DNA from: a virus
Direction: 5' to 3' (one strand)
IMG/VR virus record: IMGVR_UViG_3300008255_000077
Span: 1 to 36,286 of that record
Length of the DNA: 36,286 nt
Shown: positions 1 through 36,286 of the stretch, piece by piece
Layout: every line of letters starts with the position of its first letter
Numbering within the stretch: the first letter of the stretch is position 1
Made by a program: the position numbers and the translations under genes
Notes under the pieces: model-generated
The model's database searches: none
Seen by the model: only the letters and a program-made list of their open reading frames with translations
What the model was told of the DNA's origin: nothing

Positions 1-123
1 ACCGGCCAAGGCATTACACAATCTGCGACCTAAAAGCGATCACCGCCGACTACCGGCAGAAGCTGCGCGAATTGAAGAGGAAAACAACGTGAGCCTGATC
101 AAGCGCTTTGAGCGCAACACGGC
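1..123. repeat. terminal direct repeat copy 1 (identical to 36164-36286); circular-assembly overlap or terminal redundancy
   Basis: Compared letter by letter: nt 1-123 equal nt 36164-36286. The repeat holds the last 92 nt of the ninG-like CDS and the first 35 nt of the phosphatase-like CDS. The unique length is therefore 36163 bp. Confidence 0.95.
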
Positions 124-577
124 TGGTCGAGACTTCGCTGTCGGCGACATCCACGGCCATTTTACTCGCCTGCAGGCCGCGCTGGATGTCGCCGGCTTCA
201 ACCCTGCTGCTGACCGGTTGTTCTCGGTCGGCGACCTGGTTGACCGTGGGCCAGAGTGCCGCGATGCCCTGGACTGGCTTGATAAACCATGGTTCAACGC
301 AGTGCGCGGCAACCATGACGACTACGTGTGCCGCTTCGATACCTGCGATGTTGATAACTGGGTCTACAACGGCGGCGCCTGGTTCGCTGGGCTGGCGCGC
401 GACGAGCAGCAGGAGTTCGCGGTTCAGTTCTCCGATCTTCCGGTCGCCATCGAAGTGGAAACGTCCAGAGGACTTGTAGGAATCCTACACGCCAATGGTG
501 AACGACAAAACAGACGTGCATGTTGTGCCACTAGTTATGGCAGGCGACTACGACCGCCTAGAGCAAGAGTGCGATAG
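89..577 (+). CDS. Ser/Thr metallophosphatase, lambda PP (NinI)-like, C-terminally truncated (probable remnant)
   Basis: The GTG start overlaps the ninG-like stop (GTGA). Motifs GDIHG, GDLVDRG, RGNHD and ILHA occur in the order seen in lambda phosphatase. After ILHAN the frame becomes a 27-aa Arg/Pro/Cys-rich tail. The distal GH(T) and final metal-ligand motifs are absent. Confidence 0.75.
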   Translation: MSLIKRFERNTAGRDFAVGDIHGHFTRLQAALDVAGFNPAADRLFSVGDLVDRGPECRDALDWLDKPWFNAVRGNHDDYVCRFDTCDVDNWVYNGGAWFAGLARDEQQEFAVQFSDLPVAIEVETSRGLVGILHANGERQNRRACCATSYGRRLRPPRARVR

Positions 578-791
578 CGTGGCGGGGAAGTTGCGGACCG
601 CCTTACTTGATAAGGCGCAGGTCGAAGCCGAACGAGACGCCGCGCTAAAGCAGGTTGAAGGACTGCGGGAGACGCTGGAGAAAATATCAGCATACGCGCC
701 ATGCAGCGGTATCAAAGACCCTGGATTTACGAAGATGCACATGGGGATACTGGCCCGGGACGCCATCGCCGAATTGGAGGCCGACACATGA
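495..791 (+). CDS. hypothetical coiled-coil protein
   Basis: 98-aa ORF with a charged, heptad-like core (LEQECDSVAGKLRTALLDKAQVEAERDAALKQVEGLRETLEK). Its stop overlaps the next start (ATGA at 788-791). The start is uncertain because the SD is weak. Confidence 0.5.
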   Translation: MVNDKTDVHVVPLVMAGDYDRLEQECDSVAGKLRTALLDKAQVEAERDAALKQVEGLRETLEKISAYAPCSGIKDPGFTKMHMGILARDAIAELEADT

Positions 792-1015
792 ACCCGATAT
801 CACTCGATTACAGACTTGGCTGGCGATACGCAAACGAAATGCTCGACGACAATGCCGCGCGCCAGGCCGAGGTGCTTGTCTCTGGGCTTCCTCGATGGAA
901 GCAGTCAACCGCAGCCAACCTGATCGCTGCAGCCGAGTCGAGACGTGCTGAAGGGATAAACCCCGAATACCAGGACGGGGTTATCGCCCGGGCCACAATG
1001 GAGCTTGAAGAATGA
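788..1015 (+). CDS. hypothetical protein
   Basis: The internal ATG at 788 is coupled to the upstream stop by ATGA. Its own stop overlaps the next start (ATGA at 1012-1015). Confidence 0.55.
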   Translation: MNPISLDYRLGWRYANEMLDDNAARQAEVLVSGLPRWKQSTAANLIAAAESRRAEGINPEYQDGVIARATMELEE

Positions 1016-1317
1016 TCGAACTTCTGATGGTTTACTGCTTGGCCGGCGAGCCTTGCACGACTGAAACGCTGGCGATCTTTCCGCAGCCCGACGTCGGATC
1101 GGCCATCTGCGAAATCGCCAGGCCGGCTATTGCCTCGGCTATACGCGAGAGGGCATCCATGAGCGCATCCGTGACGTTTTCATGTTCCGGCAATGCAATG
1201 CCACAGGCTCCAGGCTATGCGCCGCGCAGGCGCGATAACAGGGTAACTATGGCGGATCCGGGGAATGTGTCGCCGGTAGATGTGGCGAGAGAGATTATCG
1301 AGCGGCTGGCGAAGTGA
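1012..1317 (+). CDS. hypothetical protein (last gene of the rightward operon)
   Basis: 101-aa ORF coupled by ATGA to the upstream gene. It ends at the TGA at 1315-1317, directly abutting the convergent spanin stop. Confidence 0.55.
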   Translation: MIELLMVYCLAGEPCTTETLAIFPQPDVGSAICEIARPAIASAIRERASMSASVTFSCSGNAMPQAPGYAPRRRDNRVTMADPGNVSPVDVAREIIERLAK

Positions 1318-1851
1318 TCAGCGCGACTCAACACAAACCTTCAAGGCCGCTTCGAGTTCGACGACCCCACGTCGTAGGGCGTAATAATCCGGTCGAGCGT
1401 TAGCGTCAAGCTCGGCCGATTCGCCGCCTCCACCACCCAGGCTGGGAGATCTGCCGGCTTGGGGCAATGGCTTAGCAGCGGGGCACTTGGCCGCGATGCG
1501 CAGCCCGCTACGGCCACCAGCAACACGGCGCTCAAGATCATCAATCCTGCCTTTCGCATCGGTCAACTCTCCGGTGTGCTTTTGGTCTGCCGCGGCCATT
1601 CGCGCGGAGCTTGATTCTTGTTCGGCCAGAACCATGCGCATGGACTCGGTGCGCTCGCTGCTTATGGCTAACTCAGCACGGGCAATCTGCTCGCCGTATC
1701 GCCATCCCTGGGCCGTCGCTGCGATCACTGCGCCAAGCGCGAAGGCTGCGCCATAACGCCAGATAGCGCCCGGGATAGGGATCACTGCCACTCGCCTGTG
1801 CGCATCTGCTGGCTCAGTCTGTGAGCGCGTGCCGGGGTTTGCTGCGCCCAT
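1318..1851 (-). CDS. i-spanin (Rz-like)
   Basis: It lies last in the lysis cassette. It has an N-terminal TM segment (AIWRYGAAFALGAVIAATAQGW) followed by a charged coiled-coil periplasmic region, and it contains an embedded +1-frame lipoprotein ORF. The start is ambiguous: ATG 1851, or GTG 1791/1785 next to the endolysin stop. Confidence 0.7.
   Translation of the reverse strand: MGAANPGTRSQTEPADAHRRVAVIPIPGAIWRYGAAFALGAVIAATAQGWRYGEQIARAELAISSERTESMRMVLAEQESSSARMAAADQKHTGELTDAKGRIDDLERRVAGGRSGLRIAAKCPAAKPLPQAGRSPSLGGGGGESAELDANARPDYYALRRGVVELEAALKVCVESR
1341..1559 (-). CDS. o-spanin (Rz1-like lipoprotein) embedded in the i-spanin gene
   Basis: It has a signal peptide with a lipobox (LLVAVAG|C) followed by a Pro-rich short mature part. 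The ORF lies wholly inside the Rz-like ORF in another frame, which is the classic embedded spanin architecture. Confidence 0.7.
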   Translation of the reverse strand: MRKAGLMILSAVLLVAVAGCASRPSAPLLSHCPKPADLPAWVVEAANRPSLTLTLDRIITPYDVGSSNSKRP

Positions 1852-2225
1852 TTACTGCCGAGCATCTCGGCGGCGGCTTTCTGGTAGTGGCCAGACTCGA
1901 CTGTTGCCAGGGTTTTCTTGAATCCCAGCAGCCCATCGATGCCCATCTGGTAGGCCATATTGATCAGTACACCGCGGCGCGCGGGGTCGAGCTTCGATAT
2001 CCAGGGGATGCGCTTCGATAGAGCTTCATTGATCAGGCGCAGGCGGTTGTTAAAAATGAACTCGGATTCTTCCGGCAGCAGTCCGCCACCTTTGCGATTG
2101 TCGATCAGGATTCCGACGCCGATAGTCCAAAACCCTAGATGGTCTTGATAGGCGTGCAACACCTCGCCCTCGTCGCGCCGTAGCTGGCTGTAGCTGTCGG
2201 TTACGGTCACTGATGGCTGCTCCAT
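1782..2225 (-). CDS. endolysin, T4-lysozyme-like (GH24)
   Basis: It begins with an internal start, MEQPSVTV. The catalytic pattern RRDEGEVLHAYQDHLGFWTIGVG (E..D..T spacing) and MAYQMG..GLLGFKK are typical of GH24 phage lysozymes. It overlaps the holin-like gene upstream. Confidence 0.9.
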   Translation of the reverse strand: MEQPSVTVTDSYSQLRRDEGEVLHAYQDHLGFWTIGVGILIDNRKGGGLLPEESEFIFNNRLRLINEALSKRIPWISKLDPARRGVLINMAYQMGIDGLLGFKKTLATVESGHYQKAAAEMLGSKWAQQTPARAHRLSQQMRTGEWQ

Positions 2226-2512
2226 TTTAGTCGAGGGAATAGCTTGGCGACATTCCCCCGAGTGCAGGCGACAGCAACGAATATGCACGCAGTGAACAAT
2301 GCGTGCCACGGCTGAGGCGCTTGGCAGGACTCGCCCCATTGCGTGACGATCTGCGCGGCCATGGCTAGGGATGATCCAGCAAGGCCGGCGGCGAACAGAG
2401 AGACGACGGGGCGGTATCGTGTGCCGTCATCCGGCTTGTAGGATGCAACAAATCCGACGATACCAAGCAACATGGCTAGGTGGGCCAGGGTTATAAGACT
2501 TTCAGCTGTCAT
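2207..2512 (-). CDS. holin-like membrane protein (3 TM)
   Basis: It has three hydrophobic segments and lies immediately upstream of the endolysin. The likely start is MTAESL (2512). An upstream in-frame ATG at 2548 would add the Arg-rich extension MNYGRSRRGLPA. Confidence 0.6.
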   Translation of the reverse strand: MTAESLITLAHLAMLLGIVGFVASYKPDDGTRYRPVVSLFAAGLAGSSLAMAAQIVTQWGESCQAPQPWHALFTACIFVAVACTRGNVAKLFPRLKWSSHQ

Positions 2513-2897
2513 CGCGGGGAGACCCCTTCTTGAACGGCCATAGTTCAATAATTGATACCAACCAGGGCGGCAAAGTTCCGTTGCTTGCGATGATCGCAGA
2601 CCAGGCCGTGAACAGAACGGCGGCCAGGGCGGCGATGGTCGCTGCCACTAGCATGGCCTTTGGGCTATATGGCGGGCCTTCTCCGTAGAAGAAGACACCA
2701 CATGCATAACCTATGCCAAGGCTGAACAGACCTAGAAACCACCGCTGGCTTGCTGTGGTCGCGCCTGGGTACGCCAGGAAGAAGCAGCATCCGAAAGCCG
2801 CGCCTGTTGCCGCCCAAGGATGCGTAGACGCAAACACTGCGTACATCGCGCCCAGCAACCACGCGCCCAGCGGGCTTGCCTCATTCATTCCATTCAA
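2502..2897 (-). CDS. membrane protein (4 TM), second holin/antiholin candidate
   Basis: 131-aa protein with four predicted TM helices. It is the first gene of the lysis cassette and has two close Met codons (MNGMNEA). Confidence 0.55.
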   Translation of the reverse strand: MNGMNEASPLGAWLLGAMYAVFASTHPWAATGAAFGCCFFLAYPGATTASQRWFLGLFSLGIGYACGVFFYGEGPPYSPKAMLVAATIAALAAVLFTAWSAIIASNGTLPPWLVSIIELWPFKKGSPRDDS

Positions 2898-2938
2898 CTC
2901 AGCGCCCTCGGACTACAATTCGATGGCACGATATTAGC

Positions 2939-2961
2939 ATGGCCGGAACTTATCCGGCCAT
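2939..2961 (-). terminator. hairpin after the tail fiber gene (weak terminator or processing site)
   Basis: A perfect 9-bp stem (ATGGCCGGA/TCCGGCCAT) with a 5-nt loop lies just 3' of the tail fiber stop. No U-tract follows on the minus strand. Confidence 0.25.
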
Positions 2962-2967
2962 TAGTGG

Positions 2968-3969
2968 TCACCATTCGATAATTACAACGCCAGCGGCTCC
3001 GGATCTGCCTGCCAGCGCTGCGGTTGAATTCCCACTAACTTGATGCCCACCCCCTGATCCACGCACTACGCCGGATTGCTGCGCTCGACGGCCGCCGCCA
3101 AGAACACTGGATCCGGATAAACCGTTTGATATTGGCGATACAGATGCACCAATCGATATGGCGGTTGTTCCGTCACTACCTGAAATATTAAGTGCACCGC
3201 CAGATCCTGTCCCGCCGTTTCCGCCTGTTGCGACGGCATTTATCGAGCTTGCAGCTCCACCCGTGCCGCCATCACCCCCAGTGGCTGAATAAAATGCACC
3301 AAATGAAGATACTCCTCCATTCGACCCTGGGTTAGCCCCAGCCGCCCCAGCCGCCCCAGCCGCCCCAATAGTCACGGAAACGCTGGCCACCCCGGTTAAA
3401 TCGAGTATTCCTATTGCCGCCCCACCACCCCCGCCCGCGCCTGATGCAGCTGATTGAGTTACATCAGTCGCACCACATCCACCGCTACCTCCGCCGCCTC
3501 CAACAACAGTGACTTTTGGCTTTATGTAGCCGAGCCGCATAGCCAAAGGAACAGACCATGACTGCGTGCTCGTCAGAACAACCATGCCATGCTGGGATTG
3601 AGGCGACCACTGCGAAGGGGACGATGCTGGTGAATTGCCCACGTTGGTATCCACAAGCGACACGTACAGCACGCCCGCCACGTTAGTGATCGATCCTGTG
3701 TGATATTCCTGAGCGGCGTTGTATTCGGCCACCCCCATCTGGTGCAGGTAGGCGTGGATCTGGCCGAGAGTGAATCCCATCGCGTTAAAATCTTGCAGCG
3801 TCGGCTGATCGGACGGCCCGACATTCCCCCAGCCGCGAAGCAGGAAGGCGTTAAACTGATCTGTCAGGTCGTCAGACTGAGAGCCGGTGCCGAAAATAGT
3901 CCGCTCAGTTCCGAGCGCAGCAGAAGCGGGCGCCTCAAGGTTGCCGTTGTACCGCGTAATTTTTGCCAT
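2968..3969 (-). CDS. tail fiber protein with Gly-rich C-terminal domain
   Basis: It is the last gene of the baseplate module. The C-terminal 200 aa consist of GGxGG/GxG beta-helix-like repeats ending in VVIIEW. A SPSQWSP carbohydrate-binding-like motif lies mid-protein. Confidence 0.75.
   Translation of the reverse strand: MAKITRYNGNLEAPASAALGTERTIFGTGSQSDDLTDQFNAFLLRGWGNVGPSDQPTLQDFNAMGFTLGQIHAYLHQMGVAEYNAAQEYHTGSITNVAGVLYVSLVDTNVGNSPASSPSQWSPQSQHGMVVLTSTQSWSVPLAMRLGYIKPKVTVVGGGGGSGGCGATDVTQSAASGAGGGGGAAIGILDLTGVASVSVTIGAAGAAGAAGANPGSNGGVSSFGAFYSATGGDGGTGGAASSINAVATGGNGGTGSGGALNISGSDGTTAISIGASVSPISNGLSGSSVLGGGRRAQQSGVVRGSGGGHQVSGNSTAALAGRSGAAGVVIIEW
3335..3367. repeat. 9-bp tandem repeat (GCCCCAGCC x about 3.7) inside the tail fiber gene
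   Basis: Read directly from the sequence. The repeat is in frame and encodes (GAA)n in IGAAGAAGAAGAN. Confidence 0.85.
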
Positions 3970-3970
3970 A

Positions 3971-4687
3971 TCAAATCACCTTTCTAGCCAGAAATCCGCC
4001 TTCGCGGCCTGAGTCAAATCTATCTGCGAAGCCAACCGAGTTAGGGTTGCTGTCAAATCCGAACGTAAATCCAGGCTCTGCCTGAACAACGATTTCGTAT
4101 CGCACACCCTGCGGTTTCGGCAGGAGGTTAAGCCGTCGTATCAATCGCAGCCGCTCAAGACTGACGACCGGGGACACGTACAGCGTTAGCGTCATGTTGA
4201 GGTTGTCGACGACATAAGCCCGACCGTTGAATGCCGCAAGAATCACGTCCTGAATGCTGATCCTGTCCAGGCTGCTGACGTACCCGGACGCCCAGTTAAG
4301 CGCGACCTTTGCCCGAATGAAAAACCTGTAATCGTTGTCGTTGAGCTGGAGCGATGTGTACGGGCTTGAGAACCTGTCAAAGAACGGGCCGCCGATGCGC
4401 AGCACATCGAACCGATCAGCAAACCCAAGGCTGTCGGGATTGATATCGAACCCGAAATAGGTTTTGGCAATTACGTCTGGCACCTCGCGCGGTATTCCGA
4501 CTATTCGACCCAGCACGTCAAGCTGCGGGCCTACCGCTAAATCCAGATCGAAAGCATCATCAAGCGAGGCCAGGAATGCGCGCACCTTGTCCCAGGTCGA
4601 GGCGTTTAGCTCAATCTCTGCGAATGCTTTCGGCTTCTCCCAATATTGCTTGATCAGGAGCGCCGTGTACTCGTCAGCCAGGCTCAA
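3971..4687 (-). CDS. baseplate/tail-fiber-associated protein (DUF2612-like, Mu gp48 / P2 gpI position)
   Basis: It is coupled by ATGA to the baseplate J-like gene. It has an internal duplication (FGFD.NP.S.GFADRFD occurs twice). Its position is between the J-like gene and the fiber. Confidence 0.6.
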   Translation of the reverse strand: MSLADEYTALLIKQYWEKPKAFAEIELNASTWDKVRAFLASLDDAFDLDLAVGPQLDVLGRIVGIPREVPDVIAKTYFGFDINPDSLGFADRFDVLRIGGPFFDRFSSPYTSLQLNDNDYRFFIRAKVALNWASGYVSSLDRISIQDVILAAFNGRAYVVDNLNMTLTLYVSPVVSLERLRLIRRLNLLPKPQGVRYEIVVQAEPGFTFGFDSNPNSVGFADRFDSGREGGFLARKVI

Positions 4688-5865
4688 GGGATGACCTCGG
4701 TGATGTCGATATTGGCGACATCAAGCGTAAACTTATGGCCGGCATCCGGCGTGATTGACTCATTCGTGAACGTGATGTCGTCGTCACTGACCTCTACAGC
4801 CGACAGAATGAAGTTGTCGCCAGCGGTGTACCCCGGCTCGTACAAGAAACCGGCTTGCAGCGTTGTCCCGATGTAGAACGGAAACGCGGCCATACGCTGC
4901 TTTATCAAGTCGAGGTCTACCGGCTCGGTCGGTATTTTCCGGGTTGCCGTCGCGGTTACGAAAACCGGGTCGTAGATAGGTCGGTCGAATCGGCGAACCT
5001 GAGTGACGATAAACGTAGACCCATCCGGCCGGGTCAGAGTCTCGGGCAATGTCGCCTCTATACCGCCCTTAATACCGGTGCCGCCTGTTTTCCTGAACAG
5101 CATCCGGCGCATGATGTCGTCGATTGTGCCGCCCTCGACAACCGCCCAAATGCTGTGCGCGTCAAGGTCTAGCGCCGCATCATAAACGTCGGTGTCGTTG
5201 TCATAGACAAACGCATCGGTGACGCCTGGGGTGTTCAGCAGCTGCGCTGCGAGCGATCCCGTGGTCGAGAAACCTGGATTTTCAAGGCTGCGATTTCGGC
5301 GCTGGGCGAACTCTTCGTCTGTCTCTTCGTCCACGCCAACCAGGGCATCGACAGAGGCCGTGAAGCTGGCAACGCCTAGCACAACAGTGACCTGTGTGAA
5401 GGCGGCGCCAGCCAGTCCCGTTACGCTGCCAAGCTCTACAGATGTGAACGTCACAGCGTTGGCGCCGATCAGGACATTGACAGGTAGCACAAGCTCCCAA
5501 GCCTGGCCCAAGTCGTCGGCAATCGAATAGCCGGCCGACAGGGTCAAGTCACGGGTGACCGTTACGCTCAAGTCCCAAGTGGACTGGGTAGCGGGCCGAG
5601 GGAAGATCCCGGACAGCTTGGCGATCTTGGCCTGGGATAATCCGCGCGCAAAGTCCGGATCGAAGTTGTTCGCGACCAGCAGGCCAAACACCTGCATGTC
5701 GTGCCGGGCCTTGGCCTCTACCCCGATCCGCTGGCCGTCCGGGCTTTCCTGGCTGACGTTGATGTCAGGCCCATAGATTTCCTGATAGCCGGCGACCAAC
5801 TCCGCAAAGATTTCCTCGAAGGTCTGGATCTGGATTCCGCTGGAGTCAATCGTTGGAGCTGGCAT
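4684..5865 (-). CDS. baseplate J-like protein
   Basis: 393 aa, following a gp25/W-like gene. Its size and N-terminal pattern (FEEIFAELVAGYQEIYGPDINVSQESPDG) are typical of Baseplate_J proteins. Confidence 0.8.
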   Translation of the reverse strand: MPAPTIDSSGIQIQTFEEIFAELVAGYQEIYGPDINVSQESPDGQRIGVEAKARHDMQVFGLLVANNFDPDFARGLSQAKIAKLSGIFPRPATQSTWDLSVTVTRDLTLSAGYSIADDLGQAWELVLPVNVLIGANAVTFTSVELGSVTGLAGAAFTQVTVVLGVASFTASVDALVGVDEETDEEFAQRRNRSLENPGFSTTGSLAAQLLNTPGVTDAFVYDNDTDVYDAALDLDAHSIWAVVEGGTIDDIMRRMLFRKTGGTGIKGGIEATLPETLTRPDGSTFIVTQVRRFDRPIYDPVFVTATATRKIPTEPVDLDLIKQRMAAFPFYIGTTLQAGFLYEPGYTAGDNFILSAVEVSDDDITFTNESITPDAGHKFTLDVANIDITEVIP

Positions 5866-6218
5866 CAGATACCTATCTCTTCTTCAAAGTCGACATCAAA
5901 AATCGTGCCAAACGAAAGCATTATAGATGCCTCGCGGCTTGAAGTCTTCACTACGATGTCGAGCTTGGTGATGGTGGTCACGCCTTCAGTCGCAAGGGTT
6001 ACTCGTTCGACTTCGCGCATTATCTCGTCGCGCGTGTTGCGGCGGCCTAGAAGGTCGATCCAGTCAATGTTGGCGCCGGTATCCAGGAACCAGTCAGACG
6101 CAAAGGACTTGAGCCGCGTGACGACGTTCTGGCGCACTGCTGCGGCGTTTGAGATGTAGGCGGCAAGGCCTCGGCCGAAGCGCCAATCTCCATCACTGTC
6201 TAGGCCTGATACCCGCAT
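5865..6218 (-). CDS. baseplate wedge protein (gp25/W-like)
   Basis: 117 aa, in the order spike, this gene, then J. The pattern GDWRFGRG...VRQNVVTRLKSF...W resembles gp25/XkdS-type proteins. Confidence 0.55.
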   Translation of the reverse strand: MRVSGLDSDGDWRFGRGLAAYISNAAAVRQNVVTRLKSFASDWFLDTGANIDWIDLLGRRNTRDEIMREVERVTLATEGVTTITKLDIVVKTSSREASIMLSFGTIFDVDFEEEIGI

Positions 6219-6248
6219 ACGATCACCCGCAATAATTGTGCCACTTGA

Positions 6249-6836
6249 TTATGCCACGTTTGTGATTAGGCCTGAAACGACTGTGACCGTCCGCGCGTCA
6301 CCGGTTGCGAACGATCCGGACCAGCCGGCAGCACCGCCTACGGAATAGGTCGTGGCATTCATGTTCCCGGTCAGGTCATAGCTGCCAGAGTGAACCCAGG
6401 CGCCTGTAACTGTCGAGTCTCCGAAGCGCTCGATGGTAGTTGGTATGGTTTTTGCCATAGACGCCGGGTTGATTCCGACCAGGGCAAATCCGTCGCTGTA
6501 GTCGTGCATGCGGAACTCGAGCGGCGGCACGCCATCATCGCCCGCGTACCAGCGATCAAAGCAGCGCTCATTGATCAGCAGCAGACAGTAGTCGCCCGCG
6601 GCGATTGGGTGAGCGTCGTAGCTGGCCCCTCCCTGGAGGAAGATCGGCGGGACCGCGGGGAACAGCGGCAGGCTGATATTTTGCCCATCAACCACACGCT
6701 GAATCACCGGCTGCACGTCGACGGTGGTCGCGTTTACCGCCTCAATCCTGGCGATCACGATCGTGTGCGTGTTGGCCAGCGCCGTGAGAATGGCATCATT
6801 CATGACATCAGGTAGTTCGCGCTTTTCCTGGCTCAT
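6249..6836 (-). CDS. baseplate central spike protein (Gp138 N-terminal domain-like / gpV position)
   Basis: TVDVQPVIQRV...LPLFPAVPPIFLQGG...GDYCLLLINERCFDRW...MHDYSDGFALVGI matches my memory of the Gp138_N/gpV OB-fold pattern. It is coupled by ATGA to the upstream gene. Confidence 0.65.
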   Translation of the reverse strand: MSQEKRELPDVMNDAILTALANTHTIVIARIEAVNATTVDVQPVIQRVVDGQNISLPLFPAVPPIFLQGGASYDAHPIAAGDYCLLLINERCFDRWYAGDDGVPPLEFRMHDYSDGFALVGINPASMAKTIPTTIERFGDSTVTGAWVHSGSYDLTGNMNATTYSVGGAAGWSGSFATGDARTVTVVSGLITNVA

Positions 6837-7663
6837 TGCGGCACCACGTAGTTTTCGGCGATTTCACCCGTTACTTGCTGCGTCCAGTCGTTGCCGTCCG
6901 TGTCTCCGCTGTAGGTGATGGTCTTGGCCTTGTATATCCCGTTGAGGTGAGGCGCTGTGACGCTGATCAGCCGGAACAGGCCGCCGACCTTCACCGATGG
7001 GTTCATCATGGTGTTCAGGGTGACGGTTTTCTTCTCTGCCTCTGGCGTGTTTAGCAGCCCGGTAGCAGCGCTGATGACTGGCGCGAATGTCGATACCACC
7101 TCATTCGTCCGAAGGATGTTCAGTCGCTCATTGTCGATGAACCACTTTTGCCCAGGGTCCAGCATATCCTGGGTTACGGCTATCGAGTTGCCGACCAGAA
7201 CCTTCGGCCGGATTATCTCGGTAGCGCTGCCGATCTTGCCGCGCGCGGTATTGGGCATGCTTCCGAGGATGGCATCAAATGCCGCCGACTTGGTTGTCAC
7301 CGTCGCGCTGACAAAGCCGCGCAGGAAGTCCTGGCCGCCGTCCAGGCACTCGATAGATGTGACGAACTCGGCGCCCTCTCGCGTACTGCCTGCCGTATCG
7401 ATAGAGCCCTGAAAGATCGTTTCCAGCTTGTCCTGATAGCCCACACTGAGCGAGAGCGGGAAGTAGTCGTCGCCATCCTCATCACGCACCAGTCGCAGCC
7501 GCTTGGCCGCGCTCAAGTTGTAGATTTTCAGCGTCATTTTGTTGAGGCTGGAATCGTCCGACTTCGTGGCGCTGAACGCGATACGAAACGGCGGAACGAT
7601 GGTAACGGCCTGCGAGCCGATGCCAATCGTGAGCGAGTAGTCGCGAAGGAAGCGTTCGGTCAT
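6833..7663 (-). CDS. baseplate hub-like protein (Mu gp44 / P2 gpD position)
   Basis: 276 aa, directly upstream of the spike gene. The call rests on position only. Confidence 0.45.
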   Translation of the reverse strand: MTERFLRDYSLTIGIGSQAVTIVPPFRIAFSATKSDDSSLNKMTLKIYNLSAAKRLRLVRDEDGDDYFPLSLSVGYQDKLETIFQGSIDTAGSTREGAEFVTSIECLDGGQDFLRGFVSATVTTKSAAFDAILGSMPNTARGKIGSATEIIRPKVLVGNSIAVTQDMLDPGQKWFIDNERLNILRTNEVVSTFAPVISAATGLLNTPEAEKKTVTLNTMMNPSVKVGGLFRLISVTAPHLNGIYKAKTITYSGDTDGNDWTQQVTGEIAENYVVPQ

Positions 7664-7666
7664 CAG

Positions 7667-9685
7667 TCAAACCTCGTCAATAAACGCAGACCAGCTAACC
7701 ACCCGATCAGCCGTAGCTGACCAGTTGACCTGATCGCCTGTGAATATCTGTGGGCGGATAGTCGTCGCAGTTAGGGCGTTTAGCTCTGCGATGGCGTGAC
7801 GGTTACCGTTAATCCCTCCAACCGATGTAGCAAATCCGGCAGGCGTGCGCGGGTACGGATGTTTGAAAGTTTGTATTGCGGCAATGGTGGACGCAGTGTC
7901 AGATGCGGCGCTCAACGTGACCTGTCCTGATTGTTTCTGTAGGCGGTGCGGGAAGTTCAGGTACGCTGACCCAGCCGCAACATGAAGGGCTACGCCGGAA
8001 ACGAATCCATTTATATTGTCAACTATGATCCGGCCAGAAGCAGCAACGCCGGAAGATAGGGTGGTTCTCAATATAGTATTGAGTGCATTAATGTCCGCCG
8101 AAACACCATCTATCTCGAAATTCATTTCTGCGGAGGAGCCGCGATTAACAAGGAGAACAAGAGACGTGCTGCTTGTCATATTTCTGGCGTATACAGAGCA
8201 GTCGTCGAGGAAGAACGTACAGGGAAGTACTGTATCCGCCGTGATGGCCGGAGAGTTGCCACCGATATCATATAGCCCGCGACTATTTGGTTGGGGGTTT
8301 ATGCTGGACTTGAAGTCACAGTTTTTAGCCCCCAGCCGCCCGCCCTTTACTTCCGCGTGGTACATAAAGTACCCAGTCGCGTTATTGGTGATTGTGCAGC
8401 CGTCGTAGTGGTTGTCCTTGCCCTGCAGATTCGCACCACCATAGATAGTGCAGTCTATGTAACTAGAATCCTCAGTGTTGCCGTGGAAATCAGCAGCCTC
8501 GGTGGAACTCGCAATATCATTGCGCAACAGCGTTCCACGCACCCGGCTATCACGAACAGGCACGCTACAAATTTCATTGCCGCCGCCGTGAGTGATGGCA
8601 TGTCTACGACCGTATGCACTGCCTCCATTAATCCGGGCGTGCTGGCTGTTACCAACCGCAACGCCGTAGTCGTCGCCACCGTCTCCGACGTTATGCACTT
8701 TTGGGTTGTTGAACACCGGCCTCCAGCAGCGGTCAAAATATACGACTGAGTTGTTTGCGTGATCTCCTGTGATATTTTCTAGTAGTGGGTCGAGACAAAA
8801 GACGGGGCGAATAAGCCCGGTAACCGTAGTACCGACTATCTTGAAGTCTCGTAGAACTACTTGTGGGCCAGTTATCTTGTAAACGTCAACAGCGGCAGCA
8901 TCATAGGTATCGTACAGCGGAGTAACCGTAGTTACTGTGTTGTCCGAAATACTCTCAACCTGACACCACTCGCCAGCTCGGTAGACTGGGCGGAACCCAG
9001 ACCAGCTTGCGTCAGTCGGATTGTAGATCACGAATACATCGCCAGGCACAAGGGAGGGTGGAGATGTAAAAAGCACGGTATTTGACCCAACTGTTTGAGT
9101 CCCGCTAAGCTCCTCAATTTGCGTAGCCGTTCCAGTAGCTTCGAGCGCGTAGCTCCCGCCAGTGACAGTACCCGTGAAGTCCAACACCGTAGAGTCGCCA
9201 TCACCGATAAGTCGCAAGTCTTCGGATCCGATTACGGCGGAGTTGAGTTTGTAAGTGCCGGCAGGGGCATAAACGAATTTACCGGTGATGGCAGCTTTAG
9301 TCCTGGCTGCAATAAAGGCGGCGCTATCGTCAGTCACACCATCCGCCACGGCACCCTCTTGCAGCACATCAACTGCCATGGCGCGGGCAATCGCATTTAG
9401 TGTTCCGCCAACTGTGCCGTCTGCATAAGCCAGTGACTGGTTATGCGCAACCTGGCCTGAGCCCTTAGCTGCGTCCACAGCGTCCGCCACGTCATCCCGC
9501 AAGTCGTCCGTATATGAGCTTGCTGCGGATTCGGCGTCAGCTATTTGCAGCGCACGGAAAGCATCCCGATTAAGCAGCGCCTGCGCCTGCCGGTTCATCG
9601 GGTTTCCGGTGCCGCCTAGCGCCCTATCTGTTGTCTCTAGCTGAACAACCGGGCTAAGCGTGGCGACTGGGGTTAGATCGGTCAT
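7667..9685 (-). CDS. tailspike with right-handed beta-helix (pectate-lyase-like) domain; depolymerase candidate
   Basis: 672 aa. The N-terminal anchor motif is LETTDRALGG.GNPMNRQAQALLNR. Then comes DDSAAFIAA...GTYKL...GDGDSTVLDF, followed by many Gly/Asn/His-rich beta-helix rungs. The DNA is visibly AT-richer than its neighbours. Confidence 0.8.
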   Translation of the reverse strand: MTDLTPVATLSPVVQLETTDRALGGTGNPMNRQAQALLNRDAFRALQIADAESAASSYTDDLRDDVADAVDAAKGSGQVAHNQSLAYADGTVGGTLNAIARAMAVDVLQEGAVADGVTDDSAAFIAARTKAAITGKFVYAPAGTYKLNSAVIGSEDLRLIGDGDSTVLDFTGTVTGGSYALEATGTATQIEELSGTQTVGSNTVLFTSPPSLVPGDVFVIYNPTDASWSGFRPVYRAGEWCQVESISDNTVTTVTPLYDTYDAAAVDVYKITGPQVVLRDFKIVGTTVTGLIRPVFCLDPLLENITGDHANNSVVYFDRCWRPVFNNPKVHNVGDGGDDYGVAVGNSQHARINGGSAYGRRHAITHGGGNEICSVPVRDSRVRGTLLRNDIASSTEAADFHGNTEDSSYIDCTIYGGANLQGKDNHYDGCTITNNATGYFMYHAEVKGGRLGAKNCDFKSSINPQPNSRGLYDIGGNSPAITADTVLPCTFFLDDCSVYARNMTSSTSLVLLVNRGSSAEMNFEIDGVSADINALNTILRTTLSSGVAASGRIIVDNINGFVSGVALHVAAGSAYLNFPHRLQKQSGQVTLSAASDTASTIAAIQTFKHPYPRTPAGFATSVGGINGNRHAIAELNALTATTIRPQIFTGDQVNWSATADRVVSWSAFIDEV

Positions 9686-9695
9686 TTATGAATCC

Positions 9696-10151
9696 TCATG
9701 CCGGCACTTTCTCGCCGTTCAAATAATAGGTTCCGTCGAGAAGCCATGTTCCGTCAAGGAACAGCGGCTCGACGTATATAACGGGCGGCTCGTCGCCGAT
9801 TGCAACTTCGGGGAATGTTGAGGTGCCTGATGCCAATTCCTGCATTTCTTCCTCGGTCACAAAGTACAGTTCGCACCGACCCTCGGCGAAGTCTCCCAGG
9901 CGGAACGGTGCTTGCCCGCTCTTGTCGGTGACGCTCGCGAAGAAATCGAAAGGCCAGTTGAGCGCGCGAATGTGCAGCACTCCCAGACTCATCATGAAGC
10001 CGTAGAATGTTTCGCCGCGCCAGCTCACGTCAAACGACCAGAACTCCGACACCGCGTAGAAGTTCAGGGTCAGCGTGATTTCCTCGTCATCGACGAGAAG
10101 TATATGCCGCTGGCTTGGCTCGTCGGTGATCCCGGTTATCTGAATGGCCAT
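9696..10151 (-). CDS. hypothetical tail/baseplate protein
   Basis: 151-aa ORF inside the tail module. No motif was recognised. Confidence 0.45.
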   Translation of the reverse strand: MAIQITGITDEPSQRHILLVDDEEITLTLNFYAVSEFWSFDVSWRGETFYGFMMSLGVLHIRALNWPFDFFASVTDKSGQAPFRLGDFAEGRCELYFVTEEEMQELASGTSTFPEVAIGDEPPVIYVEPLFLDGTWLLDGTYYLNGEKVPA

Positions 10152-10153
10152 GG

Positions 10154-10930
10154 TTATCCAAAGACTGCTGAGAGTACGGATTTCTCTTTACGTCCAGGCG
10201 CTGCGGTTCCGTCGCCCGACTCCGGGGATTGTACCCCTTTGTCGGACTGCCCCGCGACTTGGCTGGCCACGGCCGGAGACGGCTTACGGTAGAACTGCGA
10301 AAGTTCGGTGAATATCGTCTCCGCGATTCGGAACTTTTGCGCGGTCAGCGCGAACGTCAGTGCCTTGCGTTGGTTGTCACGGGTGATTGTCACGCTCGTT
10401 ACTGCCATGCTTTCGTGCGTGCGGTACGGCATGGAGATGGTGATCAACTGCTTGCCGTAGTGGACGGACTCGATGAAGTCGATGAACTGCTCTCGAATTG
10501 GTTTCGTTCCTGCCTTGTTGCCGGCGAAGTCAGAGACCTGGCGCCCATTCTTGATTGCTGTATCAATCTTCCGATATCTGTCCGTTGCCGTGTTGATGAT
10601 CCTGGCCACGCGCTGAGCCTGCGAAACTGTGCGGCCAGGGGCTAGTGCTGTAACGACGCCAACTGTCGGCAGGCGCGCTGCTGACTGGCTTGCAGGTGGT
10701 GGGTTTAGGAACACGTCCGACACGTCGCCGGAAATGTTCAGTTTGATCGGCCCATTAATCAGGTGGTCACCGATATAGCTGCCGTCCTCGACTACCGATG
10801 TCGGTGCCTGGGTTTCGTATGCGGTCGAGTCTGACACGCGGGCGAACAGGTTAAACCCGCCAATGCCGATTTCCTCAGCAACTGGCGAGCTAAGCGCGGT
10901 GTTCTGGCCTGCAAAGAATTCGCGGATCAT
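10154..10930 (-). CDS. tail protein downstream of the tape measure (Mu gp43-position)
   Basis: 258 aa, coupled by ATGA to the tape measure stop. The call rests on position only. Confidence 0.4.
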   Translation of the reverse strand: MIREFFAGQNTALSSPVAEEIGIGGFNLFARVSDSTAYETQAPTSVVEDGSYIGDHLINGPIKLNISGDVSDVFLNPPPASQSAARLPTVGVVTALAPGRTVSQAQRVARIINTATDRYRKIDTAIKNGRQVSDFAGNKAGTKPIREQFIDFIESVHYGKQLITISMPYRTHESMAVTSVTITRDNQRKALTFALTAQKFRIAETIFTELSQFYRKPSPAVASQVAGQSDKGVQSPESGDGTAAPGRKEKSVLSAVFG

Positions 10931-12402
10931 CGGCCACCCCGGTTAGCTTGGGTTTTGGCGTTGCGCAACTGCTCTTGCAGGGCGTCATTGACTGCGGCGC
11001 CGGCCTGCTTAGGGTCGGAACTGTTGACGCTGATCTGCACCTGTTGATCGATGTTGCTAGTAGTGCTGTTGTTGCTTGTGCCACCGCCACCACCGATGGA
11101 AATTGCGTCATTCGGAGACAGCCCTCCAGACGACGACTCGCCCGCGCCAAGGTATTGGAGAGCCCAGTCAGGCAGGAGGCCGGAAACGATGCCCAGGACG
11201 AAATCGCCGAACGCTGAGAAGGCCAGTTTCAGGTCATCAAGCGCGCCGGAAAAGTTACCCTTGAACACGTTGATCACGGCGGAGAACAGGCCACCGATTG
11301 ACGCGAACCAAGGCTCAAGCAGGCCAGACACGGTGCCGATCATCCACATGAAGGCGCCCACTATGCCCTGCATGATCGGCACGATATCGAAGCCCAGGAA
11401 CTCCATGAAGAAATCGCGAATCACCGACTGGCCGCCATTGAATGCGACGATCAGGTCGTCAACGATCAGAAGCAGAGCCACGATACCGGCAGTGATCAGA
11501 ACCACAGGCGATAGCAGCACGCCAAGGATTGCCACTAGGCCGCCCGTAGCGAGCTGCCACACGACAAACGCAGCGCCTGCTGCCAATACCAAGGGGGTCA
11601 TGCGCTCCAGGAAGCCCATCGTCGACACAAGCACTTCGCCCAGCCAGGTCAGGCCGTCCCGGATCACTTCCTGATTCGCCTCAAGGAAGCCGATAAACTT
11701 TTCAGTGAGGCCGGTCATTGCCGGAGCGAACCCGACAGCGACAGCATTCTGAATGCCTGACAGGCCAAACTTGAGAGTAGTCAGTGAGTCATTGAAGGCG
11801 GCAGCGTTGTCGGCCTGCTCCTGCGTGACGATGCCGAGCGACCTTGCCCGGTCAGTCAGCTTGCCAACTTCATCAGCAGACAGGGAGACAAGCTGAATTA
11901 GTGATTGGTCGATGCCGAGCTTATCCAGCACGTTCGCCTGCTCGGCGCGGCTCAGGCCTTGCAGCGTATCGGAAAGCCCTAGAAACACGTCGTCAGCGCT
12001 TCTAACGTTGCCTTCTGCGTCCCTGACAGAGATGCCTAGCTTTTCGATAATCTCCTTTGCCGGACCCCCACCCGTTTGCACGAACTCGCCCAGGCGCTTG
12101 CTCATCTCGCGGAATGACCCGCTAAGAGCGTCGGCGCTTGAACCGTTCACTGAGGCAGCAAAGCCCAGCGCCTGGATCTGCTCGACAGCAACGCCGGTTT
12201 CCCGGTTCAATTGCGCGAGAGGGTCAATGGTATCTAGGACGCTGGTAGTCCACGCAAAGAAGCCACCAGCAGCCGCAGCGAGTCCGGCAGCGGCACCAGC
12301 GAGCAGGCCGACAGACAGCTTCAAATTGGCGTTGAACTCTTTCTGCGGAGTCAGCGAGCCAACAAAGCTGAACTTGGAAACGAGTTCCGAAACTACAGCC
12401 AT
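10927..12402 (-). CDS. tail tape measure protein
   Basis: 491 aa following the chaperone genes. It has an alpha-helical N-terminal half and a hydrophobic multi-TM-like central block (LVLAAGAAFVVWQLATGGLVAILGVLLSPVVLITAGIVALLLIV). Confidence 0.85.
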   Translation of the reverse strand: MAVVSELVSKFSFVGSLTPQKEFNANLKLSVGLLAGAAAGLAAAAGGFFAWTTSVLDTIDPLAQLNRETGVAVEQIQALGFAASVNGSSADALSGSFREMSKRLGEFVQTGGGPAKEIIEKLGISVRDAEGNVRSADDVFLGLSDTLQGLSRAEQANVLDKLGIDQSLIQLVSLSADEVGKLTDRARSLGIVTQEQADNAAAFNDSLTTLKFGLSGIQNAVAVGFAPAMTGLTEKFIGFLEANQEVIRDGLTWLGEVLVSTMGFLERMTPLVLAAGAAFVVWQLATGGLVAILGVLLSPVVLITAGIVALLLIVDDLIVAFNGGQSVIRDFFMEFLGFDIVPIMQGIVGAFMWMIGTVSGLLEPWFASIGGLFSAVINVFKGNFSGALDDLKLAFSAFGDFVLGIVSGLLPDWALQYLGAGESSSGGLSPNDAISIGGGGGTSNNSTTSNIDQQVQISVNSSDPKQAGAAVNDALQEQLRNAKTQANRGGR

Positions 12403-12970
12403 TATTTGGCCCTCATCTTGTACGCCTGGATATCGGCGGTGATCTGCTCAAACTCAATGGCGTCCAGAAACTCTGTTGTGTCCATCGCCTCAATCTCGGC
12501 CAGGCTTCCATACCCGGCCTTGACTAGGGCAAACATCGCCATGCGCTCAGGATCTACATTGGTTTTCTTGATGTAGTCTTCGCTGGCGTCTCGGCCTGGG
12601 ATGCTGAGGCGATACCGGACGCGCGCAAAAAAGGGTACGACATTACCCCCATCGCAGCAGCAACAAGCGTCAAATAGTCCTCTGGGAACTCTTCCCAGTG
12701 ATCCCGGCGCTTGCTCAGCAGCTCGCCGTCAAGCGACACGGCAGACCACATGACCTTTTCCACTTCGGCAAAGCCGGGAGTGTCGAGGAACGCGAAATTG
12801 TTCGCGGCAAGCTGCGACTGCACGGCGCTGTAGAAGGCGAACACCTTGCGGCGCTCCATATGCTGCATCTTGTGCAGCTTGTAGGCTCGACCGTTTACTT
12901 CGGCTTCCCCGTCTTCGTAGATAGCGCGGATCTGCGCCAGCGCTGCGGCCTGCTGTTCGTTTGGAGTCAT
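12402..12970 (-). CDS. tail assembly chaperone -1 frameshift fusion product (G-T-like)
   Basis: The -1 frame entered at C CCT TTT stays open for 77 codons. It ends at TAA 12404-12402, which overlaps the tape measure ATG (TAATG). The extension reads ...DYIKKTNVDPERMAMFALVKAGYGSLAEIEAMDTTEFLDAIEFEQITADIQAYKMRAK and fills the otherwise non-coding 150 nt. Confidence 0.6.
12554..12970 (-). CDS. tail assembly chaperone (G-like, zero-frame product)
   Basis: 138 aa between the tube and tape measure genes. It contains a slippery heptamer near its 3' end. Confidence 0.75.
   Translation of the reverse strand: MTPNEQQAAALAQIRAIYEDGEAEVNGRAYKLHKMQHMERRKVFAFYSAVQSQLAANNFAFLDTPGFAEVEKVMWSAVSLDGELLSKRRDHWEEFPEDYLTLVAAAMGVMSYPFLRASGIASASQAETPAKTTSRKPM
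12629..12635 (-). promoter_or_regulatory. programmed -1 ribosomal frameshift slippery heptamer C CCT TTT
   Basis: The minus strand reads TAC CCT TTT TTG in the zero frame, which fits X XXY YYZ. I checked the phase against the ORF start at 12970. Confidence 0.6.
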
Positions 12971-12973
12971 CGG

Positions 12974-13405
12974 TTACAGGCTCCGCTTGGCGGTACGGAA
13001 GCGCAGGACGTATTCCATCAGCGCGTTCCCGTCTTGGTTGTTTTTGGTCTGCGTCGGCTGGGTGGTGATGCTGCCAGACTCAAGCGTCCAGCTCTCCACG
13101 CCCGCGCCGCCGTCGATGGTGTAGGACTCCTTCAGGGAGCCGTCGACCACGGACGGACCTTCTGCGTTGATCAGGCCAAGCATGTACACGTCATCCGGGC
13201 TGTACTTCTGCACCCGGAACATTAGGTCGTAAACGTCCTTGTCGAAACGCTCGCTGATCGACACGCCGCCCGATGCCGAGTTGACGTGCGCCGACGCCGG
13301 GTTGGCCGGGGTCAGGGTGACGTAATCACCCTCGGCAAACGATGTCATGGCCCTGTCGTTAAGGATCAGGGTTGCGCTGTCTGCGCTGATGGTAATTACG
13401 CTCAT
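12974..13405 (-). CDS. tail tube protein (DUF3277-like)
   Basis: 143 aa, immediately after the sheath gene and before the chaperone. Confidence 0.7.
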   Translation of the reverse strand: MSVITISADSATLILNDRAMTSFAEGDYVTLTPANPASAHVNSASGGVSISERFDKDVYDLMFRVQKYSPDDVYMLGLINAEGPSVVDGSLKESYTIDGGAGVESWTLESGSITTQPTQTKNNQDGNALMEYVLRFRTAKRSL

Positions 13406-13417
13406 GAGTCGCGCCCC

Positions 13418-14920
13418 TTACAGGTTGAAGTTGATGATGATGTCGGCCGAGTGAATGCCCCCGGCGTTCTTCACTGCGATCTGCACTACCGGAGACTTGC
13501 GCAACTGGCGGTCAACCTGCGGCTGATCTTTCAGGAGGCCGGCGAGAACGTAGAAGCCGAACTGCTCGATGTTCCGGTTGAACGTGTCGATGTTGCCGAA
13601 GCTGTCAGGGCTGGACCAAGTGCCAGGTGCGAATACACCAGCACGGACATAGCGTCGGGAGGTTTTTTCATTGCCCGCGACGAGCTTGTTTACATCTCGG
13701 GTAGTTTGCGCAAGCTTAGTACCGGTCGACTTCAACAGATTGAAGTTGTCGGTCTGGACCGCGTCGATGAAGGCGATCAGGTTGTAAACGTTATCCACGA
13801 AATCATTCGCCGGGCTGGTCAGCACGACCGACACGTCTTTGATGGTGGTGTAGAGGTCAAGGCCAACACGCTTGGCCGCGTCAATTTCTGTCTGAGTGTA
13901 GGACTCAGCCGGAACGCTCAGTGTCTTGAGGTTCATGGTGATAGCCGAGTTCTCGGCGTTGAAGTTCACCGTGTGCGTTCGCGCCATGTAGCTAGCTGCA
14001 AGCTTGCGGTTGCCCGACTTGCTGTAGAGGCTGCGGAAGCTGGTTTGACTGGCGAGTTTGACCGCCCACACCGGGTTAGCCGGGTCCACGACCAAGTAGC
14101 TGGAGCCGCTGAACACGTTGTAGACGATGGACTGATTCGCCTGCGCCCATGCGGCAATGTCGTCAACCTCGGCATCCAATACCAAGTCGATGAAGCACGA
14201 ACCCTTGAAGTTGATCAGGGCCTTGGTCGCGGTCAACGACTCGACCTTTGTTTCGATTGGCAGGACAACAGCGGCCGCGCCCTGGGTCAGAGTCGAGCCG
14301 GAGCCATCGGACAGCGACAGGATTTCACCGATGAAGGTGCCGGTCGTGTGCGCCTCGAAGGCAGTCAACAGGCTGAGAACGCCGGTCGTGCCGCTGGTCA
14401 CGGTCAGGTAACCGTTCTCGTGCGCCACGCTGGCTCCGGCAATGGCCGTATCGAGAATGGTCGCCACGCCATCCAGATCGACGGTGCTGGTGAAGTCCAC
14501 GCCAGTGACGACTACCGGAGTACCGTCCACGTCGATAGTGAAGCTGCCGTCGCTGATGGTTTGCAGGGTGCTGATGACAGTCGCTTCGACCATCTGCGCG
14601 CTAACCAGGGTGGCGGAAGTTGCGGCCACGTTCTCGGCTACAGCTCGGTGCAATGCAACGATCAGCGATCCGCCGAAGTTCACGGCGTTAGGCTTGGTGC
14701 CGAAGACGGTGTTCGCATACTCGGTCACAGCGGAAGCGCTGCCCCAGTCTGCGGCCACGGCGCCCGGCTCTCGGTAGGCCCGGAAGCGCTCAGAGCTGGA
14801 GACAACGCCTGGTTCGCTGGTGAACACGGTGACGACGTTCATGTTCGTGAAGTCGGCTTGCGCGCCCTCGGGGATGAGTGCGGCAGAAACGACGTTCGTA
14901 ATACTGGCGTTATTGTTCAT
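13418..14920 (-). CDS. contractile tail sheath protein (DUF3383-like)
   Basis: 500 aa, first of the sheath, tube, chaperone, tape-measure order. The N-terminal pattern resembles DUF3383 sheath proteins as I remember them. Confidence 0.75.
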   Translation of the reverse strand: MNNNASITNVVSAALIPEGAQADFTNMNVVTVFTSEPGVVSSSERFRAYREPGAVAADWGSASAVTEYANTVFGTKPNAVNFGGSLIVALHRAVAENVAATSATLVSAQMVEATVISTLQTISDGSFTIDVDGTPVVVTGVDFTSTVDLDGVATILDTAIAGASVAHENGYLTVTSGTTGVLSLLTAFEAHTTGTFIGEILSLSDGSGSTLTQGAAAVVLPIETKVESLTATKALINFKGSCFIDLVLDAEVDDIAAWAQANQSIVYNVFSGSSYLVVDPANPVWAVKLASQTSFRSLYSKSGNRKLAASYMARTHTVNFNAENSAITMNLKTLSVPAESYTQTEIDAAKRVGLDLYTTIKDVSVVLTSPANDFVDNVYNLIAFIDAVQTDNFNLLKSTGTKLAQTTRDVNKLVAGNEKTSRRYVRAGVFAPGTWSSPDSFGNIDTFNRNIEQFGFYVLAGLLKDQPQVDRQLRKSPVVQIAVKNAGGIHSADIIINFNL

Positions 14921-15416
14921 AGATCAAACCTCGTTCGCCGATTATGCGAAGTTGCGCGGTGTCGATGCGGAGTGTATCAACTACCAAGGATGGGTTGTAG
15001 TGTACTTGGCATTCCAGTTGCATGCGCTCCCCGTATTGCTGGCCGGTGAGTGCTTTAACGTCTGTTGCGCCGACTGGGTGCCACACGGTAAGGCCGAGCG
15101 TCTGTTGCAGCTCTAGCGATGCCTGAGAGCGCGCCAGGAGGCGAAACTTGCGGCAGTTGGCGTGGGCATTGAATCCGTAGAAGTCGAACGTCACGGGGCG
15201 CGAGACAAGCTCTGTGTAGGTCATCTCTTCGTCGGTGCCGTCGTATGACTCATTGCTGGCCAGAGGGATGTCAGCGGCCAGGGAGTCGACCACGATGTAA
15301 TCAGTCTCGAAGGCCTCGCGGTCGAAGTTCTGCCGGCCGATCTTGATCAGGCTTTCGGCGTGCGGCAGCAGATCACGCACAAAGCGTGCCAAGTTAATCA
15401 GTACGGGATCGCTCAT
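14910..15416 (-). CDS. tail terminator / neck protein candidate
   Basis: 168 aa, directly upstream of the sheath gene and coupled by ATGA to the gene before it. Confidence 0.45.
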   Translation of the reverse strand: MSDPVLINLARFVRDLLPHAESLIKIGRQNFDREAFETDYIVVDSLAADIPLASNESYDGTDEEMTYTELVSRPVTFDFYGFNAHANCRKFRLLARSQASLELQQTLGLTVWHPVGATDVKALTGQQYGERMQLECQVHYNPSLVVDTLRIDTAQLRIIGERGLIYEQ

Positions 15417-15760
15417 GGCGTGGCCGCCAGCAATGGGAGTTTGGTTTCTTCGCCTACCACTTCATAAAAACCATACTGGCCGTATCCCTTACGGAACGGC
15501 ACCAGCTTGAAGTCGCGGCCGTCCCACTCGACGTATTGGCCGATAGCCATCGGCGTGACGCTGTGAATTTGGATGTACTCCAGGCTGAAATCGATCTGAT
15601 CGACTTGCAGCTTTTCCGGGTCTGCCGGCTGGACTACTGCCAGGATGTCAGCGACGACAACCGTTCTCGTCTCGACGAAATCCACGGTCGTGATGGTTAC
15701 GGTTTTCAGGCTAACGGCCTGCGACCACTCGGTCAGAACGTCGGACATGTCAGGAAGCAT
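15413..15760 (-). CDS. head-tail joining protein candidate
   Basis: The internal start MLPDMSDV overlaps the upstream stop by 1 nt. The call rests on position. Confidence 0.45.
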   Translation of the reverse strand: MLPDMSDVLTEWSQAVSLKTVTITTVDFVETRTVVVADILAVVQPADPEKLQVDQIDFSLEYIQIHSVTPMAIGQYVEWDGRDFKLVPFRKGYGQYGFYEVVGEETKLPLLAATP

Positions 15761-16239
15761 TAGACCACCACCCACGTTATTGAACTGCGCAACAGCCCGG
15801 TATCGATCAGCACGCCAGACGATCCTTTAGCATCCTTGGTCGCCTGGCTGATGTCAGCCCATACGCCATAGCCGCGCGTGCGGAATGCGCCTACGCTGAT
15901 ATTGCGAGCGGCCAGGCCAACACGGCCTAGCGCCTTCTCGACGTCCATGCCCTTCTCCAGAACTAGATTGAATTGTTGCTCTAGCACCTTCGTCAGATCC
16001 GCAGACTTAGCGTTAAGCGGGCCGCGAAGGAATGAGCGCCGGTCAACTTTTGATGTTCCAAATTCGTGCCAGATACCGACCTCCAGAACAGTCGGCGCTG
16101 GCCCGGCCCCGTCATTTGTGTATGCCTTGCTCGTTGCCGTTTCACCGGCAGGAAGCCCGACCTTGACCGACAGGGACTTGGCTTTCTCCATATTGGAAAG
16201 CTGGGCTTGTGCGAAGCGCAGCGTTTCCTCGGGAGTCAT
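15760..16239 (-). CDS. head-tail joining protein (HK97 gp10-like candidate)
   Basis: The internal start MTPEETL is coupled by ATGA (16239-16236) to the upstream stop. It lies in the connector cluster. Confidence 0.5.
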   Translation of the reverse strand: MTPEETLRFAQAQLSNMEKAKSLSVKVGLPAGETATSKAYTNDGAGPAPTVLEVGIWHEFGTSKVDRRSFLRGPLNAKSADLTKVLEQQFNLVLEKGMDVEKALGRVGLAARNISVGAFRTRGYGVWADISQATKDAKGSSGVLIDTGLLRSSITWVVV

Positions 16240-16565
16240 ACGAACCGCGCCCCAACTTGACGGCCAGTCAGCAGCCAGTAGGTCTGGCCGTAACGGGTCG
16301 AATTGTAGAAGCTCGCCCACTGGCTTGTGCTGGTCGATGAGCCGTAGGAGACAGACACGCTACCAACGGACTTACTTTCGGCTGTGCGGGCCGACCCGGT
16401 GCCAGGAAGCAGCGCCAGGGTGAGCAGGTGAGCGATCAGGTTAAGGATCGCCTCCTTTGTCTTGTCGCCATATGCGAGGCATGTGTAGGCCGTCCACGTC
16501 GAGGCGATGGACTCCACCCAAGTGATGGACGGAAACCGGGCCTCGAAGTCCGTTTGAATGGTCAT
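16236..16565 (-). CDS. head-tail connector/adaptor (DUF4054-like)
   Basis: 109 aa. The pattern FEARFP....W...........C.AYGD..KEAILNLIAHLLTL resembles DUF4054 proteins as I remember them. Confidence 0.55.
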   Translation of the reverse strand: MTIQTDFEARFPSITWVESIASTWTAYTCLAYGDKTKEAILNLIAHLLTLALLPGTGSARTAESKSVGSVSVSYGSSTSTSQWASFYNSTRYGQTYWLLTGRQVGARFV

Positions 16566-16852
16566 CAGTCCAGACCCAGCACGCCAGATTCAACGCCGTG
16601 CATGATGCGTGCCATAAGCTGCTTGTTGCCCAGCTGGTCGGCAGTCAGCACGATTTGGCCGCGACCTTTGAGGCCGAGGCGCTTGTTCGGGTTGTCACGG
16701 AGATTTGTCACGGTGACGGTTTTCAGCTCTACAGACGGAGCAGCGGCCGGCGCATCAAGCGCCTTGTCGATCTCCGACTGAATGCGCTTTTCGCTCCAGC
16801 GGCCATCAACTTCAATGCCGAGCGACTCGGCTTGTGCTTTGAGTTCTTCCAC
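16565..16852 (-). CDS. hypothetical protein with SAP/Rho-N-like N-terminus
   Basis: 95 aa following the capsid gene. The N-terminus is MEELKAQAESLGIEVDGRWSEKRIQSEI. Confidence 0.5.
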   Translation of the reverse strand: MEELKAQAESLGIEVDGRWSEKRIQSEIDKALDAPAAAPSVELKTVTVTNLRDNPNKRLGLKGRGQIVLTADQLGNKQLMARIMHGVESGVLGLD

Positions 16853-16901
16853 AGCGGGAGCCTCTGAATAGGGTGGCGCGTCCTTGCGCCCAGGGAAACA
16901 G

Positions 16902-17879
16902 TTACAGGCCGGTCAAAGTAGCGGCAGCGCCGTCTTCGATCACGTCCAGGCCAGCGATGGCAAAGTACGACTCGACGTAGTACTTGAAGCCGCGCTGGTC
17001 GATGCTCGACACGTTCAACGGCACCGGCAGGCGGAACTGCATACCGCGACGGTTCTGCGACAGGGCCACAGTGACCGAGGTGCCGCCCACATTTTCGGCT
17101 TTGTCAGTCACGCCAAAGGTGATGGTCGGGAAGTTCATTTGCAGAGCGCGGAGTACCGACATTTCGGTGCCTGCGGTGTTCAGGAACTTCGACTGCGCAA
17201 TGTTGTAGACGCTGATCGGCATCACAACGTGAGTTGCCTTGTAAGCCGGAACGTTGAAAACGTTGGCCCACTGACGGTTGATCAGGTCTGCGATCTCCTG
17301 ATAAAGCTCGATGCCGGTAGCTAGTACGGCAGTTACGGCGGCGGTGTCAGTGTCCCAGCCAGTGTAGTTCAGAAGGCCACGGGTCTTCTGAGTGCCGTCG
17401 GTGCGCACCTGGCCGATATAGCCGATGGTGTCAATCTTGCGGTTGTAGATCTCGGCGTGAGCTTCGAGGAAACGGCCGGGCAAGTTGACGTTTTGCAGCT
17501 CGGCCTTTTTCAGCTCGATCTCGGACCAGTCGGATTCGGCTTCCAGGCTGAATACCGGGATGCTGTCGTCTTCGCCGGTCAGGGTGATCTTGCCGGTGGT
17601 GTTGGTGTTGGTGCCGCTTTCACGGAACTCACCAGCAATGGCCAGCTTCAGCTTTTTGATCGAGTCGCTGTATCCGCCCTCGTTGTTGACGGTGATGCCT
17701 TGCATGAGGAAAGTCAGCTCAGGGTATTCCTGAGTGAAAATCTCGGTGCTGAGGTGCTCAAGGTTGCGAGCGAGGATAATGCCGCCCGCATCAGTGAAGC
17801 GCTTCTTGGCATACGCTGCTTTGTCTTCAAAGCTCTTGACGTCGTAGAGCTTGAACGGGTCTTTCTTGATTGCGCTCAT
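16902..17879 (-). CDS. major capsid protein (DUF2184-type)
   Basis: 325 aa, after the DUF2213-type scaffold and the decoration gene. Size and order are typical of this head module. Confidence 0.85.
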   Translation of the reverse strand: MSAIKKDPFKLYDVKSFEDKAAYAKKRFTDAGGIILARNLEHLSTEIFTQEYPELTFLMQGITVNNEGGYSDSIKKLKLAIAGEFRESGTNTNTTGKITLTGEDDSIPVFSLEAESDWSEIELKKAELQNVNLPGRFLEAHAEIYNRKIDTIGYIGQVRTDGTQKTRGLLNYTGWDTDTAAVTAVLATGIELYQEIADLINRQWANVFNVPAYKATHVVMPISVYNIAQSKFLNTAGTEMSVLRALQMNFPTITFGVTDKAENVGGTSVTVALSQNRRGMQFRLPVPLNVSSIDQRGFKYYVESYFAIAGLDVIEDGAAATLTGL

Positions 17880-17882
17880 TGG

Positions 17883-18368
17883 TTAAACCCCAGTCAGATA
17901 TTTAGGAACCAGCACAAGCCAGACGTTAGCGGCCTTGGCTTCCCAGAACACGCAACCAGGAACGGCAACGTTGTTGAGCGCCACGGTGGTGGCCTTGCCG
18001 ATGTCTGCGCCAGCGATGTTCACTGCGTAGACTTGGCCGTACTTGGCCGGGGTGACGCCTGCAGGAACTTCGACAGTCACGAAACCGAAGTTGCAAACCT
18101 CAGCCACCTGATCCGGCGCGATGCCGAGCTTGGTGTAGGTTGCATTCTCGATTGCGCTGGCGATCTTGCGGCGGACAACGCCGGCAATAACCGGAGTGGC
18201 GGACACGTCCAGCAGATCGATAGAGCCGGTGTCGTACTTGACGAAGCGGCCAGGCACCAGGCCCTCTTCCCATACCTCGAAAGCAGAGACGCTGTGCGGG
18301 GCGGACGCGATGACTTCACCAGCCATCAGATCCGGTTGTTTTGCGAGTACAGTGTCGTTAAAGGCCAT
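17883..18368 (-). CDS. head decoration / cement-like protein
   Basis: 161 aa between the scaffold and major capsid genes. Confidence 0.5.
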   Translation of the reverse strand: MAFNDTVLAKQPDLMAGEVIASAPHSVSAFEVWEEGLVPGRFVKYDTGSIDLLDVSATPVIAGVVRRKIASAIENATYTKLGIAPDQVAEVCNFGFVTVEVPAGVTPAKYGQVYAVNIAGADIGKATTVALNNVAVPGCVFWEAKAANVWLVLVPKYLTGV

Positions 18369-18369
18369 T

Positions 18370-19458
18370 TTACTGGTCCTCCTTCAAGGATGCTTTGAGG
18401 CGAGCGGTGAGGCCGCCTTCCGCCTGGTGGTCAGCGAAGTTTTTGTAGTCCGCCGATGCCTTCTTCAGCAGCTTGAAGGCTACCGGCAACTCGGAGTCGG
18501 TGAACTGGGTCGCGCCATGCTCGGATGCCAGGGCGTCCCGCATGATCTGGACGGTGGACTTGTCGGCGAAGTTGTACGCCTCGTCAACGAAATCACGTGC
18601 CTTGTCGATCACGACTGCGTGAGCCTTGACGGCGGAAGCAACGGCACCTTTCACGGCGTCCTTGAATGCTGCGGAATCGGTAACGGCCATCGGCGCAACT
18701 TCCTCTTTCACTGCCGGCTCTTCGTCGGTAATTTCTTCAACGACCTCTGCCTCTGGCTCGGAAGGCTTGACGCCTACAGCTTCGGCAATGGCCATGATTT
18801 CTTGAAGTGCCGGCAACAGCTCTTGGAGCTTATCGACTGGCACGCTCTTGATCGCTTCGGGAAGACCCGCAGCAATCTCGACAATCTGAGAGAGGCTGGC
18901 CGCCCCGTCAGCGTCGGTGAACGCCTTGTGCATCTTGGGCATGGTAGCCTCCTGGGTTGGTTTACGGTCGAGGAAGCGGCAGCCAGAGCCGCAGCGCCCT
19001 CTTTCTACTACTGCTAGGTGGGTGGGGATTATGTCGCGTTGCTCGAAATCGTATTTGTCGTGAGGGACAAGGTTGCCGGTGTAGCCAAGGGACAGTTCGC
19101 GCTTTCCGCTTTCAAGCTGGCCTTGGATTTCCGGGGCTACCGAAATCATGTTTCGGATCGCAAGAGTCGAGGCGGTCGATGTGTCGAAGGCGTCAACAAG
19201 GCTGGCGGACTTCACGCGGCTTGTGGCGTCACTGTCTTCGGTGCCTGGCTCGATATGCTCGCTCAGCAGGGGAATGCCCGGCATCAGGCTTGCGGCGCTG
19301 GCGATGGTTGCGGGGCTGCGGTAGACGTAGAAAATACGGTCTTCCGGCTCCATGCCCAGCTCGCTGCCGAGGTATTCCAATACGCCGTCACGGACGCTAA
19401 TGGCGGACTTCATTGCGCCGTCATAAGTAACCGTGTCACTGAACGTCAAGTTTTTCAT
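18370..19458 (-). CDS. scaffold / prohead core protein (DUF2213-like)
   Basis: The N-terminal part (DGVLEYLGSELGMEPEDRIFYVYRSP) is followed by an acidic, helical C-terminal half. I chose the start MKNLTF (19458). The ORF also extends to a GTG at 19497. Confidence 0.7.
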   Translation of the reverse strand: MKNLTFSDTVTYDGAMKSAISVRDGVLEYLGSELGMEPEDRIFYVYRSPATIASAASLMPGIPLLSEHIEPGTEDSDATSRVKSASLVDAFDTSTASTLAIRNMISVAPEIQGQLESGKRELSLGYTGNLVPHDKYDFEQRDIIPTHLAVVERGRCGSGCRFLDRKPTQEATMPKMHKAFTDADGAASLSQIVEIAAGLPEAIKSVPVDKLQELLPALQEIMAIAEAVGVKPSEPEAEVVEEITDEEPAVKEEVAPMAVTDSAAFKDAVKGAVASAVKAHAVVIDKARDFVDEAYNFADKSTVQIMRDALASEHGATQFTDSELPVAFKLLKKASADYKNFADHQAEGGLTARLKASLKEDQ

Positions 19459-19519
19459 GTTTTGGCCATGGCATGATTCTTGCGAATGATAGCGCACAAG
19501 CGCGCAAAATCAAACAATG

Positions 19520-20383
19520 CTATTGCGGCTGAATTGGCAGGTCAGTCCCGCCCTCATACCAGTCAAGGTGATATTCCGCGCGCGAGGTCGTGGTTCCTGT
19601 GTTTGATACCGCTATGATGAACTCAGTATTGGCCGGCAAGATGCGCTCACGCCCCGTCAGAGCCATCGCGACCGTTTGCTGTGGCGTGGTTTTCGCCCCG
19701 TAAAAATACTCTGGATCAGCTAGCAGCGTGCCGTCTGAAACGGTTGTTACGCCCTTCAACGCCTGAACGGTGGTCGCAGTTGGCGACACGCCGTTGTAGT
19801 TGTTTATCGCCAGGGCGGTTCCGCCAGTGACCGTAGTTGGTCCACTGTAAAGACTGATCCGCATTTCTTCAGCGATGTATTGGAACTCGCGCTTTTTGAT
19901 AATGACCGGCTTTGAATTGGTCTTAAACCAAATCTTTCGTGTTCCGCTTATTGCTATTTCATCGGTCAGTGGCCAGGACGCGCGAAGGAAGAATTGCAGG
20001 CCATTCTTGATGTTGGCTTCTGAGTAAAACTGAACAGTCTCAGCGCGAAGACCGGTATAGGCGCCATCAGGAACAAGCGGCATCGGTTCATTGGTGCGCC
20101 ATACCAGAATGCGGTAGGTGGTGTACCCGGACACTCCAGACAGGTCGACCATAACCCTGGATGCCGGCCCGTTGAATCTCCACTCACCGACAGCGAACGG
20201 ATAAACCGTTTTCCACACATTCCCAGTCTCGTACAGACTGTGGAATACAAGCGGAATGCCAGTGACGGCGACGGGATCTCCAGCGCCATCGTAGAACATG
20301 AAGGCAACAAGCGCGCCGTCCCAGTCGAACGACATAACAGGGCTGATGGTTTCGCCGTTCTCGATGAAAAATCGCGCGCTCAT
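19520..20383 (-). CDS. hypothetical all-beta protein (AT-rich insertion in the head module)
   Basis: 287-aa ORF with a clean frame between the MuF-like and scaffold genes. No motif was recognised. Local GC is clearly lower than in the flanks. Confidence 0.6.
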   Translation of the reverse strand: MSARFFIENGETISPVMSFDWDGALVAFMFYDGAGDPVAVTGIPLVFHSLYETGNVWKTVYPFAVGEWRFNGPASRVMVDLSGVSGYTTYRILVWRTNEPMPLVPDGAYTGLRAETVQFYSEANIKNGLQFFLRASWPLTDEIAISGTRKIWFKTNSKPVIIKKREFQYIAEEMRISLYSGPTTVTGGTALAINNYNGVSPTATTVQALKGVTTVSDGTLLADPEYFYGAKTTPQQTVAMALTGRERILPANTEFIIAVSNTGTTTSRAEYHLDWYEGGTDLPIQPQ

Positions 20384-20384
20384 T

Positions 20385-21257
20385 TTATTCCTCGGCTGGA
20401 ATGATCAGCTCTTGATCACAGCGGCAGTTGTAGTCAGTTCCGACTAGCAGGAACTTACCATCCACAGAGGAATACAGACCTTCTGCAAGGTCAAAAGTTT
20501 TGCCGTCTCGGTCAGCATGTGAAGGGCGCACCCGCTCGTCTCCAGCGGTACGCCATATGGCCTGCGTGATTCCGAGATTCTGCGCGCGAATCTTGGTAGA
20601 TATGGCGTTGTAATTCTGCACCTGATTTCGCGCAAGAAACCTGGCATGGTTTTTGCGTTCGCTCACTATCCCGCTGAAATTATCGACGATAGTGTCTAGT
20701 GATTCCCCCTGCGTCATCGCGAACAGCGTGTTGTTGGTGAACGACTCAAGCGACTCATCGCGCAGCTTCTTGACCCATTGCGCCGTTTCCAGCATCAGCG
20801 CATTGGTCGTAGACTTCAGCCCTTCGCGCGCTATGAGGTCTTTGACGTCGATCCCGACCTTTGCCGCGATCCGGCTGTAAAACGCCTCACGCGACTTCCT
20901 GTCTAGTTTGCTGAGCTGCTTGCGGGTCTCGGCCTCGATGCGCGTGTCGTCGAACTGCTTCAGCAGCTTACGCTTGGTCTTCTTGGCCAGGCGCAGGAGA
21001 ATTGCCGCGAAGTTCCCGGTCTGCGCATCTTTGAATGCGTGACGGGATAGCGTGACAGCATCGGCAGGATCTAGCGCCTCGTCGGCGAACTTATCCACAG
21101 TGCTGACATTGAGCTGATCGAGGACTTGATTGCGGAACCGCTGCGCCATCTGCTCGACCATGAACGACAGGAAATCGCCCATCTCGTTCTCGATGGATCG
21201 CGGCGACTTCGGCGACTTGATCGGCGTTGGCTTCTCGGCTTTTATTTCGCGCTTCAC
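20385..21257 (-). CDS. head morphogenesis protein (Mu F / SPP1 gp7-like)
   Basis: The C-terminal signature WRTAGDERVRPSHADRDGKTF...CRC is typical of the Phage_Mu_F family. It follows the portal gene. Confidence 0.85.
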   Translation of the reverse strand: MKREIKAEKPTPIKSPKSPRSIENEMGDFLSFMVEQMAQRFRNQVLDQLNVSTVDKFADEALDPADAVTLSRHAFKDAQTGNFAAILLRLAKKTKRKLLKQFDDTRIEAETRKQLSKLDRKSREAFYSRIAAKVGIDVKDLIAREGLKSTTNALMLETAQWVKKLRDESLESFTNNTLFAMTQGESLDTIVDNFSGIVSERKNHARFLARNQVQNYNAISTKIRAQNLGITQAIWRTAGDERVRPSHADRDGKTFDLAEGLYSSVDGKFLLVGTDYNCRCDQELIIPAEE

Positions 21258-22456
21258 AGCATGCCGCCTTCTTCACCCTGGTCATCAACGGGAGGCTTGA
21301 ACAGATCCGCCCACGGGTCATCCTTGATGATGTCGTGTTCTTTCAGGTAGCCCCGGAAGTCCTCGCCAAGCGCGTCCAGCTTCAGCGCGTTGTCGATGGC
21401 CTTGGTCTCGAACTCAAGTCGCTCTAACGCAGTCCCTCCCTGGTTATCCTTGAACTTGACGCCATCGATACCGTAGATAGCGCAGAGCTGCTGGATAGGG
21501 TCGAGAAGGTAGTCGTATTGCAGGCACTCGGTCATGTCCTGGAACGACTGGCGCTCTTGCGTGCCGGCGCTGTTCAGGCCTTTGACGCTCTCGCCGATCA
21601 GGATCGGCAGCGGAATCGACGTAACCAAGGCCAGGCGGCGAAGCGTGATCTGGTCAACGTCTGCCAGGTTGGTTAGCGCCTGGGCAACGCTTATAACGTC
21701 ATCCTCTGCATCGATCAGGCCGTCACCGTAGATGCTGCGCAGGTCGGCAAGCTTGGCGTAATACTCGACTAGGGCGTCGTCATCACCGCAGCGCACAGCA
21801 TCTTTGAACCCGGCGACCTTGTGGAATAGCGTGCTGTTCTTCTCGACGATAGTGCCTGAGGCTCGCTCGACGATCCCGTCATTGATCATTTGCGCGTGGA
21901 TCAGCTCAAACTCGCTGACGCCGCCATAGTTGTAAGTCGGCAGGTCTTGCTCGGCCGGCATGAAGTACGTGAAGTCGATCACGCGCGAGTGGTGGAAGGT
22001 CTTACCGTTGACGCTGTAGGCTCTCGGCTTCTGGTATCGCTCGTCGTTCAGGTCGCGGGAAACGTCCTGTGCGGTGATCATGTCGCCGCTGAACACGTCC
22101 AGCTTGACGCGCTCAAGGTTGAACGATGCGGCCGGCTTGGAGTGATCCGCGCCGCGCTCATTGATCAGGATGATCCCCCGCCCGAAGCCAAGCATGAACT
22201 TGGCGGCCTTCTTGACCGCGCGTTCTAGCTTCTGCTCATACAGCGCCTGGTCCTTGTCGGCCTTGAATTGCAGCGTGTCATTGAGCGAGTACCCGGCCTT
22301 GATGCGGATAATCTTCGACCCGAGGCCCGTGCGGAATATCTCGCGCAGCTCACTGCCGCTCAGCGAGTTAGCCGTTATGACGTTCGCAGAAACCGCGCTG
22401 CGACGGTTTGCCAGCTTGTTGATGATGTTGGTCAGGCCATCGGTGAAACGGCTCAT
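21254..22456 (-). CDS. portal protein (DUF1073-type)
   Basis: 400 aa between the large terminase and MuF-like genes, coupled by ATGA overlaps at both ends. Confidence 0.85.
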   Translation of the reverse strand: MSRFTDGLTNIINKLANRRSAVSANVITANSLSGSELREIFRTGLGSKIIRIKAGYSLNDTLQFKADKDQALYEQKLERAVKKAAKFMLGFGRGIILINERGADHSKPAASFNLERVKLDVFSGDMITAQDVSRDLNDERYQKPRAYSVNGKTFHHSRVIDFTYFMPAEQDLPTYNYGGVSEFELIHAQMINDGIVERASGTIVEKNSTLFHKVAGFKDAVRCGDDDALVEYYAKLADLRSIYGDGLIDAEDDVISVAQALTNLADVDQITLRRLALVTSIPLPILIGESVKGLNSAGTQERQSFQDMTECLQYDYLLDPIQQLCAIYGIDGVKFKDNQGGTALERLEFETKAIDNALKLDALGEDFRGYLKEHDIIKDDPWADLFKPPVDDQGEEGGML

Positions 22457-23709
22457 AGGAGTTTCCTGTAGTCGCGCCTGGCGCGTTTCATGATTGGCTG
22501 AAGCGCGTAGCGTATGGCGTCAATGTAGTGGTTCCAGGCGTCAACGATAACAGAGGTCACCTCTTCGGTCAGCCTGTCTACCTTGTAACTGTAGCGCTGG
22601 AATTCCTTCACCGTGTTCACGCAGCGCGGGTGAATAACCACCTTGCCGAATGATCGAATGAAGGCGACCCCATCTTCCACGCTCCCCTTGCCTTTTTCAA
22701 CTGGCACGATTCTTGCCAAATGCTTTCGCTTGTTGGTTTCGTCCGCTCGGCGCAGGTAGCTGATCGACTCAGGCCTGGCCGAGTCAGCGCGCACAGCCTC
22801 AAGCTCAAAGTTCGGGATACGCTCACACAGGAAGTCGGCAGTGTGGTCAAGTTCAAGACCAACCTTGCCGGCCTCATACTCGATGTACAGGCAGTCGCCA
22901 TGTATCCAGCATTGAACGCCTGCGGTTGGGTCTTGCGAGAAACCGAAGTCAAGCCCGTTGTATGGGCCATCCCACAGCTTGCCATGCTCAAACTCGCGAA
23001 CCTCGAATTTGTTGGCGAAGATCTGCGCGTCGGAGTTCTTGCGAAACTGGCCTTCCCATATCCATTCGTATGTTGCGCCGTCCAGTCGATTGAAGTCGGA
23101 CAGGCGCTCCTGCTCCAGCACGTCGGGAAACCACGGATTGTCCGAATAGTTCATTTCGACAATGCGGGAGTTCTCAGGGTCATCCGATCCGAAGCGCTTG
23201 TTCGTCGGGCTATCCTCGCGCTCAGGGTTCCAGGTTATCCACACCTCGGACCCTTCCTCGCGCACGGTGGGTAGCAGCTTCTGCCAGGCTACCTCTGACA
23301 CGCCTTCTGCCTCGTCCACCCAGGCGATAAGGATGCGAGCCTTTGACTTGATGCTGTCGAGGTTGTGGCGCAGGCCGGCGAACACGTAGGACACTTTCCG
23401 ATTGCGCGTCCTGATGTACTTCTCGCCAATTTCAAAGTAGGAATCAAGCCACGGAGTCTCGCGGATCGCCTGCTTGATTTCCTCCATGCTGGAATCTTCA
23501 AGCGAGTTCATGAACTCACGGCCGCAGAGGATAACGCCGCTCGCCCCAGCCTCTGCAAACATGTAGGCGCGGACGGCTGTCATCTTGGCGAAGGTGCGGG
23601 TCTTTGCCGATCCCCTACCGCCCTTTGCGCCCCGGTAGCGAGACGCCCCAGTAAAGACCGGGATCAGCTTAGGTGGGATTTCAAGGCTTACCTTCACTTG
23701 GCCCCACAA
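22453..23709 (-). CDS. terminase large subunit (PBSX/Terminase_3-6-like)
   Basis: It has a Walker A-like motif (GAKGGRGSAKT), the ATPase motif ILIAWVDEAE, and a C-terminal nuclease part. The start may be a few codons downstream of 23709. Confidence 0.9.
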   Translation of the reverse strand: MWGQVKVSLEIPPKLIPVFTGASRYRGAKGGRGSAKTRTFAKMTAVRAYMFAEAGASGVILCGREFMNSLEDSSMEEIKQAIRETPWLDSYFEIGEKYIRTRNRKVSYVFAGLRHNLDSIKSKARILIAWVDEAEGVSEVAWQKLLPTVREEGSEVWITWNPEREDSPTNKRFGSDDPENSRIVEMNYSDNPWFPDVLEQERLSDFNRLDGATYEWIWEGQFRKNSDAQIFANKFEVREFEHGKLWDGPYNGLDFGFSQDPTAGVQCWIHGDCLYIEYEAGKVGLELDHTADFLCERIPNFELEAVRADSARPESISYLRRADETNKRKHLARIVPVEKGKGSVEDGVAFIRSFGKVVIHPRCVNTVKEFQRYSYKVDRLTEEVTSVIVDAWNHYIDAIRYALQPIMKRARRDYRKLL

Positions 23710-24067
23710 GCTCTACCATGGTCGGGCCTGGCGTCATGCTGTTGTCGCTGCTGGTATGGTCCTGTTGCAGCTTGTCGCTGTAGCCATGGTTTGCCAGTAG
23801 AAGCTTGACAATGGTGCTGTTCAAGTCACCCTTGAGGCCACCGTTAAGACTGATCCGCTCTTGCAGATGAGCAATCTTGTCTAACGTGCCCAAAAACTCA
23901 GGATGCTTTTCCCAGTTCGATAGGGTGCTACGACTCACATTCAAGTCCAAAGCCAGGCCAGCCCTACTAGGGACAACGTCACCGGCATCGATGAATCCGC
24001 CCTCTGCATAGGCGTCAGCGCGAGCCTGTATTTCTTCGTTGTAGTCGGTTGGCCTAGCCATGGTCAC
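23681..24067 (-). CDS. terminase small subunit
   Basis: 128 aa with an HTH (RAGLALDLNVSRSTLSNWEKH), immediately upstream of the large terminase gene. Confidence 0.7.
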   Translation of the reverse strand: MTMARPTDYNEEIQARADAYAEGGFIDAGDVVPSRAGLALDLNVSRSTLSNWEKHPEFLGTLDKIAHLQERISLNGGLKGDLNSTIVKLLLANHGYSDKLQQDHTSSDNSMTPGPTMVELVGPSEGKP

Positions 24068-24261
24068 GCTTCCCGCTTATTACGACGCCCACGGATCACG
24101 CAGGCCACCGAAATGGCGATCAGCGCGAAAGACACGGAGAGCGCGTTAGGGTCAAGTGATGCGCCTTGGCCGAACGGGAACTTGGCAATCCCGACGATCA
24201 TGAGGATCACGGCCAGCATGTAATAGCGCTTGGTCGGTTGCTTCTTGGTTTGGTTGCTCAT
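24064..24261 (-). CDS. small membrane protein (2 TM), first gene of the structural string
   Basis: 65 aa with two hydrophobic segments. It has a good SD (GAGGTG) and is coupled by ATGA to the small terminase gene. Confidence 0.55.
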   Translation of the reverse strand: MSNQTKKQPTKRYYMLAVILMIVGIAKFPFGQGASLDPNALSVSFALIAISVACVIRGRRNKREA

Positions 24262-24343
24262 AACTCACCTCTGTTATTCACCTGTAAGGATTGCGCCAGG
24301 CCGCAGGTGTTCGGCTTTTCGAGGATCAGTCTAGGCGCAGTTG

Positions 24344-24349
24344 ATTATA
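24344..24349 (-). promoter_or_regulatory. perfect -10 hexamer TATAAT without a canonical -35 (candidate late or activator-dependent promoter)
   Basis: The minus strand reads ...CATTTGCCTTCTGCATAAGGTATAATCAAC. The hexamer at 17-nt spacing is GGGCAT, and TTGCCT lies only 11 nt upstream. Confidence 0.3.
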
Positions 24350-24375
24350 CCTTATGCAGAAGGCAAATGCCCGCT

Positions 24376-24636
24376 CTACGCCTTGCGCGGCAACTCAGTC
24401 AGACGCGCCAGCCCGATATCGTTCATCAAGTCAGCATTGTGGATAAGTCGGCTGATGAGATCTTGCGGCTCCTCGATCCCGGCTCGGACCATGCAGCGAA
24501 TCAACGCAGCATCGGTTGAGTGGTACAGCGGAAGCTTGATTGTTCGGCTTAGGAGCCTAGCCAGCCGATCTTCCTCGGCCATCGCATCACGCTCACGCTG
24601 CTCCTGCTTTCGCTGTGTTGCTGATTTTGCTGTCAT
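24376..24636 (-). CDS. hypothetical protein
   Basis: The start MTAKSATQRK lies 2 nt after the methyltransferase stop. 86 aa with a basic N-terminus. Confidence 0.55.
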   Translation of the reverse strand: MTAKSATQRKQEQRERDAMAEEDRLARLLSRTIKLPLYHSTDAALIRCMVRAGIEEPQDLISRLIHNADLMNDIGLARLTELPRKA

Positions 24637-24638
24637 GG

Positions 24639-25307
24639 TCAAACCCCCTCGCAAGCTATAGGTAATTCCTGGCTGCCTGCATCACCAAATATATCGAGCT
24701 GCCTCGTCTCAAAATCAAAGCGCTTGCAAGCAGCCTGGTAGTAATCCTGGTCAAGCTCGATTCCGACAAATTCAAACCCGGCGTAGTGCGCAGCGATTGC
24801 GCTGGATCCACTGCCTAGGTGCGTGTCTACGATCTTGTCGCCTGGCTTTGCGTAGTTCGACAGCAGCCACTGGTAGAGCTTTACGGGCTTTTGGGTTGGG
24901 TGGATGCGCACGATATCCGCGCCAATAAATCCATCAAAACGGATCGGTGCCTTTTTAATGACATTCAGAAAGCTTGTCCATGCCAGCTCCCCGTCCGCAA
25001 AAGAAACGTCTTTTCCACGCTCCTTGTCCCAGAATATCCAGCCGCCAGTCGACGGCAAGTCAAAATAATTGCCGCCCCATATGATCTGCTTGGATGACAC
25101 CCTGGACAGCTCTGCGAAGTATTCAGGCGTCGGAACGGACAAATCCCACTCCTTTCCCTTTTTCCACTGCTTATCTTTGCCTTTGCCCATCTGCATGTTT
25201 GCCGCATTGATCCCATACGGAGGGTCGACAATCGCCAGCTCAAACGCTTTATCAGGCATGCCGCGCATGTAGTCCATGCAGTCGCCCTGTATCAGTTCAA
25301 TTCCCAC
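24639..25307 (-). CDS. DNA methyltransferase, N6-A/N4-C family, beta-class motif order (orphan)
   Basis: Motif IV (DPPY) lies near the N-terminus, followed by HPTQKPVKLYQWLL and VDTHLGSGSSAIAA (an AdoMet motif I-like element). No partner endonuclease is present. The likely start is GTG 25307, 6 nt after GGAGGA. The ORF opens at TTG 25313. Confidence 0.85.
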   Translation of the reverse strand: MGIELIQGDCMDYMRGMPDKAFELAIVDPPYGINAANMQMGKGKDKQWKKGKEWDLSVPTPEYFAELSRVSSKQIIWGGNYFDLPSTGGWIFWDKERGKDVSFADGELAWTSFLNVIKKAPIRFDGFIGADIVRIHPTQKPVKLYQWLLSNYAKPGDKIVDTHLGSGSSAIAAHYAGFEFVGIELDQDYYQAACKRFDFETRQLDIFGDAGSQELPIACEGV

Positions 25308-25309
25308 GC

Positions 25310-25795
25310 TCAATCCTCCAGATTCGTCGACGGGCCACGCTTGAATGAATGCTCGCGCACAAGCCTGGCAATGTAATTTGGGGCTTTATCCACCGCATCA
25401 GCAATCGATGCTATTTTCATGCCGGTCGCTGCCAGCACCTCGATCCGATCCAGCAGCGCCTGATTCTTCTGCACAGGGCCGGCAAAGGTCAGCCCATACT
25501 CTTTAGTCAGCCTGCCGAGAGCGTGGCGTGTGATGCCCATATGCTCGGCCGCTGCTCGGGCTGGCATGTGGCTCAGCTCCCGCGCCTGCTCTGCCAGGTT
25601 CTCGCGGGTCTTGCGCTGGCGCTCATGGATTTCTTCGGTCGTCTCCGGCAGCCCGGCGATGTCCTTGAACTCTTTGCGGTTCCGGGCCAGGTACAGCGCA
25701 TACCGGCGCGGGTGCTTTTCCGGGTCAAGGTCGGATGCGCAGCCGACTATGGCGCGCTGTTCTTCGTGGCTGGAATATCGTGGTGCTGCGATCAT
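25310..25795 (-). CDS. hypothetical protein with two HTH-like segments
   Basis: 161 aa. Candidate HTH segments are AAAEHMGITRHALGRLTKEYGL and MKIASIADAVDKAPNYIARLVRE. It is coupled by ATGA to the exonuclease gene. Confidence 0.55.
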   Translation of the reverse strand: MIAAPRYSSHEEQRAIVGCASDLDPEKHPRRYALYLARNRKEFKDIAGLPETTEEIHERQRKTRENLAEQARELSHMPARAAAEHMGITRHALGRLTKEYGLTFAGPVQKNQALLDRIEVLAATGMKIASIADAVDKAPNYIARLVREHSFKRGPSTNLED

Positions 25796-26418
25796 TTCTT
25801 CATCCTCTCGCGCATATCTGCTTCAAGTTCGGCCAGTTCAGCCAGGAAGTCGGAGACTCCTTTTTCCATGTCGCGAATTCGAGACTCGTCGCGGTGGTAG
25901 CGGTGGCAAACGTACTGCAACTCCTCCGGTAGTCGGTCGTCAAAACTCACGAAGTCGACCCACTCCAGTTCAGCACACGCCATCTGCGCCATCATCTGCC
26001 ATTCGTATTGCGTGTCATGCTTGCCGGCACGCATCACGGCGATGTGCTGGGCGGTGTTCGGACACTTGATTTCCAGGCCGCCCCGGCCAACTTGCAGAAC
26101 GATCACGCCATCTGGAGAGGCTGCGAAGTTTTGGATCTTCGGGTGCTGGATTAGCCCGACCTCCTCAACCTCGCAGTCTTGCATTAGCTCGTATGCAAGG
26201 CGCGCTGTAGGCTCTAGCTCAGTTCCGCGCGCCATTGCTGCGCTGGTATAGCCTTCCTCCCATGTTCCGGTCAGGCGCTCACACAATAGCTGCATCATGT
26301 AGTTGGTTCGGGTGGCAGATGGTGCGCCTCCGCGACCATTCGACATCACATCCTTGACCTTGCTGGCCGTAACCTGGCCGAGCCTTGCGACTCTCCAGCT
26401 TTCAGTTAGCTGTTCCAT
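25792..26418 (-). CDS. YqaJ-like viral recombinase exonuclease
   Basis: WRVARLGQVTASKVKDVM..., GTELEP.A...Y and GLEIKCP are hallmarks of lambda-Exo/YqaJ-type nucleases. It follows recT. The start MEQLTESW has an SD (GAGG). Confidence 0.85.
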   Translation of the reverse strand: MEQLTESWRVARLGQVTASKVKDVMSNGRGGAPSATRTNYMMQLLCERLTGTWEEGYTSAAMARGTELEPTARLAYELMQDCEVEEVGLIQHPKIQNFAASPDGVIVLQVGRGGLEIKCPNTAQHIAVMRAGKHDTQYEWQMMAQMACAELEWVDFVSFDDRLPEELQYVCHRYHRDESRIRDMEKGVSDFLAELAELEADMRERMKK

Positions 26419-27322
26419 TTCCGACCTCGCCTTCAATCGGTTCTTGTTGTTCGGACAGAGTAGCCTTGCGCTGCTCTACGGCCTTCTTTAGCGCCGCGAA
26501 CGCATGAACGTCCCTAGCTGCCTGCATCTCTGCCTTGCCGGCCAGCCATACACCTTGCAGGGCCTCCAGTGATTCACTGTTCACTACCTGGGTAATCCAC
26601 TTATCCGCCAGATCACCGCCAGGCTGTGCGCCGGCCATGGTCGCCAAGCCTTCGCCGCTGTCCGTGTTCAAGTGGTGAATGGCCTTGTCCAGCCGCTCGG
26701 TCTTCGGCCAATACTTGTAGGCCCGCTTCACGACGGTCTTTTTCGCCATCTCGCCATAGTCCGTTTTCCATGGCGACGACTTGCCAGACTTGACCGACTG
26801 CGAGCGGTTCATGATGCCGTCGATATCCTCCCGACTCATGCAAGTGGTTAGGTAGTCACCGTCGGCAGTCTTGACCACCACGTAACAGCCGACCACTTCG
26901 CCGCGATCCTTGGCGAACGGGTTGTAAGTGTGTGTCGGCGGGCGGTCAAATCCGTTAAGCGCGAACGCATCAGCCGCATAAACCAGCTCGGCCTGTGCCC
27001 ATCGAATCGATCCTGTGGCCATGGCCAGATCCATCAGCCCCATATAGCTGATATCCAGGCAGATGCGGCCATCGCGCGGCACCAGATACGCCTGGCGCTT
27101 TGCCGGGTTAAGGCTGATACCAATGGCCGCGATGTTGGTAACGGCGTTGACGACCGACTGCCGGTTGCTCATGGCCATCTTGGCGGCGTAGTCGTTGCTA
27201 TGGAAAGTCTGCAAGGCAAAACCGGCCTCACGCTCGAAATTCAAAGCCGGATCGGTCAGCACGGAGGCGAACGAATTACGCGCGCCGTAGATGTCCTGCT
27301 CGATGATTGCGATGTTTGACAT
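26402..27322 (-). CDS. recT: RecT-family single-strand annealing protein
   Basis: GISLNPAKRQAYLVPRDG...DISYMGLMDLA...VVKRAYKYWPK is RecT-like. I chose the ATG at 27322 (MSNIAIIEQD). Confidence 0.9.
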   Translation of the reverse strand: MSNIAIIEQDIYGARNSFASVLTDPALNFEREAGFALQTFHSNDYAAKMAMSNRQSVVNAVTNIAAIGISLNPAKRQAYLVPRDGRICLDISYMGLMDLAMATGSIRWAQAELVYAADAFALNGFDRPPTHTYNPFAKDRGEVVGCYVVVKTADGDYLTTCMSREDIDGIMNRSQSVKSGKSSPWKTDYGEMAKKTVVKRAYKYWPKTERLDKAIHHLNTDSGEGLATMAGAQPGGDLADKWITQVVNSESLEALQGVWLAGKAEMQAARDVHAFAALKKAVEQRKATLSEQQEPIEGEVGNGTAN

Positions 27323-27331
27323 GGTCAACCC

Positions 27332-28480
27332 CTAGTAAGAAATGGAAATGCGCGGAACACTGCCGGAAGCGATCAGCTTAACGACTGCCTTGGCTTGCTC
27401 TTCGCTGATGCCAGATTTCATGATTGCCTCTTTTGCCGCCTTGAGAACTGCGCCTTTATGCGCGCGGTCTTTCTCGCGGGCGTCGGCTTCGCGCTGAATG
27501 CGGGCCTGTTCGTCAGCCTGGCGCTGTCGCTCGGCTTGCTCGGCACGCTCTACAGCTTCGGCCTGGCGCTGCTCTGCGGCTACCCGATCAAGCTCTGCCT
27601 GCTTCTCTGCTGCAATGCGGCGCTGCTCGGCCAGCTCAGCATTCAACCGCGCCTGCTCTGCTGCTGCGGCTGCGTCTCGCTTGTCCTGTTCAGCCTGGCG
27701 CTGTGCCTGGGCTGCCTGTTCGATCAACTCAGCCTCTCGCCGCTTGGCTGCCGCCTCAGCCTCTGCGGCTTCGCGGGCCACGTTCTCCCGGTAGGCCTGG
27801 GCGCGCTGCTCGGCTTCGCGGGTGGCACGCTCAGCAGCCTCTTGTGCGATGCGGTCGCGTTCGGCCTTGGCGTCGCGCTCGGCCTGCTCTGCCTGGAACT
27901 TGGCGATGGCCGCCAGCTCGGCTTCGTGCTTATCGCGGATCACCAGGGCTTCACGCAATGCGGTCAGCGCTTTGTCTTTGGTGCGCGCCGCCTCGGCTTC
28001 GAACTCTTCCCAGCTCTGGTCAATTACAATGCCTTCAATGCAGGCGATGCTGGCTTTCAGTTCGGCCCCGTCAAGGTCGCGGCACTCAAGGCGCAGCTTC
28101 ATGTAATCAATATTTGCTTGATGGCGAGCAACACGCGCCGCCTCGTCGGCCTCCCATGCGGTCAGCGGTGCACGAACTTCTGCCTGCCAGGCGTCCAGAA
28201 GATCACGCATGCGCTTGCGCTCGGCGTCGATCTTCTTTGGCACTTCCTTCAGCTCGGCTACAAGGTCTTTGCCGACATTGTCCAGAGCCGTCTTTGACCG
28301 TGCGATCTTGTAGGCGATAGACCGGATTGCGTCCTGGCCTTTCTTCGTGGCCACGTCCGGCACGAAGCAGTCAATCTCTGCGCGGATCTTTGCCAGGTAC
28401 GGGTCAAGACCTTGCTCGGCGCTGAACACCTGCAAGGCGTTTTCTTTTTGAACGGTTACGACTTCGGTTGTGCTGGTCAT
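27332..28480 (-). CDS. DUF1351-like protein with a long A/E/Q/R coiled-coil insert
   Basis: 382 aa upstream of recT, a position where DUF1351 proteins occur in other phages as I remember. About 170 aa are low-complexity (AEQAERDAKAERDRIAQEAAERATREAEQRAQ...). The SD GAGGA lies 7 nt before the ATG. Confidence 0.65.
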   Translation of the reverse strand: MTSTTEVVTVQKENALQVFSAEQGLDPYLAKIRAEIDCFVPDVATKKGQDAIRSIAYKIARSKTALDNVGKDLVAELKEVPKKIDAERKRMRDLLDAWQAEVRAPLTAWEADEAARVARHQANIDYMKLRLECRDLDGAELKASIACIEGIVIDQSWEEFEAEAARTKDKALTALREALVIRDKHEAELAAIAKFQAEQAERDAKAERDRIAQEAAERATREAEQRAQAYRENVAREAAEAEAAAKRREAELIEQAAQAQRQAEQDKRDAAAAAEQARLNAELAEQRRIAAEKQAELDRVAAEQRQAEAVERAEQAERQRQADEQARIQREADAREKDRAHKGAVLKAAKEAIMKSGISEEQAKAVVKLIASGSVPRISISY

Positions 28481-28518
28481 TCGTCGATCCTCTGTGTGGT
28501 TTGCCTTTCTCTAGGCAA

Positions 28519-28650
28519 TAAAAAACGCTTTAGGGATTCCCGGTGAGAAACCTTGCTGGCCTGGATCGACGGCGGTCAGCCAACAAGGTACGGGAATCTC
28601 TAAAGCGTTCTGCTGCCGTCGATCCATTACAATGAGTTCTCACACCCACG
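28519..28650 (-). ncRNA. candidate structured RNA of about 130 nt (small RNA or attenuator leader)
   Basis: The interval runs from the predicted start site to the U-tract of the hairpin. The ends are predicted, not measured. Confidence 0.35.
28520..28609 (-). terminator. intrinsic terminator-like compound hairpin plus U-tract
   Basis: On the minus RNA, AACGCUUUAGAGAUUCCCG (28609-28591) pairs with CGGGAAUCCCUAAAGCGUU (28542-28524): 19 bp with one A.C mismatch. An inner 11-bp stem (28589-28579 with 28560-28550) has one G.U. UUUUAUU (28523-28517) follows. Confidence 0.55.
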
Positions 28651-28655
28651 ACGCC

Positions 28656-28683
28656 ATTATGGCCGATCCAATACAGCCGTCAA
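28656..28683 (-). promoter_or_regulatory. sigma70-type promoter TTGACG-N16-CATAAT
   Basis: Read on the minus strand: -35 at 28683-28678 and -10 at 28661-28656. It shares the TTGACG -35 hexamer with the promoters at 31133 and 33717. Confidence 0.45.
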
Positions 28684-28700
28684 CCTGTGCTTTCATACAG

Positions 28701-28967
28701 TTACCGCGACCGCATCCAGAACCCAGCATCGACAGCAGCGTCCTTCCCATGCTCACCGACCAGGCTAGCCAGGAGCTGCGCCATAACCGTCTGCGCCTGT
28801 TGCCTTGTGATCGGCTGATTGCTGCGCCATGCTCGGGTGTCCTTCTCGCCATCGGGAAGCACGATCCAGATTTCGCCGTGCCAGATAACCGGCTTCTTAG
28901 GCACGCTGCGCGCGTTGTCGACGACTGGCGGGCCATCCATCCCGTTGTTCCACTGGACTAGGCTCAT
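28701..28967 (-). CDS. hypothetical protein
   Basis: 88 aa, coupled by ATGA to the upstream gene. Its composition is protein-like, unlike the two overlapping alternative ORFs. Confidence 0.6.
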   Translation of the reverse strand: MSLVQWNNGMDGPPVVDNARSVPKKPVIWHGEIWIVLPDGEKDTRAWRSNQPITRQQAQTVMAQLLASLVGEHGKDAAVDAGFWMRSR

Positions 28968-29206
28968 TTCGGCGGCTCCGGAAGCGGCTGCCAGTGGGTG
29001 ATCTTGTATCCGTACTTGTGACTTAGCTCAAAAAAACCAGAATCCTTGCCAAGATACTTCCGCGAATAGGATGAACCATGGCGACGGTGGCTTTCTCGGT
29101 GAACACTGTAAAACGTCTTATCAACATTACCGCCCTCGCAAGCTACTAGAACGTATCCGTGCTCGAAATCCGGCATCCGATCACTGCACTTGATCCACTC
29201 GCTCAT
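28964..29206 (-). CDS. DUF551-like protein
   Basis: The pattern EWIKCSDRMPD...YVLV...THWQPLPEPP is the DUF551 signature as I remember it. Confidence 0.65.
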   Translation of the reverse strand: MSEWIKCSDRMPDFEHGYVLVACEGGNVDKTFYSVHRESHRRHGSSYSRKYLGKDSGFFELSHKYGYKITHWQPLPEPPK

Positions 29207-29418
29207 TTCGCTTCCCCTTCCCGCTTCATAACCTCAATCACATTGACCATGTTGCTCTGCAAACGCCTTACCACGCGGCGAAGCATTAGGCAGCGGTCAA
29301 TGGTGCGGTGCCACAGATCAGCCTCGATGGTGTCGCACAGCTCGATCACGCCTACCCTGCACACTATCAGGTAGTAGAGCGGCTGGCGGGTGCAGTGCCA
29401 TTCGATTTTGTCTGTCAT
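29203..29418 (-). CDS. hypothetical protein
   Basis: 71 aa, with ATGA coupling at both ends. Confidence 0.55.
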   Translation of the reverse strand: MTDKIEWHCTRQPLYYLIVCRVGVIELCDTIEADLWHRTIDRCLMLRRVVRRLQSNMVNVIEVMKREGEAK

Positions 29419-29744
29419 GGCATGGCCTCCCCGATTGCAGCGGCTGCGCGGACGATGGCGCGGCGGGTGAAGGCGCTCCAGTCATCGCCTGCGTGCTTTT
29501 CTCTGGCAACGATTTCTTTCTGCCCTCGCCATGCGTGAGCGCTTGACCGCCTGAAGCTAACTTCAAGCGTCATTCGGCACACAACGGCCAGCCGCATCGC
29601 CTCACCATCGTCATCCAGCGGATTGAACTCTTCGCGGCCAACCTCCTCCTCGCACCGGTAGTAGCACCCGGAGTTGCGAACCCACTCGATTTTATACCCT
29701 GCCGCCCGCGCCGCCATCTCCAACAATTCGCGATCAGTCTTCAT
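29415..29744 (-). CDS. hypothetical protein (NinX/DUF2591-like N-terminus)
   Basis: MKTDRELLEMAARAAGYKIEW...FNPLDDDGEAMRLAV resembles that family as I remember it. Confidence 0.55.
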   Translation of the reverse strand: MKTDRELLEMAARAAGYKIEWVRNSGCYYRCEEEVGREEFNPLDDDGEAMRLAVVCRMTLEVSFRRSSAHAWRGQKEIVAREKHAGDDWSAFTRRAIVRAAAAIGEAMP

Positions 29745-29851
29745 GGCGCCACCACTTCAGCCAGGGCCGACGCAAAGATCCAGATAGACCCCAGGAAGCA
29801 CGCGCAGTAGAAGCACGTCGACAGGCGGGGCAGGGTGATTTTTATGGTCAT
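29741..29851 (-). CDS. 36-aa hydrophobic peptide (below the ORF-track cutoff)
   Basis: My own translation is MTIKITLPRLSTCFYCACFLGSIWIFASALAEVVAP. Its ATG overlaps the upstream stop (ATGA) and its stop overlaps the downstream ATG (ATGA), so it exactly fills the gap between two genes. Confidence 0.5.
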   Translation of the reverse strand: MTIKITLPRLSTCFYCACFLGSIWIFASALAEVVAP

Positions 29852-30204
29852 TGTGCGGCCTCCATGGCTGCGTCGATGGCGGAGTCTACATGCTCCGGAG
29901 TGCCGGCATGATTCCATCTGACCCCAATCTCAATGACAATCCCTAGTTCGTGGCAGTTTGTACCGTAGATCGAGAACCAATTTTCACGCAGCCACTGATA
30001 CCGCTCCGCATCCTTCCTGAACACCTCGCAGTTCTCCGCAGTCACCCCAGCCGCGACAATCTGTTGCTTCAGGTCTGCGATGTGGGCGAGCAGGGCTGCC
30101 AGCATCGGCCCCGGCAGAGTGCACGACTCAGCATAAGCCGGTGCTCCGACTTCTAGCTCAGCCAGCAGTTCGTCAGTGATGCTCATCACAGGTGATGTGG
30201 TCAT
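29848..30204 (-). CDS. hypothetical protein
   Basis: The internal start MTTSPVMSI is coupled by ATGA to the upstream stop at 30201. Confidence 0.55.
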   Translation of the reverse strand: MTTSPVMSITDELLAELEVGAPAYAESCTLPGPMLAALLAHIADLKQQIVAAGVTAENCEVFRKDAERYQWLRENWFSIYGTNCHELGIVIEIGVRWNHAGTPEHVDSAIDAAMEAAQ

Positions 30205-30479
30205 GCTTTGTACTCCAGGCACTTCAGCTTGCCGATCCGATCCAGTAGGCCATTAATGCGAAGCTGCGAATCGGCGCGCTCATCAACAACCTGTTTTTCC
30301 AGGCTCTCGATCATCGCCTCTCTCGGGTCTTTGTCGATGTCCTCATATGTGCCAATAACCGTTATCTCGCCAAGGCAGGCGCCGCAGTTGTACTTGCTCA
30401 TATCCGAAGCGTACAGCTCTCGGCTCCCGTCAGCATCGACATGCAGATACATTTTCAATTCAACCGATACAGTGGCCAT
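30201..30479 (-). CDS. hypothetical protein
   Basis: 92-aa ORF in the early-left string. Confidence 0.55.
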   Translation of the reverse strand: MATVSVELKMYLHVDADGSRELYASDMSKYNCGACLGEITVIGTYEDIDKDPREAMIESLEKQVVDERADSQLRINGLLDRIGKLKCLEYKA

Positions 30480-30483
30480 GGTT

Positions 30484-30831
30484 TCAGTCTCTCCCCTGGT
30501 TCAATTCACGGTTAAGGTCAGCCAGCAGCAATGCGTTGTACTCTGCGTCATCGTCGATTCGCTGAGCCTTGCTGCTGACAAACGGCTTACGCTGGGCTTC
30601 AATGTGGCGCTCGATTTTGGCAAGTGCCTCGCCTAGCTCTGGTGCGTGGCGCAAGCAAGAGCACATGACCTTTTGCCAATCCTCACGACCCGTCTCGATC
30701 ACCGCCAGGCACAGCGACTCAATCAGCGGGTTCATGTCCGCCGCGACGTACTCCGCGTATGCCTCAAGCGTTGGCTCGTGCCCTTCGTCCAGGGCTACGG
30801 TTACGGCGCCTTCAATCTCTGCCAGGGTCAT
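30484..30831 (-). CDS. hypothetical protein
   Basis: The internal start MTLAEIEG is coupled by ATGA to the upstream stop at 30828. Confidence 0.55.
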   Translation of the reverse strand: MTLAEIEGAVTVALDEGHEPTLEAYAEYVAADMNPLIESLCLAVIETGREDWQKVMCSCLRHAPELGEALAKIERHIEAQRKPFVSSKAQRIDDDAEYNALLLADLNRELNQGRD

Positions 30832-31061
30832 TTGGCACGCTCCGCAAGCATGGCGTCGGCGATACGATAGGCGTCCCGCGCAGCTCGCTCGATTTCGCAC
30901 TCATACCGATATGCCTCGTAGCCAGTCACGCACGCAGCAAGCGCCTTAGCCGCGAAGTAGTCACGAAGGCTCATGCCAGGCTCTGCATAGGCCACGATAT
31001 CGACGTTGTGGACGGTCACTTCGTTAGCCGGAAACGCCGGCCCGCCATTGTCTTTGCTCAT
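30828..31061 (-). CDS. hypothetical protein (first early-left gene)
   Basis: 77 aa. GGPAFP...GMSLRDYFAAKAL is a recurrent small phage-protein pattern. The SD GAGGGAG lies upstream. Confidence 0.6.
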   Translation of the reverse strand: MSKDNGGPAFPANEVTVHNVDIVAYAEPGMSLRDYFAAKALAACVTGYEAYRYECEIERAARDAYRIADAMLAERAK

Positions 31062-31104
31062 GCTGAATCACTCCCTCTATTGGTTGTTCGTTTCGTTGAG
31101 CCGA

Positions 31105-31133
31105 ACTTTAGGCTGTTCTTTATAGTGCGTCAA
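31105..31133 (-). promoter_or_regulatory. leftward early promoter TTGACG-N17-TAAAGT
   Basis: Read on the minus strand: -35 at 31133-31128 and -10 at 31110-31105, about 40 nt upstream of the first leftward gene. Confidence 0.5.
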
Positions 31134-31138
31134 GCACT
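31124..31138. promoter_or_regulatory. 15-bp palindromic operator candidate AGTGC-N5-GCACT
   Basis: A perfect 5-bp inverted repeat that overlaps the leftward -35 and touches the rightward -35. Confidence 0.45.
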
Positions 31139-31165
31139 TGCTTAATCTATTTTTAAGCTTATGAT
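31138..31165 (+). promoter_or_regulatory. rightward early promoter TTGCTT-N16-TATGAT
   Basis: Read on the plus strand. It lies back to back with the leftward promoter, about 28 nt upstream of the Cro-like ATG region. Confidence 0.5.
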
Positions 31166-31192
31166 TGGCGGAACATAAACCGGAGCGTGACT

Positions 31193-31402
31193 ATGAACAC
31201 CAAAGAGACTATCGAGTTTTTCGGCAGCCCAACGAACCTGGCAGAAGCAATCGGCATAACCATCCAGGCAGTCCACCAATGGAAGGACACCGTGCCTTTA
31301 GGCCGTCGCGACTCGGTTCGCCAGGCAATGAAGGTTCGCGCGGACAAGCTAATTCTTGAGGCGCGCGGCCTGCGGAAGGCAGCCAAGACGGGTGGAAAAT
31401 GA
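31193..31402 (+). CDS. Cro/YdaS-like HTH regulator
   Basis: 69 aa. The HTH is GSPTNLAEAIGITIQAVHQWK. GGAG lies 7 nt upstream of ATG 31193. It is the first rightward gene. Confidence 0.7.
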   Translation: MNTKETIEFFGSPTNLAEAIGITIQAVHQWKDTVPLGRRDSVRQAMKVRADKLILEARGLRKAAKTGGK

Positions 31403-31950
31403 CCACGGAAAAGCGTGAGTCATTCACCAAAAAAAAGCGGTTCGACATTTTCAAGCGCGACGGCTTCCGGTGCCAATACTGCGGATCTTCTCCGCCTGAG
31501 GTTGTGCTTGAGATAGACCACATTCACCCGATATCAAAGGGCGGAACAAACACAATCGACAACCTGCTGACCGCTTGCTTCGACTGTAACCGCGGGAAAT
31601 CAAACGGGCTGCTTGAGGTCGCGCCAGAATCAATTGCAGATAAGGCCGAAAAGCTCGCGGAAAAGCGCGAGCAACTGAAGGCGTATGAGAGGCTGCAAAA
31701 GTCAATCCGAAAAGAACAGGATAAGCAGATAGACGAGCTGCAAGAGATTATGCGCAGCCACCACCCCGGAAAGGTTTTTAGCGATAAATTCAAGCTAGAC
31801 ATTCGCCGTCAGTTTATGCCGAGGCTGGCATTTTTCCATATACGGGAAGCCATGGAGCAGGCAATGGTCAGGGCGAGGCAAGGCGGGTGCGAGGGCGCAG
31901 TAAAGTACTTTTGCGGCATATGCTGGAAGGTCATCAGGGGGTCTGAATGA
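31399..31950 (+). CDS. HNH endonuclease with helical C-terminal extension
   Basis: CQYCG...EIDHIHPISKGGTNTIDNLLTACFDCNRGK is a canonical HNH core. It has ATGA coupling on both sides. Confidence 0.85.
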   Translation: MTTEKRESFTKKKRFDIFKRDGFRCQYCGSSPPEVVLEIDHIHPISKGGTNTIDNLLTACFDCNRGKSNGLLEVAPESIADKAEKLAEKREQLKAYERLQKSIRKEQDKQIDELQEIMRSHHPGKVFSDKFKLDIRRQFMPRLAFFHIREAMEQAMVRARQGGCEGAVKYFCGICWKVIRGSE

Positions 31951-32747
31951 ACTACTACGCCTTCCACCTGGGCGACTACGCAAGCGCGACTGGCCACCTT
32001 ACATGGGATGAGGACATGGCCTATCGCCGCCTGATCGATGTCTATTACCAGAAAGAGGCTCCGCTTCCAGATGACATGCGGCAGGTGTACAGGCTTGCTC
32101 GTGCACAGACTGACGAGCACAGACAGGCAATCAATACGGTGCTTTCTGAGTTCTTCGAGCTAACCGATGAAGGGTGGCGTCACTTCCGATGCGATGCCGA
32201 AATACAGGCAATTTCCGGCAAGCGTGAAAAGGCATCGCAAAGCGCCAAGGCTCGATGGAGCAAAGCCAAATCACTGCCAACGCAATGCGAAGGCAATGCG
32301 AACGCATCGAATAATGAATGCGAACGCATGGAAAACGAATGCGAACGCAATGCTCCCAACCCCAACCCCAACCCCAACCCCAACCAAGAGCAAAACAATA
32401 CGGCCAAACCTGAAAAGCCGGAGCGCGCAAAAAATGTGACGGCTTCCGATCTGGCTGGAATGGGGGTAAACGAACAGCACGCTAAAGACTGGCTAGCCGT
32501 CCGAAAGCAGAAGAAGGCCCCGCTAACACCGACGGCCATGGCCGCTACCAAGCGAGAGGCCGACAAGGCTGGTCTGTCGATACCGGAGGCAATCAGGATC
32601 GCAGCAGAAAGCGGATGGGCTGGATTCAAGGCGGAATGGGTGAAGGGCGGGAAAGCAGGCAAGCCGGCAGGCATACACCACGGCTTTGACGATATCGACT
32701 ACAACGCGGGGCTAGTGCTCCGAGAGGATGGCACGCATGGACTCTAA
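31947..32747 (+). CDS. replication protein (DUF1376/YdaU-like N-domain, DnaT-like C-domain)
   Basis: The N-terminus MNYYAFHLGDYASATGHLTWDEDMAYRRLIDVYY is the DUF1376 pattern. The C-terminal part (QHAKDWLAVRKQKKAPLT...GWAGFKAEW) is separated from it by a repeat-encoded linker. The gene lies upstream of the DnaC-like loader. Confidence 0.75.
   Translation: MNYYAFHLGDYASATGHLTWDEDMAYRRLIDVYYQKEAPLPDDMRQVYRLARAQTDEHRQAINTVLSEFFELTDEGWRHFRCDAEIQAISGKREKASQSAKARWSKAKSLPTQCEGNANASNNECERMENECERNAPNPNPNPNPNQEQNNTAKPEKPERAKNVTASDLAGMGVNEQHAKDWLAVRKQKKAPLTPTAMAATKREADKAGLSIPEAIRIAAESGWAGFKAEWVKGGKAGKPAGIHHGFDDIDYNAGLVLREDGTHGL
32284..32349. repeat. four 12-bp iterons AATGCGAA(C/G)GCA at 32284, 32295, 32317, 32338
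   Basis: Three copies are perfect and one has a single mismatch. The spacings are 11, 22 and 21 bp. Each contains the dyad TGCG-AA-CGCA. Confidence 0.6.
32355..32384. repeat. hexanucleotide tandem repeat (CCCAAC x5, i.e. C4A2 units)
   Basis: Read directly from the sequence. It encodes PNPNPNPNPN in the replication protein linker. The complementary strand is (T2G4)n. Confidence 0.9.
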
Positions 32748-33519
32748 CCAAGACGTTCAAATCTCGACCGCCGTATGCGAAAAGCACGGAGAGTTTGAAC
32801 AGAAATCTTTCCAAATTCCGATGTTCAAGAAGCGCACCTGCTCACGGTGCCCGACTTGTGAGGCCGAGCAGAAGGCCGAAGAGGACAAGCGCCAGCGCAT
32901 GCAAGACGACTTTATTCGCCAGATCCGCTTACGTGAAAAGCTCGGGTCAGCGGCCGTGCCCAAGCGGTTTGATGGCAAGCGGTTTGATGGATACCTGTGC
33001 GACTCCCCGGAGAAGTCGGCGGCGCTGGAGAAGTGCAAGGCCTTCGTCGACAACTTCAAGGACAACTTTTCGGTCGGGCGAAACCTGATCTTGATCGGCA
33101 CGCCAGGTACAGGCAAGACGCACCTCGGAACCTCGATTGCCAACCATCTGAACCACAACACTGGATACACGGCTGCTTATCGCACGATTGGAGGCGTTCT
33201 ACAGGCCATTAAAGAGACGTTTAACGGCGACGGCAGCGAGAGTGAGGGCGGAATCATTGCGGGCCTCACAGGCGTTGATCTGCTCGTTCTGGACGAAATA
33301 GGGGCAACACGGGAAACGCCAAGCGATTTCGAGCTGTCGACCATCTTCGCCATCATCAACGGCCGATACGAAAGCGAGCTGCCTACCGTGATCATTTCCA
33401 ACCTGTCAGCCGAGGCGCTGACCCAGGCCATGGGTGATCGTTGCGTGGATCGGCTGCGCGAGGGTTCGCCGGTAGTGGTTCAGTTCAAATGGGAATCAGC
33501 GCGCCGGGGTATCGCATGA
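32737..33519 (+). CDS. DnaC/IstB-like AAA+ helicase loader
   Basis: Walker A (GTPGTGKTH) and Walker B (LLVLDEIG) motifs are present. I prefer the start at ATG 32737 because of its SD (GAGAGGA). The ORF opens at 32728. Confidence 0.85.
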   Translation: MDSNQDVQISTAVCEKHGEFEQKSFQIPMFKKRTCSRCPTCEAEQKAEEDKRQRMQDDFIRQIRLREKLGSAAVPKRFDGKRFDGYLCDSPEKSAALEKCKAFVDNFKDNFSVGRNLILIGTPGTGKTHLGTSIANHLNHNTGYTAAYRTIGGVLQAIKETFNGDGSESEGGIIAGLTGVDLLVLDEIGATRETPSDFELSTIFAIINGRYESELPTVIISNLSAEALTQAMGDRCVDRLREGSPVVVQFKWESARRGIA

Positions 33520-33728
33520 ACTGGTCGCGCTCATCCGCCTACTTGATGGCTGGCGAACACGGTTACAAGGTCGCCAAGTTCCTGGTAGGCGACCAGTCGC
33601 AATATCGGGCAAGCCTTGGCGGGCGGTTCCTGGGTCAAGTGCAGGAGTCGGCCGAAGATGCCTGCCAGGTGTGCGAGTCGCATTTTCAAATCATGGGTGA
33701 AGAGATTGCTGATGAGTTGACGCCCTGA
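33516..33728 (+). CDS. hypothetical protein
   Basis: The internal start MNWSRSS is coupled by ATGA to the loader stop. Confidence 0.55.
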   Translation: MNWSRSSAYLMAGEHGYKVAKFLVGDQSQYRASLGGRFLGQVQESAEDACQVCESHFQIMGEEIADELTP

Positions 33729-33745
33729 CAATCAATGCCTATATT
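33717..33745 (+). promoter_or_regulatory. internal sigma70-type promoter TTGACG-N17-TATATT with overlapping inverted repeat GACAAT-N10-ATTGTC
   Basis: The hexamers and spacing were read directly. The inverted repeat (33727-33732 and 33743-33748) covers the -10. Confidence 0.55.
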
Positions 33746-33776
33746 GTCGGTACGCAAACAAAGCAGGGGGTCAGGA

Positions 33777-33929
33777 ATGACACGGGCAAAGCGCGATATA
33801 CGAATGAGCAACGAAGAGTGGGAGGCCTTCAAGCGCCTGCTTGGGCCTACCTGGCTTCGGTCAGCAATCAACCGGGCTATCAAGAAGGACCTGCGCCAAG
33901 CGAAGGCGGCAGAGGGGGAATCGAAATGA
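33777..33929 (+). CDS. small basic protein, ribbon-helix-helix-like regulator candidate
   Basis: The sequence is MTRAKRDIRMSNEEWEAFKRLLG.... AGGGGG lies 7 nt upstream of ATG 33777. It is the first gene after the internal promoter. Confidence 0.5.
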   Translation: MTRAKRDIRMSNEEWEAFKRLLGPTWLRSAINRAIKKDLRQAKAAEGESK

Positions 33930-34246
33930 GCGAATCGATGCGGGGCGAGTTTGAGGCGTGGAGGGTTGACAACTTCTGCGGAGGAATTGAGCGGCTGAAG
34001 AAATGCAGTAATGCTCCGGAAGTGTACTACTACACGGCAGAACAAGATGCCTGGCGGGCGTGGAAAGCCTCGCGCGCTGCGTTGTGTGTGGAGTTGCCTC
34101 CTAGTGTGGATATGCCGGACGAAGACGATTGTGATGGATATGAAGAGTACGAGGCAATGGAGGCTATAACCTGCACGGCTAACGGAATGCGTCACGCCTG
34201 CCGAAACGCCATCCACGCCGCAGGAGTAAAGACCAATGAGCGATAA
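33926..34246 (+). CDS. hypothetical protein
   Basis: The internal start MSESMRGEFEAW is coupled by ATGA to the upstream stop. Confidence 0.55.
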   Translation: MSESMRGEFEAWRVDNFCGGIERLKKCSNAPEVYYYTAEQDAWRAWKASRAALCVELPPSVDMPDEDDCDGYEEYEAMEAITCTANGMRHACRNAIHAAGVKTNER

Positions 34247-34739
34247 GACTGGTTTCGGAATTGACTGGAACAAAGCACCTATCGATGCTACGCATTACGA
34301 CGTGGACAGCCATCTGTTTGTAAATTTCGACTGCATGCACGATAGCTTGAGAAGCCTAGTTCCGCGCCCCGCCACTCCCTCAGCATGGGATGGCACCGGA
34401 CTGCCCCCGGTTGGAACGGTTTGTGAGCTTAGGACTAAGGTCGGCGGCTGGGGTGAGGCTGTAATTAAGTACCAGGCCAAGCGCGGAATCTGTGTATGGC
34501 TTTGGGTTCGCCTTGATGGAAATAGCGAGCAGATTGAGTGGGCTGAATCGCCGGACAAGCTTGAATTCCGCCCCATCAAAACCGCCGAGCAACTGGCTGC
34601 CGAAGATCGGGAGCGTGTAACTGATGAGATGTACGGCCACACCAAAACAAAGATGACCGCAGCCGAGGTTGATATCCAGCGCGAGACATGCGCAGACCTC
34701 TATGACGCCGGCTACCGCAAGCAGGGGCCAGCCAAATGA
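34236..34739 (+). CDS. hypothetical protein
   Basis: 167-aa ORF. The C-terminal pattern FRPIKTAEQLAAEDRE....LYDAGYRK recurs in prophage proteins. Confidence 0.6.
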   Translation: MSDKTGFGIDWNKAPIDATHYDVDSHLFVNFDCMHDSLRSLVPRPATPSAWDGTGLPPVGTVCELRTKVGGWGEAVIKYQAKRGICVWLWVRLDGNSEQIEWAESPDKLEFRPIKTAEQLAAEDRERVTDEMYGHTKTKMTAAEVDIQRETCADLYDAGYRKQGPAK

Positions 34740-34909
34740 CCAGCGACCGCGAACCCTACAAGCGCAAAGGCGACGGTATGGACCTGCCGGAAGGGAAAAC
34801 GTGCGGCGATTGCGCGCATGTTAGGCGCTGCATGTTGATCTATGGCCACATCAAGGCCGACGAGCCGTGTGACTGGTATCCGATCAAGTTTCAGGAGTCG
34901 GTGAAATGA
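34736..34909 (+). CDS. 57-aa Cys-rich protein (below the ORF-track cutoff)
   Basis: My own translation is MTSDREPYKRKGDGMDLPEGKTCGDCAHVRRCMLIYGHIKADEPCDWYPIKFQESVK. It has ATGA coupling at both ends and a CxxC...C...C pattern. Confidence 0.5.
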   Translation: MTSDREPYKRKGDGMDLPEGKTCGDCAHVRRCMLIYGHIKADEPCDWYPIKFQESVK

Positions 34910-35157
34910 CCAAGCACAGCCACTACCACAAGGACGTGTCGAATCTCAAAAGCGTCGACGTTTACCAGGTGTGCGCACTGTTTGACGTGCAAGACCCCAG
35001 CGGGGCCACACAGCACGCCGTGAAGAAGATCCTATGCCCTGGCCAGCGTGGAGGCGGCAAGTCGCTCAGACAGGACTTGCAGGAGGCCGTGGATAGCCTG
35101 AACCGCCGCATTCAGATGATTGATGAGGATTTGTCGATGGGTGGCGAGGATGGTTGA
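34906..35157 (+). CDS. hypothetical protein (DUF3310-like)
   Basis: The pattern HYHKD....VDVYQV...F.....HAVKKIL..GQRGGGKSLRQDLQEA resembles DUF3310 as I remember it. Confidence 0.5.
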   Translation: MTKHSHYHKDVSNLKSVDVYQVCALFDVQDPSGATQHAVKKILCPGQRGGGKSLRQDLQEAVDSLNRRIQMIDEDLSMGGEDG

Positions 35158-35623
35158 GAAGATCAGCGTCAACAGTCCTGCAAGGCTGTCGGAGGCCATC
35201 ACACGGCTAACCGAGGCCTACCGGTCACACAAGTATGTCGTTGTGTCGTTTCGGCCCGGCAAGGACCGCACGCTTGACCAGAACGCCCTCTGGTTTGCTC
35301 TGTACCAGCGAATCGCGCAGATGACCGAGATAGGGGATGTCGAGGACGCGCGCCGGTATTGCAAGCTTCATTTCGGCGTACCGATCATGCGGAAGTCTAA
35401 CGAGGACTTTCGGCATGCCTGGAACGTGTCGTTCCTGCTGCTGACCTATGAAACAAAGCTAGAGCTTATGGGGCCGTGTGCGCTGTTTGGGGCCGACGGA
35501 TTCCCGGTAACGCGGCTGTTTGATCGTGCGCAGGGAATCGTATACACCGACAAGATCGTGGAAGAGTTCACGGCCAAAGGCGTGGTGTTTGACGATCTGT
35601 TGAGCGAGGGAGACCCAGCATGA
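35150..35623 (+). CDS. ninB: NinB/Orf-like recombination mediator
   Basis: VVVSFRPGKDRTLDQNALWFALYQRI parallels lambda NinB (...ERNRSLDQNRKLWACLGDV). It lies directly upstream of ninG, as in lambda. Confidence 0.7.
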   Translation: MVEKISVNSPARLSEAITRLTEAYRSHKYVVVSFRPGKDRTLDQNALWFALYQRIAQMTEIGDVEDARRYCKLHFGVPIMRKSNEDFRHAWNVSFLLLTYETKLELMGPCALFGADGFPVTRLFDRAQGIVYTDKIVEEFTAKGVVFDDLLSEGDPA

Positions 35624-36255
35624 AAGCCCTAAGCGGCAAGCCGAAGAAGTGCGCAGTCCGCACCTGCCGCGCCCCGTTCGTGCCTGCGCGGCCATTCGTG
35701 ACGTGGTGCAGCACAGATTGCGCGGTAGTAATCGCCAGGGCAAAGCAGGACAAGCAGCGCAAGGAAACCGACATGGCCGAGCGGCGGGAGACGAGAGAGC
35801 GGCGGGAGAAGCTGAAGTCGCGCGGCGATTACGTGCAGGAGGCAACCAGTGCCGTTCAGGCATACAGGCGGGTGTATGAGCTATCAATCGGCAGCGGCTG
35901 CATAAGCTGCGGTAAGACCCAGGAAGAGGTACAGGCGGCCCAGGGCTGGAAGACTGGCGGCGCATGGGATGGCGGCCACTGGCTGAGCAAGGGCGCGCGC
36001 CCCGAGCTGCGCCTTGAGGAGAACAACATATGGCTACAGTGCAAAGGGTGTAACGGCGGTTCCGCCAAGTACGCGCGCAAGGGCGAGTCGGTCAAGGATG
36101 GATTCGAGGCCGGGGTAATCGATCGGATTGGCAGGGAGGCGGCCGAGGCGCTGAAGAACGATCACCGGCCAAGGCATTACACAATCTGCGACCTAAAAGC
36201 GATCACCGCCGACTACCGGCAGAAGCTGCGCGAATTGAAGAGGAAAACAACGTGA
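35620..36255 (+). CDS. ninG: NinG/Rap-like structure-specific endonuclease
   Basis: An N-terminal Cys cluster (C..C...........WCS..C) is followed by CISCGK....WDGGHW.SKG.......N...QC..CN, which matches the lambda NinG family. A phosphatase gene follows it, as in the lambda nin region. Confidence 0.85.
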   Translation: MKALSGKPKKCAVRTCRAPFVPARPFVTWCSTDCAVVIARAKQDKQRKETDMAERRETRERREKLKSRGDYVQEATSAVQAYRRVYELSIGSGCISCGKTQEEVQAAQGWKTGGAWDGGHWLSKGARPELRLEENNIWLQCKGCNGGSAKYARKGESVKDGFEAGVIDRIGREAAEALKNDHRPRHYTICDLKAITADYRQKLRELKRKTT

Positions 36256-36286
36256 GCCTGATCAAGCGCTTTGAGCGCAACACGGC
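36164..36286. repeat. terminal direct repeat copy 2 (identical to 1-123)
   Basis: See copy 1. The phosphatase-like CDS starts here at GTG 36252 and continues at window position 89. Confidence 0.95.

Follow-up and report, generated by a model that had tools for sequence, protein, structure and literature searches.

The longest non-coding gap in the phage DNA analyzed here lies immediately upstream of the genes for a DUF1351-like protein, RecT and an exonuclease, raising the question of whether it acts as a transcriptional control region, as the gene for a small RNA, or as a set of binding sites on the DNA. Below, all coordinates refer to the window, i.e., the whole 36,286-nt stretch of viral DNA.

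A predicted promoter, structured leader and terminator in one gap

Positions 28481-28700 form the longest uncovered stretch of the window when every same-strand ORF of at least 45 aa is counted as coding, a definition under which the original prediction that this is the largest non-coding gap holds. The promoter, motifs A to C, compound hairpin, T-run and small hairpin it had described on the minus strand were all found, as follows.

28656..28683, minus strand: sigma70-like promoter, with TTGACG (28683-28678), a 16-nt spacer and the -10 hexamer CATAAT (28661-28656)
28661..28675, minus strand: partial fourth motif copy D, TGTATTGGATCGGCC, in the promoter spacer (11 of 12 repeat positions identical)
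28647-28645 with 28636-28634, minus strand: P0, a 3-bp stem (GGG/CUC) whose loop is formed by the P1 5' arm
28637..28643, minus strand: P1 5' arm, GUGAGAA, pairing with 28549-28543 (7 bp)
28615..28626, minus strand: motif A, 5' strand of P2, UGGAUCGACGGC, pairing with B
28591..28609, minus strand: T 5' arm of the outer terminator stem, AACGCUUUAGAGAUUCCCG, pairing with 28542-28524
28579..28589, minus strand: I 5' arm of the inner stem, pairing with 28560-28550
28562..28573, minus strand: motif B, GCCGUCGAUCCA, which forms the 3' side of P2 and, in the terminator fold, falls within the apical loop of 16 nt
28550..28560, minus strand: I 3' arm, pairing with 28589-28579
28543..28549, minus strand: P1 3' arm, UUCUCAC, an unpaired bulge between inner and outer stems in the terminator fold
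28524..28542, minus strand: T 3' arm, CGGGAAUCCCUAAAGCGUU, pairing with 28609-28591
28515..28523, minus strand: U-run, UUUUAUUGC, adjoining the stem; an RNA of ~130 nt is predicted to end here
28501..28518, minus strand: small 6-bp hairpin, UUGCCU/AGGCAA, in the window phage only
28482..28490, minus strand: motif C, GGAUCGACG, complementary to B; overlaps the DUF1351-like gene's Shine-Dalgarno
27332..28480, minus strand: first downstream gene (382 aa; ATG at 28480-28478), called DUF1351-like in the original prediction

P0, P1 and motif copy D had previously been overlooked. Copy D is similar to TGTAATGGATCGACGGC, which corresponds to the flank of A plus A, and no counterpart was seen when the promoter spacers of the relatives described below were read, D being confined to the window phage. 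The window contains four copies of GGATCGACG where 0.44 would be expected, a count attained in 2 of 100 shuffles; three of these copies fall inside 145 nt, and the minus strand of the gap has three.

The TTGACG-N16-CATAAT promoter scores 10/12 and is the joint best sigma70-like match in 24000-36286, a region in which the total of such sites (6 versus 4.7 expected) is not over chance. From its position, transcription is predicted to start near 28649; no obvious -10-like pause element was seen. The 382-aa gene is followed by those for RecT, a YqaJ exonuclease and a methyltransferase. No Pfam family is shown for the 382-aa protein in the gene list, the DUF1351 label coming from the original prediction, and its homologues in Pseudomonas phages are annotated as "TolA protein" or hypothetical.

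A family of homologous leaders with variable downstream genes

BLAST searches of the gap against phage and plasmid collections left the gap itself unmatched. The exact 17-mer of the outer stem had zero matches in viral contigs and 54 in GTDB genomes, a chance-level number of which none extended. Homologues were obtained by BLAST and by three collection scans with DNA patterns, one built on A and B, one on P1 alone and one on P1 plus the adjoining loop, with a covariance-model check of the matches. About 30 distinct sequences were recovered, from viral and metagenome contigs and the Pseudomonas syringae phages Orisa01-03; they share the leader with its several helices, preceded at constant spacing by a promoter and followed by a U-run, and differ in the gene downstream. 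In Orisa01 (PP179329) the element occupies 36562-36715 on the minus strand. The core of the original prediction, a promoter followed by a structured RNA of ~130 nt, an intrinsic terminator and a long operon, gains strong support from the conservation of the module, with compensatory changes, in about 30 relatives.

The covariance model gave 50 to 172 bits for forward-strand members, except for the divergent L004 (30 bits), and 21 to 30 bits on the reverse strand. The lower reverse-strand scores, together with the many G.U pairs and the presence of the U-run on one strand, indicate a strand-specific structure. A comparable promoter was found in 36 of the 38 member sequences listed, the end of its -10 hexamer lying 12 to 17 nt before the P1 5' arm, and one further promoter (TTTACA-17-TATAAA) was read by eye in L246. 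The promoter spacers differ between subfamilies and none is conserved family-wide. According to the covariance model the window has a single copy of the element, while two loci of the family carry a second, divergently oriented copy, the two copies differing in P1 and P2.

Of 80 loci with a gene homologous to that for the 382-aa protein, none resembled the gap by BLAST and only one, L004, was recognized as a member by the covariance model. Since the element was found at only one of these 80 loci, it is not tied to the gene for the 382-aa protein. Clustering of the ORFs of all member loci identified no universal neighbor protein; the variable downstream genes and the lack of a conserved neighbor fit a self-contained RNA device. 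The Rfam match that the original prediction had named as refuting was not found: the gap (E up to 10) gave only a meaningless plant microRNA match (E = 5.4), and ten member loci (E up to 1) no relevant match. Nor was a described equivalent in Pseudomonas phages found in the literature.

A predicted compound terminator, conserved in the family

The first fold (T) comprises an outer stem of 19 bp with one A.C mismatch and an inner stem (I) of 11 bp including one G.U pair. On the minus strand the hairpin is followed by a T-run at 28523-28517, and the U-run plus the final two U's of the stem reads GCGUUUUUUAUU. The 178-nt RNA folds with -66.7 kcal/mol (z = -4.19), and none of 200 shuffles folds as well. 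In the RNAalifold consensus the terminator has 42 pairs, 23 of them with compensatory changes. The U-run follows the stem in all members, on one strand only, so that an intrinsic terminator is kept between the promoter and the downstream gene throughout the family, the position expected of an attenuator. The distance from the U-run to the ATG is about 12 to 25 nt in the relatives; an extra 25 nt with the small hairpin is peculiar to the window phage.

A second, covarying fold interleaved with the terminator

Motifs A and B form the 12-bp helix P2, which together with P0 and P1 makes up a competing fold (AT). All three pairs of P0 covary (GC, CG, AU and UA types), 95.8% of the cells being paired. 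P1 is 100% paired with compensatory changes in five of its seven pairs, and in the second copies it reads GUCGAAA/UUUCGAC and GUAGUAG/CUACUAC. The complementarity of P2 is kept in relatives that have unrelated sequences there, in at least nine versions, every one of them complementary. Taken together, P0, P1 and P2 are 98.2% paired with compensatory changes in 17 of 21 pairs, in an alignment built for the terminator fold, the competing fold having played no part in it; 0 of 500 shuffles reach the observed values, and slid controls are only 18 to 46% paired. An alternative structure is therefore under selection.

These data modify the original prediction in several respects. The A:B pairing it proposed is a real, covarying helix, best read as part of a terminator-competing hairpin (P1 plus P2) instead of a pseudoknot atop the terminator. 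The compensatory changes it proposed to look for in the relatives are seen in the stems and in A and B. Motif C has no equivalent close to the start codon of any relative, and the idea that B:C pairing occludes the Shine-Dalgarno does not survive as a general feature. Neither does the triple GGATCGACG motif as such, because the relatives have unrelated sequences at the same helix. To judge from the at least nine unrelated but complementary versions of P2, GGATCGACGGC is one variant of a helix and not a protein site.

Within a class, P2 is unusually constant. Among the 12 members matching the P1-only search pattern, 1 of 22 columns was variable in P2 versus 27 of 71 in T and I. This roughly 10-fold-higher sequence conservation suggests a sequence-specific third partner, although part of it may come from the mode of sequence collection or the recent spread of one cassette. 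Cognate P2 duplexes were ~10 kcal/mol better than non-cognate ones, with regions that overlapped other helices; the support for P2 is taken from the P0/P1/P2 covariation test and not from duplex energies. A UUGA (U-turn, YUNR) precedes B in most members, not all, and was not counted as evidence for pairing in trans.

Folding path and proposed switch

When member transcripts were ended after the P1 3' arm, P1 was present in the lowest-energy fold in 27 of 29 sequences. P2 was also present in these P1-bearing folds except in L299 and L004, in which the truncated lowest-energy fold keeps P1 and the inner hairpin is favored over P2. In the window, P2 is predicted once B has emerged, and AT has the lowest energy as long as any of the T 3' arm is still to be made; at full length T wins, with -52.7 versus -41.5 kcal/mol for AT.

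On balance, and with moderate confidence, we read the gap as a transcription attenuator of new architecture, on the computational basis of covariation and predicted folding; the module probably sets the amount of transcription that reaches the downstream early genes. The gap would be an autonomous transcription unit in which a sigma70-type promoter starts the RNA about 5 to 10 nt before the leader, the order of elements being P0, P1 5' arm, A, T 5' arm, I 5' arm, B, I 3' arm, P1 3' arm, T 3' arm and U-run. The leader would adopt either of two folds whose helices are interleaved with zero shared nucleotides. Fold T, the compound intrinsic terminator with its 19- and 11-bp stems, would release the ~130-nt RNA. 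In fold AT, P1 (7 bp, stacked on P0) and P2 (12 bp) would combine into a long irregular hairpin whose apical loop encloses the terminator's 5' arms; the terminator would then be kept from completion, and RNA polymerase would continue into the genes for the DUF1351-like protein, RecT and the exonuclease. How much read-through occurs would depend on the balance between T and AT. The most economical candidate for the third partner would be the terminated RNA itself, B pairing in trans with A on nascent transcripts; in the window phage, B might also pair with C at the Shine-Dalgarno.

We infer the mutual exclusivity of the two folds, the modulation of termination and the direction of any regulation. 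Because the folds share no nucleotides, exclusivity of AT with the full terminator is a steric and topological argument and not one of direct competition: the inner hairpin's apical loop supplies a strand of P2, and the linkers are just 1 to 5 nt long. A loop-bulge pseudoknot in which P1 forms alongside the terminator is conceivable in principle. Read-through by kinetic trapping is a prediction from folding energies, from which real kinetics may differ. As to a sensing input, the members have no conserved leader ORF, neighbor protein or invariant ligand-like core. Leader-peptide attenuation was considered and rejected, as the 38-aa ORF that starts at an ATG inside motif A has no counterpart in the relatives, the ATG being found only in the window.

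Relation to known attenuators

With classical terminator/antiterminator leaders the element shares a promoter-proximal leader, an intrinsic terminator just before the gene and a conserved alternative fold, predicted to be the earlier of the two to form during transcription. It differs from them in that its folds share no nucleotides, its helices being interleaved and involving no strand displacement, and in having no apparent leader peptide, ligand core, tRNA or protein sensor. The nearest precedent for the former property is provided by the "tug-of-war" riboswitches (Bushhouse, Fu and Lucks, 10.64898/2026.06.17.733018), in which a ligand-stabilized antitermination structure lies wholly upstream of the terminator. 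There too the antitermination structure does not overlap the terminator sequence, but each competing helix of the present element has one of its strands within the terminator hairpin, and nothing points to a ligand.

If the two folds do compete, the element would represent natural control of transcription by an antiterminator and a terminator without shared nucleotides, excluded from each other by interleaved topology alone. Such a design lies outside the textbook strand-displacement model; published cases are so far confined to upstream structures abutting the terminator. Competition would also make the element a portable module of promoter, switch and terminator in Pseudomonas phages and related temperate-type phages with no recognizable N or Q, whose early regulation is poorly understood. 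With about 30 distinct sequences and covariation support for five helices, it is a candidate new RNA family for Rfam.

Trans-acting small RNA

An unlikely alternative, which overlaps the attenuator reading and does not exclude it, is that the locus is primarily the gene for a trans-acting small RNA. The 130-nt terminated RNA would be the product, with B, and possibly the free 5' region, pairing with targets; read-through would be secondary or itself the regulated target. In the manner of P4 CI RNA or IsrK, the RNA would force termination through the nascent A of its own operon and, in the window, block translation through C. A promoter of its own precedes the RNA, a stable terminator hairpin and U-tail close it, and B is presented in a 16-nt loop atop a stem of ~30 bp. 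P2 behaves as would a specificity determinant, near-invariant within a class and wholly different between classes, and differs along with P1 between the two copies of one genome. A purely trans role, however, leaves unexplained both the covarying P1 helix and the interleaving of the terminator arms with A and B; no target was found outside the element, and the C-like target is conserved in no relative.

In the window, the A-B-C layout is that of P4 seqA-CI-seqC (PMC4825925). As with P4 CI RNA and the c4 RNAs of P1 and P7, a short stable RNA is located in the leader of the operon it would control, with a complementary upstream site (A), a downstream one (C) at the ribosome-binding site in the window phage only, and complementarity that differs by class with compensating changes. 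The element departs from these systems in that its downstream site is missing from the relatives, its 3' end would come from intrinsic termination and not from processing, and A pairs with B in cis as well; the covariance models of Rfam for C4 and IsrK/SeqA, like those for other families, give no match. Salmonella Gifsy-1 IsrK is a precedent in that one promoter gives rise to both a terminated short RNA and a read-through mRNA, with alternative structures deciding activity. IsrK, however, acts in trans on the translation of its long isoform and has no sequence or model similarity to the element.

A further reading, speculative and in our estimate rather improbable, is a protein-free cassette composed only of RNA, in which B of the terminated RNA would pair with nascent A in trans, prevent the competing hairpin and force termination. 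It would amount to a feedback/immunity circuit like that of P4 CI RNA in Pseudomonas-type phages, the class-specific P2 sequences serving as addresses and C adding a translational arm in the window phage. It would also explain why P2 is conserved within a class, unrelated between classes and different between the copies of one genome.

Antiterminator proteins, put-like RNA and other readings

The comparisons with lambda PR'/6S RNA/tR' and with put RNA suggested in the original prediction are analogies only. A PR'-like promoter with a proximal terminator, overcome by an unrecognized DNA-loaded antiterminator of the Q, 21 Q or AlpA type and yielding a 6S-like RNA as by-product, is improbable as an account of the locus. 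The layout does resemble that of lambda PR'-6S RNA-tR'/Q and Pseudomonas aeruginosa AlpA-alpB-tB: a strong promoter and an intrinsic terminator within about 55 to 200 nt, ahead of a long co-directional operon, with a short terminated RNA as the default product. Three small unannotated ORFs at 495-1317, after the NinG and NinI-like genes, occupy the position of Q in lambda, AlpA shows that such proteins may lack similarity to Q (PMC7969949), and D lies between the -35 and -10 hexamers, the site of the Q and AlpA binding elements. Yet Pfam and PHROG scans of the early and nin-region proteins recognized no Q-, N- or AlpA-like protein, in agreement with what had been noted before; no protein co-occurs with the element, and no conserved binding element was found within the promoters, the spacers varying across the family and D being present in the window only. 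Moreover, a Q-type mechanism leaves the selection for the P0, P1 and P2 helices unexplained, a conserved alternative fold being needless in those systems.

Still less probable is a put-like RNA, in which nascent P0/P1/P2 would bind RNA polymerase and make it resistant to its own and later terminators without any protein. As at HK022 putL (PMC9378689), structure begins a few nucleotides after the start of transcription from an early promoter; two loci have one copy per divergent operon, comparable to putL and putR, no antiterminator protein was found, and the downstream operon is long. The put RNA, however, is a two-stem, V-shaped RNA of ~70 nt with conserved RNA polymerase contacts that acts on distant terminators (PMC9378689), whereas here a leader of ~130 nt forms either a ~86-nt terminator or, interleaved with it, a single long hairpin. 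The freely varying helix sequences and few invariant unpaired nucleotides argue against a conserved polymerase-binding surface, and a constitutive antiterminator joined to a conserved terminator would have no obvious purpose.

We also consider it very unlikely that the P1/P2 hairpin is the small-molecule aptamer of a riboswitch. A 5' leader with alternative antiterminator and terminator structures would suit one, and the tug-of-war riboswitches supply a precedent for non-overlapping antitermination (bioRxiv 10.64898/2026.06.17.733018), but there is no Rfam match, the downstream genes are functionally heterogeneous rather than of one class, and in place of a conserved ligand core there are few invariant unpaired nucleotides and poorly conserved internal loops, GAAGCAAA being found in one subfamily only.

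Least credible is a role at the DNA level, with A, B, C and D as operators or with A and C as the 9-bp target duplication of a palindromic mobile insertion: despite four GATC-containing copies within 200 bp (one inside the promoter), exact 9-bp direct repeats at A and C, 135 bp apart, and the unusual conservation of the P2 sequence within a class, the structure is strand specific, with G.U pairs and a one-sided U-run, the A/B sequence is replaced entirely in relatives with its complementarity kept, which disposes of protein-binding sites as the main explanation, and the insertion is contradicted by the single copy in the window, by the absence of C (and D) from all relatives, and by the location of A, a strand of a covarying internal helix, inside the conserved module and not at its edge. 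The genome-wide 17-mer scan, with chance matches only, likewise led us to reject the palindromic insertion.

Returning to the attenuator, a possible separate late promoter lies at about 24345, and with this candidate the element need not gate the late genes.

A predicted promoter-leader-terminator module in the largest noncoding gap

The gap separating an 88-aa ORF from the 382-aa gene originally labeled DUF1351-like is indeed the longest noncoding stretch, even with every same-strand ORF of at least 45 aa taken as coding. All the features that the original prediction had listed for it are present on the minus strand.

Features of the gap (all minus strand)
28703-28701 to 28480: gap, from the stop codon of the 88-aa ORF to the ATG of the 382-aa gene
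28683-28656: predicted promoter TTGACG-N16-CATAAT, sigma70-like score 10/12
28647-28645 with 28636-28634: helix P0
28643-28637 with 28549-28543: helix P1
28626-28615 with 28573-28562: motifs A and B, helix P2
Compound hairpin: outer stem (T) of 19 bp with one A.C mismatch, inner stem (I) of 11 bp, then GCGUUUUUUAUU
28523-28515: U-run
28490-28482: motif C, at the Shine-Dalgarno

The promoter is the joint best sigma70-like match within 24000-36286, a region where the total of such sites is not above chance. The window has four occurrences of GGATCGACG versus 0.44 expected, three of them inside 145 nt. For the 178-nt RNA, the predicted folding energy is -66.7 kcal/mol (z = -4.19). A repeat search added two features absent from the original list: a partial fourth motif copy in the promoter spacer and a 32-nt imperfect inverted repeat (28646-28615 versus 28573-28542), in which A:B pairing is combined with another helix, GUGAGAA/UUCUCAC.

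Related elements in other viral genomes

No match to the gap turned up in Rfam, in phage and plasmid collections, or in the upstream regions of 80 loci encoding homologues of the 382-aa protein that follows it. When viral contigs were scanned with the pattern GGATCGACG-N30-60-CGTCGATCC, most matches were due to chance, and 19 loci were clearly homologous across the whole element. Each of the 19 has a sigma70-like promoter followed after ~10 nt by a structured leader and U-run and, ~15 nt past the latter, a Shine-Dalgarno with the ATG of the following gene, which varies by locus. With two of these loci as BLAST queries, the element was located in the Pseudomonas syringae phages Orisa01-03, where it lies in an unannotated gap within the leftward early operon, with small ORFs on one side and recombination/repair/methylase genes on the other. 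The TerL of the window is nearest to those of Aeromonas and Pseudomonas phages. A covariance model was built to avoid the bias of A/B-based searching, and scans with P1 alone or P1 plus the adjoining loop, checked with this model, gave additional members; the sample rests on exact-match pattern scans and may not represent the true diversity or host range. Despite differing upstream genes, 36 of the 38 listed member sequences have a promoter with 12-17 nt between the end of its -10 and P1.

Two conserved and probably mutually exclusive folds

RNAalifold recovered the terminator fold from 13 nonredundant members; of its 42 pairs, 23 show compensatory changes. The promoter-leader-terminator module originally proposed is kept among relatives. 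The alternative fold comprises P0 (3 bp, closing a loop formed by the P1 5' arm), P1 (7 bp), and P2 (A:B). Its pairs were tallied over 33 aligned model hits; since that alignment was fitted to the terminator structure, it is unbiased towards the alternative. P0, P1, and P2 were paired in 98.2% of cells, with both-sided changes in 17 of 21 pairs, values reached by 0 of 500 shuffles; slid controls were only 18-46% paired. P2 is the clearest case of covariation, with at least nine versions at the homologous position, all complementary.

Versions of helix P2
1: GGAUCGACGGC/GCCGUCGAUCC
2: UUGGACUGAGGCU/AGCCUCAGUCCAA
3: GAUCGGCAGC/GCUGCCGAUC
4: GAUCAGCGGCA/UGCCGCUGAUC
5: GACAAAUGCCGGGG/CCCCGGCUUUGUC
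6: GACCAAUAGCCGGGAA/UUCCCGGCUUGGUC
7: GAUACGCUGGC/GCCAGCGUAUC
8: UAUCGACA/UGUCGAUA
9: UGGAUCGAGGG/CCCUCGAUCCA

The P1 5' arm is wholly replaced too (GUGAGAC, GUGGAAC, GUUAGAC, UUGAGAC, GUCGAAA, GUAGUAG), the 3' arm matching each. Since pairing is kept while sequence is replaced, the motif first noticed is one sequence version of a helix: the predicted A:B pairing stands as the covarying P2, whereas the motif as a conserved word does not, relatives having unrelated sequences in its place. G.U pairs are common, only one of the strands has a U-run after the stem, and covariance-model scores were 21-30 bits on the reverse strand versus 50-172 bits for forward-strand members, except for one relative, L004 (30 bits). 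The structure is thus specific to one strand.

The order in the RNA is P0, P1-5', A, T-5', I-5', B, I-3', P1-3', T-3', U-run, because of which the terminator (T, I) and competing (P1, P2) folds use disjoint nucleotides in interleaved helices. Their geometry suggests that P2 is incompatible both with the inner hairpin, B being its loop with linkers of only 1-5 nt, and with the complete outer stem, A being tethered ~5 nt from the base of a 30-bp hairpin. P1 and the terminator might coexist as a P0 loop/bulge pseudoknot. According to minimum-free-energy folds of growing transcripts, P2 of the window RNA is predicted to form once B is out, and P1+P2 to remain the best fold until the T 3' arm is fully out, the predicted energies then being -52.7 kcal/mol for the terminator versus -41.5 for P1+P2. 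When members were cut past the P1 3' arm, P1 was in the lowest-energy fold of 27 of 29 sequences, all of these except L004 and a second relative, L299, also having P2. Such predicted energies have the layout expected of a kinetically controlled switch.

Candidate inputs and comparison with known systems

No conserved leader ORF was found among members, no protein is always encoded beside the element among member loci, and no window early or nin-region protein matched the Q, N, or AlpA families. Since, in addition, few unpaired nucleotides are invariant, a ligand or dedicated protein is not indicated. Among 12 distinct members fitting the P1-only search pattern, variable columns numbered 1/22 in P2, 27/71 in the T and I stems, and 16/32 in unpaired positions; from class to class, P2 is entirely different in sequence. 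Near-constancy within a class and replacement between classes point to an extra partner, a pattern like that of specificity determinants in antisense systems. The terminated RNA would display B in a 16-nt loop atop a long stem; pairing in trans between this B and the A of a nascent transcript might then favor termination. In the window phage only, motif C at the Shine-Dalgarno would be another possible target of B. Such pairing would resemble the seqA-CI-seqC logic of phage P4 (summarized in PMC4825925).

Functionally closest are terminator/antiterminator leaders; unlike these, the element has no strand common to both folds and no recognized sensor. Antitermination without sequence overlap is also known from "tug-of-war" riboswitches (bioRxiv 10.64898/2026.06.17.733018), in which, however, the ligand-bound structure lies wholly upstream of the terminator. 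P4 CI, P1 c4, and IsrK are likewise leader-encoded RNAs with complementary sites, with no Rfam model match for the element. The put RNAs, two stems of ~70 nt with conserved RNA polymerase contacts (PMC9378689), share the position just after a promoter and the occasional presence of two copies per genome. The promoter and terminator arrangement also occurs in the lambda Q and AlpA systems, which depend on a protein and do without an alternative RNA fold (PMC7969949). On this comparison, the element would be filed as a transcription-attenuating leader RNA, absent from Rfam 15 and from the literature searched.

A portable module

Two relatives have the element twice, once in each of two divergent operons, the copies being 8-11 kb apart.

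Second element copies
Locus L188, 12708-12860, +
Locus L177, 8446-8597, +

These copies differ in P1 (GUCGAAA, GUAGUAG) and P2 (UGGAUCGAGGG), and the genes that follow were read, by their first residues alone, as Rha-like for one copy and DUF551-like for the other. In a further locus, L198, the element (~3434-3587, minus strand) lies downstream of a homologue of the 382-aa gene and precedes a gene with an HNH-like-looking N terminus, then a recombinase-like gene. Because of these different neighbors, the module is portable and tied to no single gene; it may move together with mobile endonuclease genes. The window element resembles the L188 and L177 second copies in the stretch TGTAATGGATCGA. 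In the subfamily typified by locus L164, the first gene past the element begins with a GVGINDA motif.

Genome context

The window, from a Logan assembly, is a circularly permuted genome of ~36 kb, cut near or inside the NinI-like phosphatase gene (1-577 and 36256-36286); ORF 89-577 matches only the C-terminal half of the profile, and its own C terminus looks frameshifted.

Genes and sites around the element
Rightward genes: cro-like, HNH, DUF1376, DnaC-like, NinB, NinG, NinI-like phosphatase, three unassigned small ORFs
31399-31950, +: HNH endonuclease gene, right after cro-like, at the head of the rightward operon with DUF1376 and DnaC-like (presumed replication functions)
495-1317: the three small ORFs following the NinI-like ORF
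31133-31105: leftward early promoter
Leftward genes: small ORFs, element, DUF1351-like, RecT, YqaJ exonuclease, methylase, TerS, TerL, structural genes, lysis genes
24262-24375, minus: second largest noncoding gap
~24350-24345, minus: perfect -10 TATAAT with poor -35, before a 65-aa ORF (24064-24261) and then terminase genes including the small subunit

In lambda, the Q gene occupies the position corresponding to the three small ORFs. The TATAAT site may be an activator-dependent late promoter; as the late genes may have a promoter of their own, the element need not be a late switch. Within 31040-31400, a stretch of ~100-130 bp lies between the divergently oriented cro-like gene and a 77-aa gene. 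No CI-type repressor or integrase was recognized among the window genes, and the phage may be virulent or have a noncanonical immunity system.

Features confined to the window phage

Motif C, the small hairpin at 28518-28501 together with 25 additional nt ahead of the ATG, and the partial copy in the promoter spacer have no counterpart in any relative. The predicted overlap of motif C with the Shine-Dalgarno therefore holds for the window and is not a general feature. Since simple counting puts a chance 9-mer within ~20 nt of the start codon at roughly 1 in 10,000, motif C is probably functional or a recent duplication, outside the family. The spacer copy is an A-like fragment, TGTATTGGATCGGCC (28661-28675, minus strand), and a B-flank-like fragment, ATCCAGGCCAG, lies in the promoter spacer of the L188 second copy (~12690-12705). 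Such P2-arm-like fragments could have been left by duplication or by recombination between cassettes, or they may serve as functional sites. Several more A-like matches of 8-9 nt, weakly enriched, are spread over the same strand of the window, and the fourth exact GGATCGACG lies at 20846-20854 on the minus strand, in the A/C orientation, within a 290-aa ORF of the structural region.

Follow-up and report, generated by a model that had tools for sequence, protein, structure and literature searches.

The window, by which we mean the whole stretch of viral DNA that was analysed (36,286 nucleotides), contains a rightward operon whose features are collected in Table 1. The Cro-like regulator is followed by genes for an HNH endonuclease, for a replication initiator and for a DnaC/IstB-like helicase loader, the last of which also matches the DnaC-like helicase loaders of PHROG (E = 1e-72). 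The HNH gene is translationally coupled to the initiator gene, the stop codon of the one overlapping the start codon of the other (ATGA). Further downstream of the loader lie NinG and an open reading frame at the position of NinB. No near-identical DNA was found among sequenced phages, so that there is no annotated close relative, and a scan of a genome collection gave 6 loci only. Rfam gave no match in the region, and a scan for promoters and terminators over 30800-33700 returned counts at chance level. The minimum of GC skew, at ~31.2 kb, coincides with a switch in gene orientation (~31.1 kb) and is uninformative as evidence for an origin.

Table 1. Positions of the genes, protein domains and DNA elements at the locus, numbered from the first letter of the window.
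Feature	Position	Strand	Evidence or detail
Cro-like regulator, first gene of the rightward operon reading through the candidate origin	31187-31402	+	Pfam P22_Cro, E = 1e-11
HNH endonuclease gene	31399-31950	+	Pfam HNH, E = 9e-15
Initiator gene, 266 aa: DUF1376 N-domain, disordered linker, helical C-domain	31947-32747	+	Pfam, PHROG, AF2
N-terminal domain, aa 2-109, winged-helix-like core	31950-32273	+	AF2
Predicted disordered inter-domain linker, aa 110-165, holding the whole candidate origin	32274-32441	+	AF2
Helical C-terminal domain, aa 166-236	32442-32654	+	AF2 model
DnaC/IstB-like AAA+ helicase loader, overlapping the 3′ end of the initiator gene	32728-33519	+	Pfam IstB_IS21, E = 9e-14
Degenerate array, 11-bp period, ~7-9 units	about 32260-32361	+	Tandem Repeats Finder, repeat-family search
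Degenerate iteron 0	32273-32284	+	ACTGCCAACGCA, 2 mismatches
Iteron 1	32284-32295	+	AATGCGAAGGCA
Iteron 2	32295-32306	+	AATGCGAACGCA, dyad ATGCG-AA-CGCAT
Iteron 3	32317-32328	+	AATGCGAACGCA, dyad ATGCG-AA-CGCAT
Iteron 4	32338-32349	+	AATGCGAACGCA
Junction of last iteron and microsatellite	32347-32358	+	GCAATGCTCCCA; 11 of 12 positions invariant in 9 relatives
(CCCAAC)5.2 microsatellite	32355-32385	+	Tandem Repeats Finder, 100% matches
A-rich, T-poor tract	32381-32440	+	27 A and 4 T in 60 nt; 48% G+C

The original prediction for this locus gave the initiator a DUF1376-like N-terminal domain and a DnaT-like C-terminal domain, with an array of repeats in the linker between them. The first of these assignments is borne out by Pfam, which places DUF1376 (PF07120) at aa 2-86 with E = 4e-31 and 107.6 bits against a gathering score of 30.1. 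The PHROG matches are to 'primosomal protein' and to 'replication initiation O-like' (phrog_678), the latter over aa 99-264 only. The full-length AF2 model has a mean pLDDT of 80.8, and the model of aa 1-112 has a pLDDT of 91 and a pTM of 0.78. The N-domain is built of helices, a beta-hairpin (aa 71-78) and a long helix (aa 80-109), and the top 50 Foldseek matches to it in the PDB are mostly winged-helix proteins (MarR, ORC2, LexA, Rio2, RuvB, CggR and DnaD among them), all of them non-significant (best E = 0.25, TM at most 0.49), so that they speak to the class of fold only; the full-length model gave no significant Foldseek match in the PDB. The second assignment did not hold. Residues 161-266 have no Pfam match at E up to 1, DnaT (PF17948) included, and a search of PDB sequences with a 50-sequence profile found nothing relevant (a chance match, E = 0.27); the weak match to DnaT that was seen (E = 0.04) belongs solely to the unrelated C-domain that has been swapped into a relative, L085. 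The linker does hold the array, and it is predicted to be disordered (pLDDT below 50 at aa 120-151), which would leave it free to carry a DNA element. The N-domain is presumed to be the iteron-binding module, and the C-domain the module that recruits the loader or helicase.

The pattern AATGCGAA(G/C)GCA occurs exactly four times in the 36-kb window, in the linker, at the starts of iterons 1-4; all four copies of the original prediction, one of them with a single mismatch, are thereby confirmed. Exact matches to AATGCGAASGCA number 4 against 0.05 expected, and 0 of 100 dinucleotide-preserving shuffles reach 4. When up to two mismatches are allowed the sole added local match is iteron 0, the five elsewhere in the window being at chance level, and an exact-match search of the whole window found no iteron copy outside the array, for example at a promoter. 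The spacings of 11, 22 and 21 bp correspond to angles of 0, 17, 51 and 51 degrees at 10.5 bp per turn, and the iterons therefore lie on one side of the helix, as had been proposed. The dyad TGCG-AA-CGCA that had been ascribed to every copy is present in copies 2-4, and is longer in 2 and 3 (Table 1), but is imperfect in copy 1. The array is bigger than had been described, the strong iterons being embedded in degenerate units of 11-bp period: Tandem Repeats Finder reports periods of 11 and 22 at 32260-32353, and family D1 of the repeat-family search of the window has 7 in-register copies. Microsatellites aside, no repeat cluster in the whole window is stronger. The period of the array, 11 bp, is not divisible by 3, and copies 1-4 fall in codon phases 1, 0, 1 and 1; read in two codon phases, the iterons are DNA repeats and not peptide repeats. 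The NECER-type peptide that they had been said to encode is found in copies 3 and 4 only, copies 1-2 being read as QCEGNANA.

The last iteron runs into a (CCCCAA)5 repeat and then into an A-rich stretch, both as originally described, and the junction between iteron and microsatellite is itself conserved (columns 101-108 and 110-112 of alignment A1). The top strand of the microsatellite has neither T nor G, its complement being (GGGGTT)5, and it lies within the most A+C-rich stretch of the window (maximum A+C 0.95 at 32356). The further claim, that this flank is easily melted, is weak here: (CCCCAA)5 is 67% G+C, the 36 nt richest in A+C have a GC of 0.53 against 0.56 for the gene, and the tract at 32381-32440 has 48% G+C against 57% for the window. 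In most relatives, however, the equivalent flank is clearly AT-richer than the gene, the GC of tract and gene being 0.33 and 0.59 in one case and 0.31 and 0.59 in another. Of the genes of 57 relatives, 46 have period-6 or period-7 A+C repeats at the equivalent place, with units (CCCCAA, AACCAAG/T, CCAGACA, AAACATA, ACAGAT) that are almost free of T and G; distant relatives have CCCAAT, CCAGACA or AACCAAG in place of C4A2. A G-quadruplex role for (GGGGTT)5 is not favoured as a conserved function, since the motif is limited to the closest relatives.

We consider that positions 32262-32440, inside the disordered linker of the phage's own initiator gene, are probably its bidirectional (theta) replication origin. 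This interpretation, which was that of the original prediction, is supported by the comparisons of sequence described below, and it has to be weighed against four other accounts of the repeats.

It had also been stated that no origin is characterized for the DUF1376 family. To the extent that our literature searches found no paper addressing the origins of DUF1376/YdaU proteins, and nothing on ydaU/ydaV replication, this stands. However, the cryptic Rac prophage of E. coli K-12, whose ydaU is a DUF1376 gene, has a functionally known origin, oriJ, reported to be active (PMC3945230). The N-domain of YdaU is 28% identical to that of the window over 131 aligned residues (E = 2e-12). The YdaU linker, at 1421470-1421640 of MG1655, carries 5-6 repeats of the type TGTT-CA-AACA at about nt 359-470 of the gene, followed by ACAGAT/AAAGAT repeats. 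The next gene, ydaV, has a putatively ATP-binding, DnaC-like product. Rac differs from the window both in iteron sequence and in C-domain. No fine map of oriJ was found in the literature, a 2026 preprint on Rac included. Published PCR primers 'framing oriJ' map inside ydaV, with the repeats of ydaU ~700 bp upstream of them. We read these primers as a nearby copy-number probe rather than as a map of the origin; no origin-type repeat cluster was found in ydaV or in the loader gene of the window. We infer from the sequences that oriJ would be the repeats of the ydaU linker.

The same primers can be cited for a different account, in which the initiator binds the repeats in a regulatory capacity (autoregulation, titration, handcuffing or a transcription roadblock) while unwinding and helicase loading take place elsewhere, for example at ~31080-31220 or in the loader gene. 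It would also fit that the lowest GC of the window (0.375-0.41) lies at 31081-31220, away from the iterons, and that the tract flanking the iterons is not AT-rich here. Yet 31081-31220 is a divergent intergenic control region that contains no iteron copy, an operator for autoregulation should sit at the promoter and not 1.1 kb further on, within the gene, the 3′ tract of most relatives is AT-richer than the gene, and the loader genes of Rac and the window lack a repeat cluster. We therefore think a regulatory role of this kind unlikely.

Relatives of the initiator are numerous: 561 DUF1376 homologues were found, 140 phage records carry one, and PF07120 is present in all of the homologues listed with a recorded Pfam domain. 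Their linkers do not lack arrays. Among the linkers of 54 distinct relatives, 39 have at least three copies of a short repeat, compared with 166 of 1096 control windows, and 16 have at least four, compared with 14 of the 1096; 15 of the linkers have fewer than three copies by the criterion used. The compared loci are phylogenetically related, and the Fisher P values for these counts overstate their independence. Neighbouring copies are most commonly 11 bp (40 cases) or 22 bp (15 cases) apart, and 32 of the 39 relatives with repeats use 2-3 codon phases. Distant relatives mostly bear their own repeats of ~11 bp at the same position in the gene, including E. coli Rac ydaU, and the same layout occurs in a 41.6-kb circular plasmid of B. 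gladioli and in the cultured phages phiAC-1 and AH02. Among close relatives the copy number varies, from 4 to 5 C4A2 units and from 3 to 6 iterons; one relative (L010) has six contiguous 11-bp units.

Conservation within the array was measured over the first 480 nt of 9 genes whose N-domains are 60-89% identical to that of the window. The iteron blocks have a majority identity of 0.93-0.99 against 0.77 for the DNA of the N-domain, 0.61 for third codon positions and 0.59-0.70 for the inter-iteron spacers, and iteron 2 is the best-conserved 12-mer of the 480 nt (majority fraction 0.99). This phylogenetic footprint, standing above the third codon positions, indicates that the repeats are conserved as DNA. 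It bears directly on the suggestion that they are a neutral product of replication slippage in a coding linker under low constraint, with no function at the level of DNA. Such an origin of the repeats would be in keeping with a region that encodes a predicted disordered linker, with the plentiful microsatellite-like repeats of that linker and with the variable copy number just described. It is at odds with blocks that are better conserved than any other DNA in the first 480 nt of the gene and well ahead of synonymous positions, with drifting spacers between them; with the retention of the same sequence in different reading frames; with period-7 units that persist even though slippage would frameshift the gene; and with a repeat identity that tracks the N-domain through recombination. 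Neutral slippage appears very unlikely, the footprint and the co-variation with the N-domain having already largely refuted it.

That co-variation, which the original prediction had anticipated between iterons and initiator, is seen in natural domain swaps. L085 has an N-domain 87% identical to that of the window, and although its C-domain is unrelated and the gene downstream is a different one, it keeps the four iterons and the C4A2 repeat. Conversely, L084 (C-domain 81% identical) and KLEP17-4 gp72 (C-domain 55% identical) have unrelated N-domains and other repeats, those of KLEP17-4 being six copies of GTGAACAGCAG. Copies of the TGCGAACGCA type occur in 15 of the 19 loci whose N-domain is at least 52% identical and in 1 of the 41 others, counts to which the same caution over related loci applies. 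On this evidence the repeat sequence tracks the N-terminal DUF1376 domain, whichever C-terminal domain is joined to it. In L094 the dyad has been kept through a two-sided change, to AGCG-AA-CGCT in 3-4 copies at spacings of 11, 21 and 22 bp. The site of the L094 type reads AGCGAACGCT.

The domain swaps have another aspect: in L084 and L085, which have the same HNH-initiator synteny as the window, the mosaic breakpoints fall immediately 3′ of the microsatellite. The repeats might then be mainly a junction for recombination and module exchange, or a target of the HNH endonuclease as a homing enzyme, the gene for which is coupled to that of the initiator here and the domain of which lies in-frame inside the linker, 5′ of the iterons, in P0005 and P0071. 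That account leaves the 11-bp phasing, the multiplicity, the dyads and the co-variation with the N-domain unexplained, and in most relatives (for example, Rac, phiAC-1, AH02 and the B. gladioli plasmid) the array has no adjacent HNH. We rate it as highly improbable as the main role of the repeats, and it is compatible with an origin at the same place rather than exclusive of it. Least credible is that the repeats bind some other protein, be it a host factor, the Cro-like regulator or a partition protein: the tie between repeats and N-domain is one of sequence comparison and centromere-like sites are typically also short phased direct repeats, but the repeats follow the N-domain across swaps that bring a different upstream regulator and downstream gene, no par genes were seen near the array, and a site for a host factor would not diversify clade by clade.

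The origin that we favour resembles that of lambda, in which the iterons are described as lying in gene O and for which binding of single-stranded DNA by the O protein has been mentioned (PMC7466680). The lambda-like placement within the gene that was originally claimed is found (nt 338-403 here, nt 349-433 of O), and both arrays have four main copies that show dyad symmetry (imperfect in copy 1 here), followed by a tract that is A-rich and T-poor on the coding strand. In both, the element lies downstream of cro in a rightward operon, with a gene for a loader or helicase-recruiting protein directly downstream. The proteins are, however, different: the initiator is of the DUF1376 family, the only one that Pfam finds in it, and is not homologous to O (BLASTP E = 2.9), and the loader is DnaC/IstB-like where lambda has P. 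The iterons here are 10-12 bp at 11-bp phasing, those of lambda 18-19 bp at 20-24 bp, and the flank is a period-6 A+C-only microsatellite (period 6 or 7 in relatives) that is not AT-rich in this window. Intragenic origins of the lambda type include those of Stx phages among the lambdoids. P22 gene 18 and phi80 are also of the ori-lambda type; in lambdoid phages the iterons go with the N-terminal domain of the initiator and the partner gene with its C-terminal domain, and lambda O/ori is likewise a module junction.

In the iteron origins of theta plasmids (RepA, pi, RepE, TrfA) a winged-helix initiator binds phased direct repeats beside an unwinding element, a layout that the candidate origin would share, and plasmid Rep proteins, like lambda O, contact one strand of the opened element. 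An iteron replicon of the Rep_3/RepA type was nevertheless rejected. Pfam found no match of the initiator to a plasmid Rep family, the model has a single winged-helix-like domain where plasmid Rep proteins have two, and the iterons are 10-12 bp and intragenic whereas plasmid iterons measure ~17-22 bp and are placed outside rep. On unsystematic inspection no DnaA boxes were noted. Another parallel in layout is SPP1, whose oriL lies in gene 38, encoding the replisome organizer G38P (Phage_rep_org_N). There, as is proposed here, the initiator gene contains the origin repeats, and a gene for a helicase loader is its neighbour. SPP1 differs in the family of the N-domain, in host clade and in repeat sequences, and no similarity to the N-domain of the window was detected. 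KLEP17-4 gp72, with its own 11-bp repeats in the linker, has an N-domain that weakly matches Phage_rep_org_N (E = 0.008).

In the mechanism that we propose for the origin, the winged-helix-like DUF1376 domain would bind the iterons along a single helical face to give an O-some-like nucleoprotein complex, and this complex would strain the DNA and open the adjacent (CCCCAA)5/A-rich tract. A strand of A+C and a strand of G+T are unable to fold on themselves, and it is proposed that for this reason the opened tract would stay single-stranded. The C-terminal domain would then bring the neighbouring DnaC-like loader, which carries the DnaB helicase of the host, to the opened tract. Rightward transcription through the site from the cro-side promoter may help activation, as in lambda.

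A more tentative idea concerns the conserved A+C repeat. It is possible, although we would not put it higher, that this strand-asymmetric repeat of period 6-7 is a previously undescribed unwinding or loading element of DUF1376/YdaU initiators that replaces a generic AT-rich tract. It would travel with the DUF1376 domain and the iterons, and would function in this phage even at 67% G+C, either as a sequence-specific array for recognition of the single strand by the initiator or as a hairpin-free landing pad for the loader-helicase complex. The HNH nuclease, which is coupled to the initiator gene or inserted in the linker in some relatives, might join in origin processing.

If the origin lies in the linker of the initiator, a single inherited module comprises both the binding sites and the domain that binds them, and the solution found in lambda, of an origin in the initiator's own linker, would have arisen with an unrelated initiator. 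This would be of use in annotating origins, in building minimal replicons and in interpreting mosaic breakpoints. Replication proteins of the DUF1376/YdaU family are common, in Proteobacteria and beyond, among temperate phages, prophages and phage-plasmids, and the comparative pattern amounts to a base-pair-level prediction of the origin for the whole family, one that includes Rac of E. coli K-12 and extends to cultured phages of Acinetobacter, Pseudomonas and Vibrio.

The four copies originally predicted at 32283-32450, with their positions and spacings, were confirmed by an exact-match search, and the internal TGCG-AA-CGCA dyad is real, being lengthened in copies 2 and 3 to ATGCG-AA-CGCAT. 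The window matches AATGCGAASGCA exactly four times, a count that none of 100 dinucleotide-preserving shuffles reached (0.05 matches expected). Allowing up to two mismatches adds one degenerate local copy, at 32273, the remaining matches in the window being background. Over ~32260-32361 runs a degenerate array with an 11-bp period, of which the four copies are the strong members; when the 36 kb were scanned without bias in 220-nt windows, no repeat cluster ranked higher. The spacings of the four copies, 11, 22 and 21 bp, place them all within 51 degrees on a 10.5-bp helix. It had been suggested that the array encodes NECER-type repeats; this holds for copies 3 and 4, which translate as (N)ECER, but not for copies 1 and 2, which read QCEG/NANA (codon phases at the four starts are 1, 0, 1 and 1). 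Because the copies sit in differing codon phases, the iterons are a DNA repeat and not a peptide repeat. The second-best cluster of the window, at 27568-27919, consists of GCTGCTCTGC-type repeats spaced by 33, 21 and 30 bp, each a multiple of 3. It falls within ORF 27332-28480 (minus strand; phrog_1376, function unknown) and resembles a coding repeat. At 3335-3367, ORF 2968-3969 (minus strand) contains GCCCCAGCC x3.7, a perfect tandem repeat with a 9-bp unit.

Positions of the iterons and of genes in the rightward operon
Feature	Position	Strand	Remarks
Iteron 1, AATGCGAAGGCA	32284	+	Exact match to AATGCGAASGCA
Iteron 2, AATGCGAACGCA	32295	+	Exact match to AATGCGAASGCA
Iteron 3, AATGCGAACGCA	32317	+	Exact match to AATGCGAASGCA
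Iteron 4, AATGCGAACGCA	32338	+	Exact match to AATGCGAASGCA
cro-like gene	31187-31402		Rightward operon
HNH endonuclease gene	31399-31950		Rightward operon; overlaps initiator start codon (ATGA)
DUF1376 (initiator) gene	31947-32747	+	Rightward operon
DnaC/IstB-like loader gene	32728-33519		Rightward operon

The window is essentially the entire genome of a myovirus-like temperate phage, and a protein identical to its DUF1376 protein is encoded on a 36,304-bp metagenomic contig. The minus strand carries the terminase, portal, protease, major head, sheath, RecT-like and methyltransferase genes; there is a divergent control region near 31.1 kb, and further along the rightward operon are an ORF at the NinB position and NinG. 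The sole Rfam match in the window is an int-alpA RNA (RF02996) at 24275-24341 (minus strand; 37.4 bits, gathering score 35.8). The loader gene contains a perfect 15-bp tandem duplication, CAAGCGGTTTGATGG x2 at 32961-32990, encoding KRFDGKRFDG.

After the array comes a strand-asymmetric tract, and the gene for the DnaC-like loader adjoins. This region is probably an intragenic replication origin, for which a four-step mechanism can be proposed: the DUF1376 domain would bind the iterons along one helix face, the complex so formed would open the adjacent tract, the C-domain would bring in the loader-DnaB complex, and transcription from the cro side would cross the site, as at ori-lambda. Alternatively, the iterons might be regulatory sites for initiator binding, with the origin elsewhere. 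This is unlikely, in that an exact-match search of the window gave no iteron copy anywhere else in the genome (matches with up to two mismatches away from the array are background) and the AT-richest region, 31081-31220, which is the divergent control region, is without an iteron.

An AlphaFold2 model of the initiator, built on 50 homologues, has a confident N-domain of helices, a beta-hairpin (aa 71-78) and a long helix (aa 80-109), followed by a disordered stretch (aa 110-165, with pLDDT <50 at aa 120-151) and a helical C-domain (aa 166-236). The disordered linker contains the iterons (aa 113-135), the PN repeat and the A-rich tract, and it is here that, on the model, coding constraint is lowest. 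Modelled alone, the N-domain gave a pLDDT of 91 and a pTM of 0.78. Its nearest PDB structures are nearly all winged-helix DNA-binding modules (MarR, ORC2, LexA, Rio2, RuvB, CggR and DnaD), the best with an E of 0.25; since none is significant, ‘winged-helix-like’ is here a statement of predicted fold class only. Among predicted viral structures, the significant named neighbours are DUF1376, ‘replication protein’, Lin1244/Lin1753-like N-terminal domain, DUF6291 and HTH proteins, many others being nameless. The description of the C-domain as DnaT-like is unsupported for this protein because the domain has neither a Pfam match, even at E<=1, nor a PDB sequence relative.

Nine genes with N-domains 60-89% identical to that of the window were aligned, and majority identity was followed in a sliding window. 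There is no variation, or almost none, in the blocks GCAATGCGAACGCA, ATGCGAACGCAT and ATGCGAAGGCAATGCTCCCA, and the 10-nt spacers between them drift. Majority identity is 0.93-0.99 in the three iteron blocks, 0.77 in DNA coding for the folded N-domain, 0.61 at third codon positions and 0.59-0.70 in the spacers. Disordered-linker DNA is thus better conserved than folded-domain-coding DNA, which indicates that selection acts on the iteron DNA itself.

Added to this are natural domain swaps, which show, among the loci compared, that the iterons go with the N-domain. Locus L085, with an N-domain 87% identical to that of the window, an unrelated C-domain and a different downstream gene, retains the four iterons, their spacing unchanged, together with (CCCCAA)5. 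L084, with a C-domain 81% identical and an unrelated N-domain without a Pfam match, has GATTCACTGA-type repeats and lacks both TGCGAACGCA and C4A2; gp72 of Pseudomonas phage KLEP17-4 (L082; C-domain 55% identical, weak Phage_rep_org_N match in the N-domain) has GTGAACAGCAG x6 at 11-12 bp. Copies resembling TGCGAACGCA (at least two, with no more than one mismatch) occur in 15/19 distinct loci whose N-domain shares at least 52% identity with that of the window, against 1/41 others (Fisher P 1e-9, a value inflated by shared ancestry). In L094, whose protein is 72% identical over the aligned 41% of the window protein (its N-terminal part), the linker contains AGCG-AA-CGCT x3 and GGCGAACGCT x1, spaced by 11, 21 and 22 bp; the dyad is preserved, because the outer base of TGCG-AA-CGCA is altered on both arms. 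The phased linker repeats of L082 (2360-2440) and L084 (2830-2970) are their own, beside a C-domain in common with the window and N-domains that are Phage_rep_org_N-like and of unassigned family, respectively. Since initiators with other N-domains share this C-domain and carry their own linker repeats, an ‘origin in the linker’ design may span several initiator families that swap C-domains.

The original prediction expected relatives to carry arrays that co-vary with the initiator, and took domains kept without repeats as evidence against it; arrays were found, and their sequence follows the N-domain. From 80 viral loci, 54 distinct linker sequences were obtained, and copies of 9-mers (up to one mismatch) were counted in gene nt 241-460 and in 220-nt control windows from the flanks. 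At least three copies occur in 39/54 linkers against 166/1096 controls, and at least four in 16/54 against 14/1096; windows coding for the N- and C-domains of the same genes resemble controls. Between adjacent copies, a spacing of 11 bp is commonest (40 cases), followed by 22 bp (15), and copies occupy two or three codon phases in 32/39 loci. The repeat sequence is clade-specific (TGCGAACGCA, AACG-AA-CGTT, GTTCAAC every 11 bp, CTGA-AA-TCAG, GAAACCGAA and AACCCA), and several clades keep the 4-2-4 dyad. The layout is found also in a 41.6-kb circular Burkholderia gladioli plasmid and in the cultured phages Pseudomonas AH02 and Acinetobacter phiAC-1, the last with a repeat core identical to the TGCGAACGCA core of the window. 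In a comparison that took in the linkers of L014 and of L083 (the B. gladioli plasmid NZ_CP104216) and L036-type loci, some clades close the array with the palindrome AACCCA-N-TGGGTT; others, such as Rac, have G-runs and then a pair of C6-7 runs separated by 12 bp (CCCCCCTAAACACCCCCC). Both are candidates for further clade-specific origin motifs. That the repeats are neutral slippage in a linker is very unlikely in view of the conservation footprint, the use of several frames and the domain swaps. What the comparisons show, at the level of sequence, is a phased, dyad-containing array in the initiator linker, conserved as DNA and passed on together with the N-domain as one unit; the origin interpretation is thereby supported by strong comparative evidence.

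The HNH gene upstream of the initiator is syntenic in L084 and L085. Four relatives' proteins (P0005, P0071, P0076 and P0094) have an HNH domain in the same protein as DUF1376; in P0005 and P0071, the two sequences inspected, it forms an in-frame insertion in the linker, which in P0005 (L094, 2001-3068) lies just 5' of the iterons. This suggests that the nuclease is functionally linked to the origin, or is a homing element targeting it. The region could instead be a recombination junction or HNH homing target; this too seems very improbable as the explanation, given that most relatives lack the adjacent HNH gene, and it would be compatible with an origin. Least probable is binding of the sites by another protein, since the repeat sequence tracks the N-domain of the same gene.

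A perfect microsatellite, (CCCAAC)5.2, occupies 32355-32385. In most of 57 genes, the most A+C-rich 36-nt window falls at gene nt 328-420, just 3' of the iterons, and is a tandem repeat of period 7 (38 genes) or 6 (8 genes), with units including AACCAAG/AACCAAT, CCAGACA, AAACATA, CCAACA and ACAGAT, and CCCCAA in the window; the top strand is almost T-free and G-poor. Units of 7 bp are incompatible with a repeat at the peptide level, and gain or loss of one would shift the reading frame; the tract is therefore read here as a second DNA-level feature. It goes with the DUF1376 N-domain, being absent from L084 and KLEP17-4 gp72, which have only the C-domain in common with the window. In most relatives, the GC content of the tract is far below that of the gene (0.33 vs 0.59 in the B. 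gladioli plasmid, 0.31 vs 0.59 in L028), which would fit a DNA-unwinding element; that of the window does not. The ‘easily melted region’ of the original prediction is only weakly so: 32381-32440 (27 A, 4 T) has 48% G+C against 57% for the window, but (CCCCAA)5 has 67%, and the best 36-nt window has a GC of 0.53 against 0.56 for the gene. The property conserved everywhere is an A+C strand facing a G+T strand; neither can fold back into hairpins, and a bubble, once opened, would therefore remain single-stranded; the asymmetry may matter for helicase loading or strand-specific recognition.

Functionally, the element corresponds to the lambda design, in which the four annotated iterons occupy O-gene nt 349-433 and precede ACAAAAGAAAAAAGAAAAGA, and the lambda-like arrangement foreseen, with iterons inside the initiator gene, is borne out in that sense. 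However, the initiator is not a member of the lambda O family (BLASTP E 2.9; different Pfam family), its iterons are half the length of lambda's and phased at one helical turn, and its loader is DnaC-like, that of lambda being P. Among true relatives with a known origin, Rac is the closest; an active oriJ has been reported for it (PMC3945230). Rac ydaU is, like the window initiator, a DUF1376 protein, and its linker has five to six TGTT-CA-AACA-type repeats (gene nt ~359-470); ACAGAT/AAAGAT repeats and two C7 runs are also present there (2470-2660 of L081, E. coli K-12 MG1655 1419000-1425000). The only oriJ coordinates found are those of PCR primers ‘framing oriJ’ (PMC3945230, supplementary table), which amplify a segment inside ydaV (L081 3241-3395), ~700 bp downstream of the ydaU repeats. 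We predict that oriJ is the ydaU repeats. DUF1376 does not occur in the titles and abstracts of the literature searched, where no discussion of the origins of such proteins was found. The candidate would be an intragenic iteron origin of an initiator family non-homologous to lambda O, in which an unusual A+C microsatellite stands where the AT-rich element would be. Its principle will not surprise the specialist; the useful parts are the family-wide prediction of origins at base-pair level and the period-7 repeat.
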